A stretch of DNA of 61,325 bases, counting the filler. It is 4 parts of 4 records of this genome, joined end to end, with 100 filler letters (N's around TTAATTAATTAA, not from the genome) between each part and the next. Parts side by side here need not be neighbours in the genome. Positions count along the whole stretch, not along the records: positions 1 to 20,420 come from SRR2962707_3466; 3 more parts are not named here. The stretch is one strand, 5' to 3'. Within the stretch, counting starts at the first letter, position 1. The number at the start of each line of letters is the position of its first letter. Shown piece by piece: positions 1-61,325 of the stretch. The notes below the pieces were generated by a model. That model was not told the DNA's origin. It saw nothing but the letters and a program-made list of their open reading frames with translations, and did not search any database. Position numbers and translations under genes: made by a program.

Positions 1-829
1 TGAAGTGCATTCATATTGTTTAATGACCAACCATTACCACCTATTAATCAAAACCCCCGATGCTAACTTAGGTAGAGCCATGAAGCATATTAATGGCCTT
101 TATACTCAATACTTTAATCGAACACATAACACAGACGGTGCGCTGTTTAGAGGGCGATATAAAGCGGTTTTGGTGGATGCTGATAACTATTTGTTGCATG
201 TTAGTCGATATATTCATCGTAATCTAATTGAAACGAGCACCCCGCTGGTAGATGACCTTGCTAAGTATCAATGGTCTAGCTATTCCGCTTTCATTAAAAG
301 GGTAGCGGTGCCTAAATGGCTTGTTCGAGATTTTCTATTTTCGCTGCAAGGCAAAAAGCATAAATATGCAGCTTATAAGCAGTTTGTGGGGTTTGAAAAC
401 AGTGAAGAAATAAGCGCTTTTTATAATGCTAAAAAGTTATTGTCGGTGCTAGGCAGTGAGGACTTTATTGAAAACATAAAAGACCATATCGCATCACCAA
501 ATAGTGAAAGTAAGCTTGTTGTTAAAAAGTACTCAGCAGGTGACATAGTTGCTTACCTAGCTCAATACTTTAGTGTTGAAGTCGATGATGTAGTAATGGT
601 AAAAAAAGGGCGAAAAGAGAAAAATTTACCCCGTTGGTTTGCTATTAAATTGTGCCAAGATTTAACGGGATTAAATTTGCAGGCATTAGCAGGTATCTTT
701 AATGTTCAGAATTATTCAGCTATATCCAAAACTGTCGGCAGGTTGAATGCATTAATGCTTGAAGATAAGAAGGTTAAATTACAATTGGAAAAGCTTCGAG
801 GTTGTTTGATGTCTGAAGTCAAGATTTGA
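1..829 (+). mobile_element. Y1 HUH transposase / REP-associated tyrosine transposase (RAYT)-like protein with C-terminal DnaA-like HTH, 5' truncated
   Basis: HUH motif YCLMTNHYHLL, GALFRGRYKA, Tyr motif RYIHRN and YQWSSY. The C-terminus (PRWFAIKLCQDLTGLNLQALAGIF...YSAIS) resembles the DnaA C-terminal HTH. The ORF runs off the window start. Confidence 0.85.
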
Positions 830-830
830 C

Positions 831-855
831 CCTATTTACCCCTATTTACCCCATT
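831..855 (+). repeat. Short tandem repeat (CCTATTTACC)x2 plus a partial copy just after the transposase stop
   Basis: Sequence reads ...AAGATTTGAC-CCTATTTACC-CCTATTTACC-CCATT. Confidence 0.7.
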
Positions 856-856
856 G

Positions 857-887
857 AAGCAGTTGTGGTCTAGCTCAACAACTGCTT
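857..887. terminator. Hairpin between convergent genes (probable bidirectional terminator or REP-like stem)
   Basis: AAGCAGTTGT (857-866) and ACAACTGCTT (878-887) form a perfect 10-bp inverted repeat with an 11-nt loop. Confidence 0.55.
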
Positions 888-960
888 GTTTAATTAAAAC
901 AGATCATAATGGAATAATTAACAATATTCTTAATCGCATGTCTTACATCTCCTGTAACTT

Positions 961-2517
961 TTAAAAATCTAGATTAGTTTTGTTTAATATGTGTCGGTAG
1001 TCTTTACCGCGCCTAAATTCAACGGATACTCTATTTTCACCATCAAAGTTTTCAATGCATACAACCGCAAAGTTATTACGTTTAAATATTTTAGGTTTGC
1101 CCAACAACGTTTTAATCACACTTTCTGAATTATATTTAGAAAAGGTGGTATTACCATCCTCAACGTGATCCGCTCTGGCTTTTTTCGCCAACAATTTACC
1201 CCAATTAAAATGCGCTTCTTGTAGTCCTGGAGCAAACCAATGAAACGCAGAGGAAATCACATTAAACACTTTAAACGTTGGATCATCTTCATGGGTTAAT
1301 TGTGCGACTGCTGAAATATGTACGTCGCCTGATAAAAATACCACTTGAGGGCGGCTATCAAGTGTTCGAATATAATCAAGTAACTCAACGCGCTGCTTCG
1401 CAGCTAAAAACCATTTATCTTCAGGTGAGCCTAGTTTTCCTCTGGTATCAGGAAATACGGGAATAGAGCTGGCAATAAATTTCACCTTGCCACTGCCATC
1501 GCTTAGCCATTTGCAGAGTTCTTCATACTGGGTATCGCTGATTATCTTTGGCTCTGTGGTATGCTCAGCTTCATATTTTTTAGATTTAATTTCGCTATCA
1601 CCACGCACATCTAGAAAGAAAAAGTCACTGTTCCCATGCTTAAAGTCATACCAATATTTTTTATCGTTTAAGTCACAGGCATTTGGGTGGGAAGAGAAGT
1701 TTTGTTGAATGAATTGCTCAGGGCTTTTAATTAAATTAGAAAAGGCGGCTTGATGCGCTTCATAAGCTCTAAGTCCGTTTACAAGCGTATTCTTATTAAA
1801 TTGTTGCTTAACCTTGCTTTCGTCTTCTTGGAATTTACCTAGTGACCAATCATTTTGAACTTCATGATCATCCATTATCATATAACAAGGCAATTGCCGA
1901 GTGACTTTGTTAAACATGTATAAACCAAACGCTTCGTTATATTCCTTAAAATAGTCTTCGATTTTAGGTCTGAATTTATACTTATCAAAAAGATGTGCAT
2001 GGTCGATGTATATTTGGTCGCCCAGCATAAACAACATGGTTGGTCTTAACTCTTCGTCAGTTTCATCAAGGTATGCATATATATTGTCAAATGTTTCTTC
2101 ACCTTTGTTGCCAAAGCTGTCACGACATGACCCCATAATAAATCGAGTCGTTGCATTGTCGTTATCAGGAAATGTTGTGACTTGTCCGTTTAAGTCTGGC
2201 GTTTTTTCTGCTCCCCAAACCAACTTATCTTCTTCAATGTCTTGGGTTAATTCTTCCTGAGTGTCACAAATAACATAACCCACTTCGTAGCAATAGGTTG
2301 TATCTGCGTCTAATGATTGAGCATCAACAATGCCCATATTATTATAATGAGCGCTAAATAGAAAAGTTTGGATGGGTAAGAACTGAGATGATTCCGATTC
2401 TCTGACTCGAATAACACCAATGCAGCTATTCGCATTTAAACAGCTACCACCAACACGAAAGCTTGATGGTGTGGTGTGCCCGATAATAGGACCAATCAGT
2501 AACGGTTGAACGAGCAT
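961..2517 (-). CDS. PhoD-like metallophosphatase (alkaline phosphatase D family)
   Basis: Motifs MGSC, MLGDQIYID, MDDHEVQNDW, FLDVR and LSGDVH. Start placed at ATG 2517 behind an AAGGA RBS (the ORF track extends to 2565). No Tat signal is visible. Confidence 0.8.
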   Translation of the reverse strand: MLVQPLLIGPIIGHTTPSSFRVGGSCLNANSCIGVIRVRESESSQFLPIQTFLFSAHYNNMGIVDAQSLDADTTYCYEVGYVICDTQEELTQDIEEDKLVWGAEKTPDLNGQVTTFPDNDNATTRFIMGSCRDSFGNKGEETFDNIYAYLDETDEELRPTMLFMLGDQIYIDHAHLFDKYKFRPKIEDYFKEYNEAFGLYMFNKVTRQLPCYMIMDDHEVQNDWSLGKFQEDESKVKQQFNKNTLVNGLRAYEAHQAAFSNLIKSPEQFIQQNFSSHPNACDLNDKKYWYDFKHGNSDFFFLDVRGDSEIKSKKYEAEHTTEPKIISDTQYEELCKWLSDGSGKVKFIASSIPVFPDTRGKLGSPEDKWFLAAKQRVELLDYIRTLDSRPQVVFLSGDVHISAVAQLTHEDDPTFKVFNVISSAFHWFAPGLQEAHFNWGKLLAKKARADHVEDGNTTFSKYNSESVIKTLLGKPKIFKRNNFAVVCIENFDGENRVSVEFRRGKDYRHILNKTNLDF

Positions 2518-3004
2518 TGCATATCCTTGATTAAAATTGTTGTGACTAAATAATAGGCAGTCCATTCATAATTATCCAGCTCTAAAATCTTGAGAGGAAT
2601 CAAATAGGTCACCCATTAGAAAGTTCCGGTCAAGCAGGCAGCTGTGTTTTCTTGATCTTTTTATTCAAAAACCAAGCGTTGTTACTTTATAAACTCACTT
2701 TAAATATGACTATGCATCCAGTAATGACGTCGATTTATGTGAATATGCATCGTGGTTTGGATAAAGAGCGCCATATGAATTTAGGCAGTTTAATTAAGCA
2801 TTATTGATGATTAATTAAGGCTCTTGGTTTTCGTCTTTATGATCGTTTAGTGCCATTAATGGCATTCCAATTTTTGGCAGTGCTTTGGATCAGGGCGTGG
2901 CCTTTTTCCTGACAGTTTATTTTATATATCAATAGGCTGCTTTAGTAGGTGATTGCCTAAATTGGTTTCGTGTTTGTATATCAACATTAGGTCGCGTACC
3001 ACAC

Positions 3005-3997
3005 TTAATAAAGCATATCCCGCTGCTTTTCAGACAATTCATCATGGTCTTTGAATTGGCTTCTATACCCTTTTGGTGTAAGCCCTGTTATTCGCTTGAA
3101 TGTTCGTCTGAATTGACTGTCATCGTTATAACCTAAGTTGTCGCTCACTACGTTGATTGTTTGTGATGTTAAAACTAAGAACTCGCAAGCACGGTTAATT
3201 TTTATTTGCTCTATTAGTTTGAGGACGGTCATATTAAGTAGAGTTTTAACCTTTCTTGCCAGTGTTCGCTCGGTCAAGTTCAAATACCCTGCAAGGTTTG
3301 ACACCGATAGCTCGGATGCGAGTGTTCTATCAACCCAATGAAATATTTTTTTTAATAATGGATCATCAAGGTAAACAAGATCCAGATGCCTAAAGGGTAA
3401 ATAGTCTAAGTGTGGTCGAGGTAGTACTAAAAACTTGAATACATCTCGGGCGACACTTTCTTCGAATTTATGACGCATAAGGTTATGGAATATTTGTAAA
3501 TAGCCATTAGCGCCAGAGGTTGTTGCGTCTCCATCAGCGTGATAGATACAAGCTAAATGATTATTCCAGTTTACTTTAGAAAAGCGTGAAGCTGCTTGCT
3601 CAGTGAGCCACCATGTAATGGTTGCCTTCGTCTTATTTAATCGCCCTGACTCTGCATGTAGCGCTACACCAGTACAATACGACCAAATCTGCGTTTCGCT
3701 TGGTAACTTCTTTAGCTCGTTAATTAATCGGCCATAGGTAATTGGCAAGCAATGAAGATCTGTACTGCCCCAAAAGCCTGGTAATAATATGGCGTCGTAT
3801 TGGTAGTCATTGATAACGTTATCAACGTTTAGTTTGATATTGTGCGCGCATGTGACTTCAGCTTTCTCTAAGCCTACCCAAGACACCTCAAATGTTGGCT
3901 GCGATAGTCGGTTATTAACGGTTTCTAATAAGTCTAAAAAGTAAAACAATCCTGCAGGCATGCAGTGCGGATATAAAAAAAGCCCAATCCTTATCAT
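3005..3997 (-). CDS. GlxA-type transcriptional regulator (DJ-1/PfpI sensor domain + AraC HTH)
   Basis: N-terminal DJ-1-like domain (AILLPG, WSYCTG with Cys, TTSGANG) and C-terminal AraC HTH (LAGYLNLTERTLARK; LGYNDDSQFRRTFKRITGLTPKGYR). Probable start is MIRIGLF at 3997. Confidence 0.9.
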   Translation of the reverse strand: MIRIGLFLYPHCMPAGLFYFLDLLETVNNRLSQPTFEVSWVGLEKAEVTCAHNIKLNVDNVINDYQYDAILLPGFWGSTDLHCLPITYGRLINELKKLPSETQIWSYCTGVALHAESGRLNKTKATITWWLTEQAASRFSKVNWNNHLACIYHADGDATTSGANGYLQIFHNLMRHKFEESVARDVFKFLVLPRPHLDYLPFRHLDLVYLDDPLLKKIFHWVDRTLASELSVSNLAGYLNLTERTLARKVKTLLNMTVLKLIEQIKINRACEFLVLTSQTINVVSDNLGYNDDSQFRRTFKRITGLTPKGYRSQFKDHDELSEKQRDMLY

Positions 3998-4062
3998 TGT
4001 CAGAAACTGTCCGTATTTGGTCCAATTATGCAATGTTACCATGTTCACGTTTTGCATACAAT
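3998..4062 (+). promoter_or_regulatory. Putative AraC-activated promoter of the transporter operon (operator 3998-4033, -10 TACAAT 4057-4062)
   Basis: TGTCAGAAACTGTCCGTATTTGGTCCAATTATGCAA matches the site at 8660-8695 at 21/36 positions. It has GTC repeats 21 bp apart and is followed by CATACAAT. Confidence 0.65.
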
Positions 4063-4114
4063 TTGGGTTGTAATGTTAATTTAATGTGATTTTAATCCGA
4101 TAGGGAGTTCTATT

Positions 4115-6505
4115 TTGAGCATTGAAACTCAAATTGCATCTCAGCCAAGCAAAATGAAACGCTTTACTGAGTTGCTGATACGTTTTCGATATCTGGTAAC
4201 GTTGATAGTCGTCGCCATATGTATAGCCACGAGCCTTGGGCAAAGCAGAGTTGGTTTTAGTAGTGACTACAGATATTACTTTGGTTCGCCTTCACCTGTA
4301 ATTGCCGCGATGGATAAGTTAGAGAGTGATTATGCACTTTCTGATAGTATTTATATTTCTATTAGTCCTAAGTCAGGCGGTACCGTATTCGACAAAGCTG
4401 TGCTTTCTGCTGTGTTGCATGCTACGCAAGAAGCTTGGAAAGTACCTTATGCGACGAGAGTTGATTCATTAAGTAACTACCAGAACACGGTGGCGAATGA
4501 TGATGATCTTACTGTAGCGCATCTATTTAAATCAGAGAGTGAATTAACCGGTTCTAATGTTGATTATATTCGTCAGGTAGCCCTTGCAGAACCAATGCTA
4601 GAAAACCGTATTGTTTCCGAGGATGGTGAGCATACCGGTGTGAATGTGGTGCTGACGCTTCCCGGTAAGTCACCCATGGAAACTTCTGAGGCCGTATCTT
4701 CAGTTCGGGAGTTAGCTAAGGTGCTTGAGAGTCAGTATCCTGTTGACGTTAGGTTGTCTGGCGTACATATGCTAAACCATGCTTTTGCTGAGATTGGCAT
4801 GCAAGATATCGTGAATATTATGCCTGTAATGTACATGGTGATGCTGGCAATATTGCTGGTGTTATTCCGTTCTGTCTTACAGGTATTGATGACAGTTGCG
4901 ATAGTGCATTTATCCACGATTACAACAATGGGTATTGTTGGTTGGCTTGGCATACCGCTTACCGCTCCATCTTCGATTGCCCCGACTATTATTCTAACGT
5001 TAGCGGTTGCAGACTCGGTTCATATCATAATGAGTTTTGTCATTGCTAAACGTCGTGGTGTAAGTGATGCGCAAGCGATAAAAGAGTCTATGTCGGTTAA
5101 TTTCATACCAATTTTATTGACCAGCTTGACGACTATTATTGGTTTTGTTGCCTTGAACTTCGCTGATGCACCTCCTTACCATGACTTAGGGAATATTACA
5201 GCTATAGGTGTGTTTATAGCGTTTGTTTTATCAGTCACCATGTTGCCCTGCTTGTTGTATATTTTACCGAATTGGATCAAACAAAAAGAGCAAGGCACGA
5301 AGTTTTCAGATAAGGTTTGGGCGAAACTATCCCATTTTATTGAGAGAAAATATAAGACCGTCATTATTATTTTCTCTGCATTAACTATTGCTTTTATGAT
5401 CCCCATTCCAAATTTGAAACTTGATGATAGGTGGGTTGAGTATTTTGCTGAGAATACTCAATTTAGAAATGATGCTGATTTTGTCCAAAAAAACGTAACA
5501 GGGTTATACGGTATTGAATTTAACATTCAGTCTCTTGGCTCTCAAGGGATCAGCGACGCTGAATATTTAAATACTCTGGATGATTTTGCTAAATACTATC
5601 GTGATTTTGATAACGTTTATAATGTGAGCGTATTAACCGATACCATGAAGCGATTGAATAAAAACCTTCATGGCGATGATCCAGACTTTTATCGCATTCC
5701 AGAAAATAAAGAGCTTGCGGCCCAATATTTATTGCTTTACGAAATGTCACTACCATATGGCCTAGATCTAACTAATCAGATCAATATGGACAAATCTAGC
5801 TCAAAGGTAGTGATTACGATGAAGGATGTTTCTACCAATGAACTAAGAGAGGCGGCAGCTAAAGGCGAAGCATGGTTAAAAAACAATGCGCCAGCCTACA
5901 TGCATGCAATTGGCTCAGGTGCTACGGTGATATTTGCTCATCAGTCTGAAGTTAATATTCAGGGGATGGTAACAGGCACGTTATTATCACTAATAATGAT
6001 TTGTGTAGTCGTATTTATTGCAATGCGCAACATAAAATACGGTCTTATCAGTGTGTTACCTAATGTATTACCAGCGATCTTTGCATTTGGCGCTTGGACT
6101 CTGCTCAGAGGACAGGCTGGAATGGAGGTTTCTATAGTCGTATCTGCCACTTTAGGCGTCATTGTCGATAACTGCGTCCACTTTATGATCAAGTATTTGC
6201 GAGGCAAAGAGCAATTTAATCTTACACCTGCCGGTGCTATTAAGTATGCCTATCAAAATGTCGGGAATGCATTGTTATTTACTTCAGTCACGTTAATTGC
6301 AGGTTATATCGTCTTAACCATGTCTTCTTTCTCGTTGAATAGCTCTCTAGGCTTGATGTCTGCGTTGACTGTCGTTGCAGCTTTATTAGTTATCAACATT
6401 TTACTTCCAGCGATAATTTTGTTTGTCGACCGTGCTGAGCAACGAGCTGCAGATGAAAAACTAGTAAACGTTCAACTTGCGTCTAAAGGAGAAATAATAT
6501 GTTAA
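4115..6505 (+). CDS. MMPL/RND-superfamily transporter
   Basis: Two repeats of TM + periplasmic loop + 5 TM, with LAVADSVH and GVIVDNCVHF motifs, PILLTSLTT and GNALLFTS. Confidence 0.9.
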   Translation: MSIETQIASQPSKMKRFTELLIRFRYLVTLIVVAICIATSLGQSRVGFSSDYRYYFGSPSPVIAAMDKLESDYALSDSIYISISPKSGGTVFDKAVLSAVLHATQEAWKVPYATRVDSLSNYQNTVANDDDLTVAHLFKSESELTGSNVDYIRQVALAEPMLENRIVSEDGEHTGVNVVLTLPGKSPMETSEAVSSVRELAKVLESQYPVDVRLSGVHMLNHAFAEIGMQDIVNIMPVMYMVMLAILLVLFRSVLQVLMTVAIVHLSTITTMGIVGWLGIPLTAPSSIAPTIILTLAVADSVHIIMSFVIAKRRGVSDAQAIKESMSVNFIPILLTSLTTIIGFVALNFADAPPYHDLGNITAIGVFIAFVLSVTMLPCLLYILPNWIKQKEQGTKFSDKVWAKLSHFIERKYKTVIIIFSALTIAFMIPIPNLKLDDRWVEYFAENTQFRNDADFVQKNVTGLYGIEFNIQSLGSQGISDAEYLNTLDDFAKYYRDFDNVYNVSVLTDTMKRLNKNLHGDDPDFYRIPENKELAAQYLLLYEMSLPYGLDLTNQINMDKSSSKVVITMKDVSTNELREAAAKGEAWLKNNAPAYMHAIGSGATVIFAHQSEVNIQGMVTGTLLSLIMICVVVFIAMRNIKYGLISVLPNVLPAIFAFGAWTLLRGQAGMEVSIVVSATLGVIVDNCVHFMIKYLRGKEQFNLTPAGAIKYAYQNVGNALLFTSVTLIAGYIVLTMSSFSLNSSLGLMSALTVVAALLVINILLPAIILFVDRAEQRAADEKLVNVQLASKGEIIC

Positions 6506-7287
6506 ATCTAAAAAAGATTTTTGTAGCAATCAACTTGCTAGCTGGCTCGACACTGGCATTTGCTGCGAGTAATGAAGATAAAGGGTTGCAACTTGCTCAG
6601 CTGGCAGATCAGGTGGATTCTGGATGGGTAGATCAAACGGTTGATATTACCATGACACTTCAAGATAGATCGGGTAATCAAAATATCCGTAAGGTAAGAA
6701 ATGAAATGCTTGAAGTTGAAGGTGATGGCGATAAAAGTTTAGTTGTATTTGATACCCCATATGATGTCAAAGGGACTGTGATGCTGTCGTTTAGCCACAA
6801 GGTTGGAGATGATGATCAGTGGCTTTACCTACCAGCTCTTAAACGGGTAAAACGAATTTCCTCTAGTAACAAGTCAGGACCTTTTATGGGAAGTGACTTT
6901 GCCTACGAAGACATGAGTTCACAAGAAGTTGAAAAATATACTTACAAGTTTATCCGAGAGGATGAATTTGAGGGCCAGGCAGTCAATGTTGTTGAGCGTA
7001 CTCCTGTATATGAAAACTCTGGGTATTCAAAGCAGCTTGTTTGGCTAGATAAGAAGCGTACGATTCCGCTTCAAATAGAATATTTTGATCGTAAAGGGAG
7101 TACTTTAAAAACCCAGTACTTTAAAGATTATCAGCTTTATAATGAGAGGTTTTGGCGCGTGGATGATTTGATGATGATAAACCATCAAAAAGGTACGCAG
7201 ACAACGATTTCATTTGATAATTATAACATTAGCCAAGGAGTACGGTTGACTAATTTTGCACAAGCAAACCTGTCTCGTATTAGGTAA
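6499..7287 (+). CDS. Outer-membrane lipoprotein-sorting (LolA-like) periplasmic protein
   Basis: Signal peptide and the DDDQWLYLPALKRVKRIS...FMGSDFAYED signature. It overlaps the MMPL stop codon. Confidence 0.85.
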   Translation: MLNLKKIFVAINLLAGSTLAFAASNEDKGLQLAQLADQVDSGWVDQTVDITMTLQDRSGNQNIRKVRNEMLEVEGDGDKSLVVFDTPYDVKGTVMLSFSHKVGDDDQWLYLPALKRVKRISSSNKSGPFMGSDFAYEDMSSQEVEKYTYKFIREDEFEGQAVNVVERTPVYENSGYSKQLVWLDKKRTIPLQIEYFDRKGSTLKTQYFKDYQLYNERFWRVDDLMMINHQKGTQTTISFDNYNISQGVRLTNFAQANLSRIR

Positions 7288-7290
7288 AAC

Positions 7291-7322
7291 TATTGGCTGA
7301 GTGAGCAATCACTCAGCCAATA
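7291..7322. other. Perfect 14-bp intra-operon hairpin
   Basis: TATTGGCTGAGTGA-GCAA-TCACTCAGCCAATA with no downstream U-tract on the + strand. Confidence 0.75.
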
Positions 7323-7337
7323 AGCAAAGGATTAGAT

Positions 7338-8498
7338 ATGAAGTTAATAGTGATGCTGTTGGCAGGTGTGTTAACCACCTTTGCTTGTATTGCAAATGTA
7401 GATATTAGAGGAACCGCTAATTTTAGTCAGCGACAATATACTGACGAGCAACCAGAGCACCATGAAAGTCAATCTCTGATTTTCATTGAGCCAGAGCTTT
7501 ATTTGCCTATTAATACTAATTGGAGCGCCCTTGCTAAACCGTATGCAAGATATGACAGCCTCGGGGCCGAACGACATCAGTTAGATTTCAGAGAACTCAA
7601 TCTGAGTTACATTAATGGTAAATTTGATGCAATACTTGGAGTTAGTGAGGTATTTTGGGGAGTAACAGAGTCGCAGCACTTAGTTGATATTGTTAATCAA
7701 ACAGATGTACTCAGTAGCATTGATGGCGAAGACAAACTCGGTCAGCCCATGCTGCAATTTAATTGGCTTCATGGCAGTGGTGCATTGCAAATGTTTGTCA
7801 TGCCTTACTTTAGAGAACGCAACTTTGCGAGCAAAGTACAGCGTCTGCAGCCTGATGTGGTCATTAATTCTGAGTCTGAATTTGAAGACAGTCAAGAAAA
7901 TAACCATACCGATTTTGCATTTAGAGCTACAAATTCTATAGGTAGCTGGGAGCTTGCTGCTTCATACTTTATTGGTACAAATCGTACTCCGAGTATGCTA
8001 CTTGAAAATGATCACTATACACAGTATTACAGTCAACTCACTCAATATGGATTGGAAGCTCAGGGGGTTTTTGGGGCGTGGCTTATTAAGAACGAAACCA
8101 TTTATCGCAAAGGACTGTACGACTGGGCAGTTGCTTATACCAGTGGTTTTGAGTACACACATGCTGGTGCTTTAGGTCAAGCAGACTTAGGTTATTTGAT
8201 TGAATATAGCTTTGATAATTTAGATGAAAATAGCCCTTCAAGTTTCCAAAATGATGTGTTTTTTGGCATTCGGGTAGCAATAAATGATGTTTCTGGATCT
8301 GAGGTATTGATTGGTGCTATTCACGATATTGACGCACACCATTGGACTATGTTCAGAGCAGAAGGTAGTACTCGAATTACTCCCTCTTTGAGATTGCGAG
8401 GAGAGATCTGGGTTGGGGATGAGACCAGAGAGAGCGATCCTTTGTTCAGCATCAAAAATGATGACTTTATTCAGTTAAGTTTTGAGTATTATTTCTAA
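7338..8498 (+). CDS. Putative outer-membrane beta-barrel protein partnered with MMPL/LolA-like genes
   Basis: Signal peptide, alternating beta-strand pattern, VFWGVTESQHLVDIVNQTD motif and C-terminal aromatic ending FEYYF. Confidence 0.75.
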   Translation: MKLIVMLLAGVLTTFACIANVDIRGTANFSQRQYTDEQPEHHESQSLIFIEPELYLPINTNWSALAKPYARYDSLGAERHQLDFRELNLSYINGKFDAILGVSEVFWGVTESQHLVDIVNQTDVLSSIDGEDKLGQPMLQFNWLHGSGALQMFVMPYFRERNFASKVQRLQPDVVINSESEFEDSQENNHTDFAFRATNSIGSWELAASYFIGTNRTPSMLLENDHYTQYYSQLTQYGLEAQGVFGAWLIKNETIYRKGLYDWAVAYTSGFEYTHAGALGQADLGYLIEYSFDNLDENSPSSFQNDVFFGIRVAINDVSGSEVLIGAIHDIDAHHWTMFRAEGSTRITPSLRLRGEIWVGDETRESDPLFSIKNDDFIQLSFEYYF

Positions 8499-8568
8499 AA
8501 TTAATTATTAAATAAAACCTATTGAGATATTAGTTATTTTAATTTTCACAATTTTCCCTTTGATTTAG

Positions 8569-8592
8569 AGCCCCTTTTTGGGGCTTTTTTTT
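8569..8592 (+). terminator. Rho-independent terminator ending the transporter operon
   Basis: AGCCCC-TTTTT-GGGGCT followed by a T run. Confidence 0.85.
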
Positions 8593-8659
8593 GCTTGTAA
8601 TTAAAATGTTTGTTTAGTTAATTTTGTGTAGCAAATTAGTTTACTTTATTTGTGTATTG

Positions 8660-8723
8660 TGTCGATAATTGGCTGGTTTTGGTCTGTAATTGCCATAAAA
8701 AAGGTTCTACGAAAACATACAAT
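8660..8723 (+). promoter_or_regulatory. Putative AraC-activated promoter of the biosynthetic operon (operator 8660-8695, -10 TACAAT 8718-8723)
   Basis: TGTCGATAATTGGCTGGTTTTGGTCTGTAATTGCCA has the same architecture as 3998-4062, with the -10 box 58 versus 59 nt from the motif start. Confidence 0.65.
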
Positions 8724-8754
8724 AATTCTATGATTTATTAATGATGGAATCAAA

Positions 8755-9843
8755 GTGGAGTATTTGAATAAACTGGTAAGTTCAATAAATGCACCGGCCT
8801 CAATATCGAATCTGCAGCTTAACAATCGGGTCGTGATGGCTCCTATGACTCAGGAAAGCTCTGTAAAGCATATACCAGGAAAGACGCAGATCGAACACTA
8901 CGGACAAAGAGCAAAACACGGCGTTGGTCTCATTATTACTGAAGGGACTGTTATTCCGCACTCTTCCGCTAATGGGCACTTCAATGTACCGCTTATGTAT
9001 TCTGCAGCTGCACTTTCGGGGTGGAGCAAAGTCGTCAATGAAGTACACCGTTTCAATAGCAAAATATTTGCCCAGCTTTGGCATGTTGGTGGAGTAAGAG
9101 ACGCTGCAATGCCGCCTGAAGTTGGCGTACCTGCAGTTAGTCCGAGCGGATTGTCAGCTCCAAATATACCCAATGGAAGAAAGCTGACCATCAAGGAAAT
9201 TGATGAGGTAATTGTGGCATATGCAAATGCCGCTAAGAATGCACAGCTTTGCGGCTTTGATGGTATTGAGATACATGCCGCACATGGATATTTGATCGAT
9301 CAATTCTTGTGGCAAGCAACTAACTTGCGAAGTGATCGATACGGCGGTATTACAGAAAATCGCTATCGCTTTGCTACAGAAGTGGTAACTGCTATCCGTG
9401 ATGCGGTCGGTCCCGATTTCACAATATGTTTTCGTTGGTCTCAATGGAAAATTCAAAACTTTTCAGCATGTTTGTTTCAATCGCCGGAAGAATTAGCTCC
9501 TTTCTTACAGACTGTCTCTGAGGCTGGTGTCGATATATTCCATACTAGCACTAGACGGTTTTGGGAACCTGGGTTTAAAGGTAGTGAAAAGACACTTGCA
9601 GGCTGGACAAAAGCCATTACACAAAAGCCTTGTATAGCCGTTGGGGGAGTGGGGTTAGGCAATGACTTCTTGCTTGGTGGGCCATCAAGTGGCAGTCAAC
9701 ATGTTTATGAAAGCTTGATTCGGGGGTTAGAAGGTAATGAATTTGACTTGATTGCAGTTGGTCGATCACTACTCGCTGACTCGGCGTGGTTTTCAAAATT
9801 AAATCAAAAAAGTACGCAAAATAATAACCATGTTTTGGCTTAG
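8755..9843 (+). CDS. NADH:flavin oxidoreductase (old yellow enzyme family)
   Basis: NRVVMAPMT, QLWHVG, GFDGIEIHAAHGYLIDQF, NLRSDRYGG, DLIAVGRSLL. Confidence 0.92.
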   Translation: MEYLNKLVSSINAPASISNLQLNNRVVMAPMTQESSVKHIPGKTQIEHYGQRAKHGVGLIITEGTVIPHSSANGHFNVPLMYSAAALSGWSKVVNEVHRFNSKIFAQLWHVGGVRDAAMPPEVGVPAVSPSGLSAPNIPNGRKLTIKEIDEVIVAYANAAKNAQLCGFDGIEIHAAHGYLIDQFLWQATNLRSDRYGGITENRYRFATEVVTAIRDAVGPDFTICFRWSQWKIQNFSACLFQSPEELAPFLQTVSEAGVDIFHTSTRRFWEPGFKGSEKTLAGWTKAITQKPCIAVGGVGLGNDFLLGGPSSGSQHVYESLIRGLEGNEFDLIAVGRSLLADSAWFSKLNQKSTQNNNHVLA

Positions 9844-9903
9844 CGATATCTTTCGTTAAAAAGCCAAGCATTAGGTGAAATAAGTTTATAAGGACTGAGA
9901 TTT

Positions 9904-10890
9904 ATGTCAAACCAGAATGTAACGGAGTTATCCCGTCAGATACTGCAACTCGTGTTCCGTGAGCGAAAGTTGGTAGAGTCCGAGGTTTCGCTAGCAAATG
10001 AAGTTCATGAATATCTAAGTGAAGATGAACTATACCCTCATCTAGATATGATAGAGCGGATGGTAATAAAAGATGAACCTATAACTATGGTATTACCAGC
10101 TTATCCGGGAAAATCACCAAACCGCAATAAAACATTAAGTAAATATCCAGATTTAGCTGAAAAGCATTCTATCGATATGCTTCATATACTTTGCGACAGG
10201 ATTGAAAAAATTTACCCGCCAGGTGTAAAGGTATTAATTTGTTCTGATGGCTATGTGTTTTCGGATCTTGTACGGATCCCTGATACAGATGTGCATAGCT
10301 ATACTGAGGCAATCAAAGAGTATTACACAAGGAATTACCCAACACAGTTCGATTTCTTCGATATTAAAGACGCCTTCCCAGAAATAAAATGCTTAGACGC
10401 GATGCGAGAAGAATTAATGATCCGCTATGGTGAGTCGTTGGTCAGTTTAACGAATCGTTCACAAAGTGAGAAAGAAACTCGTTCCATGTACCAAGGGATT
10501 ACTAAGTTTTTATTTGAGGATTTTCTCGGTTTAGTTGAGTTCACCCAAGTCAGTAAAACTCAGGTACAAAAAGCAGCTAAGTCTACGGCCTTAAGAGTAA
10601 TACTTCGTAGTAATGCTTGGAGCAAGCTACTGGAAGTGAGATCCCCTGAAGCCTTGCGACTATCAATCCATCCTCAATTTAGAGTTTCTCAAAAGATAGG
10701 CATAAAACTCGCCAATTCAGCAGATTGCTGGCGTACACCATGGCACTCAGTTGCGGTGCTGAGAAAGAATCAAATTCATCTTGCTCATAGAAATATGGTG
10801 AGCGAGAGCAGTCATCGATTGATGTTTAGTCAAGGCGCGCCAAGTCATTACGTGATGTCTTGGGAAAATGGGGCTGTAGCACATGTATAA
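9904..10890 (+). CDS. Isocyanide synthase (PvcA/IsnA/Dit1 family), stand-alone
   Basis: LPAYPGKSPN, ICSDGYVFSDLV, RSNAWS, LRLSIHPQ and TPWHSVAV are the characteristic ICS motifs. Confidence 0.9.
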   Translation: MSNQNVTELSRQILQLVFRERKLVESEVSLANEVHEYLSEDELYPHLDMIERMVIKDEPITMVLPAYPGKSPNRNKTLSKYPDLAEKHSIDMLHILCDRIEKIYPPGVKVLICSDGYVFSDLVRIPDTDVHSYTEAIKEYYTRNYPTQFDFFDIKDAFPEIKCLDAMREELMIRYGESLVSLTNRSQSEKETRSMYQGITKFLFEDFLGLVEFTQVSKTQVQKAAKSTALRVILRSNAWSKLLEVRSPEALRLSIHPQFRVSQKIGIKLANSADCWRTPWHSVAVLRKNQIHLAHRNMVSESSHRLMFSQGAPSHYVMSWENGAVAHV

Positions 10891-11530
10891 ACTCGCTATT
10901 TTCGATCTTGATGGCACCTTGGTCGATACTCTAAACAGCATCACCACGAGCGTAAATATTTTGAGAGAAAGAGTCGGCCTTAATGCCGTGGATAAAGTAT
11001 CTGTTTTACCGTTTATTGGTAAGGGGAGTGCAAATATGTTGCAAGCACTGTGTAATACTTCCTCTGGATCGTTACATAAGACTGTTGCCTCTTACAATAA
11101 AATATATGAAGACAACCTATTTACTCAGCTCAACGTTTATCAAGGTATAGGGCAACTACTTGAGAACTTGAGTACGCAAGGTGTAAAGACAGCAGTAGTC
11201 ACCAATAAATACCATCGTCAAGCACTAGATGTATTGGAGTACTGTTTTAAGCACTTTGCATTTGATGCAATTCAAGGTGTGACTGATGAAACACTCAAAA
11301 AACCTAATCCAGTTCAAACTGTAAAGCTTATCGAAAAACTCGGCGTTCAGGCTCATGAGGCGGTTTTTATTGGCGATTCAGAGATTGATTACCTTACCGC
11401 ACAGGCCTCAAGCATCGATTTTAAGTTTGTTACTTGGGGGTACGGCATAGCTGGACAGTTTGATCTTAAGACTGATGAGATTGTGAGTTCGGCACCAGAT
11501 TTACAAAAAGCAATATTAGGAACTTTCTAA
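10883..11530 (+). CDS. HAD-family phosphatase (phosphoglycolate-phosphatase-like)
   Basis: IFDLDGTLVDT, VVTNK, KKPNP and FIGDSEID. It overlaps the ICS stop codon. Confidence 0.9.
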   Translation: MYKLAIFDLDGTLVDTLNSITTSVNILRERVGLNAVDKVSVLPFIGKGSANMLQALCNTSSGSLHKTVASYNKIYEDNLFTQLNVYQGIGQLLENLSTQGVKTAVVTNKYHRQALDVLEYCFKHFAFDAIQGVTDETLKKPNPVQTVKLIEKLGVQAHEAVFIGDSEIDYLTAQASSIDFKFVTWGYGIAGQFDLKTDEIVSSAPDLQKAILGTF

Positions 11531-11539
11531 GAGAACATC

Positions 11540-13744
11540 ATGGAAATTTATAACTACATAAAGATAAGCGATAGGGTTGCATTAGCAGGTCAGCCATCAG
11601 CACAAGAGTTTGAAGAGCTAGTAGCGAATGGTGTGGATTGCGTCATTAACCTTGCACCATATGATGAGCGTTATTCTATAGACAATGAAGCTGAACTGAT
11701 TGAAAGACTTGCTGCAACGTATATATACTACCCAATAGACTTTGCGAATCCAACACTTAAAGATTATGCAAAAGTAGAAGCGCTGCTGTTGGATAATCAA
11801 GATAAAAATGTACTACTGCATTGCGCAGCTAACTACCGAGCTTCGTTGCTATTTGGGCATTTTGCGATTCGTCACTTGGGCTGGAGTCGCGCAGAAAAAA
11901 AGGCCTTGATAAACCAGATTTGGTCATTGGACAACTTTCCTACTTGGAAGGTTTTGGACAAAAAGCTTGATGCTGGATTAAGCGACGATATTAATACGCA
12001 GGTAGCTGATGTTATCGAAATGTACTTGGTGCAATCCGGCGATGGCTTTGCAAAGGCGGGGCGAACCCATCTTGCAAATGCGATTAATGTATTTACTAGT
12101 CAAGATCAGGCTGTGCAACTTATACTACCTGGGTTTCCGTGCAAATCACCAAACATAGAAGCGAAATCATTTTCTAAATTGCCAGATTACGGTGAGGTAT
12201 TAGCCGTAGAGCGTATGCAGTCTATGTGTGATGATATCCAAGATATTTATTCAAAAGGCGCGAAAATAACCATTATTAGTGATGGTGCAACTTTCTCTGA
12301 TCTTGTTGGTGTTGATGATTCCATCATGCAGGAATATAACGCAGCATTAAGAACGTTAACCATAACTCATGACATACAATGGGCAGATTTAACCGATTTA
12401 TGTCAGTTGGAAAAAGCAAATTCAGAATATGACTCTGCTTATCTAAGAAAGCAGCTACTAAAGAATTTAACAATCAATCCCAGAGCACTGCAAAATTATA
12501 CCGATAAGGTTAAAAAAGATGCGCAGCTTCGTATCGAACATGATGACTTATGCAGCTATCTATATAACGATGTTTGTCTTGTACATTTATCGCAAAACGA
12601 TAGAGACGATTACTTGGCAAGTATATGCGATAAAGCCTATGAAATGATGTTTCGAGGTAAAGCTCTGACGCATAGTATTAATGAACGATTCTCAAATCAT
12701 ATCCGCTTGTCAACGCACCGATATGACAATACAGGGCCAAAGTTCTCTATCGCTTTATCCGCGAATAACCAACAAGTACTAGCGCCTTGGCACGCTGTTC
12801 CTGTGATGCGCTTGAATGGCAATGTTGAGTTGATGCCGCATGCAACAGCTAAAGAACTCAATGTCGCTAATGTGACTTTCGCAAATAGCAACTGGATGTA
12901 TATCGAAGTTTCGGAAGCGCGTTTGACAACATTGCAATTTGAAGTTCTGAAGTCACCTCGTTTCGGGCTTAAAATAACCCTACCTTCAGATGTGACTTAT
13001 CAAGAGCTGCAGCCTCAATTCCTAACCATGTTAAGCCAAGAGTTCGGTTTTATTTTACTTCCAAATGCTGACTTTGAAGAAGAACAGGAGTTAGTTGAGT
13101 TAACTGCTCCTTTTGGTGAGATTTATCAATGGCAGTTTGGGCCAGTTCATGTGGTGAAGCCTGAAGAAAAGCCTAATGGATTTGTTCACTCGATTGAAAA
13201 AACACCATTACATTGGGATTTGAGCATGTTACCGCTCGATCATGAGCGTGTTATTGATAATGAGCGTTTCTACGCATCAACCTTTTTACTTTACTGTAAA
13301 ACCGCTGCGCAGCCTGGCGAAGGGCAAACCACGATTGTTGATAGTCGAAATGTGTTGAAGCTTGCTGGTCGGAAAAAGGTTAGGGAGTGGCAAGAAACAG
13401 AAGTTATCTACTCCACAAAAATGACTTACTTTGGCGGTGTGCCGCGAGTTTATCCTTTGGTGTTTGAACACCCCAAAAATGGTGAGCTACTGCTGCGTTA
13501 TCAAGAGGGAAGTAACTCTGAGCTCCAAACTTTTGAATTGAGCTCAGAGCAACTTGAAAGCAATACATTTAATGCGGTGATCTCTGAAGTCAATGAGTTG
13601 TGTTATGACGAGCGCTGCATGATTGCCCATGACTGGCAGGATGGCGATTTAATCATAGTAGACAATCATTACACCCTACACGGAAGGTTGTCTATGACGG
13701 AGCTTTCTATGAGCCGTGAAGTGTGGCGAGTACAGGTAATTTAA
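11540..13744 (+). CDS. Three-domain fusion: DUF442/PTP-fold Cys domain + isocyanide synthase + TauD-like Fe(II)/2OG dioxygenase
   Basis: aa ~1-145: AGQP, VINL, LLHCAANYR. aa ~150-460: LPGFPCKSPN, IISDGATFSDLVGV, IRLSTH, APWHAVPV. aa ~465-734: PLHWD (HxD), GEGQTTIVD, HDWQDGDLIIVDNHYTLHGR. Confidence 0.88.
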   Translation: MEIYNYIKISDRVALAGQPSAQEFEELVANGVDCVINLAPYDERYSIDNEAELIERLAATYIYYPIDFANPTLKDYAKVEALLLDNQDKNVLLHCAANYRASLLFGHFAIRHLGWSRAEKKALINQIWSLDNFPTWKVLDKKLDAGLSDDINTQVADVIEMYLVQSGDGFAKAGRTHLANAINVFTSQDQAVQLILPGFPCKSPNIEAKSFSKLPDYGEVLAVERMQSMCDDIQDIYSKGAKITIISDGATFSDLVGVDDSIMQEYNAALRTLTITHDIQWADLTDLCQLEKANSEYDSAYLRKQLLKNLTINPRALQNYTDKVKKDAQLRIEHDDLCSYLYNDVCLVHLSQNDRDDYLASICDKAYEMMFRGKALTHSINERFSNHIRLSTHRYDNTGPKFSIALSANNQQVLAPWHAVPVMRLNGNVELMPHATAKELNVANVTFANSNWMYIEVSEARLTTLQFEVLKSPRFGLKITLPSDVTYQELQPQFLTMLSQEFGFILLPNADFEEEQELVELTAPFGEIYQWQFGPVHVVKPEEKPNGFVHSIEKTPLHWDLSMLPLDHERVIDNERFYASTFLLYCKTAAQPGEGQTTIVDSRNVLKLAGRKKVREWQETEVIYSTKMTYFGGVPRVYPLVFEHPKNGELLLRYQEGSNSELQTFELSSEQLESNTFNAVISEVNELCYDERCMIAHDWQDGDLIIVDNHYTLHGRLSMTELSMSREVWRVQVI

Positions 13745-13756
13745 GGAATATATAAA

Positions 13757-14944
13757 ATGAATAACACGATGACATTTGAACAAATAGATAACAATATTGA
13801 TGGAATTATTAATCAAATAGCTGCGGCGAGTGCAGATATTGAAGCACTGAGAAGGTTACCAGAAAGTACAGTTACTCTGCTTAAAGATACTGGTGTCTTC
13901 AGTATGGCGATGCCAAAATCAATGGGAGGGGCAGAACTTGACCCTATCAGTCAAATTAAACTGATTGAGAAAATATCTCGTGCTAATAGTGCAGCAGGGT
14001 GGTGCACTATGATCGGTTCAGACAGTGGCTATTTTGCAGCAATGTTACCTCAAGAACTTGCAATTAAAACCTATCCAAACCCACATGTCATTAGTGGTGC
14101 TGCATTATCGCAAACGGGTAAAGCGCGCAAAGTTGCTGGTGGTTTTATGGTAAGTGGTCGTTGGCCTTTTGTAAGTGGTTGTAATAATGCACAGTGGTTG
14201 ATTGCGGGTTGTAAAGTGTATGACGGTGAAGACATGGTGCTACTTGATGGAGAAGTTCCGCAAACACTGCAATGTTTTTTAAATATGTCAGATCTTGAAA
14301 TCCTTGATACTTGGCATGTGATGGGGTTACGGGGTAGTGGAAGTAATGATGTCGCGCTGCAACAAGAGGTATTTGTTGCAGAGGAAATGACGTTTAGCTT
14401 CCAGCAACCAAGAAGTTTTCAGGATGGAGCGCTTTACCAATTTCCAATGGCTTTTATGTTTAATTTCTCTGCTGTACCTCTTGGGTTGGCGCAATCTGCA
14501 CTAGACTTTTTTCTTTCGCAGGCAAATAAACCGACAAGGCAAGTTCATCAAGCTGGGCAATTTTTAAAAGGTCGTACATTAAAAGATGAATCTTTTGTAC
14601 AAGGTACGGTTGGCGAAGCTGCAACGAAACTCAGAATGTTACGAGCATTTTTGTATCATGAAGTTGAGCAAATTTGGACTTTATTAAAACAAGATGAGGT
14701 TCCTTCTCCAGTGCAACAAGTGGCTTTTTTGGCAGCTACCACGGAAGTGTTTAGCGGCTGCCAAGAGATTGTAGAAACATTAGTTAAGTGTCGTGGTGGT
14801 TCAGCGGTTTATCAGGGAAACCCGTTAGAGCAAGCGCTTCGAGATATTGTCACTATGAATCAACATGCTATGACCTCACCGCGTAACCAACATCAATTGG
14901 GGAGAGCGCTGCTAGGTGTTCCACCTGAGCAGATTTTACTTTAA
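13757..14944 (+). CDS. Acyl-CoA-dehydrogenase-fold flavin-dependent monooxygenase (HsaA/C2-HpaH-like)
   Basis: RRLPE, MPKSMGG, SAAGW, VSGRWPFVSGCNNAQW, DTWHVMGLRGSGSND, GGSAVY...LEQALRD. Confidence 0.85.
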   Translation: MNNTMTFEQIDNNIDGIINQIAAASADIEALRRLPESTVTLLKDTGVFSMAMPKSMGGAELDPISQIKLIEKISRANSAAGWCTMIGSDSGYFAAMLPQELAIKTYPNPHVISGAALSQTGKARKVAGGFMVSGRWPFVSGCNNAQWLIAGCKVYDGEDMVLLDGEVPQTLQCFLNMSDLEILDTWHVMGLRGSGSNDVALQQEVFVAEEMTFSFQQPRSFQDGALYQFPMAFMFNFSAVPLGLAQSALDFFLSQANKPTRQVHQAGQFLKGRTLKDESFVQGTVGEAATKLRMLRAFLYHEVEQIWTLLKQDEVPSPVQQVAFLAATTEVFSGCQEIVETLVKCRGGSAVYQGNPLEQALRDIVTMNQHAMTSPRNQHQLGRALLGVPPEQILL

Positions 14945-15009
14945 AAGGTGAACCTGCGTCGGTGATGCAGGGCATCTCCTATACTTGTTAAAAAGCAAGG
15001 AGCTACGAA

Positions 15010-16458
15010 ATGAATTCGTTAGAAAACTACTTTTTTCCTTATCGCGAGGGAATAATAGGCACAGAATACAAGGTATCTAGAAATAATCAGAGCAAGTCTT
15101 TAATTTATGCTGATTGGACGGCTAGCGGGCGTTTATATGAGCCAATAGAATGTTATATAAATAAAGAACTAGGACCTTATATTGCTAACACCCACACAGA
15201 GTCTAATGAGACCTCTCGAGTGATGACTAAGGCATATCATGAGGCGCAGGATATCATCAAAGCGCATGTCAATGCGGATGATGATGACATCTTATTATTT
15301 ACTGGAAACGGTTCAACAGCAGCTGTAAATAAGTTACAGCGTTTAATGGCATTGAAAGGAGCCTGTGTCGATGCAGAGCCTCTTCCAGTGGTTTTTGTTA
15401 CGCACATGGAGCATTACTCAAATCACGCTTCATGGCTGGCATGCGACGTCGAAGTTGTTGTTATTCCTGCTGCAAAAGGTAAGCCTGCGTCTGATTTAGC
15501 CGCCTTTAAACGCTTGTTATCTACGTACGAGGGGCGCCAGATTATTGGTGCATTTAGCGCGGCCTCTAATGCTTCTGGTGTGTGTACTAAGCTAAGTGGT
15601 TTAGCGGCTTTAGTGCACCAATACGGCGGTATCTGTATTGCTGATTTCGCAGCAGCAGCTCCATATGTTGATATCAACATGCATCCTGATCGACATGAAT
15701 GTCGCTTGGACGCGGTCTTTTTCTCCCCACACAAGTTTTTAGGTGGTCCCGGTGCTTCAGGTGTGTTGATATTTAATAAAAGTTTATATCGGCTAAATAC
15801 CCCAGACCAACCTGGAGGTGGTACGGTAGAGTCAGTGGATAAGATGGGCAATCCCACTTATATCGCAGATATTACGCAAAGAGAAGATGGTGGAACACCT
15901 GGAACATTACAAGCTGTTCGTGCAGCTTTGGCTGTGGTGCTAAAGGAAAAAATGGGAGTGGAAAACATTCTTGCAAGAGAAAAAGAGCTCAGATTTTTAC
16001 TTGCACAGCAGTTACGAGCCATTTCAGGCCTCCATATTGTTGAAGATCAGCCGGTTGAAAAGCTGGGTATTATTTCCTTTTTTGTTAATAACCTTGACCA
16101 CAACGACATTGCTGAGGAATTAGATAACCAATTCGCGATTCAAGTTCGAGGTGGGATCTCTTGTGCTGGCTATTATGCCCATCATATTTTTAAGAAGGAA
16201 TTTGAAAAGCTAGGGTGTGGTGTAAAAAGTGCTACGCCAGCAGGTTGGGTAAGAATTTCGTTACATCCGACAATGACGACAGCAGAAATAAATGAAATCG
16301 GCACTGCAGTCAAGGCTGTTATTGAGCAGCTAAAATTGAGTAAAAAAACCAGTAGTAAATTAATTACAGATAAGCAGATGGATCTCCGCGAGGTTGAGCT
16401 ATTTTCGTCTTCTACAAGCTGGAATAAACAAAACGAAGAAGTAGCGATAGGTGTTTAA
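15010..16458 (+). CDS. Class V PLP enzyme, cysteine desulfurase/selenocysteine lyase-like
   Basis: YADWTASGR, EHYSN, DFAAAAPY, PLP Lys in FSPHKFLGGPG, EDGGTPG, Cys loop RGGISCAG and GWVRIS. Confidence 0.85.
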   Translation: MNSLENYFFPYREGIIGTEYKVSRNNQSKSLIYADWTASGRLYEPIECYINKELGPYIANTHTESNETSRVMTKAYHEAQDIIKAHVNADDDDILLFTGNGSTAAVNKLQRLMALKGACVDAEPLPVVFVTHMEHYSNHASWLACDVEVVVIPAAKGKPASDLAAFKRLLSTYEGRQIIGAFSAASNASGVCTKLSGLAALVHQYGGICIADFAAAAPYVDINMHPDRHECRLDAVFFSPHKFLGGPGASGVLIFNKSLYRLNTPDQPGGGTVESVDKMGNPTYIADITQREDGGTPGTLQAVRAALAVVLKEKMGVENILAREKELRFLLAQQLRAISGLHIVEDQPVEKLGIISFFVNNLDHNDIAEELDNQFAIQVRGGISCAGYYAHHIFKKEFEKLGCGVKSATPAGWVRISLHPTMTTAEINEIGTAVKAVIEQLKLSKKTSSKLITDKQMDLREVELFSSSTSWNKQNEEVAIGV

Positions 16459-17101
16459 TCTTGGTTTGTTCGTTATTGTGGGTTATTAAATGAGTTGAAA
16501 TATATCTTAAAGGCTTGGTTTTTGTCGATAACGATCAAGCTCCATCAAAAGAGACGTAATCACTGATACATATTTTCGGGAGTAACCTACCAGCTATTTT
16601 TGGAGTGGGCCAAAGTGGCGAGGTGTTTAGCGCTTATTTTGACAAAGAAGCAACAAGTAGATGCTCAAGCAGTAACTTGCTTTAATTGAACCTGCGGGCA
16701 GCAGTGCACAAACGCAAGATAAAATCGGTGACAGTGGCGCTAGGTAGTAACATCAATACATACGTGCAAAGTAATCGGTGTTTGTGTTACTTCCACTGAT
16801 TCTTATTACCAGCGAAGCTGGCAAACCAGAGGTGCCATAATAAGTAAAAGATGCATAAGTAACTGTAACCCGCTTCGGCAGTATTTGCGATTAAGCGTGC
16901 AAAATAGCGTAACATTATATACTTTATCAGATCAGTATTGCATTTGAGAATGTGGTTTCTAATAAGCTCCAAGTGTAGTAACTGGGAAGTCAGGTATCTA
17001 AACTTGGCGGAAAGTAAGTCACTGAAATTAAATAGCAATGCATCAGGCTAACCGTTAAACTAAAAGTCATCCTTAGAATCTACTATCTAAAGCTTAGGAA
17101 T

Positions 17102-17560
17102 TTACTTAGCCTTAGCATCAGTTCCAAGTAAGCTCTCAATGTAGGCGAGTTCTTCGCTAAAAATACCATTAAAAAATGCACTTTGCTCAACGGTTACTGC
17201 GTCATTAGGTTGGGCTTTGTAGTCTTGCTGGCATCTGACAAGTTCGCTTGATATCCATTGGCATACGTCGGTTGCTGTATTTATTGCTGTTTTTAAAAAC
17301 GATGACCATTTAATCTTTTGTAAATTAAAGCGATAGAGTGTTACAGCAATAAGGCTATATGCATGTTGCTCAGATGAGGGCGTGTTATCACTCTTTATTG
17401 TGTAACTATTTAGCAGCTTACTGCTGATAAGCGCGTGTTGCAGTGCGACTTGTTGTGGTTCACTTAGAAAAGTAGTGGTCATAACGTATTGGTGGCCTCT
17501 ATCCGCTGGATTAAACGTGGCATTTAAACTGGAAGCTAGGCAAGGCGTTGGATGACTCAT
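17102..17560 (-). CDS. Hypothetical protein (true start possibly ATG 17482)
   Basis: 152-aa ORF with no recognised motif. AGAGG lies upstream of the internal ATG. Confidence 0.45.
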   Translation of the reverse strand: MSHPTPCLASSLNATFNPADRGHQYVMTTTFLSEPQQVALQHALISSKLLNSYTIKSDNTPSSEQHAYSLIAVTLYRFNLQKIKWSSFLKTAINTATDVCQWISSELVRCQQDYKAQPNDAVTVEQSAFFNGIFSEELAYIESLLGTDAKAK

Positions 17561-17714
17561 GCAATAGCGAAGAAATGCAGCAACAGTGATAGCAAATCAG
17601 GACTGACTCTTTACTGAATTAGTCAAATACAATTGTAATCGAAGAAGTGGTTTAGGTTCTAATTTGTGGTTTACTGCTGTGCTGGCCTGTAGGTAAAAAC
17701 AACTAATAAAAGGT

Positions 17715-17748
17715 CAGCCAACAACGATTACTTAATGGTTGTTGGCTG
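17715..17748 (-). terminator. Probable terminator downstream of the DUF885 gene
   Basis: CAGCCAACAAC / GTTGTTGGCTG 11-bp inverted repeat followed by a T-rich run on the minus strand. Confidence 0.6.
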
Positions 17749-17790
17749 GTACTTATTACATAAATATGCATCAATCAAATGCAATGAGCG

Positions 17791-19533
17791 CTACTTTTTC
17801 TGTTGTGCTATCCAGTCGTTGATGACTTCCTCAAGCACAGCTATCGGCAGTGAGCCTTGGCCAATTACGGTGTCGTGAAAGCGACGAATGTCAAAATTAG
17901 CTCCAAGCTCTTTTTCTGCTTTTGCCCGGAGCTCGCGTATTTTTAACTCGCCCATTTTGTAAGAAAGCGCTTGAGCAGGCCATGATATATAACGATCAAT
18001 TTGGTCTTCTACGGCACTTTGTGGCAATGCCGTATACTCGTTTAAGTAGTTAATCGCGCGCTCTCGACTCCAGCCAAATGCGTGAATACCAGTATCAACA
18101 ACTAGTCTGACTGCACGCCACATTTCGTAGCCTAAGCGGCCAAAGTCGCTGTATGGGTCTTGATAAAAACCGGCTTCTTTACCAAGACGCTCAGCATAGA
18201 GCCCCCAGCCTTCGCCAAATGCAGAGTGGTTCAATGTGCGTCTAAATTGCGGTACATCAAGCTCCATTGCTATCGCATTTTGTAAATGATGGCCCGGTAT
18301 GGCTTCGTGCAAACTTAAGGCTTCTAAATTATATAGAGGTTGTAACGAAGGTGTTGAGGCTAAGAAGTAAGTGCCTGCTGAGCGATTATCTGCCGGTGGC
18401 ATATAAAAAGCCCCTCGACTTGCAGAGTCTTTAATTGCGAAGGTGTTGCGCGGTAAATGGCTGAAATAAGTCGGCAATTTGCCATACATTTTTTGAGTAA
18501 TGAAGGCCGCTTTTTCTAATAAATCTTGTTTGTCGGTGGCATAAAACTGAGGATCGGTGGCTAAAAATTTTAAGAAGTCAGCATATGTGCCTTTAAAATT
18601 CAGAGAGTCAATAATAGCCTGCATTTGGGCTTTAATACGTGCGACTTCCTGTAGGCCTAACTCATGGATCGCTTTAGGTGTCGCTTGTGTCGTGGTGTAG
18701 TAATTTACTGCATATTGATAATATTCAAGCCCGCCTTCAATGCTCGAAATACCAGGCTTTGCCCTGCAGTTTGGCATGTAATCATCAACAAAAAAATCAT
18801 AAAAATGTTGGTACGCAGGGATCACTTTATTGCTAATCAGCTTTTTTGCTTTTTCTTGATAAGCTGCCTTTTGCTGTTGGCTAAAGGTGTTGGGTATACG
18901 AGTGAACGGCTCGTACAAAGCACTATTTTTTGGATCTTTAACAATATGCGCACTGATGCTCTTGCCGTAGTTTTTAAAGGTGGTGCAATAGTGTGTGTAG
19001 CCGTGTTGTACACCTTCTTTCATCAAGCTTATGTTTTCTTGATTAAAGCGAGGGTAGTCGTCCAAACTGATTAAAAAGTTGTCGTAGTCGGCTGTGGTTA
19101 AAAACGCCATGTTTGCAGGAGCCTCAGCAAAGTAGGTGTGCCAGCCGCTTAAAAAGTTAACAGGAAAATACTTATCATATGACTGGTAGCTTTTTTGCTC
19201 GGTTTCGCGCTCATATTTAAACAGTCGATAATTCATTAACTGTGCTTTACTGAGAGATTGCGCGTCAATAGCGGCTAATTTTTGCAACACTTGTTTGTTA
19301 TAGGCTTGGCGTTTTTGTATTGCTTGCTCAGTCCAATTAGCAAGTTTGCCATTGGGTTTCCAGCCATCTGGGTCGGTACGAAAGAATATTTTTTCACCTT
19401 GTGCATGCTGCCAGTGCTGATCAATTATATTTTTTAAATTGGTATTGTCATCAGCGTGGCTTAGCAATGAAAAAAGAGTTAAAGAAAGAGCCAAGAGGTT
19501 TATTTTATACATGTTTTTTCTCATAATTAGCAA
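17791..19533 (-). CDS. DUF885 family secreted protein (putative metallopeptidase)
   Basis: Signal peptide, LHEAIPGHHLQ, AFGEGWGLYAE, RAVRLVVDTGIH, DRYISWPAQALSYKMG. Confidence 0.9.
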   Translation of the reverse strand: MLIMRKNMYKINLLALSLTLFSLLSHADDNTNLKNIIDQHWQHAQGEKIFFRTDPDGWKPNGKLANWTEQAIQKRQAYNKQVLQKLAAIDAQSLSKAQLMNYRLFKYERETEQKSYQSYDKYFPVNFLSGWHTYFAEAPANMAFLTTADYDNFLISLDDYPRFNQENISLMKEGVQHGYTHYCTTFKNYGKSISAHIVKDPKNSALYEPFTRIPNTFSQQQKAAYQEKAKKLISNKVIPAYQHFYDFFVDDYMPNCRAKPGISSIEGGLEYYQYAVNYYTTTQATPKAIHELGLQEVARIKAQMQAIIDSLNFKGTYADFLKFLATDPQFYATDKQDLLEKAAFITQKMYGKLPTYFSHLPRNTFAIKDSASRGAFYMPPADNRSAGTYFLASTPSLQPLYNLEALSLHEAIPGHHLQNAIAMELDVPQFRRTLNHSAFGEGWGLYAERLGKEAGFYQDPYSDFGRLGYEMWRAVRLVVDTGIHAFGWSRERAINYLNEYTALPQSAVEDQIDRYISWPAQALSYKMGELKIRELRAKAEKELGANFDIRRFHDTVIGQGSLPIAVLEEVINDWIAQQKK

Positions 19534-19736
19534 GTTAGAGCTTTTATAAAGCAGTCGCGTAGGGTATTAGTTTTGCGTACTTTATAGCTAAAATTAGGGT
19601 ATCAAATTAACGTTGTAAATGCGCTGGCTTTTTCAGCTAGAGCCAATTGAAAACTAATTACTTATTGAGATCGACATCGGTGATAAAGCCGTACAACATA
19701 GGCTAGCGGTTAAACTATTCTACAAAGGGGCTTTCA

Positions 19737-20420
19737 TTGGATTCACTCACACAAGTTGTACTTGGTAGCGCAGTTGCTTATTCAGTATTAGGCAATAAGC
19801 TTGGCCGAAAATCGCTATTGGTTGGTGCGGCGTTTGGCACGTTACCTGACTTAGATGTGCTGATTAATTTTGGTGGCAATGTTGAGAACTTTGTTCAGCA
19901 CCGTAGCTTTAGCCATTCTATTCTTGTGCAACTATTAATTAGCCCTTTGTTTGCATGGCTTTTACTTAAAATGAATTGGGCTAAAGGGGTGTCGTTAACG
20001 CGCTGGTCTATTGCTATATTTTTGATTTTGAGTACCCACGCCTTACTTGATAGTTTTACTGTTTATGGCACACAGTTACTGTGGCCGCTTTCGACATACC
20101 CGTTCGGTATTTCGAGTATATTTATAATTGACCCCGCTTATACTCTGCCACTTATAGTCTCGTGTATTGGGCTTTGTTTTGTGCGTACTAAGAATCAAGC
20201 TCAACGCATAAATACCTGCGCGTTAATTGTCAGTTCGCTTTATTTAACGTGGGGGTTAACGGCAAAGTGGCATATCAACGAGAAGATTTATCAGGCGCTA
20301 AATAACCAGAACATTACATTTAAACACTTTGAAAGTATGCCTACCCCTTTTAACACCATGCTTTGGCGAGCGATAGCCGTGACTGAGCAAGGGCATTATG
20401 AGATTTATGCCTCTGTGTTT
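19737..20420 (+). CDS. Metal-dependent membrane hydrolase (YdjM/LexA-binding family), 3' truncated
   Basis: MDSLTQ, GTLPDLD, HRSFSHS, THALLDSFTVYGTQLLWP, IFIIDP. The ORF runs into the N spacer. Confidence 0.85.
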
Positions 20421-20520
20421 NNNNNNNNNNNNNNNNNNNNNNNNNNNNNNNNNNNNNNNNNNNNTTAATTAATTAANNNNNNNNNNNNNNNNNNNNNNNN
20501 NNNNNNNNNNNNNNNNNNNN
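20421..20520. other. Artificial contig-joining spacer
   Basis: N44-TTAATTAATTAA-N44 (stop codons in all frames). Base composition changes abruptly across it. Confidence 0.97.
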
Positions 20521-20542
20521 ACCGGCGGGGACTGGCTGTAAC

Positions 20543-21460
20543 ATGAAAAAATTCATTCTTTCGATATGTGATCACCCGGTACTGGGGAAACTGCTCGGTG
20601 TCTTCGGACGTGCTTCGCATGAACGCACGCATCTGATGGGTCTGCGCAATCCGTTTTACCTGTCCACGTTCGTCATCGAACGCGAAGATGGCCACTACAT
20701 CACCAATGCCGAAAGCTACCTGTTTCTGAGCTCGCCTGAAGGCGCACGCATGAAGTTCGACGGCAGCGCCTATGAAGAAGAAGTCTCGTTTCTGATGCGG
20801 AAGCTCGTCCGCCCGGGCGATGTCGTGCTCGACATCGGCGCCAATGTCGGCCTGCATACGGTTTTTCTTTCAAAGCTCGTCGGCGACGGCCGCGTCATCG
20901 CATTCGAGCCGGTCAGTGAAATGGCCGACAGGCTGTCCGCCAACTGTGCCTTCAACCGGGCCGGCAATGTGACCCTGATCCGCTCGGCACTGGGCGAAGA
21001 AGCGGGCGAAGCGACCATTCAGGCCAACCTGGGCGATCCCGGCATGGAAGGCACCAATTCGATGATCGCATCGGTCCATGTCGCCAATCGTCCCGACCGC
21101 TATGAAGAACGCACTATATCGGTGAAGCGCCTGGATGACATCGCCGGCGAGCTCGGCATTTCCGAACGCATCGATTTCGTCAAGATCGATACCGAGGGCT
21201 TCGAGCCGATGGTGATCCGGGGCGCCCTTGAGACGCTGCGCAAGACCCGTCCGGCCATGCTGATAGAAGCGCACTCGAACCGGCTCAAGGAAGTCGGCCT
21301 GACGTTCGGCTGGTATACGGAAACATTTCCGGATTATCACATCTACATCATTCATCCGGTGACCCCGGCAAATCCGTATCTGAATCTGCAGCCGCTTGAT
21401 GGTGAACCGCCGGAAATCGCCGTCAATCTGTTGCTGTTGCCGAAACTGCTCTCGTCCTGA
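20543..21460 (+). CDS. FkbM family SAM-dependent methyltransferase
   Basis: VLDIGANVG, VIAFEP, FVKIDTEGFE. Confidence 0.92.
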   Translation: MKKFILSICDHPVLGKLLGVFGRASHERTHLMGLRNPFYLSTFVIEREDGHYITNAESYLFLSSPEGARMKFDGSAYEEEVSFLMRKLVRPGDVVLDIGANVGLHTVFLSKLVGDGRVIAFEPVSEMADRLSANCAFNRAGNVTLIRSALGEEAGEATIQANLGDPGMEGTNSMIASVHVANRPDRYEERTISVKRLDDIAGELGISERIDFVKIDTEGFEPMVIRGALETLRKTRPAMLIEAHSNRLKEVGLTFGWYTETFPDYHIYIIHPVTPANPYLNLQPLDGEPPEIAVNLLLLPKLLSS

Positions 21461-21479
21461 CGAGCCTTGTGAAGCAATC

Positions 21480-23087
21480 GTGAGCGTCCTTCTGACCGAT
21501 GATCCGGATGTCTATGCCGGACATGATCATCGTTTATCGATCGATATGCCGGGACTTCCTCCTGAAACAGTCCCCGACATCGCGACCCGGCTGGAACAGG
21601 CATTCGACGCCGCTTACGCGCCCTGGCGCGAGATTGCACATATCATGCAACGCCAGCCGTCAGCCGGGCTTGCACACATGCCGACGATGAGCACCTATGC
21701 GTCCGATTTCGGTGTCATGCTGGCATGGGTTCGCATTGTCCGGGACATGGCGCAGGAAGATGCGACGACGTGTGTCGCCTGTGCCGACCCCTGGCTCTAC
21801 AGAGCACTCTCTTTGCTGGATGGGGTGACGACAAAAGGGCGGCCGCCCAAAATAGCCGCGAAGCGGCTCCGCCTTTTTTGCCGGGGCGTTCTGGCCCGCA
21901 GCAAGGCCGCCGGGCGTGCGCTCCTTGCCCGGATCAAAACACGTGCCCATCGCCGGTGCGACGTGCAGGCAAACTGGATCCTCGTCTACGGGCACCCGGA
22001 CAGTAACGCCGACGGCAAGGACGCCTACTTCGGCACACTGATGCGCGATATGCCGGGTCTGCAGCGGCTGATGCACACGGATTGCAGCGCGTCGTATGCG
22101 GCCATCCTTGCCGGCGACGGCCGGACCCGGTCCCTGCATGCCTGGGGCAACATCATCACCGCATGCAGGATGCCGTTTGCCCGCTGGCGCCCGGACACGT
22201 CGGAACTTGATCCCGTCACGTCCTGGCTGATCCGGCGGGCGGCCGCAATCGAAGGCAGCGGCGGCAGTGCCGCCATGACCCTCTGGCAGATGGCCTGTCA
22301 GCGGAACTGGCTGAAAGACACCAATCCGAAAACCGTCGCCTGGCCCTGGGAAAATCATCCGTGGGAACGGGACTTCGTTCGCGGCGCACGCCTGAACGGG
22401 ACGATGACATGCGGCTATCAGCACACCGTCGTCGGTCGGCATATGTACAATCAGGGCGCGGATGCCAATCTGGACGGCACCGACAGCATCCCCGACACCA
22501 TTCTGCTGAACGGCCCCGCCTATCATGACGATCTCACGGCACGCGGCATCCCCGCCGAACGCCTGCAGATTGCCGGATCGCACCGCATCGGTGCGGGCAG
22601 CCTGCCGGTTTACGACCCCCAGGGACCCGTATTTCTCGCACTGTCGAACAGCCCGTCCTTTGCCCGCCAGATGATCGATGCAACCCGGCCGCTGGCCGGA
22701 TCGACGTTGCCGTTCATCGTCAAGGATCACCCGCTTAGTCCCTATCCGGTGACGGAAAGCGATCATTTCAGTCACACCCGCAAACCGATTTCCGGGCTGC
22801 CGGCGATCCGCGCTCTTATATATTGTACAGGGACCACCGGGCTCGAAGGCCTGTTGAGCGGCATGCCGACGATCCGCTTCATTCCCAACAGCGGTGTCGC
22901 ACTGGATATTCTGCCCCGCGGCCTGCAACCGCTTTCGGTCAACGCCGCGGAACTTGCCGGGGCATTGCAGAACCTGCCCGAAGCGGCTAATCACGCGCAG
23001 ACAGATCTGTTCCCGCCGCCGGACCTTGCCGTCTGGAGGCGTCTTTTGGATGATACACATGAAAACCGGGCTGAAGTGATCACATGA
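21480..23087 (+). CDS. Hypothetical protein, possibly a glycosyl-/capsule-transferase-fold protein of a glycan locus
   Basis: Long ORF with GC-rich codon bias, probable GTG start at 21480. WENHPWE, GYQH and VKDHP motifs are reminiscent of GT-B-like surface-carbohydrate proteins. It overlaps the next ATG. Confidence 0.55.
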   Translation: MSVLLTDDPDVYAGHDHRLSIDMPGLPPETVPDIATRLEQAFDAAYAPWREIAHIMQRQPSAGLAHMPTMSTYASDFGVMLAWVRIVRDMAQEDATTCVACADPWLYRALSLLDGVTTKGRPPKIAAKRLRLFCRGVLARSKAAGRALLARIKTRAHRRCDVQANWILVYGHPDSNADGKDAYFGTLMRDMPGLQRLMHTDCSASYAAILAGDGRTRSLHAWGNIITACRMPFARWRPDTSELDPVTSWLIRRAAAIEGSGGSAAMTLWQMACQRNWLKDTNPKTVAWPWENHPWERDFVRGARLNGTMTCGYQHTVVGRHMYNQGADANLDGTDSIPDTILLNGPAYHDDLTARGIPAERLQIAGSHRIGAGSLPVYDPQGPVFLALSNSPSFARQMIDATRPLAGSTLPFIVKDHPLSPYPVTESDHFSHTRKPISGLPAIRALIYCTGTTGLEGLLSGMPTIRFIPNSGVALDILPRGLQPLSVNAAELAGALQNLPEAANHAQTDLFPPPDLAVWRRLLDDTHENRAEVIT

Positions 23088-24190
23088 CCGAACCCCTGAA
23101 AGTCGCCCTGATCGGCTGCGGCCGCATCGCCGGGCATCATTGCCGTTCCATAGCCGCCATCGACGGCGTTGAGCTGGCTGCCGTCTGCGATCTGGATATC
23201 GAGAAGGCGGATGCCTATGCCGCCGAATTCAACGTGCCGGCCTTTTCCGACTACCGGCGCATGTTCGATACCGTTCAAGACATCGACATCGCCGCCGTGA
23301 TCACGCCGAGCGGCATGCATTTCGAACACGGCATGGAAGTCATCCAGACGTACGCAAAGCACATCGTCATGGAAAAGCCGACGTTCATGCGCCCGGAGCA
23401 TCTGCATGAAGCCTATGCCGCCGCCGATGCTGCCGGGAAGCGCATCTTTCCGGTGTTTCAGAACCGCTACAACAAGGCCGTCCGGCGCGTCAAACAGGCC
23501 ATCGAAACGGGCGAGCTTGGGGATATCCGGACGGTGTCGGTGCGCCTCCGCTGGTGCCGGCCGCAGCGCTATTACGATCTGGCGCCGTGGCGCGGCACGT
23601 TCTCGCATGACGGCGGGGCGCTCACCAACCAGACCATCCACCACGTCGATCTGTTGCGCCACCTGGGCGGCGAGGTCGATCAGGTCAACGCCACCATGCG
23701 CACGCTGGGTGCCGAGATTGAGGTCGAGGACACAAGCGTTGCAACCCTGACCTATGCGTCGGGTGCTGTCGGCACGCTGGAATCCACCACCGCAGCGCGA
23801 CCGGATGATTTCGAAGCCTCGATCTCTTTCATCTGTGCCGAAGGCATGGCGCAGATCGGCGGCATCGCCGTCAACGAACTGCAGATCTTCACCCCCGATC
23901 CGGATGCCTGCGCCGCCAACTCCGAAGACTTCAAGGGTATTCAGGGGCACGGTGCCGTCTACGGCTTCGGCCACACTGAAATGTACAGGGATATCGTCGC
24001 CGATTTCCGAAGCGAGAAGCCCTATCCGGTAGCCCGTGCCGATTGCCTCAAAACCCTGGAACTACTGCACGCATTCTATCGTTCCGACGAAGCCGGCAGC
24101 TGGGTCGACGTCGCCGGCGGCGGATCATCGATCAGGCTCGGCCGCGAAGATGACGCCATTTCCGATCTGTACCGGACACCGAAAGCGTGA
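23084..24190 (+). CDS. Gfo/Idh/MocA family NAD-dependent oxidoreductase (WbpB/WlbA-like nucleotide-sugar dehydrogenase)
   Basis: LIGCGRIA, TPSGMH, EKP, VFQNRYN, WRGT...DGGALTNQTIHHVDLL. Confidence 0.88.
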   Translation: MTEPLKVALIGCGRIAGHHCRSIAAIDGVELAAVCDLDIEKADAYAAEFNVPAFSDYRRMFDTVQDIDIAAVITPSGMHFEHGMEVIQTYAKHIVMEKPTFMRPEHLHEAYAAADAAGKRIFPVFQNRYNKAVRRVKQAIETGELGDIRTVSVRLRWCRPQRYYDLAPWRGTFSHDGGALTNQTIHHVDLLRHLGGEVDQVNATMRTLGAEIEVEDTSVATLTYASGAVGTLESTTAARPDDFEASISFICAEGMAQIGGIAVNELQIFTPDPDACAANSEDFKGIQGHGAVYGFGHTEMYRDIVADFRSEKPYPVARADCLKTLELLHAFYRSDEAGSWVDVAGGGSSIRLGREDDAISDLYRTPKA

Positions 24191-25230
24191 CGTCACCGCT
24201 TAAAGTCGGAATCGCCGGATACGGTGTCGTCGGCAAGCGCCGGCGCGGCGTCATCGACGACCGCGACGACATGCAGGCCGTCGCGGTCTGTGACCGGACC
24301 CTGGACGGTACCGGCACCTACGATGACGGGGTCAGATATTTTCAGACCTATCAGGACCTGCTGGGCGAAGAGCTGGATGTGCTGTTCGTCGCCATGTCCA
24401 ACGACATCGCCGCCGACGTGACCATCGCCGGGCTTGAAGCCGGGCTGCATGTCTTCTGCGAAAAACCGCCGGGCCGCGATGTCGGCGATATCGAACGGGT
24501 TGTCGCCTGCCATCGGAAGCATCCCGGGCAACACCTTAAATACGGCTTCAACCACCGCTACCATGATTCGGTACAGGATGCGCTGGCGGCGCTGGGTAGC
24601 GGCGAGCTGGGCGACGTCATCAACATGCGCGGCATTTACGGCAAGTCGCAGCTGATCACCTTCGACCAGACATCGTGGCGCACCGAACGGGCACTGGCGG
24701 GGGGCGGCGTATTGCTGGATCAGGGCATTCACATGCTCGATCTGATCCGGCTGTTCGGCGGCGAGTTCACCGACGTCAAAAGCTTCATTTCCAACAACGT
24801 CTGGGGTCACGACGTCGAGGACAATGCCTATGCCCTGATGCAGACCGACGCCGGTGTCGTCGCCATGCTGCATTCATCCGCCTCGCAGTGGCGCCACCGG
24901 TTCCGTCTTGAGATCGGCTTGACCCGGGGTGCGCTAACCCTTTCGGGCATCCTGTCGGGATCGAAAAGTTACGGCGCCGAAACGCTGACCATCACGCGGC
25001 GCGGCGACAACGACATGGGCGACCCGCACGAGGAAACCAAGCGTTATAACCGGGACCCGTCATGGACGCTGGAGGTTGCCGAATTCGCCGATGCCATCCT
25101 GCGCGGTGGGAAAATCGTCAACGGCTCGGCGACGGATGCGCTGAAGACGATGGAGCTTGTATATAAAATATATTGCGCCGACCCCCGTTGGCGTGAGATG
25201 TGGCAGCTTGGTGAAGCATCACGTCCATGA
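24187..25230 (+). CDS. Gfo/Idh/MocA family oxidoreductase
   Basis: GIAGYGVVG, CEKPPG, GFNHRY, GGGVLLDQGIHMLDL. Confidence 0.88.
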   Translation: MTSPLKVGIAGYGVVGKRRRGVIDDRDDMQAVAVCDRTLDGTGTYDDGVRYFQTYQDLLGEELDVLFVAMSNDIAADVTIAGLEAGLHVFCEKPPGRDVGDIERVVACHRKHPGQHLKYGFNHRYHDSVQDALAALGSGELGDVINMRGIYGKSQLITFDQTSWRTERALAGGGVLLDQGIHMLDLIRLFGGEFTDVKSFISNNVWGHDVEDNAYALMQTDAGVVAMLHSSASQWRHRFRLEIGLTRGALTLSGILSGSKSYGAETLTITRRGDNDMGDPHEETKRYNRDPSWTLEVAEFADAILRGGKIVNGSATDALKTMELVYKIYCADPRWREMWQLGEASRP

Positions 25231-25243
25231 TCCCGGAATTCCC

Positions 25244-26278
25244 TTGAACGCACGATTTCCAGCCATACGCGGGCTGCTTGCCAAAAGCATTCTATTTTTT
25301 TTGTGCTTCATTGCCACTCTGGAATTCTCCATCCGTTTGGCGATGCCCGAATACAATCCGGCAAAGCATCTGGCGTTTTCCTGGCACCATGAGAATCTCA
25401 TCCTGGGTCAGCCGAATACGGTTCAACGACAAATCAAGAATACCGGCGACTTCAACGTAGAGGTCCGGTTTAACCGATATGGTCTGCGTGATTCCAATGA
25501 CATAAAAAACGCAGATCCTCAGGATTTCATCCTGGTCGGTGATTCATTCAGTTTCGGCTGGGGCGTCAAGGAAACCGAGCGGCTAGGCGAGCAGCTTGCC
25601 GAGATAATCAGGCACCGCGTTTACAATGCCGCAGTCCCGGGTGATCTTGATACCTACGAGCGGCTTATCGAGTACGCCCTTAAGCTTGCTGACAAGCCGC
25701 TGCGCGTCATCATCGGCCTGAATATGGAAACGGATATTTTGCCATACCGTGCCAAGGCCTCAGCGCCGGTCACGGACCCGCAAACAATCGAGCCTTCTGC
25801 TTTAAACCTGATGGCCGTCAAAGCATTTCTAACGCGACATTCTGCCGTCTATTTTCTCATGACGCAGCAGGTACACCAACACCCCATACTTCGCGAATAT
25901 GCTGTTTCGTTGGGCTTGATCCGGCCAAACCTTAACGAGGCTTTGACAGAAGTGCCTGACGAAACGGCAGTTGCCGCAACCGTCCGACGCATGAGCAAGA
26001 TCGCTGCGCGGTACAAGGCAACCGTTATCGTCATTCCTTCCAGATACACGTGGTTTGGCCCGCGCAAACAGGTGTTATCCGCCATTCACGAAGAAATCTC
26101 CCGGGGCCTCGCAGCACGCAACATTGACATCCTGGATCTCAAGCCTGTTTTCGAAGCCGACGGTGCGCCTCTAGCTTATCATTTCGAGAATGACGGACAT
26201 TGGCGACCAACCGGACATGCCAAGGCCGCCGACGTTGTTGCACGCCATCTGAAAGCCCGTTACGGCAATGCTCTTTAG
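25244..26278 (+). CDS. SGNH/AlgX-AlgJ-like acetylation partner protein
   Basis: N-terminal TM, LVGDSFSFGWGV and C-terminal DGHW (DxH). Start is uncertain (TTG 25244; the ORF is open from 25157). Confidence 0.78.
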   Translation: MNARFPAIRGLLAKSILFFLCFIATLEFSIRLAMPEYNPAKHLAFSWHHENLILGQPNTVQRQIKNTGDFNVEVRFNRYGLRDSNDIKNADPQDFILVGDSFSFGWGVKETERLGEQLAEIIRHRVYNAAVPGDLDTYERLIEYALKLADKPLRVIIGLNMETDILPYRAKASAPVTDPQTIEPSALNLMAVKAFLTRHSAVYFLMTQQVHQHPILREYAVSLGLIRPNLNEALTEVPDETAVAATVRRMSKIAARYKATVIVIPSRYTWFGPRKQVLSAIHEEISRGLAARNIDILDLKPVFEADGAPLAYHFENDGHWRPTGHAKAADVVARHLKARYGNAL

Positions 26279-27755
26279 TTCTGTTCCATTCCTGATCGGT
26301 TTTTTGCCGGCGGTTATTTTACTGACGTGGCTTGCTGAACGGTATGCAAGCACACGTGTAACCCTCGCGCTTCTGGTTTTCGCCTCGCTGTTTTTTTATG
26401 CGTGGTGGAACCCGCCCTTCCTTATACTGCTTTTGGTTTCGGTGACTGCCAATTATGGCTTTGGTATCGCCTTGAACCAATCCAGAACGCGCGGCCTTCT
26501 CGCCGCCGCCATCATCTTTAATCTGTCACTGATCGCTTATTTCAAATATGCCAATTTTTTTGTCGGCATCCTCAGCGCCGGCCTGACAACGCCATTAGAG
26601 ATCGGCACCGTCACCCTGCCGCTGGCAATTTCTTTCTTCACCTTTCAACAAATTGCCTATCAGATAGATGTCTATAACGGAAAAATCCGGGACACGGATT
26701 TCATACATTACTGTCTGTTCGTGACATTCTTCCCGCAATTGATCGCTGGGCCGATTGTCCACCATCAGGAAATAATTCCACAGTTCGTGGCGCGCAAACG
26801 CTTCAACCTGAGAGCCGATAATTTCATCGTCGGCGGCCTTATCTTTGCAATCGGACTTTACAAAAAGGTCATCATCGCTGACGGCATTGCACCTTATGCC
26901 GACCAGGTGTTCAGCTCAGCGTTGCAGGGACCAAATACGTTTGAAGCATGGGGGGGCGCATTCGCTTATTCCCTGCAGATCTATTTCGATTTTTCCGGTT
27001 ACTCCGACATGGCGATCGGTCTTGCACGAATATTCGGTATCAGGCTGCCTGTGAACTTCGCCTCGCCCTATAAGGCAACAAACATTATCGATTTCTGGAA
27101 GACTTGGCATATAACGTTGAGTCGTTTCCTCCGCTTCTATCTTTACATCCCGCTGGGGGGCAACCGGCATGGTGACTTACGCCGCCACGCCAATTTACTG
27201 ATCACCATGCTGCTTGGCGGTTTGTGGCACGGTGCAAATTGGACATTTGTCTTTTGGGGTGCGCTCCACGGGTTTTTTCTCATCATCAATCATGCCTGGC
27301 GCGGGTTTTGGAACTCTCGTGGTATCGGGGCTGGAAAGACTTCGCTGGCGGGATGCTGGGTCAGTCGCATTTTTACTTATCTATGTGTCGTTGTGGCGTG
27401 GGTGTTCTTTCGCGCAGACAGCTGGGAGTCGGCATACGCAATGCTCGAAGGGATGGCCGGGCTGAACGGTCTAGGTGCGCTGGACTGCAGCTGGCTGCTG
27501 CTTGATCCTGACCTGTATCTCTGGCTTGCCATTCTGCTACCCGTCATCTGGTTGGCGCCGAATACACAGGAGCTTATGCTTGAACACGACCCGGCCATCG
27601 GCCTGCATCGAAGCGCGAATCTTGAAAAAAACATTCTATGGCGATCCAGAAAGAACTGGTTTCGTTTGTTCGCTTGCACATGCGCGATCACTGCCATACT
27701 GGTGATCGCACTGCGCAAAGTTGGTTCCGAAGACTTCATATACATGGTGTTTTGA
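26268..27755 (+). CDS. algI: MBOAT O-acyltransferase, AlgI/DltB family
   Basis: MLFSS start, LPLAISFFTFQQIAY, FFPQLIAGPI, QIYFDFSGYSDMAIG, FWKTWHITLS, LGGLWHGANWTF. Confidence 0.9.
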   Translation: MLFSSVPFLIGFLPAVILLTWLAERYASTRVTLALLVFASLFFYAWWNPPFLILLLVSVTANYGFGIALNQSRTRGLLAAAIIFNLSLIAYFKYANFFVGILSAGLTTPLEIGTVTLPLAISFFTFQQIAYQIDVYNGKIRDTDFIHYCLFVTFFPQLIAGPIVHHQEIIPQFVARKRFNLRADNFIVGGLIFAIGLYKKVIIADGIAPYADQVFSSALQGPNTFEAWGGAFAYSLQIYFDFSGYSDMAIGLARIFGIRLPVNFASPYKATNIIDFWKTWHITLSRFLRFYLYIPLGGNRHGDLRRHANLLITMLLGGLWHGANWTFVFWGALHGFFLIINHAWRGFWNSRGIGAGKTSLAGCWVSRIFTYLCVVVAWVFFRADSWESAYAMLEGMAGLNGLGALDCSWLLLDPDLYLWLAILLPVIWLAPNTQELMLEHDPAIGLHRSANLEKNILWRSRKNWFRLFACTCAITAILVIALRKVGSEDFIYMVF

Positions 27756-28516
27756 TGAAAACTATAGGTATCGTTCCGGCCCGCATGGCAGCGAGCCGTT
27801 TTCCCGGAAAACCTCTGCATCCGATCGCCGGCCGCCCGATGCTGGAGCACTGCTATCTGCGCGCAAAAATGTACGCAGGCTGGGATGTGCTGGCCATCGC
27901 GACCTGTGATGATGAGATCAAGGCGTTCTGCGACGAAAAGAGATTTCCCGTCATCATGACCGCGGATACGCATACCCGTGCGCTTGACCGCGTCGCCGAG
28001 GCCGCCACCAAGTGCGGCACCGATGTCGCCGACGACGATATCGTCATCTGCGTGCAGGGTGATGAACCGCTGCTGGGTCCGGACGTGATCGAAGCCGTTA
28101 TGGCCCCGTTCAGTGACGATGATGTCAAAGGCACCATGCTGGCGGTGCCGATCCACGATGAAGAGACTTTCAACAACCCGGACATGGTCAAGCTGGTCCA
28201 TGACCTGAACGGTAACGTGCTTTATACGTCGCGCAGCCCGGTCCCCTATATGAAGACGTTCGACCCGGACGGTGGCGCCAAGCGTGTCGGCGGCATCTTC
28301 GGCTTTCGCTGGCATTTCCTTCGCTGGTTCACGGAGACACCGGAATCCCCGCTGGAGAGAGCGGAAGCCTGTGATTCAAATCGCATCTGTGATAACGGAT
28401 TTTTTCAGCGCATCGCCCCGATGACGTTCCGTCCTTATCAGTCCGTCGACAGCTACGAAGATGTCGCACGTGTCGAGGCGGCGCTGCCGGATGATCCGCT
28501 GTGGGGAACGTATTAA
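27755..28516 (+). CDS. kdsB: CMP-Kdo synthetase-like cytidylyltransferase
   Basis: IVPARMAASRFPGKPL, VQGDEP, YTSRSPVP, SVD. The ATG overlaps the algI stop codon. Confidence 0.8.
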   Translation: MKTIGIVPARMAASRFPGKPLHPIAGRPMLEHCYLRAKMYAGWDVLAIATCDDEIKAFCDEKRFPVIMTADTHTRALDRVAEAATKCGTDVADDDIVICVQGDEPLLGPDVIEAVMAPFSDDDVKGTMLAVPIHDEETFNNPDMVKLVHDLNGNVLYTSRSPVPYMKTFDPDGGAKRVGGIFGFRWHFLRWFTETPESPLERAEACDSNRICDNGFFQRIAPMTFRPYQSVDSYEDVARVEAALPDDPLWGTY

Positions 28517-28519
28517 AAA

Positions 28520-29470
28520 GTGAGTACGTCGCCGGCACCATCTTCAATGCTTATGAATGACGACGCTGTTCGGTATCTTGTCCAGCATGCCGATGATGAT
28601 GAGGCAAGCACCTCCGATTACTGGCGTGAACATAAACTGATGTTCAGGATTAACGAAGACGGCACGTTTGAGGGAAATTCCGTTCTCGGGAATGTCAGCG
28701 AAACGCGTTCTCTTTTTCAAGACCTCATGCACCGAGTATTCCAACTGCCGATGAAGCGGTTGGCGCGGCAGTACACGCCCCTCAAGGACTGTGAAAAAAT
28801 CGGCCGCGCCGTCGCCCGCCGCCGAGACCAGCAGTTTACCTATGACAGCCTGCGCCATGTTTTTACGCTGGCACTGATCCGTCATCACCGCGAAGACGTC
28901 ATTCAGGGCAGTACATCCCTGGTCATTGGGGACGGCTTCGGGATGATGGCCTCTCTGCTTTTGGAGAGTCATCCTTCAAACCGTGTTCTTGCCGTCAACC
29001 TCACCAAATCCCTCGCGTTGGATCTGGCATATCTGAAGCGTGCCTTCCCGGACGCACAAACTGCGCTCGTCGTTGATCGCGACAGCATGCAGGCAGCGCT
29101 CGAAAATCCTGATATTCGGATCATCGCCGTCCAGGCCGACAACGCACATCTTATGGTTCAGGCCCCGATTCAACTCGCCGTCAACATCGTCTCCATGCAG
29201 GAAATGGACCTGCCCGTCATTCGCGGGTATTTCGATGTGCTCCGCAAGAACCCGTCCCCGTCGACGCTGTTTTATTGCTGCAATCGCCGCTTCAAGACAT
29301 CCAATTTTGAAGAGTACCCATGGCGTGAAGGCGACGACATTCTCGAAGAAGGGATTTGCGAATGGAGCCAGCAGTATTATTCGAGCAGACCACCGTTCAT
29401 GCATAAACGGGAATATGGAAAAAAGTCGTCATGCACCGGCTTGTCGAAATGGAAAAAGTATCATGATTGA
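28520..29470 (+). CDS. Putative sugar O-methyltransferase-like protein
   Basis: LVIGDGFG (SAM motif-I-like), NIVSMQEM and FYCCNR, in a glycan-cluster context. The C-terminus may be frameshifted (see findings). Confidence 0.6.
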   Translation: MSTSPAPSSMLMNDDAVRYLVQHADDDEASTSDYWREHKLMFRINEDGTFEGNSVLGNVSETRSLFQDLMHRVFQLPMKRLARQYTPLKDCEKIGRAVARRRDQQFTYDSLRHVFTLALIRHHREDVIQGSTSLVIGDGFGMMASLLLESHPSNRVLAVNLTKSLALDLAYLKRAFPDAQTALVVDRDSMQAALENPDIRIIAVQADNAHLMVQAPIQLAVNIVSMQEMDLPVIRGYFDVLRKNPSPSTLFYCCNRRFKTSNFEEYPWREGDDILEEGICEWSQQYYSSRPPFMHKREYGKKSSCTGLSKWKKYHD

Positions 29471-30140
29471 ATCCGTGTTGTTCGACCTCGACGGCACCGT
29501 TATCGACAGCGCCCCCGGTGTTGCCTGGTCCCTCAACAAGGCACTTGCCGCCGAAGGCCGCACCGGATTGAGTGTCGAGCGCGTCAAGGATCTGGTCGGT
29601 AAAGGGGCCCAGCATCTGGTGGCCGATGCGCTTGAAGATACCGGCGGCATGATCGATGAAGCGCATCGCGATCGCGTCAAGGATGCCTTTCTGAGCATCT
29701 ATGCCGACAACCCGATTCAGGACACCATCGTCTTTCCGGGGGCGTTCGATGTTCTGATGCAGCTCCGCGACGACGGGATGCCGCTGGCGCTGTGTACCAA
29801 CAAGCCGCGCAAAACGACTCTGCCGGTGCTCGACGCGTTTTATCTCATGCAATTTTTCCCGGTCATCCTGTGCGGTGACGATGTCGAAAACCGCAAGCCC
29901 GACGGGCGGCATATTCTTGAGACTCTGAAGGCGCTCGGCGGTGATCCCGCATCCACGGTGATGGTCGGCGACAGCGAAAACGATATTCTCGCCGCGCACG
30001 ATGCCGGCGTGCCGTCGATCTGTGTCAGCTTCGGCTATTGTCACATGCCCTATGACGAGCTGAAGCCGACGGTCCTGATCGATTCCTACAGTGAATTCCA
30101 CGAAGCCCTGGACGCGATCAGATCGGGCAGCGCGTCATAA
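29463..30140 (+). CDS. HAD phosphatase (phosphoglycolate phosphatase-like)
   Basis: LFDLDGTVIDS, CTNKP, RKPD, MVGDSEND. The real start is MIESV at 29463. Confidence 0.88.
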   Translation: MIESVLFDLDGTVIDSAPGVAWSLNKALAAEGRTGLSVERVKDLVGKGAQHLVADALEDTGGMIDEAHRDRVKDAFLSIYADNPIQDTIVFPGAFDVLMQLRDDGMPLALCTNKPRKTTLPVLDAFYLMQFFPVILCGDDVENRKPDGRHILETLKALGGDPASTVMVGDSENDILAAHDAGVPSICVSFGYCHMPYDELKPTVLIDSYSEFHEALDAIRSGSAS

Positions 30141-30595
30141 TGACCCGCGTCGTTGTCGCATCCCGGTCTTTTTCTAGGCATCCGGTTTTGCGGGCCGAAC
30201 TGCTTGAACGCTATCCCGACACGACCTTCAACGACAGCGGCGCAAGTCTGACCGGCAAGGCGCTGATCGACTATCTGCAAGGTCACGACCGTGCCGTGAT
30301 CGCGCTTGAACCGATTGACGGCGACATACTCGATGCGCTGCCGGATCTCAAAGTCATTGCCAAGTACGGCGTCGGCTTCGACAAAATCGACCTGCGGGCG
30401 ATGATTGCGCGGAACATCCAACTGGGCTGGACGGGGGGCGTCAACCGCCGCTCGGTCGCCGAGCTGGTGATCGCCTTCGCCATATCGATGCTGCGTCATG
30501 TACCCGCCGCCAACGCCGAGGTGCTGGACGGCACATGGCGGCAACTGGTCGGGCGGCAATTGTCCGATTGCACGGTCGGCATCGTCGGCTGCGGC
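30140..30595 (+). CDS. D-isomer 2-hydroxyacid / phosphoglycerate dehydrogenase family, 3' truncated
   Basis: AKYGVGFDKID, NRRSVAE, TVGIVGCG. The ORF runs into the spacer. Confidence 0.85.
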
Positions 30596-30695
30596 NNNNN
30601 NNNNNNNNNNNNNNNNNNNNNNNNNNNNNNNNNNNNNNNTTAATTAATTAANNNNNNNNNNNNNNNNNNNNNNNNNNNNNNNNNNNNNNNNNNNN
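30596..30695. other. Artificial contig-joining spacer
   Basis: N44-TTAATTAATTAA-N44. Confidence 0.97.
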
Positions 30696-30727
30696 CCCTC
30701 CCTTCCTCCCTCCCTCACTCACTCAGA

Positions 30728-33123
30728 ATGTCCTCCGCGAAGCGGTCCGCCCCACACCCGCCCTCCACGCCTGTTCGTGAGCACGGCGGCAGTCGCAACA
30801 GCTCCTCCTCCTCTTCCTCTTCTTCCTCCTCCTCCCCGTATGTGCCGACGCGAGCTTCCGACTTGGGGTCGCCTGTGAAGGTGCCGCGGCTGTCGACGTC
30901 CGCGAAGTACGTGGTGGTGACAGGGGGCGTGATGTCGGGGCTGGGCAAGGGCATCACGGCGTCGTCCATCGGGCGGCTGCTGAAAGACTCGGGGTTCACG
31001 GTCACGGCCATCAAGATCGACCCGTACTTGAACTGCGACGCTGGCACGATGTCGCCCTTCGAGCACGGCGAGTGCTTCGTGCTGGATGACGGCGGCGAGA
31101 CCGACCTCGACCTGGGCAACTACGAGCGGTTCCTGGACGTGTCGCTGTGCCGCGACAACAGCATCACCACTGGCAACGTGTACAAGGCCGTGATTGACAA
31201 GGAGCGCGAGGGCAAGTACCTCGGCAAGACCGTGCAGGTCATTCCGCACATTACCGGCCACATCGTGCAGACCATCCAGCGCGTCGCCAACACGCCCACC
31301 AACGCGGAAGGCTACAACCCGGACTACTGCATCATCGAGCTTGGCGGCACGGTGGGGGACATCGAGTCGATGCCGTTCATCGAGGCGCTGCGCCAGCTGA
31401 AGAACGAGGTGGGGGAGGACATGTGCCTCGTCCACATCAGCCTTGTCCCAACGCCTGGCGACGAGCAGAAGACCAAGCCCACGCAACACAGTGTGAAGCT
31501 GCTGTCGACCCTGGGCCTTTTTGCAGATTTCGTGGGTTGCCGGTGCGACCAGGCACTGTCCGGGGCGACGAAGAAGAAAATTGCCAACTTCTGCAACATT
31601 CGGCCTCACGACGTGATTTCCTTGCACGACGTGCGGGACATCTGGCAAGTCCCGCTGGTGCTGAACGAGCAGAAGTTTCTGCAACTCCTCGCGCAGAAGA
31701 TGGGGCTGTCGCTGCCGAACGGCAAGCCAGACCTCACGCTGTGGAAAAGCTACGTGTCTGCACGCATCGACTCGTCGGAGGAATGCACGATTGCAATTGT
31801 GGCAAAGTGAGTGCCTGCCAGTGCCTGCCTCCATTCGTGTTTCGTTGCCAGGCACTGGCAGCCACTCACTTTGCCACAATTGATTGGGTTGGCGCTGCTT
31901 TTGGTTCAAAATGCGGAATTAACAGGTACACTGGAATGAATGACACTTACCTGAGTGTCATCCGAGCCCTGGAGCATGCGGCCTGCAGTGTGGGAAGGAA
32001 GCTGAAGACATGCTTCATCAACAGTACCGACTTGGATGACCCAGATGCTGATGATGACGCGAGAGAGCGTGCCGCGGCTGTCTACGAGGTGCTCGAGCAT
32101 TGCGATGGCATCCTGGTGCCGGGCGGGTTCGGTGTGCGCGGAGTGGAGGGGAAGCTGCGTGCGGTTAAATTTGCCCGGGAAAAAAAGAAACCTTTTCTCG
32201 GTTCGTCAGGACGCAACTTCGTTTCCCATGCTCGCCGCCGCCGCCACCACCGCCGCTGCATTCAGCACATTGGCGCGAATGCTTCCATGCACCTTGTAAC
32301 AACAGCACCAGTGCCTCGGCGCGCTGGTTCACATGTACGTATTCTGCCTGTGGGTGTTCCCTAGGAATTTGCCTTGGCATGCAGTGCGCTGTGATTGAGG
32401 TCGCTCGGTCGGTGCTTGGTCTTGAAAATGCCAATTCCGCCGAATTCGACGCGGAGACGCCCCATCCTGTGATCAAGTTTATGCCCGAGGGATCTACGAC
32501 ACACCTCGGCGGAACTATGCGCCTTGGCGCGCGCGAGACGCGATTCCACGATCCTACCTGCTTTGCCGCGAGGCTCTATGGCGGGGTGACCGGCATCATG
32601 GAACGCCATCGGCATCGGTACGCTTCCCCCTCCCCCCCCACACACACACTTCTGCACGCCATGACTCGACGCCGCCCGTGGCTTGAAATGCCTTGAACCG
32701 AGGCACCAACACGTGCGCTTCAACTCACCTTACACGTGTCCGCGTTTGGCTTTTTTGTGCTGGCAGCTATGAAGTCGACACGACATATCTTGAGCGGTTT
32801 GAGAAAGAATCGACCCTGAAGTTCAGTGGCAAGGACACAACGGGGGAGCGAATGGAGGTCGTCGAGATTGATCCGGAGATCCACCCATACTTTATCGGCG
32901 TGCAGTACCACCCTGAGTACGTAACACTACCTGCGTGCTGCTGCGTTTGCAAATAGATGGGTCTAGGCCACAGAATGAAGCGACGATCGTTGCTGACACC
33001 GTTACTTGCTTCGGTGATTGGCTGCATTCATTCAGATTCAAATCGAGGCCGGGCAAGCCATCGCCTGTTTTCCGTGGACTGCTTGCGGCAGCGTCTGGGC
33101 TGTCGCCACTCGCGTCGCCGTAA
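30728..33123 (+). CDS. pyrG: Eukaryotic CTP synthase, 5 exons: join(30728..31806,31926..32200,32365..32617,32767..32916,33036..33123), 614 aa
   Basis: [42 protein letters not shown]. Four GT..AG introns restore [25 protein letters not shown] and QYHPE|FKSRP. The spliced length of 1845 nt is a multiple of 3. Confidence 0.93.
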
Positions 33124-33467
33124 TGTCACAGTGCAATGCTTGCGTTAATTTGAAAGTGCGTTCGACTGCTGAGGAAGATGCAGGCCGTTTGCGTTTTAAA
33201 AAAGAAAAGTGCTTGTGGGAGAATTTTTATTTTAAAAGTAAAAAAAAATAGATAATGGTGCAGAGTCAATGAATTGGCGAAGGCGAAAGTGGTTGAGCCA
33301 ATATGCACGGGCACCACCTCGTTTCAAAGCGGGACCGGGCGACGCTACACGCCCTATGAAACGCTGTCCCAAGCAGCCTAGCTGCACAGGGACAGCACGT
33401 CGACTGGCTCAATCGCTTGGGTCTGCACCGTGGACCGATGAAAGCGTCGGGAATCCAATGGTCGATT

Positions 33468-36400
33468 TCACAGCTTGCGGCGCCACATCGTGAACGTGCA
33501 GTGAGCCACGGAGAACGACTGCGCTGCTTCACGCGCAACGCAGGGCAACGCCACTTGGTCCAGCACTTGCTCGAAGTGTGGAGTGAGCAACTCTTCCACC
33601 TTGTCAATTGTGTGAACATTCTCTCCGGAAGTCTCGCATTTGTAGCCCCCGAGCCAATTCTCAGAAGGCGTCTTCGACTCGTCCCAGTTGCACGTCGTGC
33701 CAAGGATGACGAGGCCCCCAGGGTTCGTGAGCGCATGCAAAGAGTCCAGGAACTCTTTGGGTGCATACAAGTTCTCCAGCACACCGGCTGCCAGGACCAC
33801 ATCGAAAGAGCCTGGGGAATGCACAGAGAGGGGATTTAGTATTCAAGTGGGCAAAGCAGACCGTGTACACGACTTCAGACGGGTTGAAAGAAGCAACTCT
33901 TACCATGCTTATACACGTCAATGTTGCACGCGTCTGCTTGAGAAAACTGGACGCGGTCACGCGCGGCGTCGGACTCGAGCCCAAGGGCGTCGAGGCTAAT
34001 GCCATGGAAATCCTGGATGGTGCCATCTTGAGGGGTCACGTAGCGGGCGACGCTTCCTTCCTGGAGCCGCACCGCGTGTTGAATTCGACGCGCAGTCTGA
34101 TCGAAACCAACCGTCTCGTTGAACACGTCAGCGAGCTCAAAGCAGGTTCGGCCGACTGAGCACCCCAGCTGCGCAAAACGTAGGCCGCGGAGAGCCGCAT
34201 CAGCTTCTGCTGCGTCACGAGCAGAAGGTGCAAATACCTGAGGCATGCAGAAAAAGCCACCGACAATCAGGTCACGAGTAGTAATGGAGCGGCTATGCGG
34301 TGGCAGGGCGCCGAATAAAGTAAGCAGCAGCAACATACCTCTTTTGCCGCGCGGTGGACCAGATCAGCACATTGCACAGCGAATGGTTGGCAACCTGGCC
34401 AGACGGGATGCAAAGTGTATTGCGCGTCCAATTCACGCGCCAGTTCGGGATCATTTTCCATGACCGTCATTGTTTGATCAACAGGCTCCTCGCTCTCCAC
34501 ATAGCGGAACCCAGCGTGCTGGTAGAAGTGTCGGCGGAAAGCGTAGCTGCGCAAGAACAAGAGAGGATGAGAAACGGAGGCAAACTACCGAAGCAACAAT
34601 AGGGCAAACCGAGTTGAGACACCGCACCGAGAGTCCTTCGTGGCGCCGTTGCACCCAATGCTAATCCACGACCCCCCCTTGATGACCGAGTGGAGGCCAT
34701 CAAACGTCGGAGAGGAGAAATCATCATAAAGAGGGTGTACTTCATACCTATCGTGGCCAAGAAGAGACATCATGACGAGAATGATCAGAAATGTCTCGTG
34801 GATCGTGCCGGGGATGCGGCGTGGGCAGCGCGGACAAGAAAGAAAAAAAAGTGAAAAAAAAAAAAACAACAACACGCACCCTGGCAAGGCATCGATGGGC
34901 GTCTCAGTCCACTGCCACACGTTGCCGACCACATCAAACAGCCCGGAGTCGCCCCACTTGAACATGTCAACAGGGCACTCTGAGGCAAAGTAGTCGAGGT
35001 TGATGTTGCCGGGGGCCGAGTTGGGCGCCCACGCTGGCTGGTCGCTGTCGCCAAAACCGTGCCCACCCGAGTTGCGCCAAGAATACCTGGAGTCAAAACG
35101 AAGTAAAAAATGCATAAGTTCGCATACAGGAGGACGCACTCATGAACACGAGCGATCGAGATTTCTGCTTCTTGGTGTCCTGCGTCTGCTCCCAGAACGA
35201 AATCTTCTCGCGAACGCAACTCGCCCAAATCACGTACCATTCAGCTTCAGATGGGAGCCGGAGTGCGGTTCCGTCGCGAGCCGACTTCCAATTGCAGAAA
35301 GCTTTGGCTTCAACTTGGTTGACATTCACGGGCCAGCTCCACGGCATTGGGATCTCTTCTTGCAAGCAACGCAACTTCCACTGACTGCGATCTGTGCCAT
35401 CGGTTAAGGAGCCTTCGCCGCCCGCGGGCACCCACCAACGAGGATGATCCTTTGGCTTCCCACTCAAGCCGCCCTCGCGTTCGAACGTGACCCAGGTCCA
35501 ACCTTCCTCAGTCCACCACTGAGGGTCACGGTAACCGCCAGCCTCCACGAATTCAAGGAACTCGGCGTTCGAAACGAGGTACTTGCTCGCGCGATGCTCG
35601 CTCACTGGCACAACCTTTTGGCCAAACTCGTTGTCCCAGCCGTAATATTTAGCGTTCTCTTTGGTCTTGTCAAAGACCACCTGCGACCCAGGCTGGTTTA
35701 CGAGCTCATTCTGGGGAACGGGCTGGTCCTGCAACGGGCACAAGGGCCACTTAGAGCTGGGCTGAATGTGCTTCAGGTCGATTTGGCGAAAAATAGCAGA
35801 CGAGGTCTCGGTGTGAATGTTCTCGTGCTCGATGCCCATCAAAATGGGCCACCAGTCCGACTCCCACCCCAAGCGCTGGTCCATCGGAAGGGTGCGAATG
35901 AGGTTGTCGACAATGTCGCGCACTTGTTCCCTGTAGGACTGGACCTCGGCAATCGACGGCCAGTCGTAGTGGTCGGTGTTGAGGTCGTCCCAGGACATCT
36001 CGTCGACACCGACAGCGCACATGTGCTCGATCTTCGGGTTCACTCGATGCCGGATGATCTTCGCGAGCATCAGCTTGTTGATGTAGAAGCAGGCGGTGTG
36101 ACCGAGGTAGAAGATAGGCGGATGGCGGAGCGGCTCGGACTTCAGGTAGTACGGCGCCTCGCCTTTCAGGATGCCGAACAAATCTTCGGTCTTGTTGTAG
36201 GTTGCGTGGAAGTATTCCCGGATGTACTCGCGGGTGGACTTCTCGTCCACCACATCGATCAACGGGGTGCGCTGCACGTCAATGAGCGGCTGTTCCGTGG
36301 CGAACGGGAACGCGGCGGCCGTGCCGGCCGCAAGGACTGCGTCCTCCACGTCGTCAGGTTGGATAGCAGCGACCTGAGGCATTGACGCCAGGTGACGCTG

Positions 36401-36739
36401 CACCGAGCGCGTGGGCGGTCGAGCCATTCCGCTGAAGCGTCGCGAAAGCGTGTTCGCAGGCTGGGGCACCGCGCGCAGCGCAGCTCTCACGGCACAACTC
36501 GTCGAGGCGAGCCCACCGCCCATGTTGAACATTGACGTTGTTGCTGTGGAAGCGGCCGCCTGGACTGACGAGAGCACCGCCCTTGACGACGTTGAGAACG
36601 AGGCAGCAGTGAGGGCGCGGCTCGCAGCTGCAGTTGTTGTTGTTGTTGTTGTTGTGACGGCGGCAGCAGCCGCCTGTCGACAGGATTGGAACAGCTTCAT
36701 GGCGCAAAAGCGGCTGGGGGCAGCGGTGTATTTGACCAT
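33468..36739 (-). CDS. ovoA: Ovothiol synthase OvoA (5-histidylcysteine sulfoxide synthase + methyltransferase), 6 exons: complement(join(33468..33811,33904..34237,34339..34546,34628..34747,34880..35086,35238..36739)), ~904 aa
   Basis: LRHPPIFYLGHT, GVDEMSWDDL, Fe motif MGIEHENIHTETSS, YGWDNEFG, GNVWQW, VHPLYDDFS..IKGGSWIS, RYAFRRHFYQHAGFRYV and methyltransferase LGCSVGR. Five GT..AG introns restore the frame (2715 nt). Confidence 0.92.
36633..36653 (+). repeat. (GTT)7 microsatellite encoding poly-Thr in the OvoA N-terminal extension
   Basis: Seen directly in the sequence. Confidence 0.9.
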
Positions 36740-36772
36740 TTTCTTTGTCGGAACAGTTTCGACACGGTGGCA

Positions 36773-36796
36773 AGAGAGAGAGAGAGAGAGAGAGAG
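36773..36796 (+). repeat. (AG)12 microsatellite at the contig end
   Basis: Seen directly. It probably caused the assembly break. Confidence 0.9.
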
Positions 36797-36896
36797 NNNN
36801 NNNNNNNNNNNNNNNNNNNNNNNNNNNNNNNNNNNNNNNNTTAATTAATTAANNNNNNNNNNNNNNNNNNNNNNNNNNNNNNNNNNNNNNNNNNNN
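36797..36896. other. Artificial contig-joining spacer
   Basis: N44-TTAATTAATTAA-N44. Confidence 0.97.
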
Positions 36897-37960
36897 CCCC
36901 AAAAAAGCTCGGGCTGGTCCACCATAAGGCGGGGGCCAGGAATGATCCCGTTTAGGATCAGGGCCCCAATAATAAGCGCCATGACCGCATCTCCGGGGAT
37001 GCCCAGAGTAAGCGTAGGAATGAACCCCGTTTGCGCTGCTGCGTTATTGGCAGATTCAGGGGCCGCAAGGCCGGGTAGGTGGCCTGTACCAAATTTTTCA
37101 GGTGTGCGCGAAAACCGTTTTTCCATTGCGAAGGCCATAAACGATGCGATGGCCGCGCCAGTGCCCGGAAGCGCTCCGAAGAAACTGCCAATACTTGACC
37201 CTCGAAGGATGGGCATTGCCAGTGATCGGGCTTCAGCCTTTGTCGGGATTACATCCCGCATTTTGATTGAGATATTTGCAGTGGTCCGGCCGCGACTAGA
37301 AGCGTTTCGGATAATTTCGCTCACTCCGAACAAGCCCATGGCAAGCGAAACAAGACTTATACCGTCGGCCAGTTCAGGGATGGCAACGAACCTGTAGTAT
37401 CCTGTGGTTGCATCGGCACCGACCAGTCCAAGCGCAATGCCCAGAACGACCATGGCAAAGGACCGAATTTGCGAACCAGTTCCAATCAGCGATGCCGCCA
37501 GCAAACCAAGGATCACAAGCATCGCATATTCAGGAGCCCCAAACTTAAGAGCAATAATTGTCATCGGAATGGCTGCAAGCACAAGAATTGAAACGCCAAC
37601 CATACCGCCTACAAAAGACGAAAACGCCGCAACAAACAGCGCAAGGCCAGCACGACCGTTTTGCGCCAAGGGATAGCCCTCTAGGCAGGTCACCACAGAA
37701 GAGGGTGTGCCCGGTAAGTTCAACAGAATAGACGCGATTGACCCACCATATTGAGAGCCATAATAGATGCCCGCCAACATGATCATCGATGTTGTAGCGT
37801 CCAAATAAAAGGTCACGGGTAGTAACAGTGAAATGGCCGTGATCGCACCGATGCCGGGCAGAACGCCGATAAGTTGTCCGATGAACACGCCAAAGAACGC
37901 ATACATCAGGATTTCTGGTTGAAGAACAACGCTTAAGCCAAGAAGAAACTGATCAATCAT
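36897..37960 (-). CDS. tctA: Tripartite tricarboxylate transporter large subunit, 3' truncated
   Basis: GVLPGIG, YYGSQYGGS, NLPGTPSS, LAAPESANNA, PTLTLGIPGD. Confidence 0.92.
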
Positions 37961-37962
37961 CG

Positions 37963-38427
37963 CTATCTCCAAAACGCTGGGATTGGCAGCTCAAGTCCGA
38001 CAAGAAACAAGAGCCATCCGGCAAAGGTTGCGATGATCGAATAGATCAGGACAGTGAGCGGACGCGCCTTGTCGTCTGCGAACATTGAGACACTCACAGC
38101 CATGAAGATGGACGGTATCAATCCGAGGATATCGACGAAAACGGCAAAAATTGTGATGGCGGCAGAGACAAAGATCAAACCGCGCCAGTGCATTTGGCCG
38201 GCGCGCTCAAGCGTGGGTGATCTTGTGTCGGCCACAATGATCGCCAAAGCCAATCCGCAGATTAACAAACCGACAACGCGGGGGATAAATCCCGGCCCCA
38301 TATCCTGCACGCTACCGACGGGATAACCCCAGGCGAAAAAAAGCATGATAAGGCCGATGACCAAAAGCACAGTGCCGCTTAGGGCGCGTTTTGCAAAGGA
38401 TGGTCGGATTTCTTTTTCGCTTTGCAC
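37963..38427 (-). CDS. tctB: Tripartite tricarboxylate transporter small subunit
   Basis: Four TM segments, MGPGFIP motif, directly upstream of tctA. Confidence 0.85.
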   Translation of the reverse strand: MQSEKEIRPSFAKRALSGTVLLVIGLIMLFFAWGYPVGSVQDMGPGFIPRVVGLLICGLALAIIVADTRSPTLERAGQMHWRGLIFVSAAITIFAVFVDILGLIPSIFMAVSVSMFADDKARPLTVLIYSIIATFAGWLLFLVGLELPIPAFWR

Positions 38428-38433
38428 TGTCTG

Positions 38434-39528
38434 TCACTCCCCAACGGTATCGGGCGTTTGCTGGCCCGACGTTGTCTTGTTCCGCGTGCCATCGGCAGAT
38501 TGCGCCATGTGTTCGGGCGGTGTGATGCCAAACCTGTCTGCAACGACGGCCAATCTTTTCAACGTGCCGTCTGCGATTGGAATGCCATTTTTCATCCGCT
38601 CAGCAGACAGGCGAAATCCGCGCTCTCCGGGCATGAGTATTTCATCGGTGTCGGGGGCTTTCGCTAAGAGTTTCAGGTTTCCGATCAGATCGGTGATCTG
38701 CTGAGCGAACACGTCCGGTTCTGCAAATTTGTCGATCTTTATTGCAAGGGCTGCGCCGTTCATTGATCCTTTTCCACCCGATAGCGCATTTGAGATGACC
38801 GGGTTGGACACAAGGACGCTTGAAAGAATTTCGATCATTAAGGACAGGCCAGAACCTTTTGGTCCACCAAGCGGCGTGACTGTTGCCACCTCCATGGGGT
38901 CCGTTGCGGGGTCACCATTTTTGTCGATTGCCCAGCCTTCGGGAATAGGGGTGCCTGTGTCTTTGGCCTGCATGATTTTACCCAGCGCCACGGTGGATGT
39001 GGACATGTCCAGCAAGAGCGGCAGCTCAGGCGCGGGGACTGCGATGGAAAGCGGGTTGGTCGACAGGCCGGCAACCCGTGCGCCGTGGTAGGCCATCAGC
39101 GGGCCGGAGGCTGTCATAACTATTCCGAGATACCCTTTCTCGGCCGCTTTTAGTGCGAAATACCCAATTGCGCCTGCATGGGTGATGTTGCGCGCAGAGC
39201 ACCACCCAATGCCAAAACGGTCAGCGATGTCTACGGCGGTGTCCATGGCGTTCACCATGGCCGAAGGGCCGGGAGACCGTGCCGCCTCTAAGACAGCGAT
39301 GGCCCCATCTTGGGACACCACCGTTGTTTGTGCCATTGGGTCAATCATGCCCTTATCGACCATTTCGACATAGCGCGGTATGCGCAGGACGCCATGGGAG
39401 TCGGCGCCCCGCGAATTTGCCCAAATCAGAATATCTGCTGAGCGTTCTGCATGCTCGGCAGTGTAACCGGCGGCCTTCAGCAGGTCAGCGGCATAGGTCT
39501 TTAGGTCGTTTGGGCGAAATGTCTTCAT
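38434..39528 (-). CDS. Ldh_2 family (malate/L-lactate/sulfolactate/ureidoglycolate) dehydrogenase
   Basis: RGADSHGVLR, THAGAIG, STNPLS, LLDMSTS, GGPKGSGL, PGERG. Confidence 0.9.
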   Translation of the reverse strand: MKTFRPNDLKTYAADLLKAAGYTAEHAERSADILIWANSRGADSHGVLRIPRYVEMVDKGMIDPMAQTTVVSQDGAIAVLEAARSPGPSAMVNAMDTAVDIADRFGIGWCSARNITHAGAIGYFALKAAEKGYLGIVMTASGPLMAYHGARVAGLSTNPLSIAVPAPELPLLLDMSTSTVALGKIMQAKDTGTPIPEGWAIDKNGDPATDPMEVATVTPLGGPKGSGLSLMIEILSSVLVSNPVISNALSGGKGSMNGAALAIKIDKFAEPDVFAQQITDLIGNLKLLAKAPDTDEILMPGERGFRLSAERMKNGIPIADGTLKRLAVVADRFGITPPEHMAQSADGTRNKTTSGQQTPDTVGE

Positions 39529-40412
39529 CCATCACCATCCAAAGGCGTGGGGAAGAATTTCTTGAGCCAAGCTGTGATCAGCGCTTTGGTGTGAGGTGCG
39601 TCTTCGTCTGACAATGGGAAATGCGACACCCCAGTCGGGACCATAAGTTCGGCATTGGCACCGGCCTTTTCAAACAGCCGCAGCGATTGTTCCATCGGCG
39701 TGATCACATCTCCTGCTGTGTGGAACAGCAACAAAGGGCGCGGTGCAATGTCTGCAACCACGTCTTCGGCGCGGAAATTGTACATGCTGATTGCGGTTTC
39801 GACAGGCACTTCAAATTGCGCATGGGGGGACAGGTTTTTGCGCAGCTCTTCTGGGATCGGAACAACATCGAACCTCGACACCCACATGCTTTCCCCAGTT
39901 TCGGCCTTTTGTTTCCGGCCCTCTTCTAGAATGCCGGTAAATTTGGCCCATGCTTCAGGAGAGGGGTGCTGACCGCGGAATTTCCGTTCGCCGTCTCCCC
40001 AGCCACACAAGGACAAGACACAGGCAACGCGTTGATCCACACCGCCCGTAAAGATCGCAACGGCGGCCCCAAAGCTGTGCCCGGTAACTCCGATGCGGTC
40101 AGGGTCAACTTCTTCGCGCTGCGCGATAAAGCTTAACGCGTTACGCGTGTCGGCGACCTGATCAAAGCAGCGCACTTCGCCGCGATCCCCTTCGCTTTGG
40201 CCACAACCGCGAAAGTCGATGCGAAAGACACAGTAGCCTAAGTCTTCGATCATTCGGGCGACAAGTTCGACATGCGATTTGTCTTTTGTTCCGACAAAGC
40301 CATGAAGCACGATAAAGGTCGGGAGGCGTTGGCCGGGTTTACGCCCTTCGGGCACGTGCAGAACACCTGATAGTTTCAGGCCATCTGACATGAAGGTAAG
40401 ATCATGTTCCAT
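39525..40412 (-). CDS. Alpha/beta hydrolase
   Basis: HGF, DFRGCGQSEG, nucleophile GHSFG, and C-terminal D and H. Confidence 0.88.
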   Translation of the reverse strand: MEHDLTFMSDGLKLSGVLHVPEGRKPGQRLPTFIVLHGFVGTKDKSHVELVARMIEDLGYCVFRIDFRGCGQSEGDRGEVRCFDQVADTRNALSFIAQREEVDPDRIGVTGHSFGAAVAIFTGGVDQRVACVLSLCGWGDGERKFRGQHPSPEAWAKFTGILEEGRKQKAETGESMWVSRFDVVPIPEELRKNLSPHAQFEVPVETAISMYNFRAEDVVADIAPRPLLLFHTAGDVITPMEQSLRLFEKAGANAELMVPTGVSHFPLSDEDAPHTKALITAWLKKFFPTPLDGDG

Positions 40413-40439
40413 TTTGAATCCTTGAGTTCCGCATGTGAG

Positions 40440-41015
40440 TTAAGCGGTTCCTGCACCCCATTTGTCACAGTAGGTTTTGAAGCTATCGAGATGTGCACGC
40501 AAAAAGGCTTCGGTGTCTTCGTTGGTGATCCGGCCCGCGTCTACGTCAACTTTCCCCTTGGCTAAGGCTATCTGAACCTCTGGTTTCGCCATGATGGCCA
40601 TATCCATGCAGTGGAGCACGTGCCGAAGGCTTTCGTGGACTCGGGCACCGCCCAACAGACCAGGAGATACACTCCAGATGGCCACAGGTTTGCCGACTAA
40701 GGGCACGGGTTTTGCCCGCGAAATCCAATCGATGGCGTTTTTCAATCCGCCGGGCACTGACCAGTTATATTCAGGCGTCACAATCAAAACCGCATCCACC
40801 GCAGAGACGGCCTTGATCATGGTGTCCGCGCTTTCTGGCAGCCCGTCATCAAGAATATCTTGATTGAACAAGGGCAGGGTGCCTGGGTTGGGCAGGAGTT
40901 CACATTCAAATCCGGCTGGCGCCAGGCCAAGGGCCGACCGCGCAACAGCGCGCGAAAGCGACCCTTTTCTCAATGAACCTTCAAGTATACCAAGTTTGGT
41001 CACGTTGTTTTCCAT
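40440..41015 (-). CDS. NAD(P)H-dependent FMN reductase (ChrR/SsuE family)
   Basis: GSLRKGS, TPEYNWSVPGGLKNAIDW, SPGLLGG. Confidence 0.92.
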   Translation of the reverse strand: MENNVTKLGILEGSLRKGSLSRAVARSALGLAPAGFECELLPNPGTLPLFNQDILDDGLPESADTMIKAVSAVDAVLIVTPEYNWSVPGGLKNAIDWISRAKPVPLVGKPVAIWSVSPGLLGGARVHESLRHVLHCMDMAIMAKPEVQIALAKGKVDVDAGRITNEDTEAFLRAHLDSFKTYCDKWGAGTA

Positions 41016-41039
41016 TCAATCACTAAAGAAGTTTCCGAT

Positions 41040-41942
41040 TTATTGCGGAGCGCCCCATGGGAATTTATGCGCCAACCACGCGGCTGGGGCAGGTTCTCCC
41101 CACACGTTCATGACTCGGACATTTTCCGGTCTTTTCAGCGCAGTAATCACATTGGGTTCAAACCGGTCGTCATCCATGATCGAGGCCATGCCTCCGGCGC
41201 ATTCAACCATGGCCCCGCAGGAATCGACATAATAGGCATAGGTGTTATCGCCCGGACGGTGGCGTCCCGGACCCCAGGACATCATCTTGTCTTGGGTGTC
41301 GAGCAAGTCGCCCAAATGGCAGTAATCTGAGAACTCGTTGACTTCCCATGAGTAGTGATGAAGTCCGGTCGGGCCACGCACAATGCCCAGAATATGGTGC
41401 AGACGGTTGCCGCCACGCATCCAGCTCAGGCTGTCATCGACCATCCGTTCCGACAGCCGCAAACCCATGATCTGTTCCAATTGCGCACGCGTCTCGGTTG
41501 GTTCGGGTGAGGTAATGTTGACATGGTCGATCCGTAGCGGGGCAATCCCGGTTGATGCTTTGCGTCGGCCATAAAGTTCATCCGCGATAGGGGAGTGGAC
41601 TTCAAAGGTATGTCCTTGAGGTGTGACAAAACTCATGCCGTTGCGGCAGCAGGACAGGCTGGCTTCATTTGTGACCAGTCGGCAGCCTGCGGCCTCTACC
41701 CGGCTGGCTGCTTCGGCGACCGCGTCCTCAGACACGGCATCAAATCCGATTGAACGGACAGAATTTTCGGACGCCTTGTGCAAAACCAATTCAGCCTGAC
41801 GCCCGTTCGAGGATAGCCAGACAGAGCCTTCATGTTCTTGCGTTACATGTAGGCCAAGGATCGAAGTCGACTCCTGAACCAGAGCATCAACGTCGATCAC
41901 GTTCAGCTGCACATGTCCGAGTGCGTTGACCAAATAGCTCAT
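41040..41942 (-). CDS. Type I extradiol ring-cleavage dioxygenase (VOC family, catechol 2,3-dioxygenase-like)
   Basis: LGHV, RIDHVN, HHIL, GLHHYSWE and WGPGRH..YAYYVD...MVE (metal ligands H/H/E). Start MSYLV follows a GGAGG RBS. Confidence 0.88.
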   Translation of the reverse strand: MSYLVNALGHVQLNVIDVDALVQESTSILGLHVTQEHEGSVWLSSNGRQAELVLHKASENSVRSIGFDAVSEDAVAEAASRVEAAGCRLVTNEASLSCCRNGMSFVTPQGHTFEVHSPIADELYGRRKASTGIAPLRIDHVNITSPEPTETRAQLEQIMGLRLSERMVDDSLSWMRGGNRLHHILGIVRGPTGLHHYSWEVNEFSDYCHLGDLLDTQDKMMSWGPGRHRPGDNTYAYYVDSCGAMVECAGGMASIMDDDRFEPNVITALKRPENVRVMNVWGEPAPAAWLAHKFPWGAPQ

Positions 41943-42004
41943 CTCATCCTCCCTCAAGGCTTTCTGTTTTTAAAACCTAGCACGCAGTTTCTGACTCAGC
42001 AAAC

Positions 42005-42034
42005 ATTTTCGAAAATTTTATAATTTTAGAAAAA
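42005..42034. promoter_or_regulatory. Putative GntR operator (tandem site) upstream of the dioxygenase
   Basis: ATTTTCGAAAAT-N6-ATTTTAGAAAAA; the same architecture occurs at 42946-42975. Confidence 0.7.
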
Positions 42035-42085
42035 GACGTGAAAGCCGAAGTGTGACCTACGTATGATTGTGTGACAATTGACCCG

Positions 42086-42931
42086 TCAAAGCTCAGCTGC
42101 GACGGAATTGGACAAAGTGCCGATCCCGTCAATTTCGATATCCACAACGTCGCCGGGGCGAAGAAACTCTGGCGGCTTTCGGGTGATTCCGAATCCGGTG
42201 CATGTCCCGGTGACGATGACATCTCCGGGAAGCAGCGGTGCAAAAGTGGAAATATACGAAATGAGGTAGGGGATATCGAAGATCATACGCGACGTGTTCG
42301 TGCGTTGTTTCTCGACACCATTAACCCGAGTCACCAGAGACACGCCTTGTGTCTTGATGTCCAAATCGGCGGCCTCGACCATCCACGGGCCAAATGCGCC
42401 CGTGCCGGTAAAGTTCTTACCCGGTGTGAATTGATGCGAGTGCTTTTGCCAATCCCGCACACTTCCGTCGTTGTAAATGGAATAGCCCGCAACATGAGAC
42501 ATGGCTTGCTCGGACGGAATATGCCGACCACCCTTGCCAATAATGACCGCCAACTCGCCCTCAAAATCCAATCTCTCTGAAGAGCGTGGCTGAATCAATG
42601 GGGTGCCGTGAGCAATCTGCGAGCTGGGCAGACGCAGAAACAGAACCGGATAATCAGGCGCTTTTGCAGCGTCAATCCCGTCCTCATAGTAATTCAACGC
42701 AGCCATGACGATCTTGTCGGGGTTTGGGATAACCGGCAGCAAATCAACGTCATCGAATTCGTAATCCGGACGTTCGAGCCCATGGCTCAGATACTCTGGC
42801 GTCCCTTCGGAAAGAAAAGCCTTGAGATCGGGGAAACGGCCTTCTGATCGGCGTCCAAGATCTATGAGACCCGTGCCTAAAAGGACGCCCCAGGTCGGCG
42901 TTCCATTCACTGAAAAAGAAGTCAGTTTCAT
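42086..42931 (-). CDS. Fumarylacetoacetate hydrolase family protein
   Basis: LDFEGELAVIIG, GYSIYNDGSVRDWQ, GKNF, PGDVIVTGT. Confidence 0.92.
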   Translation of the reverse strand: MKLTSFSVNGTPTWGVLLGTGLIDLGRRSEGRFPDLKAFLSEGTPEYLSHGLERPDYEFDDVDLLPVIPNPDKIVMAALNYYEDGIDAAKAPDYPVLFLRLPSSQIAHGTPLIQPRSSERLDFEGELAVIIGKGGRHIPSEQAMSHVAGYSIYNDGSVRDWQKHSHQFTPGKNFTGTGAFGPWMVEAADLDIKTQGVSLVTRVNGVEKQRTNTSRMIFDIPYLISYISTFAPLLPGDVIVTGTCTGFGITRKPPEFLRPGDVVDIEIDGIGTLSNSVAAEL

Positions 42932-42945
42932 TCGGAATACTTTCT

Positions 42946-42975
42946 ATTTTCGAAAATATATGTATCTTGGAAAAA
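42946..42975. promoter_or_regulatory. Putative GntR operator (tandem site) in the divergent promoter
   Basis: ATTTTCGAAAAT-N6-ATCTTGGAAAAA, with a perfect 14-bp palindrome TATTTTCGAAAATA at 42945-42958. Confidence 0.7.
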
Positions 42976-43112
42976 GTTATTGGGAAAGAAATTTCTTTGA
43001 CCTTCTGGTCTATGGCGTGGTTTTGAAGGTATTCAGACGTTTGGAAAGGGTTCTCGACAGCCCATCAAAGGAGCATGACTTTGCTTAAGCCATCTGCGGA
43101 ACGGAGCATCAC

Positions 43113-43811
43113 TTGAACAAGTCCTTGGAATCCAGCAATCGGAAATCATCCCGAGGCGGTGAATCGTCTTCTGGTCAGGATGTTTTGACTCGTCTTCGCA
43201 CTGATATCGTCAGCAGTGTGTTCGAGCCTGAAACCCGATTGAAATTTGCCGATATGACAAAGCGGTATGATGTCGGGATTGGCACCTTGCGCGAGGCATT
43301 GTCGCAGCTTGTATCCGAAGGGTTTGTCACTTTGGAGGCGGGCAAGGGGTTCAAAGTGTCGCCGGTTTCGGCGGAAGAGCTGATCGAGATTACAGATCAT
43401 TTCATCGATCTGGAAAAACGGGCCGTGCGTAATGCAATTGAAAATGGCGATGAAGATTGGGAAGCCAATATCGTGGCCGTCCATCACCGTCTAAGCCTGA
43501 TTGAAGGCGTCCCTTGGGCCGTGCGTATGGAGCGGCATTCTGAATGGGTTCAGCGGCATCGGGAATTTCACGAGGCTTTGGTGTCTGCCTGCACCGGGCG
43601 GTGGCTTTTTCGTCTTCGCTCTATCATGTTTGATCAACTAGACCGCTACCGCTTTGTCACTAAGAAAACGCCCGAAGGCTTGGGGGGGCGGAAGTTCGAA
43701 GAGCATCGCGAAATCATGGTCGCCACTTTGGCACGGGATGCCGATCTGGCCAGCGAATTGATGGAAAAACACATCCGCGACACTTCAGATCGTGCCATCA
43801 AACTGCTTTAG
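43113..43811 (+). CDS. GntR family regulator (FCD domain)
   Basis: wHTH TLREALSQLVSEG; FCD domain HREFHEALV...EHREI. Confidence 0.92.
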   Translation: MNKSLESSNRKSSRGGESSSGQDVLTRLRTDIVSSVFEPETRLKFADMTKRYDVGIGTLREALSQLVSEGFVTLEAGKGFKVSPVSAEELIEITDHFIDLEKRAVRNAIENGDEDWEANIVAVHHRLSLIEGVPWAVRMERHSEWVQRHREFHEALVSACTGRWLFRLRSIMFDQLDRYRFVTKKTPEGLGGRKFEEHREIMVATLARDADLASELMEKHIRDTSDRAIKLL

Positions 43812-43963
43812 GATGGCGGCTGTGCCGACTGGCTATTGCCTTCGCCTATGCATGAGTGTTCAACCAATTTGATGGGCTGAAGCCTGAAGAGAGAAAAGTG
43901 CAGAGGCGCCTTAGTTCGCGCACTGCCAATGAAATACAGCGCAAAATCCAAAGTGTTCTTCTG

Positions 43964-44782
43964 CTAGGTTTTGCCGAGCTTTGCGATCATCTGACGGCGT
44001 AGCTTGCGCATCCCTCCGATCCAACGGTCGTAGTTCGCCGACTTTTTACGCATGTAGCCCAGAACTTCTGGATGAGGCAGGATCAGGAAGGTCTCATCCC
44101 GGATTGCCTTAACACAGGCTTGTGCGCACAGCTCTGCCGAGATCATGCCATCAACTCCGGCGGTCCCTGGTCCATTTGCCGTCATCGCCGTCGCAACAGC
44201 TTGTGGGCAAAGAACCGATACTTTGATCCCCTGATCGCTATGCGAAAATGCCAACCATTCCGCCAATCCAACGCTCGCGTGTTTCGAAACCGCATAGGGT
44301 GCGGCCCCGATCTGATTGAGCAACCCGGCGGCCGAAGCCGTGTTCAACAGATAGCCGCCGCCGCGCGCAATCATCCGGGGCACCACATGCCGCGCGGCAT
44401 AGACCTGGCTCATTACATTGACGTCCCAGACCCTTTGCCAATCTGCGTTCGGGCGGTCGACACCGCCATCAACAAAAATCCCTGCATTTGAGCAAAACAG
44501 ATCAATGGCGCCGATCGTTGTCTCGACAGTCTCGATCAGCGACGCGATTTGATCTTCGTTTGTGACGTCGATTTCAAAAGAATGACCGCCGACCTCTGTT
44601 GCGGTTTTTTGCGCCCCGTTTCCCTCAATGTCGACGCAGATCAGGTGAACATTTTCCTTCGCAAGCTCATGGCACAAGGCCCGCCCAATACCGCTGGCCG
44701 CACCGGTCACAACGGCAATCTTGGGAAATGCACGATGTTTTATGTTTTGTCTTTTCGTGTCTGTCGGGTCTTGGTCTGTCAT
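43964..44782 (-). CDS. Short-chain dehydrogenase/reductase
   Basis: VTGAASGIG, SNAG, NTASAAG and YAVSK (YxxxK). Start is uncertain (the ORF is open to 44836). Confidence 0.9.
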   Translation of the reverse strand: MTDQDPTDTKRQNIKHRAFPKIAVVTGAASGIGRALCHELAKENVHLICVDIEGNGAQKTATEVGGHSFEIDVTNEDQIASLIETVETTIGAIDLFCSNAGIFVDGGVDRPNADWQRVWDVNVMSQVYAARHVVPRMIARGGGYLLNTASAAGLLNQIGAAPYAVSKHASVGLAEWLAFSHSDQGIKVSVLCPQAVATAMTANGPGTAGVDGMISAELCAQACVKAIRDETFLILPHPEVLGYMRKKSANYDRWIGGMRKLRRQMIAKLGKT

Positions 44783-44968
44783 GGTGTTTCCCAATTTTTT
44801 ACCGTCCTTTGGGATGCGCAAATCCCAGAACCGCAACCTGTCTTGATAGAGCGTTCAACCCTGCCAACCCTTGCCCCAAAGGGTTCAACAGGTTCATGCG
44901 CGTCAATGGAAATTTGTATCTGGCGCCTTCACGACATTCCCGTTGATGGGGTGTCATAGACGAAGCCG

Positions 44969-46030
44969 TCAAAGCCGCTGTCTGCGAAGTTCCATCAGGA
45001 AAAGCATGGCCATGGCTTGTCCGTACGGGGCGGCCACATTGGGCAATTCGTTGTAAAAAGCCAAAGTGTCTCCCATCGGTGTGCCATCTGAGACATCCGC
45101 CAGGATCCCGTCGTCACCGATCCGCGCGAGGATGGCATCTCTTGCGAGTAGGGCGATGTTGACGGCGTCTTTTGGTAGCAACTCTTGGCGCAAACCGGCG
45201 AGGGCGCCATAGCCAAGTCCAGCGGTTGCCGATGCCTCAACAGGGCCCGAGGGATCATCCAACAAGGTGTGAACCATGCCATCATCGCGCTGGTAGCGCG
45301 CAACGGCGTCCATCTGACTACAAAGCACGTTGCGCAAATAGCGCGCCAAAACCGGATCATCCGGAGGCGCGATGGCAAATAATTCCGGGATCGCGATCGA
45401 GACCCAGGCGTTGCCCCGCGCCCAGCGCGCCCGCGCAAAATGGTGACGGCCTTCGAATGTCCAGCCATGGAAAAACAATCCGGTTTCCGGATCGGCAAGA
45501 AACCGAATGTGGATCAGATATTGGTAATGCGCTTCGGCAACGAGGTCCGGGCGGTCACACATTTTTCCGGTCTGGGCAAGAAACAGCACAGCCATGACCA
45601 GTGTGTCATCCCACAATTGACCGGGGCGCCGACCTTCTTTGACCACATGCTCAAAACCACCTTCTTCGGTTTTGGGCAGGTCTGAAATCAACCACTCTGC
45701 CCAATCAAGGCACAGAGCGCGCCAACCGTCATGATTTAGGGCTTCGGCCAAACAAGCCAGAGCGAGCATCGGCGCGGTCGAATTGACCTGGCGGGGTGGA
45801 ATGCCTCGGTTGATCTGGCGGTCATACCATCGTCCCAACCGGTCCATCGCGGCCTTGTCGGTGCGGGCCTCTGCATCGCGAAACGCCCCATAGAGACCTA
45901 CGCCAACTTCCCAGTCCCATTCATCAAAGAGAATCTCGTCTGCCGAGTGGGCGTCGGTGGCCCCAATGCCCTTGAGGCGCGCAAAACCTTGGGCCAACCG
46001 GGCAATGGCCGTGTCGATGTCATTGGTCAA
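44969..46030 (-). CDS. GH105 unsaturated uronyl/rhamnogalacturonyl hydrolase (YteR/YesR-like)
   Basis: WDWEVGVGLYG, QLWDDTLVM, TGLFFHGW, WARGNAW, EASATA, YGQAM. Confidence 0.88.
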   Translation of the reverse strand: MTNDIDTAIARLAQGFARLKGIGATDAHSADEILFDEWDWEVGVGLYGAFRDAEARTDKAAMDRLGRWYDRQINRGIPPRQVNSTAPMLALACLAEALNHDGWRALCLDWAEWLISDLPKTEEGGFEHVVKEGRRPGQLWDDTLVMAVLFLAQTGKMCDRPDLVAEAHYQYLIHIRFLADPETGLFFHGWTFEGRHHFARARWARGNAWVSIAIPELFAIAPPDDPVLARYLRNVLCSQMDAVARYQRDDGMVHTLLDDPSGPVEASATAGLGYGALAGLRQELLPKDAVNIALLARDAILARIGDDGILADVSDGTPMGDTLAFYNELPNVAAPYGQAMAMLFLMELRRQRL

Positions 46031-48515
46031 CTGAGTTCTCCCATGGGGTTAATGCAACACCGTTCCACCCGAAATGTGGTGTCGGGGACAAGGGGGTAAA
46101 GGGGCTGTCATGGCCGTCACGGGCAAACCGTCCGTCGGACCAAAGGGTCAATGCGGGCGCGCCGTCGCCATCTGAGTTCACATTCAGGCACAAGGACTGA
46201 ACGTCGAACTGCGGGGACAGTCGCCCTAGGCGGGCTTCAAAGGTGGATTTTGTTTCGTTGGGGCGGCGTAAGGCGACACACCAACCGGCTTGTGGCGCAT
46301 GTGCCCGCCAAAGCGCGTCTCGATATAGCCCCTGAGTTTCCATCTCTAGCGGGTACGAACACCAAACCGCCACGGACTTGGCGAAAAGCATCCAAGGACC
46401 AAAGGTTTCGGGCTCGCCAAGCCCGTCAGGCGGCGCAAAAATTTGACTGTGGGGCAGGTCTGTCCAGTCGCGGTCAAGATCGAAAACCATCAACGCGGTC
46501 GGCCCGGCTTGCGCCACGGCAGGCATAACGTGGCTTCCTGCCAAGAGCGACGGGCGCCTTTCCCCCCAAGGGCGGGCTTCACCAGGGTGATTAATCCATA
46601 AACGCGCCAGCGGATGTCGGGCCAGTTGAACGTCGATCACCTGCGCCTGATGACCTTGTCCACCAGGGTTCAAATCTCGCACCGTCGACAATTGCACCTC
46701 GGCTGATTTCCACAGGGTAAGCCGTCCGGCGTGGTCCGCTCCTTGGGTATAGGCGGCTTCCAACGCATCGCCCTTGGGTGGTTCGGCCAACTGGCCAAGA
46801 CCCTGGGGTGGGGCATAATCAGACAAACAGAACAAGGCCGCGGCCCGATCATATCCGGCGATGAATTCACCACCAAGGGCGATGGCCATGACAGAGCCCA
46901 ATTCGGTATGCGGTCCAGCAAGCAATTCTTTTTCGTAACAACGCCCTTGCGTTCCCGCTGGAACGCCGCCGGTTGTATGTAGCGCGGCCATGACAAAAAT
47001 CTGATCAATAACCTTGCGTGCCCGCTCGCGTTGCGCGGGCACCATGTCGTAAATGGTTAATAATCCAAGGAGATCGATCGGGTAATACGCGGCTGAGTTC
47101 CATTCGCACAGCCCATCCTCATCAATCGCATCAAACCACTGGGTCAGTCTGGCAAGCGCTAATGACTTCTGTTCTGCGCCACACCGATTTGACGTTGGAA
47201 AAACCTCGTCCGGGAACAAGTCTCCGGCAACTGCCTGTGCGGCGTGAAAACACAAAACGTGATTTTCAGACCAAAACCACATCACATCATTGCCCGGCTC
47301 GCCGAGCCAGTATCGGTAGTTGAGAAATGCAGCCCGCATCCGTTGCCTTAAGTCTTTTGGCAAAACTTGCGCGTAATCGCGCCAAAGGCGCAGCAACGGT
47401 AGGATCGTAAAATCTGAACAGTCAAACCTGTCTTCGATGGTTGTCAGTGCGGTCTCGATCATCCGCCGCATGCGTAGGTCTGACTGACCGCTTGCCGCAA
47501 GGCAAAGCGCGACAGATGCTTCAAACCCGTTGCTGTTTTTTATGAGATCACGGGCCGTCGATTTACGGGCCGACAATGACCCGGATAAAGCCCGTCCCTT
47601 GCGCAGCAACGTTGTTCCCAAGAGCCGAAAAAGCCGAGCGCCTTGAACGTTTGTTGTCACAGGAATAGCCAAGCAACCGGGCGGCAAATCGCGTGCATTT
47701 GCCAGAACCGCTTTGGGCCTTTGTGCCGTTAGGCTTGCCAAAACTTTACTTCGTTCGTCCGGGTCTGCAGTCAGACCGCCACGCCCAAATGGACCCATGT
47801 TCTCAATGGTGAGCGTGAGGGGGGAGCGTGGCAAAACATCCGCGACAAGGGTAATGACATCAATGTCTTGATGGGCGATTTTTTCAGTCCTCAGCCCAGC
47901 CAATACAGCGGCGACATCGGCGATTTCTTCAGGTTCGAACCCGGGGGGCAGGCCAGTTTCAACACCATTGCCTTTGACCAAATGAAGCGAGAAAAAGCAG
48001 GTGGTGTCGCGTTCATGCAGATCTTCCAGGCGCAACGTAAGAGTTTGGTCCTTACCGTTGAATGCCAACTCAACCTCACAGCTCGCGGGCGTGTTTCGTG
48101 TGAAGGGTTCGAACTTGGCGACCGGTTCCCCATCCAACCAAATCCGCACGCCTCCACAGGTCACTATTCGAAACAGGGCGCGGCTGTCGGCAGGGCCACG
48201 AATCTGGCTTTGAAATGAATGTGCGACAAGCGTTGGGCAATGACAAAACTGAGAGAAATCGATCTCTCCGTCCTCTGGTCCAACCACCAGATCTGAATAC
48301 GGGCCTTCAGGGCAGGGGATTACTCTGTTCGGGAGTGCGTTGCGCAAGGCTTCGCGGCAAGGAAGATCACCTGTATCGACCCATCCGTTGCGAAACCGAT
48401 AGGTCACGGTATCTGGCATTGGGCGTGGATTTCCCGGGTAATACTGGGACATGGGCTGCGCCATCGCCCAATGGGTGACCGGTTTGGTTCTGGCAAGACG
48501 CGACCAACCTTGCAT
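46020..48515 (-). CDS. Large hypothetical protein, possible alpha/alpha-toroid carbohydrate-active enzyme
   Basis: 831-aa ORF coupled to GH105, with motif-like segments RFDCSDF, MWFWSENH, EWNSAAYYPID and WINHPGE. Confidence 0.6.
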   Translation of the reverse strand: MQGWSRLARTKPVTHWAMAQPMSQYYPGNPRPMPDTVTYRFRNGWVDTGDLPCREALRNALPNRVIPCPEGPYSDLVVGPEDGEIDFSQFCHCPTLVAHSFQSQIRGPADSRALFRIVTCGGVRIWLDGEPVAKFEPFTRNTPASCEVELAFNGKDQTLTLRLEDLHERDTTCFFSLHLVKGNGVETGLPPGFEPEEIADVAAVLAGLRTEKIAHQDIDVITLVADVLPRSPLTLTIENMGPFGRGGLTADPDERSKVLASLTAQRPKAVLANARDLPPGCLAIPVTTNVQGARLFRLLGTTLLRKGRALSGSLSARKSTARDLIKNSNGFEASVALCLAASGQSDLRMRRMIETALTTIEDRFDCSDFTILPLLRLWRDYAQVLPKDLRQRMRAAFLNYRYWLGEPGNDVMWFWSENHVLCFHAAQAVAGDLFPDEVFPTSNRCGAEQKSLALARLTQWFDAIDEDGLCEWNSAAYYPIDLLGLLTIYDMVPAQRERARKVIDQIFVMAALHTTGGVPAGTQGRCYEKELLAGPHTELGSVMAIALGGEFIAGYDRAAALFCLSDYAPPQGLGQLAEPPKGDALEAAYTQGADHAGRLTLWKSAEVQLSTVRDLNPGGQGHQAQVIDVQLARHPLARLWINHPGEARPWGERRPSLLAGSHVMPAVAQAGPTALMVFDLDRDWTDLPHSQIFAPPDGLGEPETFGPWMLFAKSVAVWCSYPLEMETQGLYRDALWRAHAPQAGWCVALRRPNETKSTFEARLGRLSPQFDVQSLCLNVNSDGDGAPALTLWSDGRFARDGHDSPFTPLSPTPHFGWNGVALTPWENSVDQ

Positions 48516-48608
48516 TTCGTGACCCCTCCCAAAGTGACGCTATATCGGGAGTATTGACCAAAGCTTATGCAACTTGCAATCTGTGTCAGACATCTGGGGA
48601 GACGTAGG

Positions 48609-49499
48609 ATGACACTGCGAGATGAGGTTGGGAAACTCCTTGGACCGGATTGGCAAAACACTAGTCTAAAACTACTGGCAGATGATCCAACAAAGTATCA
48701 AGACCTGCGCCGGATGCGTTTCAAATCGTCCAACGGAGATGAGGTTCCTGCATTGTATCTGCCGTCGCGTAACGGTTCAGCGGTGCTTTATTGCCATGCC
48801 CATGGTGCCCGATATGACATTGGTCTGAGCGAACTCACTGATGGGCGGCCCGCCTTGCATTCCGCCTATTTGGACGCGCTGGCCCGTCGAGGCTGGGGGA
48901 TTCTCTGCCTTGAGATGCCCTGTTTTGGGGAGCGGGCTGATATGACCGAAGCTGCGACAGCCAAGGCGAGGCTTTGGCTGGGCAGAACGCTTTTTGGTCA
49001 AATGCTGGCAGAACAAAGCGCCGGAAGAGATTGGCTGGCTGCTCAATCAGGAATCGATCCGGCCAAGATTGCGGTGATGGGCGTTTCTATGGGGGGCACT
49101 CTGGCTTGGTGGCTTGCTGCGATGCGGGATGGTTTCGCAGCTGCGGTGTCAATTGCCTGTTTTGCCGATTTAGAGGGGCTGGTTGAAAGTGGGGCTCATG
49201 ATGGGCACGGCATTTACATGACCGTGCCGGGGCTTTTGCCTTTGGTCAGTAGTGGAACGCTTTGCGGTGCGGCAGCGCCAACACCTATGCTTCATTGCGT
49301 AGGATTCAACGATTGGAGCACACCGGAAGCCGCTTTCAACAAAGCGCGCTCAGACTTAGAAGCCGCCTATTCGGCGCAGCGAGCCAGGCCGAATCTGAAA
49401 TTTGTTACGGACGCTGACTGCGGTCATGAAGAAACAGCGGCCATGCGCCAGTCTATTCTGGCATTCTTAGAGACGCATCTGGGATCAGATCAACCTTGA
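48609..49499 (+). CDS. Alpha/beta hydrolase (dienelactone hydrolase / carbohydrate esterase-like)
   Basis: YCHAHG, CFGER, nucleophile GVSMGG, GHEET. Start probably at 48609. Confidence 0.8.
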   Translation: MTLRDEVGKLLGPDWQNTSLKLLADDPTKYQDLRRMRFKSSNGDEVPALYLPSRNGSAVLYCHAHGARYDIGLSELTDGRPALHSAYLDALARRGWGILCLEMPCFGERADMTEAATAKARLWLGRTLFGQMLAEQSAGRDWLAAQSGIDPAKIAVMGVSMGGTLAWWLAAMRDGFAAAVSIACFADLEGLVESGAHDGHGIYMTVPGLLPLVSSGTLCGAAAPTPMLHCVGFNDWSTPEAAFNKARSDLEAAYSAQRARPNLKFVTDADCGHEETAAMRQSILAFLETHLGSDQP

Positions 49500-49558
49500 T
49501 GGGACGCACACCCATAGGTAGTTTTCTAAGTTTTCCTAAGGGGAGGTCGTTGAATTTG

Positions 49559-49586
49559 TTGACATGTGTATGCGCTAACATATTAG
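49559..49586 (+). promoter_or_regulatory. Sigma70 promoter with overlapping LacI-type operator for the ABC operon
   Basis: TTGACA (49559-49564)-N16-TATTAG. The spacer contains the near-palindrome TGTATGCGCTAACA (49567-49580), close to a TGTTAGCGCTAACA LacI-type site. Confidence 0.6.
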
Positions 49587-49639
49587 TGTAGCTGGGAGAC
49601 AAAAGGCGCGAAAGTGCTTGAAAAAATAGGGAGGAAACT

Positions 49640-50911
49640 ATGGTGAAAACTAATATTATGCTCAGGTCCGCCTGCGCTGGCTCAGTTCTGGCACTTTGTA
49701 CCGCCACGTCCGCGTTTGCGGTCGATTTGGATTTCATGATCTCAGATGTTGATGGGAAGGCGAATATCATTGCAGAGTTCGCTGAGCGCTATAAAGCGGT
49801 CAACCCTGACGTGAATGTCACGCTGAACACAGTGGGCTATAACGTTATCCGCGAACAGCTGCCTGTTCAGCTTGAGGCCGGGACCGGCCCGGATCTTGCG
49901 TTCGTGACTGACTTGGGTGGGTTCAATCCGTTCTATGTCGATCTGACGCCTTACGTCGATGCGGCGGCTTGGGAAGCGGCCTATGGCGCGGTCTTGCCAT
50001 GGTATCGTGCGGGCATGCCCGGTGGCATCTATGGTTTCCATACCGAGATGACGGTCACAGGCCCTTACGTGAACTTGACGATGTTCGAAGATGCGGGCGT
50101 GGATGTTCCCGCCCCAGGAGCGACATGGGATGATTGGGCTGATGCCACCCGTGACGTTATGGCGGAAACCGGCTCATATGCCGGGATGGTCATGGATCGC
50201 TCTGGTCACCGTTTGGCTGGGCCTGCGATGTCTTATGGCGCGGCCTATTTCGACGATAACGGCGGTCTTGTGATTGATGAAGGCTTCGAAACCTTTGCGC
50301 ACAAAATGGTAGAATGGCACCAAGAAGGGTTGATGCCGCCAGACGTCTGGCCTGCTGTTTCCGGTTCGAAATACGCCAATGGCAACGAAATGTTCTTTAA
50401 TCAGGACGTCCCGTTCTACATGTCGGGCTCTTGGAATACAGGCAACGTTCAGAAAAACGTTGGCGACAACTTTGATTGGTCGGTTGTTCCAGTTCCCTGT
50501 GGCCCTGCGGGTTGCGGTGTCATGCCGGGCGGTGCCGGATTGGTGGCGTTTAAATCGGGCGATCCCGAGGTTGAGGCCGCGGCCGCTGGCTTTGTCGCCT
50601 GGATGGGCGAGATCGAACAGGCGAGAGAGTGGTACACACGGACTTATGCCATTCCTGCCAACGCGACGCTTCAGGCCGAAGGCCTAGACTATGCAAGTGC
50701 CGGAGCCACAGCCGGGGTCGCAAATGGTCTTCAGGCATTTACGGCTATGGCAGCCGTCGCTGCTGAGCAGACTCCGCAGGCCTATCAGCTGCAGGGGAGC
50801 CCAATTGGTTTCAAGATCTACAACGCCACAGTGGAGTATTTGTCCGCTGCGATGATCGGTGATCTGACTGTTGATGAAGCGCTCGACAAGATCCGCGAAG
50901 CCGTGAAGTAA
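49640..50911 (+). CDS. Carbohydrate ABC transporter substrate-binding protein
   Basis: Signal peptide, AGTGPDL, FYMSGSW; CUT1 SBP-like size and context. Confidence 0.9.
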   Translation: MVKTNIMLRSACAGSVLALCTATSAFAVDLDFMISDVDGKANIIAEFAERYKAVNPDVNVTLNTVGYNVIREQLPVQLEAGTGPDLAFVTDLGGFNPFYVDLTPYVDAAAWEAAYGAVLPWYRAGMPGGIYGFHTEMTVTGPYVNLTMFEDAGVDVPAPGATWDDWADATRDVMAETGSYAGMVMDRSGHRLAGPAMSYGAAYFDDNGGLVIDEGFETFAHKMVEWHQEGLMPPDVWPAVSGSKYANGNEMFFNQDVPFYMSGSWNTGNVQKNVGDNFDWSVVPVPCGPAGCGVMPGGAGLVAFKSGDPEVEAAAAGFVAWMGEIEQAREWYTRTYAIPANATLQAEGLDYASAGATAGVANGLQAFTAMAAVAAEQTPQAYQLQGSPIGFKIYNATVEYLSAAMIGDLTVDEALDKIREAVK

Positions 50912-50925
50912 ATCATATCCTTTTA

Positions 50926-50948
50926 CCGGGGCCACGCTTAGGCCCCGG
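50926..50948 (+). other. Hairpin after the SBP gene (mRNA-stabilising / partial terminator)
   Basis: CCGGGGCC-N7-GGCCCCGG. Confidence 0.65.
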
Positions 50949-50984
50949 CATTTCCCAGAACTTTTAAACGAACGGACAAGTGCC

Positions 50985-52409
50985 ATGTCAGTCGCCGGCA
51001 GCTTTTTGCTCGGAATTATGTTGTGTTGGGGGCTCGGTGGATCGCTTTGGCTTTTGACCACGCGCCGTTACAGGCTGACGCAAATTCCGCGTTTTGCGAT
51101 GGACTTGCTCGGGTTTCCGGTGGAACTGTCTCAAAGCGTCTTTGGACGAGGCGGCGTGCCTTACGCGCTGCTGTTGCCGAATATGCTGATCTTTGGGCTG
51201 TTCACCTTTGCACCGATGATCCTGAATTTCTATGTCTCCTTTACGGGGGGGCCATCCATCGTGTTGTTTGATCGACCATGGGTCGGTCTTGAGAAATACA
51301 GCGAGATCTTTAGCTGCGAGACATATCTGTCCCCAAAATCCTGCTTAAACGCGGGCTATAATTTCTTTACCGGCATGTACAACACGCTGTTATTTGTCGT
51401 GATCCAGGTGCCTATCTTATGCGCCGTGGCGCTTGTTACTGCCTTGGTTGTAAACCAGAATATCAAGGGTAGGGGTTTTTGGCGCGCGATGTTCTTTTAT
51501 CCTGTCATGCTGTCGCCGGTCGTGATTGCGAACATCTGGAATTGGGTGTTGCACCGTAAAGGCGTGCTAAATCAGGTTGTCGGTAGCTCCAGTGACGCAA
51601 TGACGGGTTTGGCCGGCATGGCCGGATTTGACATGATCGCCACTGTATTGATGGCTGTGGTCCTGATCGTTGTAACTGAACGGTCGGTTCGTGCAACCGC
51701 CGATCCGTCGGTCGCGTGGTCGAGCGTTTTTGCCGTCTTCTTTGCGCTGCTTTGTTTCTGGGCCAACCCGCTGAGCCTTTTGGGGCTCGAAGGCAGCGGT
51801 TTGCTTGGCGTGATCCTGGGCGGCGCATTGATCTGGATTGTTGCCTCCGGGAAAAGTTACGCCCGTGTCGCGATCATGGTGTTCGGCGCGATTTCGGCGC
51901 TGCTCTTACTGTCCATTCAATTTGACGCGGTCTTTGATTTTGGCCGCTATCGCCCGGTAAACTGGCTGGTGACGCCAAATACAGGGTGGCCGTTCTTTTG
52001 GCTGACCTTTGTTTTCTGCTGGAGCCACATGGGCTTCTATATGTTGATCCTTCTGGCGGGATTGCAGGCCATCCCGGCTGACCTTTATGAGGCCGCCAAG
52101 ATGGATGCGACAAAGCCAGCGCGGGCCTTTTGGCGCATAACTCTTCCGCTGGTCATGCCAACCTTGACGGTTGTGTTGATCCTTAGCCTTATTCGCAGCT
52201 TCCAGATCTTTGATGAGGTCTATCTGTTGACCGGTGGGGGGCCGGGGCGCGAAACCTATATGGTCGTACAAAACATCTATGAAGTCGCTTTTGCAAGCAG
52301 CACGCCAGACTATGGTCAGGCCGCGGCAGGGTCCGTTTTGATGGCCATCGTGATCGCTGTCTTCACCTTTTTCCAGCTGTGGTTGACCCGCAAACAATCG
52401 GATTTTTAA
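50985..52409 (+). CDS. Carbohydrate ABC transporter permease (with extra TM insertion)
   Basis: EAA loop GLQAIPADLYEAAKMD...ITLP; SFQIFDEV. Confidence 0.9.
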   Translation: MSVAGSFLLGIMLCWGLGGSLWLLTTRRYRLTQIPRFAMDLLGFPVELSQSVFGRGGVPYALLLPNMLIFGLFTFAPMILNFYVSFTGGPSIVLFDRPWVGLEKYSEIFSCETYLSPKSCLNAGYNFFTGMYNTLLFVVIQVPILCAVALVTALVVNQNIKGRGFWRAMFFYPVMLSPVVIANIWNWVLHRKGVLNQVVGSSSDAMTGLAGMAGFDMIATVLMAVVLIVVTERSVRATADPSVAWSSVFAVFFALLCFWANPLSLLGLEGSGLLGVILGGALIWIVASGKSYARVAIMVFGAISALLLLSIQFDAVFDFGRYRPVNWLVTPNTGWPFFWLTFVFCWSHMGFYMLILLAGLQAIPADLYEAAKMDATKPARAFWRITLPLVMPTLTVVLILSLIRSFQIFDEVYLLTGGGPGRETYMVVQNIYEVAFASSTPDYGQAAAGSVLMAIVIAVFTFFQLWLTRKQSDF

Positions 52410-52410
52410 T

Positions 52411-53493
52411 ATGGGCCGTGTTTCCAAATTTCTGACCCGCACAGCGGGCACCCATGACAAGGCTGAGCGGTTCGGGATCTCTGATTTCATTGCCTACGGC
52501 TATTTGATCTTTGGCGTTTTGATCATTCTTGTTCCGGTCATGTGGACCTTGTTCAGCTCAATCAAACCGGAGCGGGCGGTCAACAACTTTGACACCCGAG
52601 TCATGCCCTATTCGCAGATCGAAGTGGATGTTGACGGGATTGGGCCCAAAAGTCTTTGGATTTACACCGAAGAAGATGGGACCACGCAGGAGGTCTTTAA
52701 GGCAGGGCCGACCCGGAAAACCACCAATGTTGCGCCCATAGCCTCACCTGATGATGTGTTCGGTGTTCCGCGCGCAAATCTGGCTCCGGCAGAAGAGATC
52801 CGGGTCGCAACCGAGAACTATCTTGATCCGTTGCTCAAGCGAAACGGGCAAGAGAATTTCAGCTTTCCGACCTATCTGTTCAACTCGGTCTTTGTGACGG
52901 TGTCCGCCACGCTTCTTACGTTGTTAATCAATGCAATGGCGGCTTTCGCCTTGTCCAAATACCGGTTTCGAGGGCGGTTGACTTTTACGATCCTGATCGT
53001 TGCGACCTTATTAATTCCGCCGTCTATCATTCTGGTTTCGCTGTTTTTCGTCGTGTGGTCCTTTGGTATTTTCGGGTCTCTTTGGGGCGTCATTATTCCG
53101 GCGGCGGCAACGCCCACTGGAGTATTCTTGTTGCGCCAATACATGTTGACGATCCCGGATGAATTGCTCGAAGCCGCCCGCATGGATGCAGCCAGCGAAT
53201 GGCGTATCTTCTGGCGGATTGTCATTCCGCTGTCGCTTCCTGCGCTTAGCGTGCTGGCGATCCTCAGCGTGATATGGCGCTGGAATGACTTTTTATGGCC
53301 GCTGATTGTTCTGATCTCGGACCCAAACCAACATACGCTACAATTGGGGCTGACCCAATTCGCCGGCGAATTCAGTACTGATTTCCACTACATTCTGGCG
53401 ATGACGGTGGTGACCCTAATTCCGATCACGCTGGTCTTTGTCTGGCTGCAACGGTTCATCACAACAGGCATCGCAACAACGGGGCTCAAATGA
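52411..53493 (+). CDS. Carbohydrate ABC transporter permease
   Basis: IPDELLEAARMD; WRWNDFLWP. Confidence 0.9.
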   Translation: MGRVSKFLTRTAGTHDKAERFGISDFIAYGYLIFGVLIILVPVMWTLFSSIKPERAVNNFDTRVMPYSQIEVDVDGIGPKSLWIYTEEDGTTQEVFKAGPTRKTTNVAPIASPDDVFGVPRANLAPAEEIRVATENYLDPLLKRNGQENFSFPTYLFNSVFVTVSATLLTLLINAMAAFALSKYRFRGRLTFTILIVATLLIPPSIILVSLFFVVWSFGIFGSLWGVIIPAAATPTGVFLLRQYMLTIPDELLEAARMDAASEWRIFWRIVIPLSLPALSVLAILSVIWRWNDFLWPLIVLISDPNQHTLQLGLTQFAGEFSTDFHYILAMTVVTLIPITLVFVWLQRFITTGIATTGLK

Positions 53494-54572
53494 CCACACC
53501 GACCCACGCTCTCGAATTGCGCCAAATTCGCAAATCATTCGGCAAAGTGGACGTGATCCACGGCATCGATCTTGAAATCGAAGACGGCGAGTTTGTCGTC
53601 TTTGTCGGCCCATCGGGCTGCGGAAAATCCACTCTGTTGCGTTTGATCGCGGGGTTGGATGATCCGACGTCTGGCGACATTCTGCTGCAGGGCGACCGGG
53701 TGAATTCGGTGCCCGCGTCGGAGCGCGGTCTGTCGATGGTGTTCCAAAGCTATGCGCTGTATCCGCATATGTCGGTGCGCGCCAACCTGTCCTTTGGGCT
53801 TGAAAACCTGAATATGCCGAAGGAAGAAATCAACCGTCGTGTGGACGATGCGGCGCGGTTGTTACAGATCGACCAGTTGCTGACCCGCCGACCAGGGCAA
53901 CTGTCCGGGGGGCAGCGTCAGCGCGTCGCCATTGGGCGCGCCATTGTTCGGGAGCCGATCATCTTTTTGTTTGATGAACCGCTTTCAAACCTCGATGCGG
54001 AATTGCGTTTGCAGATGCGGGTCGAGATTTCAAACCTTCATGCCCAACTTGGCAATACGATGATTTACGTGACCCATGATCAGGTCGAGGCCATGACAAT
54101 GGCGGACCGGATTGTTGTGTTGAAAGGCGGTAACATTATCCAGGTGGGCAAACCTCTGGATCTGTATAATGCGCCAAGCAATAAATTCGTTGCCGGCTTC
54201 ATTGGAGCGCCGCAAATGAACTTCCTTGAGGGCAAGGTTGATGGGCGCAGATTGGAATTGAATTGTGGGCTAAATCTTGAGGCGCCGCTGATCAACGAAG
54301 CTTCCGGGGACATAACTCTGGGCGTGCGTCCCGAAGCGATTGCCGTGTCCTTGGAGGGCGAGGGGGACAGCCTCGTAACCGTGAAGAATTTCGAACAACT
54401 GGGCGCAATCACATACATCTACACAGAGTTCGACAATGGAGAGTCTCTGACAGTGCAATTGCCGCAGCAGATCCCCCTAAGTCGGGATCAGAAAATCGGG
54501 GTCAGCTTTGAGCCGCACAGCATTCATGTGTTTGACGGCGAAACAGAACAAGCTTTGGGCATTCAACGGTGA
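53490..54572 (+). CDS. Carbohydrate ABC transporter ATP-binding protein (MalK/UgpC type)
   Basis: GPSGCGKS, LSGGQRQR, FLFDEPLSNLD, YVTHDQ. Confidence 0.95.
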   Translation: MTTPTHALELRQIRKSFGKVDVIHGIDLEIEDGEFVVFVGPSGCGKSTLLRLIAGLDDPTSGDILLQGDRVNSVPASERGLSMVFQSYALYPHMSVRANLSFGLENLNMPKEEINRRVDDAARLLQIDQLLTRRPGQLSGGQRQRVAIGRAIVREPIIFLFDEPLSNLDAELRLQMRVEISNLHAQLGNTMIYVTHDQVEAMTMADRIVVLKGGNIIQVGKPLDLYNAPSNKFVAGFIGAPQMNFLEGKVDGRRLELNCGLNLEAPLINEASGDITLGVRPEAIAVSLEGEGDSLVTVKNFEQLGAITYIYTEFDNGESLTVQLPQQIPLSRDQKIGVSFEPHSIHVFDGETEQALGIQR

Positions 54573-55579
54573 GTCGCACAGCTCTAATCGGCGTTGGAAT
54601 GGTTGCGGGGACATATGCCTCTGCCATTCGGGCGAGTGGGCAGGTGAGTTTGGCCTTAGTGGCGGCGCGCCGTATCGCCAGCGCAGAGGGTTTTGTGGCG
54701 GCCCATCCTGACTTAGGGGCGCAGGTCGCGACGGTCGAAGACATTGCCGCCGATCCAACGATCGACTTTGCGATTGTGACGACGCCACCCAATGCGCGCC
54801 AAGAGATCGTCGAAATACTAAGCGCGGCTGGTAAGCCCATCTTGATGGAAAAACCATTGGAACGCGGGATCGCAGCGGCCACGGCACTTGTCGAAACCTG
54901 CAAGGCGCGGGATGTCCCGTTAGGGGTCATGTTACAGCATCGCGCACGCCCAATTGTGGCTGACCTACGCCGGGTTTTGCCCGATCTTGGGGCGTTACAT
55001 ATGGTCGAAGTCAATATCCCGTGGTGGCGGCCACAGGCGTATTATGACGAACCGGGGCGGGGCACGTATTCACGCGATGGCGGCGGTGTTCTGATCAGTC
55101 AGGCCATCCACACGCTGGATCTGATGCTAAGCCTGACCGGCCCGGTATCGCGCTTGTCAGCTATGTCGGCGACAACCGGATTTCACCAGATGGAAGCCGA
55201 AGATATGGTCTGCGCAGGCCTGAAGTTTGCCAATGGCGCTGTAGGACAGCTTTTTGCCACAACGGCGAGCTTTCCGGGGCGCGGTGAGACGATCACGCTA
55301 CATTGTGCCAAAGGCTCTGCCCATCTGGAAGCCGGAGAGCTGCGAATGTCCTATCAAGATGGCACTCAAGAAATCCTTGGTGCTGCGGCGGCCTCGGGGG
55401 CGGGGGCCGACCCCATGGCGTTTACCTCTGATTGGCATCAAACCGTCATTGAGGATTTTGCCGACAGCCTGAAACAAGGACGGCCACCGCTTATCCCTGC
55501 ACAAGAGGCCCTGGGCGTTCATAGCCTGATCACGGCTCTTGAAACCTCTGCCCGCGAGGGGCGCGAGATTTCCGTCTAA
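54569..55579 (+). CDS. Gfo/Idh/MocA oxidoreductase
   Basis: LIGVGMVA, TTPP, MEKP, DGGGVLISQAIHTLDL. Confidence 0.9.
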   Translation: MSRTALIGVGMVAGTYASAIRASGQVSLALVAARRIASAEGFVAAHPDLGAQVATVEDIAADPTIDFAIVTTPPNARQEIVEILSAAGKPILMEKPLERGIAAATALVETCKARDVPLGVMLQHRARPIVADLRRVLPDLGALHMVEVNIPWWRPQAYYDEPGRGTYSRDGGGVLISQAIHTLDLMLSLTGPVSRLSAMSATTGFHQMEAEDMVCAGLKFANGAVGQLFATTASFPGRGETITLHCAKGSAHLEAGELRMSYQDGTQEILGAAAASGAGADPMAFTSDWHQTVIEDFADSLKQGRPPLIPAQEALGVHSLITALETSAREGREISV

Positions 55580-55660
55580 TCCACACCAATTCTTGCGCGT
55601 TTTTCGCCGCTTAACCGTTCTGACATCACTTTTCAATCAGCCCCTCAGGAGCTTTGCCCC

Positions 55661-56665
55661 ATGCCTTTCAAACTCGGTGTTCTCGGGATCGACCACGGAC
55701 ATATCTTTGGAATGTTGTCGAATATGCAGTCTCAGGGCTGCCATTGTGCGGCCTATTGGACCGATGGTCCGGCTGTGACCGAGACAAAGTTTCGAGAAGT
55801 TTTTCCGGATTTGGAAAAGGTTACCGATTTCTGTGCAATTCTGGACGATCCCGAGATCAGCATGGTTCTGATCTCGGCCGTGCCCGCCGACCGCGCCCGC
55901 CTTGCGATTGCGGCGATGGAGGCCGGCAAGGATGTGATGGTCGACAAGCCGGGCTGCACGACATTGGAGCAGCTTCAGGCGATCCGTGAGGTTCAAGCGC
56001 GCACGGGGCGAATTTGGACGGTGAACTTCTCAGAACGTTTTGAAGTGCCAGCCATGACGCGTGTGGTCGATTTGGTCGAAGGCGGCGCCATTGGCCGTGT
56101 GGTTCAGACCATTGGTCTTGGGCCCCATAAACAGAACCTGAAAACCCGGCCTGACTGGTATTTCGAAAAGGACCGCTTTGGCGGAATTCTCTGCGATATC
56201 GGCAGTCACCAGATCGATCAATTCCTGTATCTCACAGGATCAACAGATGCGCGCGTCACCCATGCGTATATCGAAAACACAACGATGCCCGAACATCCCA
56301 ACTTTCAGGATTTTGGTGAGTTTGGCCTGCGTTCTGACCGGGGGCAAGGTTATGTTCGCGTCGACTGGTTCACACCGGATGGCCTGCCGACATGGGGTGA
56401 CGGGCGCCTATTTGTTCAGGGGACGGACGGCTATATCGAGGTGAGGAAATATACCGAAGTCGGTCACCCGCACAAAACCAATAACATCTATCTTGTGAAT
56501 GGTGAGGAAAACAGCCGCATCGACGGCAGTGATGCCGGGCTGACATATTTTTCCCGTCTGGCCGCAGATGTTCAGGATCGAACGGAAACAGCCGTGACGC
56601 AGGTCCATACTTTAACGACCATGCGTCTGGCGATCGAAGCTCAGTTGAAGGCAGAAAACTCATGA
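55661..56665 (+). CDS. Gfo/Idh/MocA oxidoreductase (YteT-like)
   Basis: GIDHGHI, VDKP, SERF, GGILCDIGSHQ, VDWFTPDGLPTWGDGR. Confidence 0.88.
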   Translation: MPFKLGVLGIDHGHIFGMLSNMQSQGCHCAAYWTDGPAVTETKFREVFPDLEKVTDFCAILDDPEISMVLISAVPADRARLAIAAMEAGKDVMVDKPGCTTLEQLQAIREVQARTGRIWTVNFSERFEVPAMTRVVDLVEGGAIGRVVQTIGLGPHKQNLKTRPDWYFEKDRFGGILCDIGSHQIDQFLYLTGSTDARVTHAYIENTTMPEHPNFQDFGEFGLRSDRGQGYVRVDWFTPDGLPTWGDGRLFVQGTDGYIEVRKYTEVGHPHKTNNIYLVNGEENSRIDGSDAGLTYFSRLAADVQDRTETAVTQVHTLTTMRLAIEAQLKAENS

Positions 56666-57729
56666 CCCGATCTGTTGTCATTGTAGGGGCCGGTATTGGT
56701 GCGTCTCATATGGCGGGATATGCCGCCTTGCCGGACCGGTTCACAGTGCGGGCCATTTGTGATCTGGACGAGCCGCGCGCCCGGTCGCTTGCTGACAAAT
56801 ATCCCGGTGTTGAGGTTACGACAGACATGACGCGCGCGCTTCAGGACCCGTCGATTGACATTATCGACATCTGTTTGCCGCCGCATCTGCATTTTGACGC
56901 CTGCATGCAGGCCTTGGATGCGGGCAAAATCGTTGTCTGTGAAAAGCCGATGGTGTCTTCACTGCAAGACGCTGACCGTCTGGCCGAGAAGGTCACGGAA
57001 ACGGGGGGCACGCTGTCTCCGGTTTTTCAATATCGTTATGGCCCGGGAACAGCGCAGCTTTTGGCCCTGATTGAGGCGGGTCTTGCCGGACGGTGCTATG
57101 CGGGCAGTCTGGAAACCCATTGGGATCGCCCGGCCTCATATTACGATATCGACTGGCGCGGCACTTGGGCCGGAGAGCAGGGCGGGGCCTTGCTTGGTCA
57201 CGCAATTCATATCCACGATCTGTTGCCTTGGGTGCTTGGACCTGTGGCTCGGGTGTATGCGGACCTTGCGACGCGGGTAAATGACATCGAGGTCGAAGAT
57301 TGCGGTGCCTTGTCGATCCGCATGAAATCGGGCGCTGTCATAACCTCGTCCGTGACTTTGGGTTGTGCAGAGAACATCAGTCGAATGCGCCTTATGTTCG
57401 AAGGGTTCACAGTCGAAAGCGACCATGCCCCCTATGCTTTGGCAGACAAGGATTGGCGCTTTGTCGCCCGAGACCCGATGACCCAAGACCGCATTGATGC
57501 CGTTCTTGCACAGGTCGGCACGGCGCGTTGTGGCTATGCTGGCATGTTTACGGCTTTGGCTGATGCGCTTGACGGATCACCCGGTCGCGAAGTCACCATT
57601 CAAGACGGTCGCAGCAGCTTGGAATTTGTAACGGCCTGTTACCACTCGGCACGAACGGGAAATGCCGTTGATTTGCCGATTGGTGCGGATCATCCGCTAT
57701 ATAAGGGCTGGTTACCGGACACCGTTTGA
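56662..57729 (+). CDS. Gfo/Idh/MocA oxidoreductase
   Basis: IVGAGIG, CLPPHLH, CEKP, GGALLGHAIH. Confidence 0.9.
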   Translation: MTRSVVIVGAGIGASHMAGYAALPDRFTVRAICDLDEPRARSLADKYPGVEVTTDMTRALQDPSIDIIDICLPPHLHFDACMQALDAGKIVVCEKPMVSSLQDADRLAEKVTETGGTLSPVFQYRYGPGTAQLLALIEAGLAGRCYAGSLETHWDRPASYYDIDWRGTWAGEQGGALLGHAIHIHDLLPWVLGPVARVYADLATRVNDIEVEDCGALSIRMKSGAVITSSVTLGCAENISRMRLMFEGFTVESDHAPYALADKDWRFVARDPMTQDRIDAVLAQVGTARCGYAGMFTALADALDGSPGREVTIQDGRSSLEFVTACYHSARTGNAVDLPIGADHPLYKGWLPDTV

Positions 57730-58040
57730 CCTGTGCCCTGACAGATTTTGGTGAAATAGAAAAAACATCAGTCAGATCGGCCCTTAAGGCCGGTCATAGC
57801 TCTTGATCGTCTTGCGCAATGGTGTCGTGAGGGCCAAGTAATTGGCATAAAATGTAAAAAATGAGCTCTCTTACAGTTTGGAAGGCCCATAGACACGGAA
57901 GTGCGCTGCCCATGATTTCTTCATAGTGAATGCTGCTTTTGATTTTTTGCCGATGATCTCCTATTGGTAAATCGATTATTCCGGTGGCACAATTCAATCT
58001 TAAGCGTGTCGGTGAACATGCCTTCCAAAGGAATACATTG

Positions 58041-58472
58041 ATGACTATCGCAACAGAAACACCTCCCGCGTCCTCCAACAGGAAGTGGCACATCGGCCTT
58101 TGGGTCGCTCAAATCGCACTGGCGGCGCTTTATGGGATGGCGGCCTACATGAAGCTTTTGATGTCCCCCGAAGAGCTTTTTCAAATGGGTTTGGCCTGGA
58201 TTAATGGCTCAACCATCACATTTGCCCGGATCATCGGCTTTTTCGAACTGCTTGGGGTCATTGGCCTTATTTTGCCTGCGGCGACAGGTATCTTGCCCAA
58301 GCTGACGACCTATGCTGCCATTGGACTGTTGATCATTCAGGTTTTGGCCATTTTGTTCCATATGGTGCGCGGTGAATTCTCTGTTCTGGGATTCAATATG
58401 ATCTATCTTGCCTTGGCCGTTCTGGTCGTTTGGGGTCGTCTTAAGAAAGCGCCAATCGCACCGCGCAGCTGA
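58041..58472 (+). CDS. DoxX family membrane protein
   Basis: LWVAQIALA, IGFFELLGVIGLILP, four TM segments. Start follows AAGGAA. Confidence 0.82.
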   Translation: MTIATETPPASSNRKWHIGLWVAQIALAALYGMAAYMKLLMSPEELFQMGLAWINGSTITFARIIGFFELLGVIGLILPAATGILPKLTTYAAIGLLIIQVLAILFHMVRGEFSVLGFNMIYLALAVLVVWGRLKKAPIAPRS

Positions 58473-58653
58473 CCCAAAGAACATGGCCGCGTCTCTCGAA
58501 ATGTGGCTTAGGCGCGTCGGGCGGGTCTGGGAAGAGTTGGTGACTGTTTTGTAGGTCCAGTGTTTTTGGTTTGGTCGTCGGCTTAATAACGATTTCTGGT
58601 CCGTCCGAGGCACTCTCAAGTGGATATCATCTCTGAGTGTGTCTGAAGCAAGT

Positions 58654-58689
58654 ATGGGCGCGGTTCAAAACGCGCCCATTTTATTTTTT
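58654..58689 (+). terminator. Rho-independent terminator between convergent DoxX and carbonic anhydrase genes
   Basis: ATGGGCGCG-N8-CGCGCCCAT followed by TTTATTTTTT. Confidence 0.75.
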
Positions 58690-58753
58690 GTCGGGGTGAT
58701 TGGCCGTAAGAGCGAGCAATTCACAACCGCACGAGTTCCTGATTTTTTGGGCT

Positions 58754-59623
58754 CTATTGCTTGATTGGCGACAAGAGCGCAGGATTTACAACAAGGTTGC
58801 GAACCCCATGAGCGTGGTCTTCGTCAAACCGGTTGTTTTCAAGCCAGGCACCAACAGAATGGATGTTTACATGAGCGACCTTTGGACGAACTGACCAAGT
58901 GACCTGAAAGGGGGACCCGGCTTCGTTATAGCTTGGGCCTGTGGTCGAGCCGGCATATACAACAGGGGCTCCCATGCCCTTTGGAATATTGGGAGCCTGA
59001 TAATACCCATCAACCATGCCGACTTGGGCCAATTGGATAAAGTCCATCGCGTGTTCGTCATTAACCAAAACGATCACCTGAGTTTCGACACGCAGTTGTG
59101 GATTGCCAATGGCTTCACTCAGGCAAGAACCGAGGGTTGGGCCGGGCTCAACTTTTGCTGTGGTGTGCACAAAGTGAACCTCGAGCGTATCACCGGGTTC
59201 CAGATCTCCGTGACCGTTTTCGCCAATAGGATGATCCAGCGGTGCGAGTTCTGCTGCCGTCAGTTCACCATCATATTCAAAGCCGGTGCCGTAACCATGT
59301 CCGTCCCCGTTGCCCGCATAATGTGAGAATTCTCCGCCCTTGTGCTCCGCATTTTCATGGAAATGGATGTTGCAGAGATTCATGGCTGTATGCTTGGGCG
59401 CATTCGCAAAAGCACGGGTGTTGGCCCCACTGAGCGTATTGATGTCGCGTGGCGACTGGGGGCCAAAACCGGCGCCTTTTGTGCTGGCGGCAAGAGCGGC
59501 GCGTTGCGCTGCAATCACGTCATCCGCAACAGAACCATGCGTGTCTCCACTGGCGAAAGCGCTGGTACTCAAAACTGCAATGGCTGTGACTGATGCAGCC
59601 ACGGTAATAAAGGGTTTAAACAT
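58754..59623 (-). CDS. Delta-class carbonic anhydrase (TWCA1-like), secreted
   Basis: Signal peptide, GPQSPRDI, NLCNIHFHENAEHK, GDTLEVHFVHTT, NPQLRVETQV, YAGSTTGP. Confidence 0.8.
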   Translation of the reverse strand: MFKPFITVAASVTAIAVLSTSAFASGDTHGSVADDVIAAQRAALAASTKGAGFGPQSPRDINTLSGANTRAFANAPKHTAMNLCNIHFHENAEHKGGEFSHYAGNGDGHGYGTGFEYDGELTAAELAPLDHPIGENGHGDLEPGDTLEVHFVHTTAKVEPGPTLGSCLSEAIGNPQLRVETQVIVLVNDEHAMDFIQLAQVGMVDGYYQAPNIPKGMGAPVVYAGSTTGPSYNEAGSPFQVTWSVRPKVAHVNIHSVGAWLENNRFDEDHAHGVRNLVVNPALLSPIKQ

Positions 59624-60038
59624 ATTTGTCTCCGTTCCGTAGAGAAGTGCGGAGACCTGTTGTTGATTTGCGCAGAATAGTGAGCATCCGCATTATGATG
59701 TCTCTCGCCCCTAGTTTAAAAATCTGGCATTCGCAAAGCGTCAGAAGTCAACCCTGCGTCAACATAATTTAATGCGCAACTGGAATTAGCTATGTGACTC
59801 GTAAATACATTTTTAGTCTTTTGTGCTTGATTGAGGCCATGAGTTTAAGGGGCTTCGATCTTCTTCTTAGGGTTGCCGTTCGTGGTGGAAATTGGACGTT
59901 TCTTACGTTCCGGATTCAAGCCAATTTTATCTGATGCTTTCCAGAATTAGTTCGCTGGTACAGCGCCGTATTGACGGTCATATGGGCGTCAATTTCCATG
60001 GCCACATCCGATGCAGGATATGGCCATGTCTGATCGGT

Positions 60039-61325
60039 TTACAAATCCTTGGGCAACAGCGCCGCTGGAATGTCTTGATAGCACACCGGACGAAGGAACC
60101 GGCGGATCGACAGCGTGCCGACCGACGTGGCCCCAAAGTTGGTCGATGCGGGGTAGGGACCGCCGTGAACCATTGTGTCGCTGACTTCGACGCCTGTTGG
60201 GAACCCATTTGCCAGAACCCGGCCAGCTTTGCGTTCCAGAATTGGCAGGAAGGAAGAGGCCTCGCCTGTGTCTTCGTCATCTACATGAATGGTGCACGTC
60301 AATTGCCCCCGAAGGTGCACGGCCACCTGGCGCATCTCGTCAAGGTTTTCAGCTGTTACAATCACACCCAACGGGCCGAACACTTCTTCGGAAAGTTCTT
60401 CATTGGCCAACCAGGTCTGGGCGGATGTTGCATATAGGTATGGGGTGGCGTTGCGATCCTCTGAGGATGTTGTCAGAAGTTCCTCGACACCTTTCGCGCC
60501 TGCGACGCGCTGCTGACCATTCCGATAGGCTGCGGCAATGCCATCCGTCAGCATGGTTTGCGTGGCAACCTGTGACAGGCTTTCGCGGGTCGCCAACGTG
60601 AATTTGTCCGCCTCATCCCCGGCCAACACAACAGCAACCCCCGGATTGGTACAGAACTGGCCCGCGCCCATAGTCAGGGAGCCGGCCCATCCTTTGGCGA
60701 TGGCGTCTCCGCGGTTCGACAGGGCACCTGGGAAGATGAACATCGGGTTGACTGACCCAAGTTCGCCAAAGAAGGGGATCGGTTCAGGGCGCGCAGCGCA
60801 AAGATCGAAAAGCGCCCGACCCCCCGCAAGTGAGCCGGTGAAACCAACCGCTTTGATCAGAGGGTGCTCTACCAACGCTGCGCCAACCTGTCGGCTGCCA
60901 CCTTGGATCAGGCTGAAAACACCCGGATGAATGCCACATTTCTGAATTGCTGCATGGATCGCTTCGGCGATGATCTCTCCGGTTCCGGGATGTGCGTCAT
61001 GGCCTTTGACCACAACGGGGCAGCCTGCGGCCAAAGCCGCCGCCGTGTCACCGCCCGCAGTTGAGAAGGCGAGGGGAAAGTTGGATGCGCCAAAGACCGC
61101 GACAGGGCCAATCGGGCGCTGAATCATATGCAGATCGGCACGCGGCAAGGGTTGACGGTCGGGCAGCGCTTCGTCGTGACGGCGGTCAAGATAGGCGCCT
61201 TGCAGAATATGATCTGCAAAAAGACGAATTTGGCTAACCGTCCGCCCACGTTCTCCGTTAAGGCGCATTTCGGGCAGGCCGGTTTCCTGACTGCCGATTT
61301 CGGTGATGGCATCAGCGCGGGTTTC
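60039..61325 (-). CDS. Aldehyde dehydrogenase, 2,5-dioxovalerate (KGSA) dehydrogenase type, 5' truncated
   Basis: FGASNFPLAFSTAGGDTA, GFTGS, GELGS, GQFCTNPG, EEVFGP, HGGPYPAS. The ORF continues past the window end. Confidence 0.92.
   Translation of the reverse strand, partial: ETRADAITEIGSQETGLPEMRLNGERGRTVSQIRLFADHILQGAYLDRRHDEALPDRQPLPRADLHMIQRPIGPVAVFGASNFPLAFSTAGGDTAAALAAGCPVVVKGHDAHPGTGEIIAEAIHAAIQKCGIHPGVFSLIQGGSRQVGAALVEHPLIKAVGFTGSLAGGRALFDLCAARPEPIPFFGELGSVNPMFIFPGALSNRGDAIAKGWAGSLTMGAGQFCTNPGVAVVLAGDEADKFTLATRESLSQVATQTMLTDGIAAAYRNGQQRVAGAKGVEELLTTSSEDRNATPYLYATSAQTWLANEELSEEVFGPLGVIVTAENLDEMRQVAVHLRGQLTCTIHVDDEDTGEASSFLPILERKAGRVLANGFPTGVEVSDTMVHGGPYPASTNFGATSVGTLSIRRFLRPVCYQDIPAALLPKDL

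Follow-up and report, generated by a model that had tools for sequence, protein, structure and literature searches.

In the pvcABCD (paerucumarin) and isnAB (rhabduscin and vinyl isonitriles) systems, as in the locus described here, an isocyanide synthase is combined with a PvcB/IsnB-type Fe(II)/2-oxoglutarate (Fe/2OG) dioxygenase. PvcC is a flavin-dependent aromatic hydroxylase, the analogue of a monooxygenase in the present cluster. The only isocyanide-synthase cluster that we found reported to yield an isothiocyanate is the sinapigladioside (spg) cluster of Burkholderia gladioli and B. stagnalis; the B. stagnalis YJ-2 cluster (locus L110) is named as 100% similar to it in the available part of PMC12195442. 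SpgC is annotated as a tyrosine phosphatase. According to the 2021 paper, the spg cluster encodes no sulfur transferase, and deletion of spgC had “no influence” on sinapigladioside (PMC8252389). Sulfur transfer in Burkholderia is attributed, in the portions of PMC12112954 and PMC11773565 that cite Mlotek, Dose and Hertweck (ChemBioChem 2024, e202300732), to the classical rhodanese RhdE, which uses thiosulfate and is encoded outside the cluster; the former source calls it a recruited “ubiquitous detoxification enzyme”. The statement in the earlier note that sulfur transfer onto an isonitrile gives rise to sinapigladioside agrees with PMC8252389 and with these portions of PMC12112954 and PMC11773565. 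In addition, a DUF442 domain with an active Cys94 was experimentally shown to be a thiosulfate:cyanide sulfurtransferase (rhodanese), as stated in the accessible text of PMC9163753.

The window (the whole stretch of DNA that was analysed, 61,325 nucleotides with filler) contains at positions 3005-16458 a cluster of two operons from a marine Pseudoalteromonas (Table 1). The cluster is an uncharacterised isocyanide-synthase biosynthetic gene cluster, as the earlier note had suggested. The ten genes and domains which that note listed are all present, with strong family matches in Pfam, NCBIfam, PDB and fold searches; the RND, LolA-like and AraC genes were found beside the operon, and the annotation is correct down to the Cys codon at 11822-11824. 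The product is probably an isocyanide compound derived from Tyr or Trp, and the cluster may be able to form an isothiocyanate without outside help. The best explanation, which we favour tentatively, is that the cluster directs the synthesis of an aromatic metabolite derived from a vinyl isocyanide, with a likely sulfur transfer that would give an isothiocyanate.

Table 1. Features of the isocyanide-synthase cluster, in window coordinates
Feature	Position	Strand	Evidence
AraC-family regulator, N-terminal DJ-1/PfpI-like domain	3005..4057	-	Pfam HTH_18 E 1e-18, DJ-1_PfpI E 2e-6
RND transporter, MMPL/HAE3 type	4115..6505	+	Pfam MMPL E 3e-34; NCBIfam HAE3 E 2e-53, below cut-off
LolA-like periplasmic carrier protein	6499..7287	+	Pfam LolA_like E 2e-62
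386-aa protein	7338..8498	+	hydrophobic N-terminus; C-terminal end ...FEYYF (translation)
Terminator-like hairpin	8567..8587	+	8 pairs, 5 G-C, then T run
Old-yellow-enzyme-type FMN oxidoreductase (OYE)	8755..9843	+	Pfam Oxidored_FMN E 2e-62
Stand-alone isocyanide synthase ICS1	9904..10890	+	Pfam DIT1_PvcA E 1e-77
HAD-family phosphatase	10883..11530	+	Pfam HAD_2 E 2e-34
734-aa fusion protein (next three rows)	11540..13744	+	Pfam DIT1_PvcA E 1e-61, TauD E 8e-27
DUF442-like domain, dual-specificity phosphatase fold, residues 1-157	11540..12010	+	PDB 3gxg E 3e-16
ICS2, second isocyanide-synthase domain (borders approximate)	12011..12940	+	DIT1_PvcA E 1e-61, model positions 1-269 of 273
Fe(II)/2-oxoglutarate dioxygenase domain, PvcB/IsnB type	12941..13744	+	Pfam TauD E 8e-27
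Flavin-dependent monooxygenase, acyl-CoA-dehydrogenase fold (HsaA / HpaH-C2 / IacA-like)	13757..14944	+	Pfam Acyl-CoA_dh_2 E 4e-21
SufS-like class-V PLP enzyme (Lys242; Cys385 at 16162-16164)	15010..16458	+	Pfam Aminotran_5 E 3e-45

The AraC regulator gene is divergent from the export operon. Homologous pairs of RND and LolA-like genes flank four other isocyanide clusters (L047, L048, L067 and L073). The third export-operon protein (386 residues) matched nothing in Pfam or NCBIfam and is probably an outer-membrane beta-barrel, judging from the usual C-terminal aromatic signature. The hairpin closes this operon and divides it from the biosynthetic genes (8755-16458), which are separated by gaps of -8 to +65 nt. 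An independent metagenome contig spans positions 12551-17639 without a break.

The synthase domain of the fusion protein (ICS2) finds its best fold matches in PIsnA and PvcA and keeps the motifs LPGFPCKSPN, RLSTH and PWH. The adjoining dioxygenase domain matches the folds of PvcB and P.IsnB, and its residues H558, D560 and H714 are invariant in the alignment of fused proteins. The flavin monooxygenase matches the NCBIfam models for HsaA (E 3e-45) and for the oxygenase component of p-hydroxyphenylacetate 3-hydroxylase (E 4e-33), with neither score reaching the equivalog cut-off. On the basis of family membership, ICS1, ICS2 or both would form an alpha-isocyano acid from L-Tyr or L-Trp and ribulose-5-phosphate, and the fused Fe/2OG domain would decarboxylate and desaturate this acid to a vinyl isocyanide; the monooxygenase would then hydroxylate the ring in a manner analogous to PvcC. 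The OYE may reduce an alkene or a quinone, and the HAD phosphatase may act on a sugar phosphate. Export would be carried out by the RND, LolA-like and outer-membrane proteins, and expression would be controlled by the AraC regulator with its DJ-1 domain.

For the sulfur step, the SufS-like enzyme would most likely convert cysteine to a persulfide, and the sulfane sulfur would most likely end on the isocyanide carbon to give the isothiocyanate; it would be passed on by Cys95 of the DUF442-like domain or would come straight from the desulfurase. Cys95 (TGC, 11822-11824) lies within an HCAANYR loop that is invariant in 12/12 fused proteins, which are 42-92% identical. The closest structure, PDB 3gxg (“Putative phosphatase (DUF442)”), is without assigned function; fold matches of the domain reach TM 0.80-0.82, normalised to target, and its family profile matches it at E 1e-36. 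The NCBIfam model of the Blh sulfurtransferase/dioxygenase matches the domain with its N-terminus (E 2e-7), and the C-X4-R loop is the counterpart, in alignment, of CRTGxRS in six canonical PF04273/DUF442 domains, to which overall identity is 16-20% only. The window's own domain does not reach the Pfam model PF04273. Among the 27 members of the domain family, 24 match PF22741, 21 match PF04273 and 10 match DSPc; as far as sequence comparison goes, the scores of the fused domain against dual-specificity phosphatase families equal or exceed those against DUF442.

The domain is coupled to isocyanide synthases in three architectures: fused to the synthase (11/55 relatives), as a separate gene directly upstream of an ICS-Fe/2OG fusion (the spg cluster; L110, L038 and L040), and as a separate gene adjoining ICS and IsnB (L047, L048, L067 and L073). 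In 59/80 metagenome loci it stands alone with no conserved neighbour, so that the family at large is without sulfur context.

An alternative that we regard as rather unlikely is that the product is a sulfur-free hydroxylated vinyl isocyanide, as in the pvc and isn systems. The fused domain would then be a phosphatase or another non-sulfur enzyme that, together with the HAD phosphatase, handles phosphorylated compounds which the ribulose-5-phosphate-dependent synthase uses or releases as by-products, and the PLP enzyme would be unrelated to the isocyanide carbon or a co-transferred passenger. The family matches to PF22741 and DSPc, which place the domain in the dual-specificity/tyrosine phosphatase clan, are consistent with this, as are the matches of PDB phosphatases to the domain-family profile (E 1e-5 to 1e-7). 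The domain also keeps the loop Arg, the His before the Cys and the Asp of a P-[IV]-D-F motif, which aligns with the “pDF” of an archaeal tyrosine phosphatase and whose Asp we take to be the general acid. Because a HAD domain is fused to ICS-Fe/2OG at the same N-terminal position in 7/55 relatives of the fused protein, phosphate-ester chemistry may indeed be coupled to these synthases. However, the active-site loop lacks one residue relative to true tyrosine phosphatases and is equal in length to that of the sulfurtransferase DUF442 domains. Moreover, since a separate HAD phosphatase gene lies directly upstream, a second phosphatase would need a reason of its own.

The PLP enzyme bears on the same choice. 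In alignments with SufS structures, the cysteine of its RGGISCAG loop falls on the catalytic Cys and Lys242 on the PLP lysine, while K242, H135 and C385 are invariant across 22 members of its family; the catalytic Lys, His and Cys of SufS are thus all kept, and the description of a cysteine-desulfurase-like enzyme with an intact Cys loop was accurate. The family itself is very large and unnamed, with proteins of ~490 residues from Bacillota, Bacteroidota and others; it has at least 8000 members, all candidates scored reaching E <= 1e-10. Against the SufS subfamily model of NCBIfam the enzyme scores 134 bits (cut-off 475). None of the ten cluster proteins matched rhodanese, SufE, SufU or TusA in Pfam and NCBIfam, and the region downstream of the cluster showed no small reading frame resembling a sulfur carrier.

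The block from the AraC to the PLP gene is syntenic in two further Pseudoalteromonas genomes (G001, locus L001, and G444, locus L127), with protein identities of 79-96% (94% and 95%, respectively, for the regulator). The DNA match to G001 ends near window position 16760, ~300 nt past the PLP stop codon. Members of the PLP-enzyme family (E <= 1e-60) occur in 4/140 Pseudoalteromonas genomes, in two of them inside the present cluster and in the other two with no cluster gene beside them. Because the family is rare in the genus and in two of the four genomes lies within the cluster, we take the PLP gene to have entered with the cluster. Its retention in all three Pseudoalteromonas copies despite this rarity, together with its position 65 nt behind the monooxygenase gene on the same strand, argues against a sulfur-free product.

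Beyond these three copies, homologous clusters usually lack the desulfurase, a finding that the earlier note had named as counting against its sulfur relay: the PLP enzyme was found in 0/32 other isocyanide loci (8 genome, 20 metagenome, the spg locus and 3 randomly sampled gammaproteobacterial loci; E <= 1e-4 to 1e-6). Among 120 listed relatives of the PLP enzyme, none lies on a contig of the same size as any of 10 fused-protein homologues, whereas monooxygenase orthologues (42-62% identity) do so for 5/10. The fused protein is conserved together with the flavin monooxygenase and not with the PLP enzyme, which again favours a sulfur-free product, as do the silent spgC deletion (PMC8252389) and, within the parts of the sources cited above, the assignment of the Burkholderia sulfur step to RhdE. 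The interpretation in the earlier note is supported only in part, and its relay from desulfurase through Cys95 to R-NCS is inferred. The short loop shared with a DUF442 domain of proven rhodanese activity, the retained SufS residues and the linkage to isocyanide synthases speak for it; the 0/32 count, the Burkholderia results and the equally phosphatase-like character of the domain weaken it.

We consider it improbable that sulfur enters the product in a form other than an isothiocyanate. In that case a ring thiol, a thioformamide, or an adduct of cysteine with the catechol or quinone that the monooxygenase makes would owe its sulfur to the PLP enzyme, working as C-S lyase or sulfur donor. C-S lyases are found among the class-V PLP enzymes, and the enzyme gives a weak NCBIfam match to EgtE (E 8e-5) and falls far below the SufS equivalog cut-offs; a phenol-hydroxylating monooxygenase with an OYE could enable quinone chemistry. 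However, all family members keep the catalytic Cys of desulfurases, which C-S lyases are not known to need, and no precedent for such a route was found in the literature searched. It is very unlikely that the two sulfur proteins serve to protect the producer, with isocyanide or cyanide that leaks inside the cell being trapped as a sulfur adduct of lower reactivity and the compound that is exported remaining an isocyanide: the derivation of isonitrile sulfuration from a detoxification enzyme by the RhdE authors (as quoted in the available part of PMC12112954) and a protective role dispensable for titre (the silent spgC deletion, PMC8252389) would fit, but the in-frame fusion to a synthase-dioxygenase, invariant in 12/12, looks like part of an assembly line.

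Compared with the pvc and isn systems, two synthase domains, the fusion architecture and a HAD phosphatase are found only here, and the DUF442-like domain, the SufS-like enzyme, the OYE and the RND/LolA export genes are additional; three randomly sampled gammaproteobacterial isnA-isnB loci had none of these extras. As in the Group II cysteine desulfurases (SufS and CsdA), the PLP enzyme has an alignable PLP lysine, stacking histidine and catalytic cysteine in R-x-G-x-x-C-A, but it is ~25-28% identical to them (two alignments), ~70 residues longer and below all NCBIfam cut-offs, and the present cluster has no SufE- or SufU-type acceptor. The PF04273 (DUF442/BLH_phosphatase) sulfurtransferases share with the fused domain a dual-specificity phosphatase fold and, aligned position for position, a short C-X4-R loop, which reads HCAANYR[AV][ST] here and [FY]CRTGxRS there. 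Elsewhere such domains are fused to sulfide:quinone oxidoreductase or persulfide dioxygenase (Blh), and DUF442 occurs, as here, as an N-terminal fusion to the enzyme that it serves (accessible text of PMC9163753).

Judged by sequence, the cluster is a relative of the spg core, which has four parts in the same order. ICS1 is 46% identical to SpgA (the orthologue in L110), the fused N-terminal domain and SpgC share 44% identity across 84 residues and the motif HCAAN[FY], and SpgD is 27% identical to the ICS2 part and, in its C-terminal part, 46% identical to the Fe/2OG domain; an AraC regulator is common to both clusters (PMC8252389). In spg, however, a gene of its own encodes SpgC, the synthases have an MFS transporter between them, and tailoring is by glycosyl- and methyltransferases with sugar genes (PMC8252389). 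L110 gave no tblastn match to the HAD, monooxygenase, OYE, SufS-like or RND/LolA proteins of the window. The SpgD synthase domain has lost the conserved motifs (PMC8252389), whereas ICS2 retains them. The chemistry of RhdE, as given in the available parts of PMC12112954 and PMC11773565, is that proposed here, namely sulfane sulfur + R-NC -> R-NCS. Unlike RhdE, the candidate in the present cluster, which contains no Pfam rhodanese domain, is a domain of different fold, fused inside the cluster and accompanied by a desulfurase-like sulfur source; if the proposal is true, two sulfur-handling proteins encoded within an isocyanide cluster could make isothiocyanate formation self-sufficient.

The cluster at 3005-16458 comprises ten genes, arranged as two same-strand operons and one divergent regulator, and was annotated by Pfam and NCBIfam scans. 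The genes of the second operon (8755-16458) are separated by gaps of -8 to +65 nt. The placement of genes and motifs in the earlier note proved accurate, the coordinates of both the RGGISCAG motif of the class-V PLP enzyme and the codon of Cys95 (11822-11824), the loop cysteine of the DUF442-like domain of the fused protein, being exact. The hydrophobic N-terminus of the 386-aa protein and its ending ...FEYYF suggest an outer-membrane barrel. In the regulator (3005-4057, minus strand), the DJ-1/PfpI-like domain retains a Cys in ...SYCTG.... Isocyanide hydratase belongs to the DJ-1 family and has a nucleophilic Cys, and one might speculate that the domain of the regulator senses the cluster's own product.

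Features of the cluster at 3005-16458
Feature	Position	Strand	Basis or remark
AraC regulator with DJ-1/PfpI-like domain	3005-4057	-	Pfam/NCBIfam
RND transporter, MMPL/HAE3 type	4115-6505	+	Pfam/NCBIfam
LolA-like protein	6499-7287	+	Pfam/NCBIfam
386-aa protein	7338-8498	+	Without any Pfam/NCBIfam family match
Terminator-like hairpin closing the export operon	8567-8587	+	Hairpin
Old yellow enzyme	8755-9843	+	Pfam/NCBIfam
ICS1, stand-alone isocyanide synthase	9904-10890	+	Pfam/NCBIfam
HAD phosphatase	10883-11530	+	Pfam/NCBIfam
734-aa fused protein, three domains	11540-13744	+	Pfam/NCBIfam
Flavin monooxygenase, acyl-CoA-dehydrogenase fold	13757-14944	+	Best models HsaA and p-hydroxyphenylacetate 3-hydroxylase oxygenase component
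Class-V PLP enzyme	15010-16458	+	Pfam/NCBIfam

All of the cluster falls within the first contig (1-20420), which has a G+C content of about 40%, compared to 51-64% for 20521-61325; the value for 1-20420 is Pseudoalteromonas-like. At the joint itself, G+C rises from 40% to 55-62%. A genomic island as the source of the jump at ~20.5 kb was rejected, since the jump is an artificial contig joint: positions 20421-20520 consist of two runs of 44 N around TTAATTAATTAA, a contig-joining spacer. The reading frame at 19737-20468 extends into the N. No DNA match was found between 20521-26400 and the related genome of Pseudoalteromonas sp. S2755 (G001), and the high-G+C part may derive from another organism, i.e., from a mixed bin. 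This part also encodes, at 35093-36739 on the minus strand, a 548-aa protein with DinB_2 and FGE-sulfatase domains, which is unrelated to the cluster; we take the two domains to be the pair of EgtB/OvoA-type sulfoxide synthases. To the left of the cluster are an IS200-like transposase fragment with a DnaA-C-like helix-turn-helix (5-829) and a PhoD-like phosphatase (961-2565).

Both synthases are covered over about 270 of the 273 positions of the DIT1_PvcA model (PF05141), with scores of 261.8 bits for ICS1 and 208.8 bits for ICS2, the second synthase domain (residues ~180 to 441 of the 734-aa protein), against a cut-off of 26.4; for the NCBIfam PvcA model, the score is 222 bits and the cut-off 600. 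The motifs LPGFPCKSPN, RLSTH and PWH are common to ICS2, ICS1 and SpgA, the synthase of the sinapigladioside (spg) cluster. On the basis of these matches, the synthases are predicted to convert Tyr or Trp, with ribulose-5-phosphate, into an isocyanide. Residues 480-731 of the fused protein constitute a TauD-family Fe/2OG dioxygenase domain (PF02668, 95.2 bits against a cut-off of 27), in which H558, D560 and H714, the putative H-x-D...H iron-binding triad, are invariant in 12 of 12 three-domain proteins. A moderate-confidence AlphaFold model of the 734-aa protein (built with 12 sequences, mean pLDDT 72) has as its best PDB matches PIsnA (9dhm) and PvcA (3e59), with target-normalised TM scores of 0.78-0.81, followed by PvcB and P.IsnB, and then by the "putative phosphatase (DUF442)" 3gxg/3gxh. 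It is very probable that the cluster yields a ring-hydroxylated vinyl isocyanide scaffold.

The genome-collection scan returned a single locus, a contig of Pseudoalteromonas sp. S2755 that carries the entire block, AraC regulator through PLP enzyme, at 79-95% protein identity. Among 140 Pseudoalteromonas genomes, one further genome (G444) contains the same block at 81-96% identity. The DNA match to the S2755 genome stops ~300 nt past the PLP gene, and this boundary, together with the preservation of the whole block in both genomes, indicates that the block, including the PLP gene, is inherited as a unit. An unrelated seawater run yields a 13.3-kb contig that spans 12551-17639 uninterrupted. 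A seawater contig is also collinear with 12551-20400, except that, within 17640-19723, 90 other letters stand in place of the DUF885 gene (17791-19533); the right flank of the cluster thus varies between strains.

The search for relatives of the fused protein returned 55 sequences, 11 of which share the three-domain arrangement; 7 carry an N-terminal HAD domain instead, and the remainder are simple ICS-Fe/2OG fusions or fragmentary sequences. The three-domain proteins originate from Pseudoalteromonas, Candidatus Thiodiazotropha, Pseudomonas solani and metagenomes, and none of the 80 metagenome loci listed encodes the fused homologues P0005-P0012, P0022 (Pseudomonas solani) or P0027. A family-wide sample of 401 genomes gave matches in 11, and the full 734 residues are matched only in S2755. 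Around eight of the ten remaining matches lie at most ICS1, HAD, ICS2 and Fe/2OG, with no DUF442-like domain, monooxygenase, old yellow enzyme, PLP enzyme or export genes. A class-wide sample of 401 genomes contains an isocyanide synthase in four, including S2755, the other three being simple isnA-isnB pairs without extras. In Thalassomonas and related genomes (L022-L025 from G068, G110, G015 and G148; proteins P0014-P0029), the HAD domain is fused N-terminally to ICS-Fe/2OG and holds the position of the DUF442-like domain of the window.

The DUF442-like domain, here termed the HCAANYR domain after its loop, can be read as a sulfurtransferase or as a phosphatase. The N-terminal 157 residues of the fused protein match PDB 3gxg at E 3e-16, and the fold matches 3gxg/3gxh with an rmsd of 2.3-2.4 and a target-normalised TM of 0.80-0.82. 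The domain also matches the N-terminus of the NCBIfam Blh sulfurtransferase/dioxygenase model (E 2e-7). PF04273 (DUF442/BLH_phosphatase) gives no match to the window's own domain at E <= 10; it is reached by 21 of 27 HCAANYR-family members at E <= 0.01 (best 6e-8), and the 27 members further match PF22741 (24), PF22785 (19) and DSPc (10). Judged from these profiles, the family sits between DUF442 and the true phosphatases.

The loop H94-C95-A-A-N-Y-R100 is invariant in 12 three-domain proteins that are 42-92% identical. In six canonical PF04273 domains from related genomes, which served as the comparison set, the C...R of CRTGxRS coincides with C95...R100 (HC-AANY-R versus [FY]C-RTGx-RS, both C-X4-R). 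The loop of the window's domain (H-C-X4-R) is one residue shorter than the phosphatase P-loop H-C-X5-R-[ST], and the tyrosine and dual-specificity phosphatases of the PDB need a one-residue insertion in their loop when aligned, which counts in favour of a sulfurtransferase. On the other side stand the identity to canonical DUF442 domains, which is only 16-20%, and the retention of the His before the Cys together with an acidic residue in P-[IV]-D-F. The latter motif lines up with the "pDF" of an archaeal phosphatase, and its Asp would presumably be the general acid.

According to PMC9163753, the DUF442 domain of a Cupriavidus sulfide:quinone oxidoreductase is a working rhodanese with Cys94 as its active residue; sulfurtransferase activity by way of the loop Cys is shown for this domain only. 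The weightiest point against a sulfurtransferase comes from Burkholderia, where deletion of spgC, which encodes the "tyrosine phosphatase" of the spg cluster, had no influence on sinapigladioside (PMC8252389), and where two papers citing Mlotek et al. 2024 (PMC12112954, PMC11773565) credit the sulfur step to the rhodanese RhdE. The reported addition of sulfur to isonitriles by a rhodanese, for which the same papers are the source, is in itself a point in favour of a sulfurtransferase. A role of Cys95 as relay or catalyst of sulfur transfer is possible but rather unlikely. The main competing explanation, namely that the product is free of sulfur and the domain acts as a phosphatase or in another non-sulfur role, draws on the kept His, the acidic residue and the spgC deletion, and is at odds with the short loop; it too is rather unlikely.

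The genomic surroundings of the domain were also surveyed. In a third layout, a further point in favour of a sulfurtransferase, a stand-alone HCAANYR gene adjoins a synthase and IsnB (L047, L048, L067 and L073); all four loci contain RND and LolA-like export genes, and L047, L048 and L067 also a halogenase-like flavoenzyme and a DUF1330 protein. Three of them represent a distinct type of metagenome isocyanide cluster (L047 9980-16650, L067 6086-11183 and L073 9884-13861). In L047 and L067, the flavoenzyme is tryptophan-halogenase-like and accompanies the synthase, IsnB, stand-alone HCAANYR, DUF1330, RND and LolA-like genes; L047 additionally encodes a TauE/SafE-family permease and a HAD phosphatase, and L073 was scored for the synthase, IsnB, HCAANYR, HAD and export genes only. 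Because the HCAANYR motif served as the seed of the metagenome scan, the domain counts from it are biased: among the matches listed, the domain occurs together with a synthase in 6 of 80 loci and alone in 59. The clustered neighbours of the stand-alone genes in the metagenome loci listed include no conserved partner except isocyanide genes. In the unbiased genome samples, none of 11 other isocyanide loci contains the domain, which, like the many solitary copies, counts against a sulfurtransferase. On L075, a metagenome contig of 5.6 kb on which no isocyanide synthase is visible, a flavin monooxygenase (301-2085; 34% identical to that of the window) directly adjoins a stand-alone HCAANYR gene, which hints at a monooxygenase-HCAANYR pairing independent of the synthase.

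SufS structures align with residues 27-386 of the PLP enzyme, Lys242 falling on the PLP lysine and Cys385, the Cys of RGGISCAG, on the catalytic cysteine of SufS (R-x-G-x-x-C-A). K242, H135 and C385 are conserved in every one of 22 family members, whose loop consensus is RGGCSCAG. Of the curated models, that of the SufS subfamily scores best (134.4 bits; cut-off 475.1), and the enzyme belongs to an unnamed, very large family of ~490-residue proteins (at least 8000 members at E <= 1e-10), with relatives at ~50% identity in Bacillota, Bacteroidota and others. The family occurs in 4 of the 140 Pseudoalteromonas genomes, in two of them within this cluster; the copies in G443 and G427 are neighboured by two-component regulators, an ADP-ribosylglycohydrolase and others, a context that gives no clue to function. 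The other class-V enzymes of S2755 are only 26-29% identical to the PLP enzyme, and this low identity, together with the rarity of the family in the genus, indicates that the gene arrived together with the cluster rather than being a housekeeping copy. Neither SufE, SufU, CsdE nor TusA was detected among the ten cluster proteins by Pfam and NCBIfam, and 16300-17150 contains no small acceptor-like reading frame; we infer that Cys95 is the only candidate persulfide acceptor.

The earlier note had called for a check on whether the linkage of isocyanide synthase, DUF442 and desulfurase is conserved. Outside Pseudoalteromonas it is not: the PLP enzyme is absent from all 32 other isocyanide loci examined (the metagenome loci being among the matches listed), and does not accompany isocyanide synthases in general. 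Co-occurrence was also assessed indirectly by comparing the sizes of the longest contigs between relatives, which is valid only if both proteins share that contig. Relatives of the monooxygenase (42-62% identical) lie on contigs of 17876, 15532, 35328, 20240 and 31649 bases, sizes equal to those of contigs of 5 of the 10 non-Pseudoalteromonas fused-protein homologues; none of the 120 PLP-enzyme relatives listed shares any of the ten sizes. These results define a conserved module of ICS1, the fused protein and the monooxygenase, joined by HAD in most relatives with visible surroundings. The PLP enzyme is a Pseudoalteromonas-specific addition, and the old yellow enzyme is perhaps another.

Sulfur addition is plausible because the operon contains a desulfurase-like gene without another obvious job, and an isothiocyanate end product is a tentative prediction that falls somewhat short of an even chance. 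Alternatively, the PLP enzyme may carry out other sulfur chemistry, which we consider quite improbable. Self-protection is very unlikely. A more specific proposal is that the HCAANYR domain, annotated everywhere as a "tyrosine phosphatase" (SpgC included), represents a new, in-cluster class of isonitrile sulfurtransferase, loaded in Pseudoalteromonas by a dedicated SufS-like desulfurase; this would be the first self-contained bacterial isothiocyanate pathway without a housekeeping rhodanese, and we regard it as doubtful.

No paper on this cluster was found among those searched, and the spg paper was the only one found to link isocyanide synthases with DUF442, cysteine desulfurase, tyrosine phosphatase or Pseudoalteromonas. 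The general chemistry, in which a rhodanese-type enzyme transfers sulfur to an isonitrile, has been published before; as far as the citing passages tell, the bacterial step from isocyanide to isothiocyanate was an open question until the housekeeping rhodanese RhdE was reported. If sulfur transfer does occur here, it would be a variant built into the cluster that relies on another fold and draws its sulfur from a desulfurase. The HCAANYR family, for which a solved structure exists (3gxg), is repeatedly attached to isocyanide synthases, and in Pseudoalteromonas shares one operon with a desulfurase-like enzyme, such that the cluster offers a clean test of sulfur transfer built into isocyanide clusters. 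Should the domain be a sulfurtransferase, isocyanide clusters that contain it would be predicted isothiocyanate producers, among them the fused forms of Candidatus Thiodiazotropha and Pseudomonas solani and the clusters L047, L067 and L073. Should the idea be wrong, a conserved core of marine Gammaproteobacteria is still defined, consisting of two synthases, HAD phosphatase, HCAANYR domain, Fe/2OG domain and flavin monooxygenase.

The spg cluster is among the closest known systems. A protein search of the plasmid collection matched the large replicon of Burkholderia stagnalis YJ-2, where the annotated order (L110) is isocyanide synthase, MFS transporter, "protein tyrosine phosphatase family protein", ICS-family fusion, glycosyltransferase-like, hypothetical, methyltransferase and sugar-related genes, i.e., the spg order given in PMC8252389; PMC12195442 describes the YJ-2 cluster as 100% similar to that of sinapigladioside. 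In the spgC orthologue (11394-11863 of L110), two annotated reading frames overlap, with a frame change directly after HCAANF, which is either a sequencing error or an inactivation of the gene in this strain. The spg authors claim that the synthase motifs of SpgD are lost and that rhodaneses are redundant, and state that isocyanide clusters lack a sulfurtransferase gene (PMC8252389). The sugar, glycosyl- and methyl-transfer genes of spg have no counterpart in the window, Pfam detecting no glycosyltransferase, methyltransferase or deoxysugar domain in the ten proteins. The core order of synthase, DUF442-like protein and ICS-Fe/2OG fusion is common to both: ICS1 is 46% identical to SpgA, the N-terminal domain 44% identical to SpgC over 84 residues ending in HCAANF, ICS2 27% identical to the N-terminal part of SpgD, and the Fe/2OG domain 46% identical to its C-terminal part. 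The spg layout recurs in the metagenome locus L038 (with L040), whose unfused HCAANYR gene shares 39% identity with the domain of the window. The "tyrosine phosphatase" of the only isocyanide-synthase cluster that we found reported to yield an isothiocyanate is thus a homologue of the fused domain of the window, and its family has the same short active-site loop as a sulfurtransferase of proven activity.

Follow-up and report, generated by a model that had tools for sequence, protein, structure and literature searches.

The 734-aa protein encoded on the plus strand at positions 11540..13744 of the window (the entire 61,325-nucleotide stretch analysed here, filler included) is a natural fusion of an SpgC-like and an SpgD-like part, and the joining of these two proteins of spg-type clusters is genuine and evolutionarily recurrent. 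The protein is read from a single uninterrupted frame in which a PTP-fold domain with the loop HCAANYR is followed by DIT1_PvcA and then by TauD. The first-pass annotation had placed three domains in one frame, and this holds: DIT1_PvcA and TauD are located by Pfam, and the N-terminal part matches the solved structure 3gxg. Its description of the architecture as unusual does not hold in the sense of uniqueness, as the same arrangement is found in several lineages.

Eleven protein clusters from distant bacteria have the same architecture and align over 99–100% of the query. Fused proteins include the metagenomic P0003–P0010 and P0025, as well as P0020 (Pseudomonas solani), and the three-domain fusion is present in Erwinia too. 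An independent Pseudoalteromonas assembly (L001/L080) contains the same open frame, coding for 737 aa with 92% identity; the genome of this relative was the centre of our genome searches. The domain junction is covered by contigs of other public runs with 0 indels, and in one run (X2) a single contig spans positions 11711–12400 on its own. In Breoghania, Arenicella, Burkholderia and Pseudomonas sp. Au-Pse12, the PTP and ICS2-TauD proteins are encoded by separate, overlapping genes, from which one might suspect that the single frame in the window is due to a frameshift or assembly error between two neighbouring genes. This artefact, which the first-pass annotation had named as a possible refutation, has a negligible probability because, besides the independent assembly, ten further clusters and the Erwinia protein show the fusion and the junction is crossed without indels. 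A metagenome scan returned 36 loci, none of which had the three-domain form.

Sequence comparison identifies the N-terminal domain as a homologue of SpgC, and the remainder of the protein corresponds to SpgD. SpgC is the product of the 'tyrosine phosphatase' gene in the cluster for sinapigladioside, an isothiocyanate (Dose et al. 2021, PMC8252389). The two correspondences together make the operon in the window an spg-type isonitrile cluster with SpgC and SpgD fused, and it has the core of such a cluster, i.e. a stand-alone isonitrile synthase (ICS), an ICS-IsnB fusion in which the ICS domain has diverged, and a PTP-fold gene. Parts and order are the same as in the spg cluster of B. gladioli and B. 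stagnalis (SpgA ICS, then the SpgC PTP, then the SpgD ICS-IsnB protein), which also shares with the window the diverged ICS in the fusion, a nearby AraC regulator, a flavin oxygenase and a PTP of the same clade. It differs in that SpgC and SpgD are separate there and a single polypeptide here (with identities of about 35–39%), in that a HAD protein and a SufS-like desulfurase are present here, and in that the glycosyltransferase and sugar genes are absent here: no glycosyltransferase or deoxysugar/xylose genes were found between positions 3005 and 21460 of the window. Such sugar genes (glycosyltransferase/deoxysugar/xylose) are present in the B. stagnalis locus L061, in Arenicella and in Breoghania. 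The L061 locus has the gene order ICS, MFS, PTP, ICS/TauD, GT ... MT ... FAD ... SDR, as in the published description (PMC8252389), and the PTP encoded there shares 39% identity with the N-terminal domain. A 759-aa fused ORF at L061 was considered and rejected, because in the alignment its N-terminal part proved to be GC-rich DNA read in the wrong frame; with the PTP in a different frame that stops at 10417, the two genes are separate at this locus.

In a 54-row tree, all 17 ICS-linked PTPs (17/17) fell into one clade (SH-aLRT 95). The PTP is fused or adjacent to ICS2-TauD in Pseudoalteromonas, Erwinia, Pseudomonas, Arenicella, Breoghania and Burkholderia, and these cases are scattered over the entire proteobacterial ICS2-TauD tree.

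The N-terminal PTP-fold domain (aa 1–148; 11540..11983, plus strand) belongs to a 3gxg-like family that is distantly related to DUF442. Residues 1 to ∼148 match 3gxg, a solved 'putative phosphatase (DUF442)', with an E-value of 4.6e-16, or of 1e-37 when a family profile is used, which bears out the PTP fold. The family, with 413 representatives at E ≤ 1e-30, is recognized by full-length similarity and by the motifs HCxANYR and PxDW/F, all of which the domain shows. The closest solved relatives, 3gxg/3gxh, have the same HC(L/A)ANYRAS loop and a PVDW motif, although members of their family are ∼150-aa stand-alone proteins with miscellaneous neighbours and fusion partners. The active-site loop is C95-A-A-N-Y-R100, preceded by H94 (11822..11839, plus strand). 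It is therefore of the Cys-X4-Arg type, as the first-pass annotation had it, and the Cys codon, tgc, is at 11822–11824. H94, C95 and R100 are invariant in 20/20 family members, and an alignment of 18 sequences shows HCAANYR unchanged in each of the 12 proteins that are fused or carry the N-terminal domain. The classical HC-X5-R(S/T) signature is absent, the loop being one residue short and the Ser/Thr displaced by one position (R-A-S); with HMMER, canonical DSP loops align to the profile of the domain only with a one-residue insertion. D67 (11738..11740, plus strand), in a PIDF motif aligned with PIPDF of archaeal PTPs, is a candidate general acid, which in PTPs and DSPs is an Asp about 28–32 residues ahead of the Cys. 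It is invariant in the ICS-linked members aligned, whereas some stand-alone relatives lack an Asp there.

The DUF442 label given by the first-pass annotation stands with respect to the fold and the Cys-X4-Arg loop, but only as a distant relationship, as the domain scores below the thresholds of the DUF442 models and its loop has a different composition. The Pfam DUF442 model (PF04273) does not match the domain at E ≤ 10, and the Pfam matches that were found (PF22785 and PF22741) are weak. In NCBIfam, the domain reached 16.9 bits with TIGR01244 (E 0.005; cut-off 85.85) and 30 bits with the Blh model NF040641 (E 2.4e-7; cut-off 625). The connection with DUF442 comes from 3gxg, from these sub-threshold NCBIfam matches and from relatives at 35–47% identity that carry PF04273 (relatives with PF22741 also occur). 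A Cys-X4-Arg loop is also seen in 2f46 and in a DUF442 protein encoded beside a persulfide dioxygenase. The rhodanese-like CRxGxR composition of those loops (YCRTGTRCS and FCRTGTRC, respectively) is not that of HCAANYR, and the dioxygenase-adjacent protein has neither of two residues kept here, the His of the PTP type and the Asp of PIDF.

Downstream of the PTP-fold domain, the diverged isonitrile synthase-like domain ICS2 (aa 182–441; 12083..12862, plus strand) matches DIT1_PvcA (PF05141) with 208.8 bits and, in Foldseek, PvcA/PIsnA (3e59/9dh4) with an E-value of ∼5e-18, so that both family and fold agree. Across 20 ICS2 domains, however, only 26 are kept of the 65 ICS1-type columns that are near-invariant in stand-alone ICS proteins. 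The dioxygenase domain (aa 480–731; 12977..13732, plus strand) is of the TauD/IsnB type, dependent on Fe(II)/2-oxoglutarate (PF02668, 95.2 bits); its His-X-Asp...His triad (H558, D560 and H714) is invariant in 18/18 sequences, and its structural match is P.IsnB (7tcl, E 1.3e-17, Foldseek). PvcA, PIsnA, P.IsnB and PvcB are the structural matches of the fusion, which resembles the IsnA/IsnB and PvcA/PvcB systems (rhabduscin, paerucumarin) in combining an ICS with an Fe/2OG decarboxylase-desaturase. Those systems differ in being separate proteins with isonitrile products and in having no PTP, second ICS paralogue or desulfurase.

Two genes upstream of the fusion lies ICS1, a stand-alone isonitrile synthase of the SpgA/IsnA type (9904..10890, plus strand; 261.8 bits in Pfam), which is a conserved partner in related loci. 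The NCBIfam model TyIsonSynPvcA gives it 222 bits versus 109 for ICS2. In B. gladioli, the published account reports lost motifs in the ICS domain of SpgD and states that this domain could not replace SpgA (PMC8252389). Since ICS2 is a diverged paralogue, it is probably the stand-alone ICS1, and not the fused domain, that makes the isonitrile, contrary to the proposal of the first-pass annotation that one polypeptide makes the isocyanide.

The fusion gene is part of a putative tight operon that begins with an OYE-family FMN oxidoreductase (8755..9843), with a terminator-like site (8567–8587) and a promoter-like site (8640–8669) upstream of it. The oxidoreductase gene is followed by ICS1, by a phosphoglycolate phosphatase-like HAD phosphatase (10883..11530) that overlaps ICS1 by 8 nt, by the fusion, by an HsaA/HpaB-like flavin-dependent monooxygenase (13757..14944, assigned by Pfam/NCBIfam-type domain matches) and by a SufS-like class-V PLP enzyme, a putative cysteine desulfurase (15010..16458), all on the plus strand. 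In the latter protein, the segments SPHKFLGGPG and VRGGISCAG correspond to the SufS motifs in the alignment. It retains both the lysine for PLP and the cysteine of the loop, and these residues, K242 and C385, are invariant in 26/26 sequences of its family. These features favour the role of sulfur-mobilising partner that the first-pass annotation had assigned to it, although its score of 134, against a SufS cut-off of 475, places it in a separate subfamily of ∼490-aa proteins. In tblastn searches with the flavin monooxygenase and the desulfurase of the window, homologues were found in L001 only. A complex prediction for the SufS-like protein and the N-terminal domain, run without controls, scored 0.00 and weighs neither way. 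Further upstream are four possible accessory genes, coding for an AraC regulator with a DJ-1/PfpI domain (3005–4057, minus strand) and, on the plus strand, an MMPL/RND transporter (4115–6505), a LolA-like protein (6499–7287) and a 386-aa protein with no assigned function (7338–8498). The three plus-strand genes (4115–8498) are syntenic in L001, and the genes at 3005..8498 may belong to the cluster.

What the N-terminal domain contributes to this pathway is less certain. That it acts as a sulfurtransferase is plausible though unproven, and we would give it somewhat less than an even chance. A single cluster of this type has been characterised, and it yields an isothiocyanate from an isonitrile precursor; the paper proposes that the isonitrile becomes the isothiocyanate through sulfur transfer by an enzyme left unidentified, its authors having seen no sulfurtransferase in the cluster (PMC8252389). 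DUF442 domains had been cited in the first-pass annotation as sulfur-transfer modules, and two reports support this with experimental thiosulfate:cyanide sulfurtransferase activity for the domain of Blh and for that of an SQR, in which Cys94 is the catalytic residue (PMC5823870, PMC9163753). Like the domain in the window, the DUF442 domains of Blh (Xylella/Agrobacterium) and of SQR (Cupriavidus pinatubonensis) have a PTP fold, a Cys-X4-Arg loop with the Cys near position 94–95 and an N-terminal position in a fusion with their partner enzyme. The partner there is a sulfide-oxidation enzyme and here an isonitrile pathway enzyme; the loop contrast between HCAANYR and FCRTGTRC given above comes from the dioxygenase-adjacent DUF442 and not from the loops of Blh and SQR themselves. 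The common loop length makes sulfur transfer plausible, as do the isothiocyanate product of the characterised cluster and the cysteine desulfurase-family genes, not orthologous to each other, that accompany the fusion gene in two lineages. In Erwinia, such a gene lies directly downstream of the fusion, whereas here it is one gene further, past the flavin monooxygenase; the Erwinia enzyme, detected by Pfam scan only, is of the NifS/IscS type (E 4.5e-119) and 22% identical to the SufS-like one. Altogether, desulfurase genes were found at 2/10 PTP-bearing loci versus 0/69 PTP-less loci.

In the pathway that would follow, ICS1 would combine an aromatic amino acid (probably Tyr) with ribulose-5-phosphate into an alpha-isonitrile acid, which the TauD domain of the fusion would decarboxylate and desaturate to a vinyl isonitrile, while ICS2 might be a substrate-holding or otherwise non-canonical module. 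We hypothesize that the SufS-like enzyme mobilises the sulfur of cysteine in persulfide form and relays it to Cys95 of the N-terminal domain, and that the Cys95 persulfide would then attack the isonitrile carbon, much as rhodanese acts on cyanide, to give a vinyl isothiocyanate. The flavin monooxygenase and the OYE-family enzyme may decorate the ring, and the MMPL and LolA-like genes may serve in product export.

Several observations speak against sulfur transfer. Deletion of spgC in B. gladioli left isothiocyanate production unchanged (PMC8252389). At the sequence level, PF04273 is not reached and the NCBIfam Blh and TIGR01244 scores are far under their cut-offs, and the domain has a His of the PTP type and an Asp in PIDF, both of which are absent from the sulfur-pathway DUF442 examined. 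Among the best 150 family representatives, the 38 longer than 240 aa that were scanned had GNAT, NUDIX, histidine phosphatase, kinase and methyltransferase partners, with no SQR and no above-threshold ETHE1-type dioxygenase in any of the 38; stand-alone members at 24 gammaproteobacterial loci had miscellaneous neighbours, including one rhodanese. Finally, no desulfurase was found within 10 kb at 8/10 PTP-bearing loci, and elsewhere a HAD domain occupies the same fusion position. The silent knock-out could be explained by masking: in E. coli, host rhodaneses concealed the loss of a DUF442 sulfurtransferase activity (PMC9163753). With this explanation, the proposal can tentatively be extended, at slightly longer odds, to SpgC-like Cys-X4-Arg domains in general as the isonitrile sulfurtransferases of bacterial isothiocyanate biosynthesis, which would be charged here by the desulfurase of the cluster and elsewhere by sulfane sulfur of housekeeping origin, the loss of spgC being compensated by cellular rhodaneses or by spontaneous persulfide chemistry.

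The unchanged isothiocyanate formation would also fit a phosphatase, the alternative named in the first-pass annotation, which is somewhat less likely but a live rival. Cys95, Arg100 and Asp67 would then hydrolyse a phosphate ester of ribulose-5-phosphate, of its adduct or fragment, or of another phosphorylated intermediate, in overlap with or as a complement to the HAD protein, and the sulfur mobilised by the desulfurase would reach the product otherwise or serve another purpose. The conserved His-Cys, Arg and PIDF Asp favour such a role, the Pfam models closest to the domain describe DSP-PTPase families, and NUDIX, His_Phos_1, PfkB and P-loop kinase-like domains are among the fusion partners of the family; nevertheless, every active Cys-X5-Arg PTP has a P-loop that is longer by one residue. 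The distribution of the HAD gene cuts both ways. This gene is core to the cluster type (41 of the 67 in-frame loci have HAD only), and in seven protein clusters from other genera it is a HAD phosphatase that precedes ICS2-TauD in the fused protein, in the place taken here by the PTP fold. In the HAD-ICS-TauD fusions of Thalassomonas and Pseudoalteromonas sp. S16_S37, the ICS2-TauD core is about 52–53% identical and the N-terminal domain is likewise of a hydrolase type, but a HAD and not a PTP fold, and their loci yielded neither a PTP nor a desulfurase. Six PTP-bearing loci have no HAD, which fits a functional overlap of the PTP with a phosphatase, whereas at four loci, that of the window included, the two coexist and hence are not simple substitutes. 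In the accepted ICS mechanism, phosphate leaves by elimination, so that a phosphatase would not be needed, and hydrolysis leaves unexplained why desulfurases adjoin PTP-bearing clusters only. Our literature search on ICS proteins together with a phosphatase returned nothing relevant.

The silent knock-out is also compatible with other cysteine chemistry or a non-catalytic role of the domain, both of which we consider improbable. It might hold the electrophilic isonitrile in thioimidate form, whether for channelling, for self-protection or on the way to hydration to a formamide; it might switch the dioxygenase by redox or other regulatory means; or it might do no more than aid folding or assembly of its fusion partner. 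Cys95 is strictly conserved in a non-standard loop, and the ICS1/ICS2-TauD lineages of Chromobacterium, Xenophilus and Phenylobacterium have neither PTP nor HAD, which indicates that the domain is accessory. On the other hand, retention of the His/Cys/Arg/Asp set across Alpha-, Beta- and Gammaproteobacteria points to catalysis, and the literature searched offered no precedent for these roles.

For the isonitrile-to-isothiocyanate enzyme or a PTP-ICS-TauD fusion, our literature search retrieved the sinapigladioside paper alone. That sole genetic study established the isonitrile precursor pathway and dismissed the 'tyrosine phosphatase' after a silent knock-out (PMC8252389). Sulfur transfer by the N-terminal domain would fit the gap left there, the enzyme that converts the isonitrile into the isothiocyanate, and the recurrent fusion, the sulfurtransferase-length loop and the desulfurase beside the fusion in two lineages together make the domain a concrete candidate for the missing step. 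Should it instead be a phosphatase, this widespread class of clusters, with two ICS genes and a HAD or PTP protein, would have a phosphate-handling step outside the current ICS mechanism. The compact operon of a non-pathogenic marine bacterium offers a convenient system for testing these ideas.

The gene at 11540–13744 (+) is a single uninterrupted frame of 734 codons, in which Pfam places a DIT1_PvcA isonitrile synthase domain (ICS2, residues 182–441, 208.8 bits) and a TauD domain (residues 480–731, 95.2 bits) that retains H558, D560 and H714 in an alignment of 18 sequences. Together with a match of the N-terminal domain (N-domain) to the solved structure 3gxg, this bears out the first-pass annotation, which had read a PTP-fold domain, an isonitrile synthase and TauD in one unbroken frame. 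The AlphaFold2 model of the full-length protein (mean pLDDT 81.4, pTM 0.75) had PvcA, PIsnA, P.IsnB and PvcB as its top structural matches. A word-indexed search recovered 55 homologues, and in 11 clusters (P0002–P0010, P0020 and P0025, with P0020 named Pseudomonas solani and P0010 Candidatus Thiodiazotropha) the query was covered at 99–100%. Pseudoalteromonas sp. S2755, located by scanning genomes, has a copy with 92% identity in a 737-aa open frame, which makes a Pseudoalteromonas the most likely source of the window, and in Erwinia sp. AnSW2-5 the same three domains are fused in a 775-codon open frame. Contigs from four other public sequencing runs lie over the fusion stretch with no insertions or deletions listed, and one of them, from run X2, bridges the domain junction (11711–12400). 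The full-cover clusters, the S2755 copy and these contigs rule out the assembly artefact that had been considered. The architecture, described at first as unusual, is thus real but not unique, as it recurs in the 11 clusters and in Erwinia.

The loop of the N-domain, C95-A-A-N-Y-R100 (Cys codon tgc, 11822–11824), is indeed Cys-X4-Arg, as first noted, and canonical Cys-X5-Arg phosphatases align to the family profile only with a one-residue insertion. HCAANYR is read in all 12 proteins of the 18-sequence alignment that bear the domain, and H94, C95 and R100 are invariant in 20/20 aligned family sequences. A Pfam search with the first ~148 residues gave weak matches to the DSP-PTPase families PF22785 (E 0.006) and PF22741 (E 0.061) and none to PF04273/DUF442. 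The match to 3gxg ['putative phosphatase (DUF442)'] is stronger (E 4.6e-16; HCLANYRAS versus HCAANYRAS in the window). Two NCBIfam models were matched below threshold, Blh, a bifunctional sulfurtransferase/dioxygenase, over its DUF442 part (E 2.4e-7, 30 bits) and TIGR01244 (E 0.005), and the family profile matched 2f46, which we take to be Neisseria NMA1982 (E 2.4e-9; loop YCRTGTRCS). Stand-alone relatives of ~150 aa, 35–47% identical, are annotated as PF04273 and/or PF22741 in precomputed annotation. On these grounds the original DUF442 label holds as far as a related PTP fold is concerned, but the domain has no PF04273 match of its own and belongs to a distinct 3gxg-like subfamily. Relaxing the limit of a full HMMER scan from E ≤ 1e-30 to E ≤ 1e-10 raised the number of family representatives from 413 to 4446. 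Fusions to GNAT acetyltransferases recur in this family (P0080–P0228), being present in 8 of the 38 long members that were scanned. In three gammaproteobacterial genomes (G017, G284 and G369), open frames of 821, 594 and 576 aa contain weaker N-domain profile matches and may encode DUF442 domains fused to sulfide-oxidation enzymes.

In the window, the fusion gene is part of a closely spaced, same-strand (+) series that comprises OYE (8755–9843), the stand-alone isonitrile synthase ICS1 (9904–10890), a HAD phosphatase (10883–11530), the fusion gene itself, an HsaA-like flavin monooxygenase (13757–14944) and a SufS-like PLP enzyme (15010–16458), with a terminator-like and a promoter-like site just 5′ of OYE. 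In alignments with solved SufS enzymes the last protein matches both the PLP-lysine motif and the catalytic Cys loop, and its K242 and C385 are invariant in 26/26 family members; it represents a widespread ~490-aa subfamily that scores under the SufS cut-off. Upstream, the gene for an AraC-family regulator whose N-terminal domain is DJ-1/PfpI (3005–4057, −) is divergent from an MMPL/HAE3-type transporter gene. Within 4115–8498 the latter is followed by genes for a LolA-like protein and for a protein of 386 aa that matched no family. The Pseudoalteromonas relative has these three in synteny with the operon, and they may form an export system; an MMPL gene is also found near the Arenicella cluster. 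Isonitrile hydratases are DJ-1/PfpI proteins too, so the regulator could be a sensor of the cluster product; spgZ of the sinapigladioside (spg) cluster is likewise an AraC regulator. Farthest left in the window are a fragment of an IS200-like transposase that has a DnaA-C-like HTH, and a PhoD-like phosphatase (5–829 and 961–2565).

The spg cluster, whose product is an isothiocyanate made from an isonitrile, encodes a stand-alone isonitrile synthase (spgA), an MFS transporter (spgB), a gene labelled 'tyrosine phosphatase gene' (spgC), an IsnA-IsnB fusion (spgD) whose IsnA part lacks conserved motifs and could not substitute for SpgA, and a glycosyltransferase (spgE), followed by further genes; an orthologous cluster was named in Burkholderia stagnalis (PMC8252389). 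In a different strain of that species, LMG 28156 (L061), we found the published order (ICS, MFS, PTP, ICS/TauD, GT ... methyltransferase ... FAD-binding ... SDR), and the PTP there shares 39% identity with the window N-domain. In a 54-member family tree, 17/17 ICS-linked PTPs, fused or adjacent, fell into one clade (SH-aLRT 95), along with 11 proteins of unplaced context and three without an adjoining ICS, and its subclades mirror the ICS2-TauD tree. Because of this shared order, identity and clade, the window protein is best described, at the level of homology, as a natural SpgC-SpgD fusion in an spg-type isonitrile cluster. What is one gene in the window exists as two separate genes, side by side or overlapping, in Burkholderia, Breoghania, Arenicella and Pseudomonas sp. 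Au-Pse12. A 759-codon ORF in L061 (9988–12267) that resembles the fusion was rejected, its first ~140 codons being out of frame with the real PTP gene; ORF lists from high-GC DNA need such a frame check. Macrolide-type glycosyltransferases, 41% identical to each other, follow ICS2-TauD in Arenicella (L011, 12202–13533) and Breoghania (L043, 11945–13183), just as spgE follows spgD, and the products of these two clusters are likely to be glycosylated.

Stand-alone-type ICS sequences (19 aligned) have 65 near-invariant columns, of which just 26 are kept across 20 ICS2 domains. This marks ICS2 as a diverged paralogue and points to ICS1 as the likely isonitrile-forming enzyme. The proposal that one polypeptide performs the whole pathway is not supported, given this divergence and the separately encoded ICS1. 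Despite the loss of 39/65 stand-alone positions, ICS2 is strongly conserved inside its own group (LPGFPCKSPN, RLSxHxYxNxGPK), which suggests a new function rather than decay.

The usual core over 79 genome loci is ICS1, a HAD phosphatase and ICS2-TauD. Among the 67 loci with in-frame ICS2-TauD (two more PTP-only Burkholderia loci were left out), 41 have HAD only, 18 neither PTP nor HAD, four both and four PTP only. In Pseudomonas, Shewanella, Dickeya and Pantoea the cluster most often takes the form ICS1-HAD-ICS2/TauD; we know of no product assigned to such clusters and met with no account of why they include a phosphatase. In seven protein clusters (P0012, P0014, P0015, P0016, P0018, P0026 and P0027; loci L002 and L059), HAD is N-terminally fused to ICS2-TauD in proteins of 812–827 aa, with Thalassomonas and Pseudoalteromonas sp. 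S16_S37 as hosts. The PTP label is scattered over all major proteobacterial branches of the ICS2-TauD tree and needs at least six changes, which fits an old association with repeated loss.

What the N-domain does can be proposed only tentatively. The reading we favour, at somewhat less than even chances, is a persulfide-carrying sulfurtransferase that would convert a vinyl isonitrile to the isothiocyanate. Blh and the Cupriavidus SQR both have DUF442 domains that experiments show to be thiosulfate:cyanide sulfurtransferases (PMC5823870, PMC9163753). In Erwinia, a NifS/IscS-type cysteine desulfurase gene (L045, 12866–14419; Pfam E 1.3e-77, NCBIfam NifS E 4.5e-119), outside any isc operon, lies immediately 3′ of the fused gene; an RND efflux pump and a TetR regulator are encoded on the 5′ side. 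With the window SufS-like enzyme it shares only 22% identity, so that two different desulfurase types have been recruited beside the fusion in two lineages. Desulfurase-family genes occur at 2/10 PTP loci versus 0/69 others, counts that ignore kinship, and among the 79 loci are confined to the window-type and Erwinia cluster types.

A phosphatase working with or in place of the HAD enzyme is a rather less probable reading. The domain retains His94 and also D67, whose motif lines up with the PIPDF seen in archaeal tyrosine phosphatases, and a DUF442 whose gene directly adjoins that of a persulfide dioxygenase (loop FCRTGTRC) has neither the His nor an Asp at the PIDF position. HAD takes the fusion position in other genera; it is missing from six PTP loci. 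The 38 members longer than 240 aa among the best 150 family representatives carry GNAT (8), tandem PTP (5), NUDIX (2), histidine phosphatase (2) and methyltransferase (2) domains, with single cases including PfkB kinase, P-loop kinase-like, RidA and SnoaL; SQR or a clear persulfide dioxygenase is absent from these partners. Of 400 gammaproteobacterial genomes sampled, 64 have stand-alone matches at E ≤ 1e-10, and ~30 places match at E < 1e-30; 29 of the latter loci have no ICS, TauD, HAD or desulfurase relative inside 1.5 kb, and the neighbours at 24 of them (90 open frames scanned) are miscellaneous, with one rhodanese, which we count against a sulfur role. Deletion of spgC left production unaffected; the authors found no sulfurtransferase gene in the spg cluster and proposed housekeeping rhodaneses instead (PMC8252389). 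The silent deletion could, on the sulfur-transfer reading, reflect masking by host rhodaneses, as the loss of Cys94 in the SQR DUF442 domain was masked by those of E. coli (PMC9163753). A different cysteine chemistry, or a role without catalysis, is improbable, and what likelihood remains falls to roles outside these readings.

All components of the fusion and its cluster are of known kinds; neither the three-domain architecture nor its connection with the unsolved sulfur step appeared in the literature searched. The fusion makes the open sulfur step from isonitrile to isothiocyanate directly testable.
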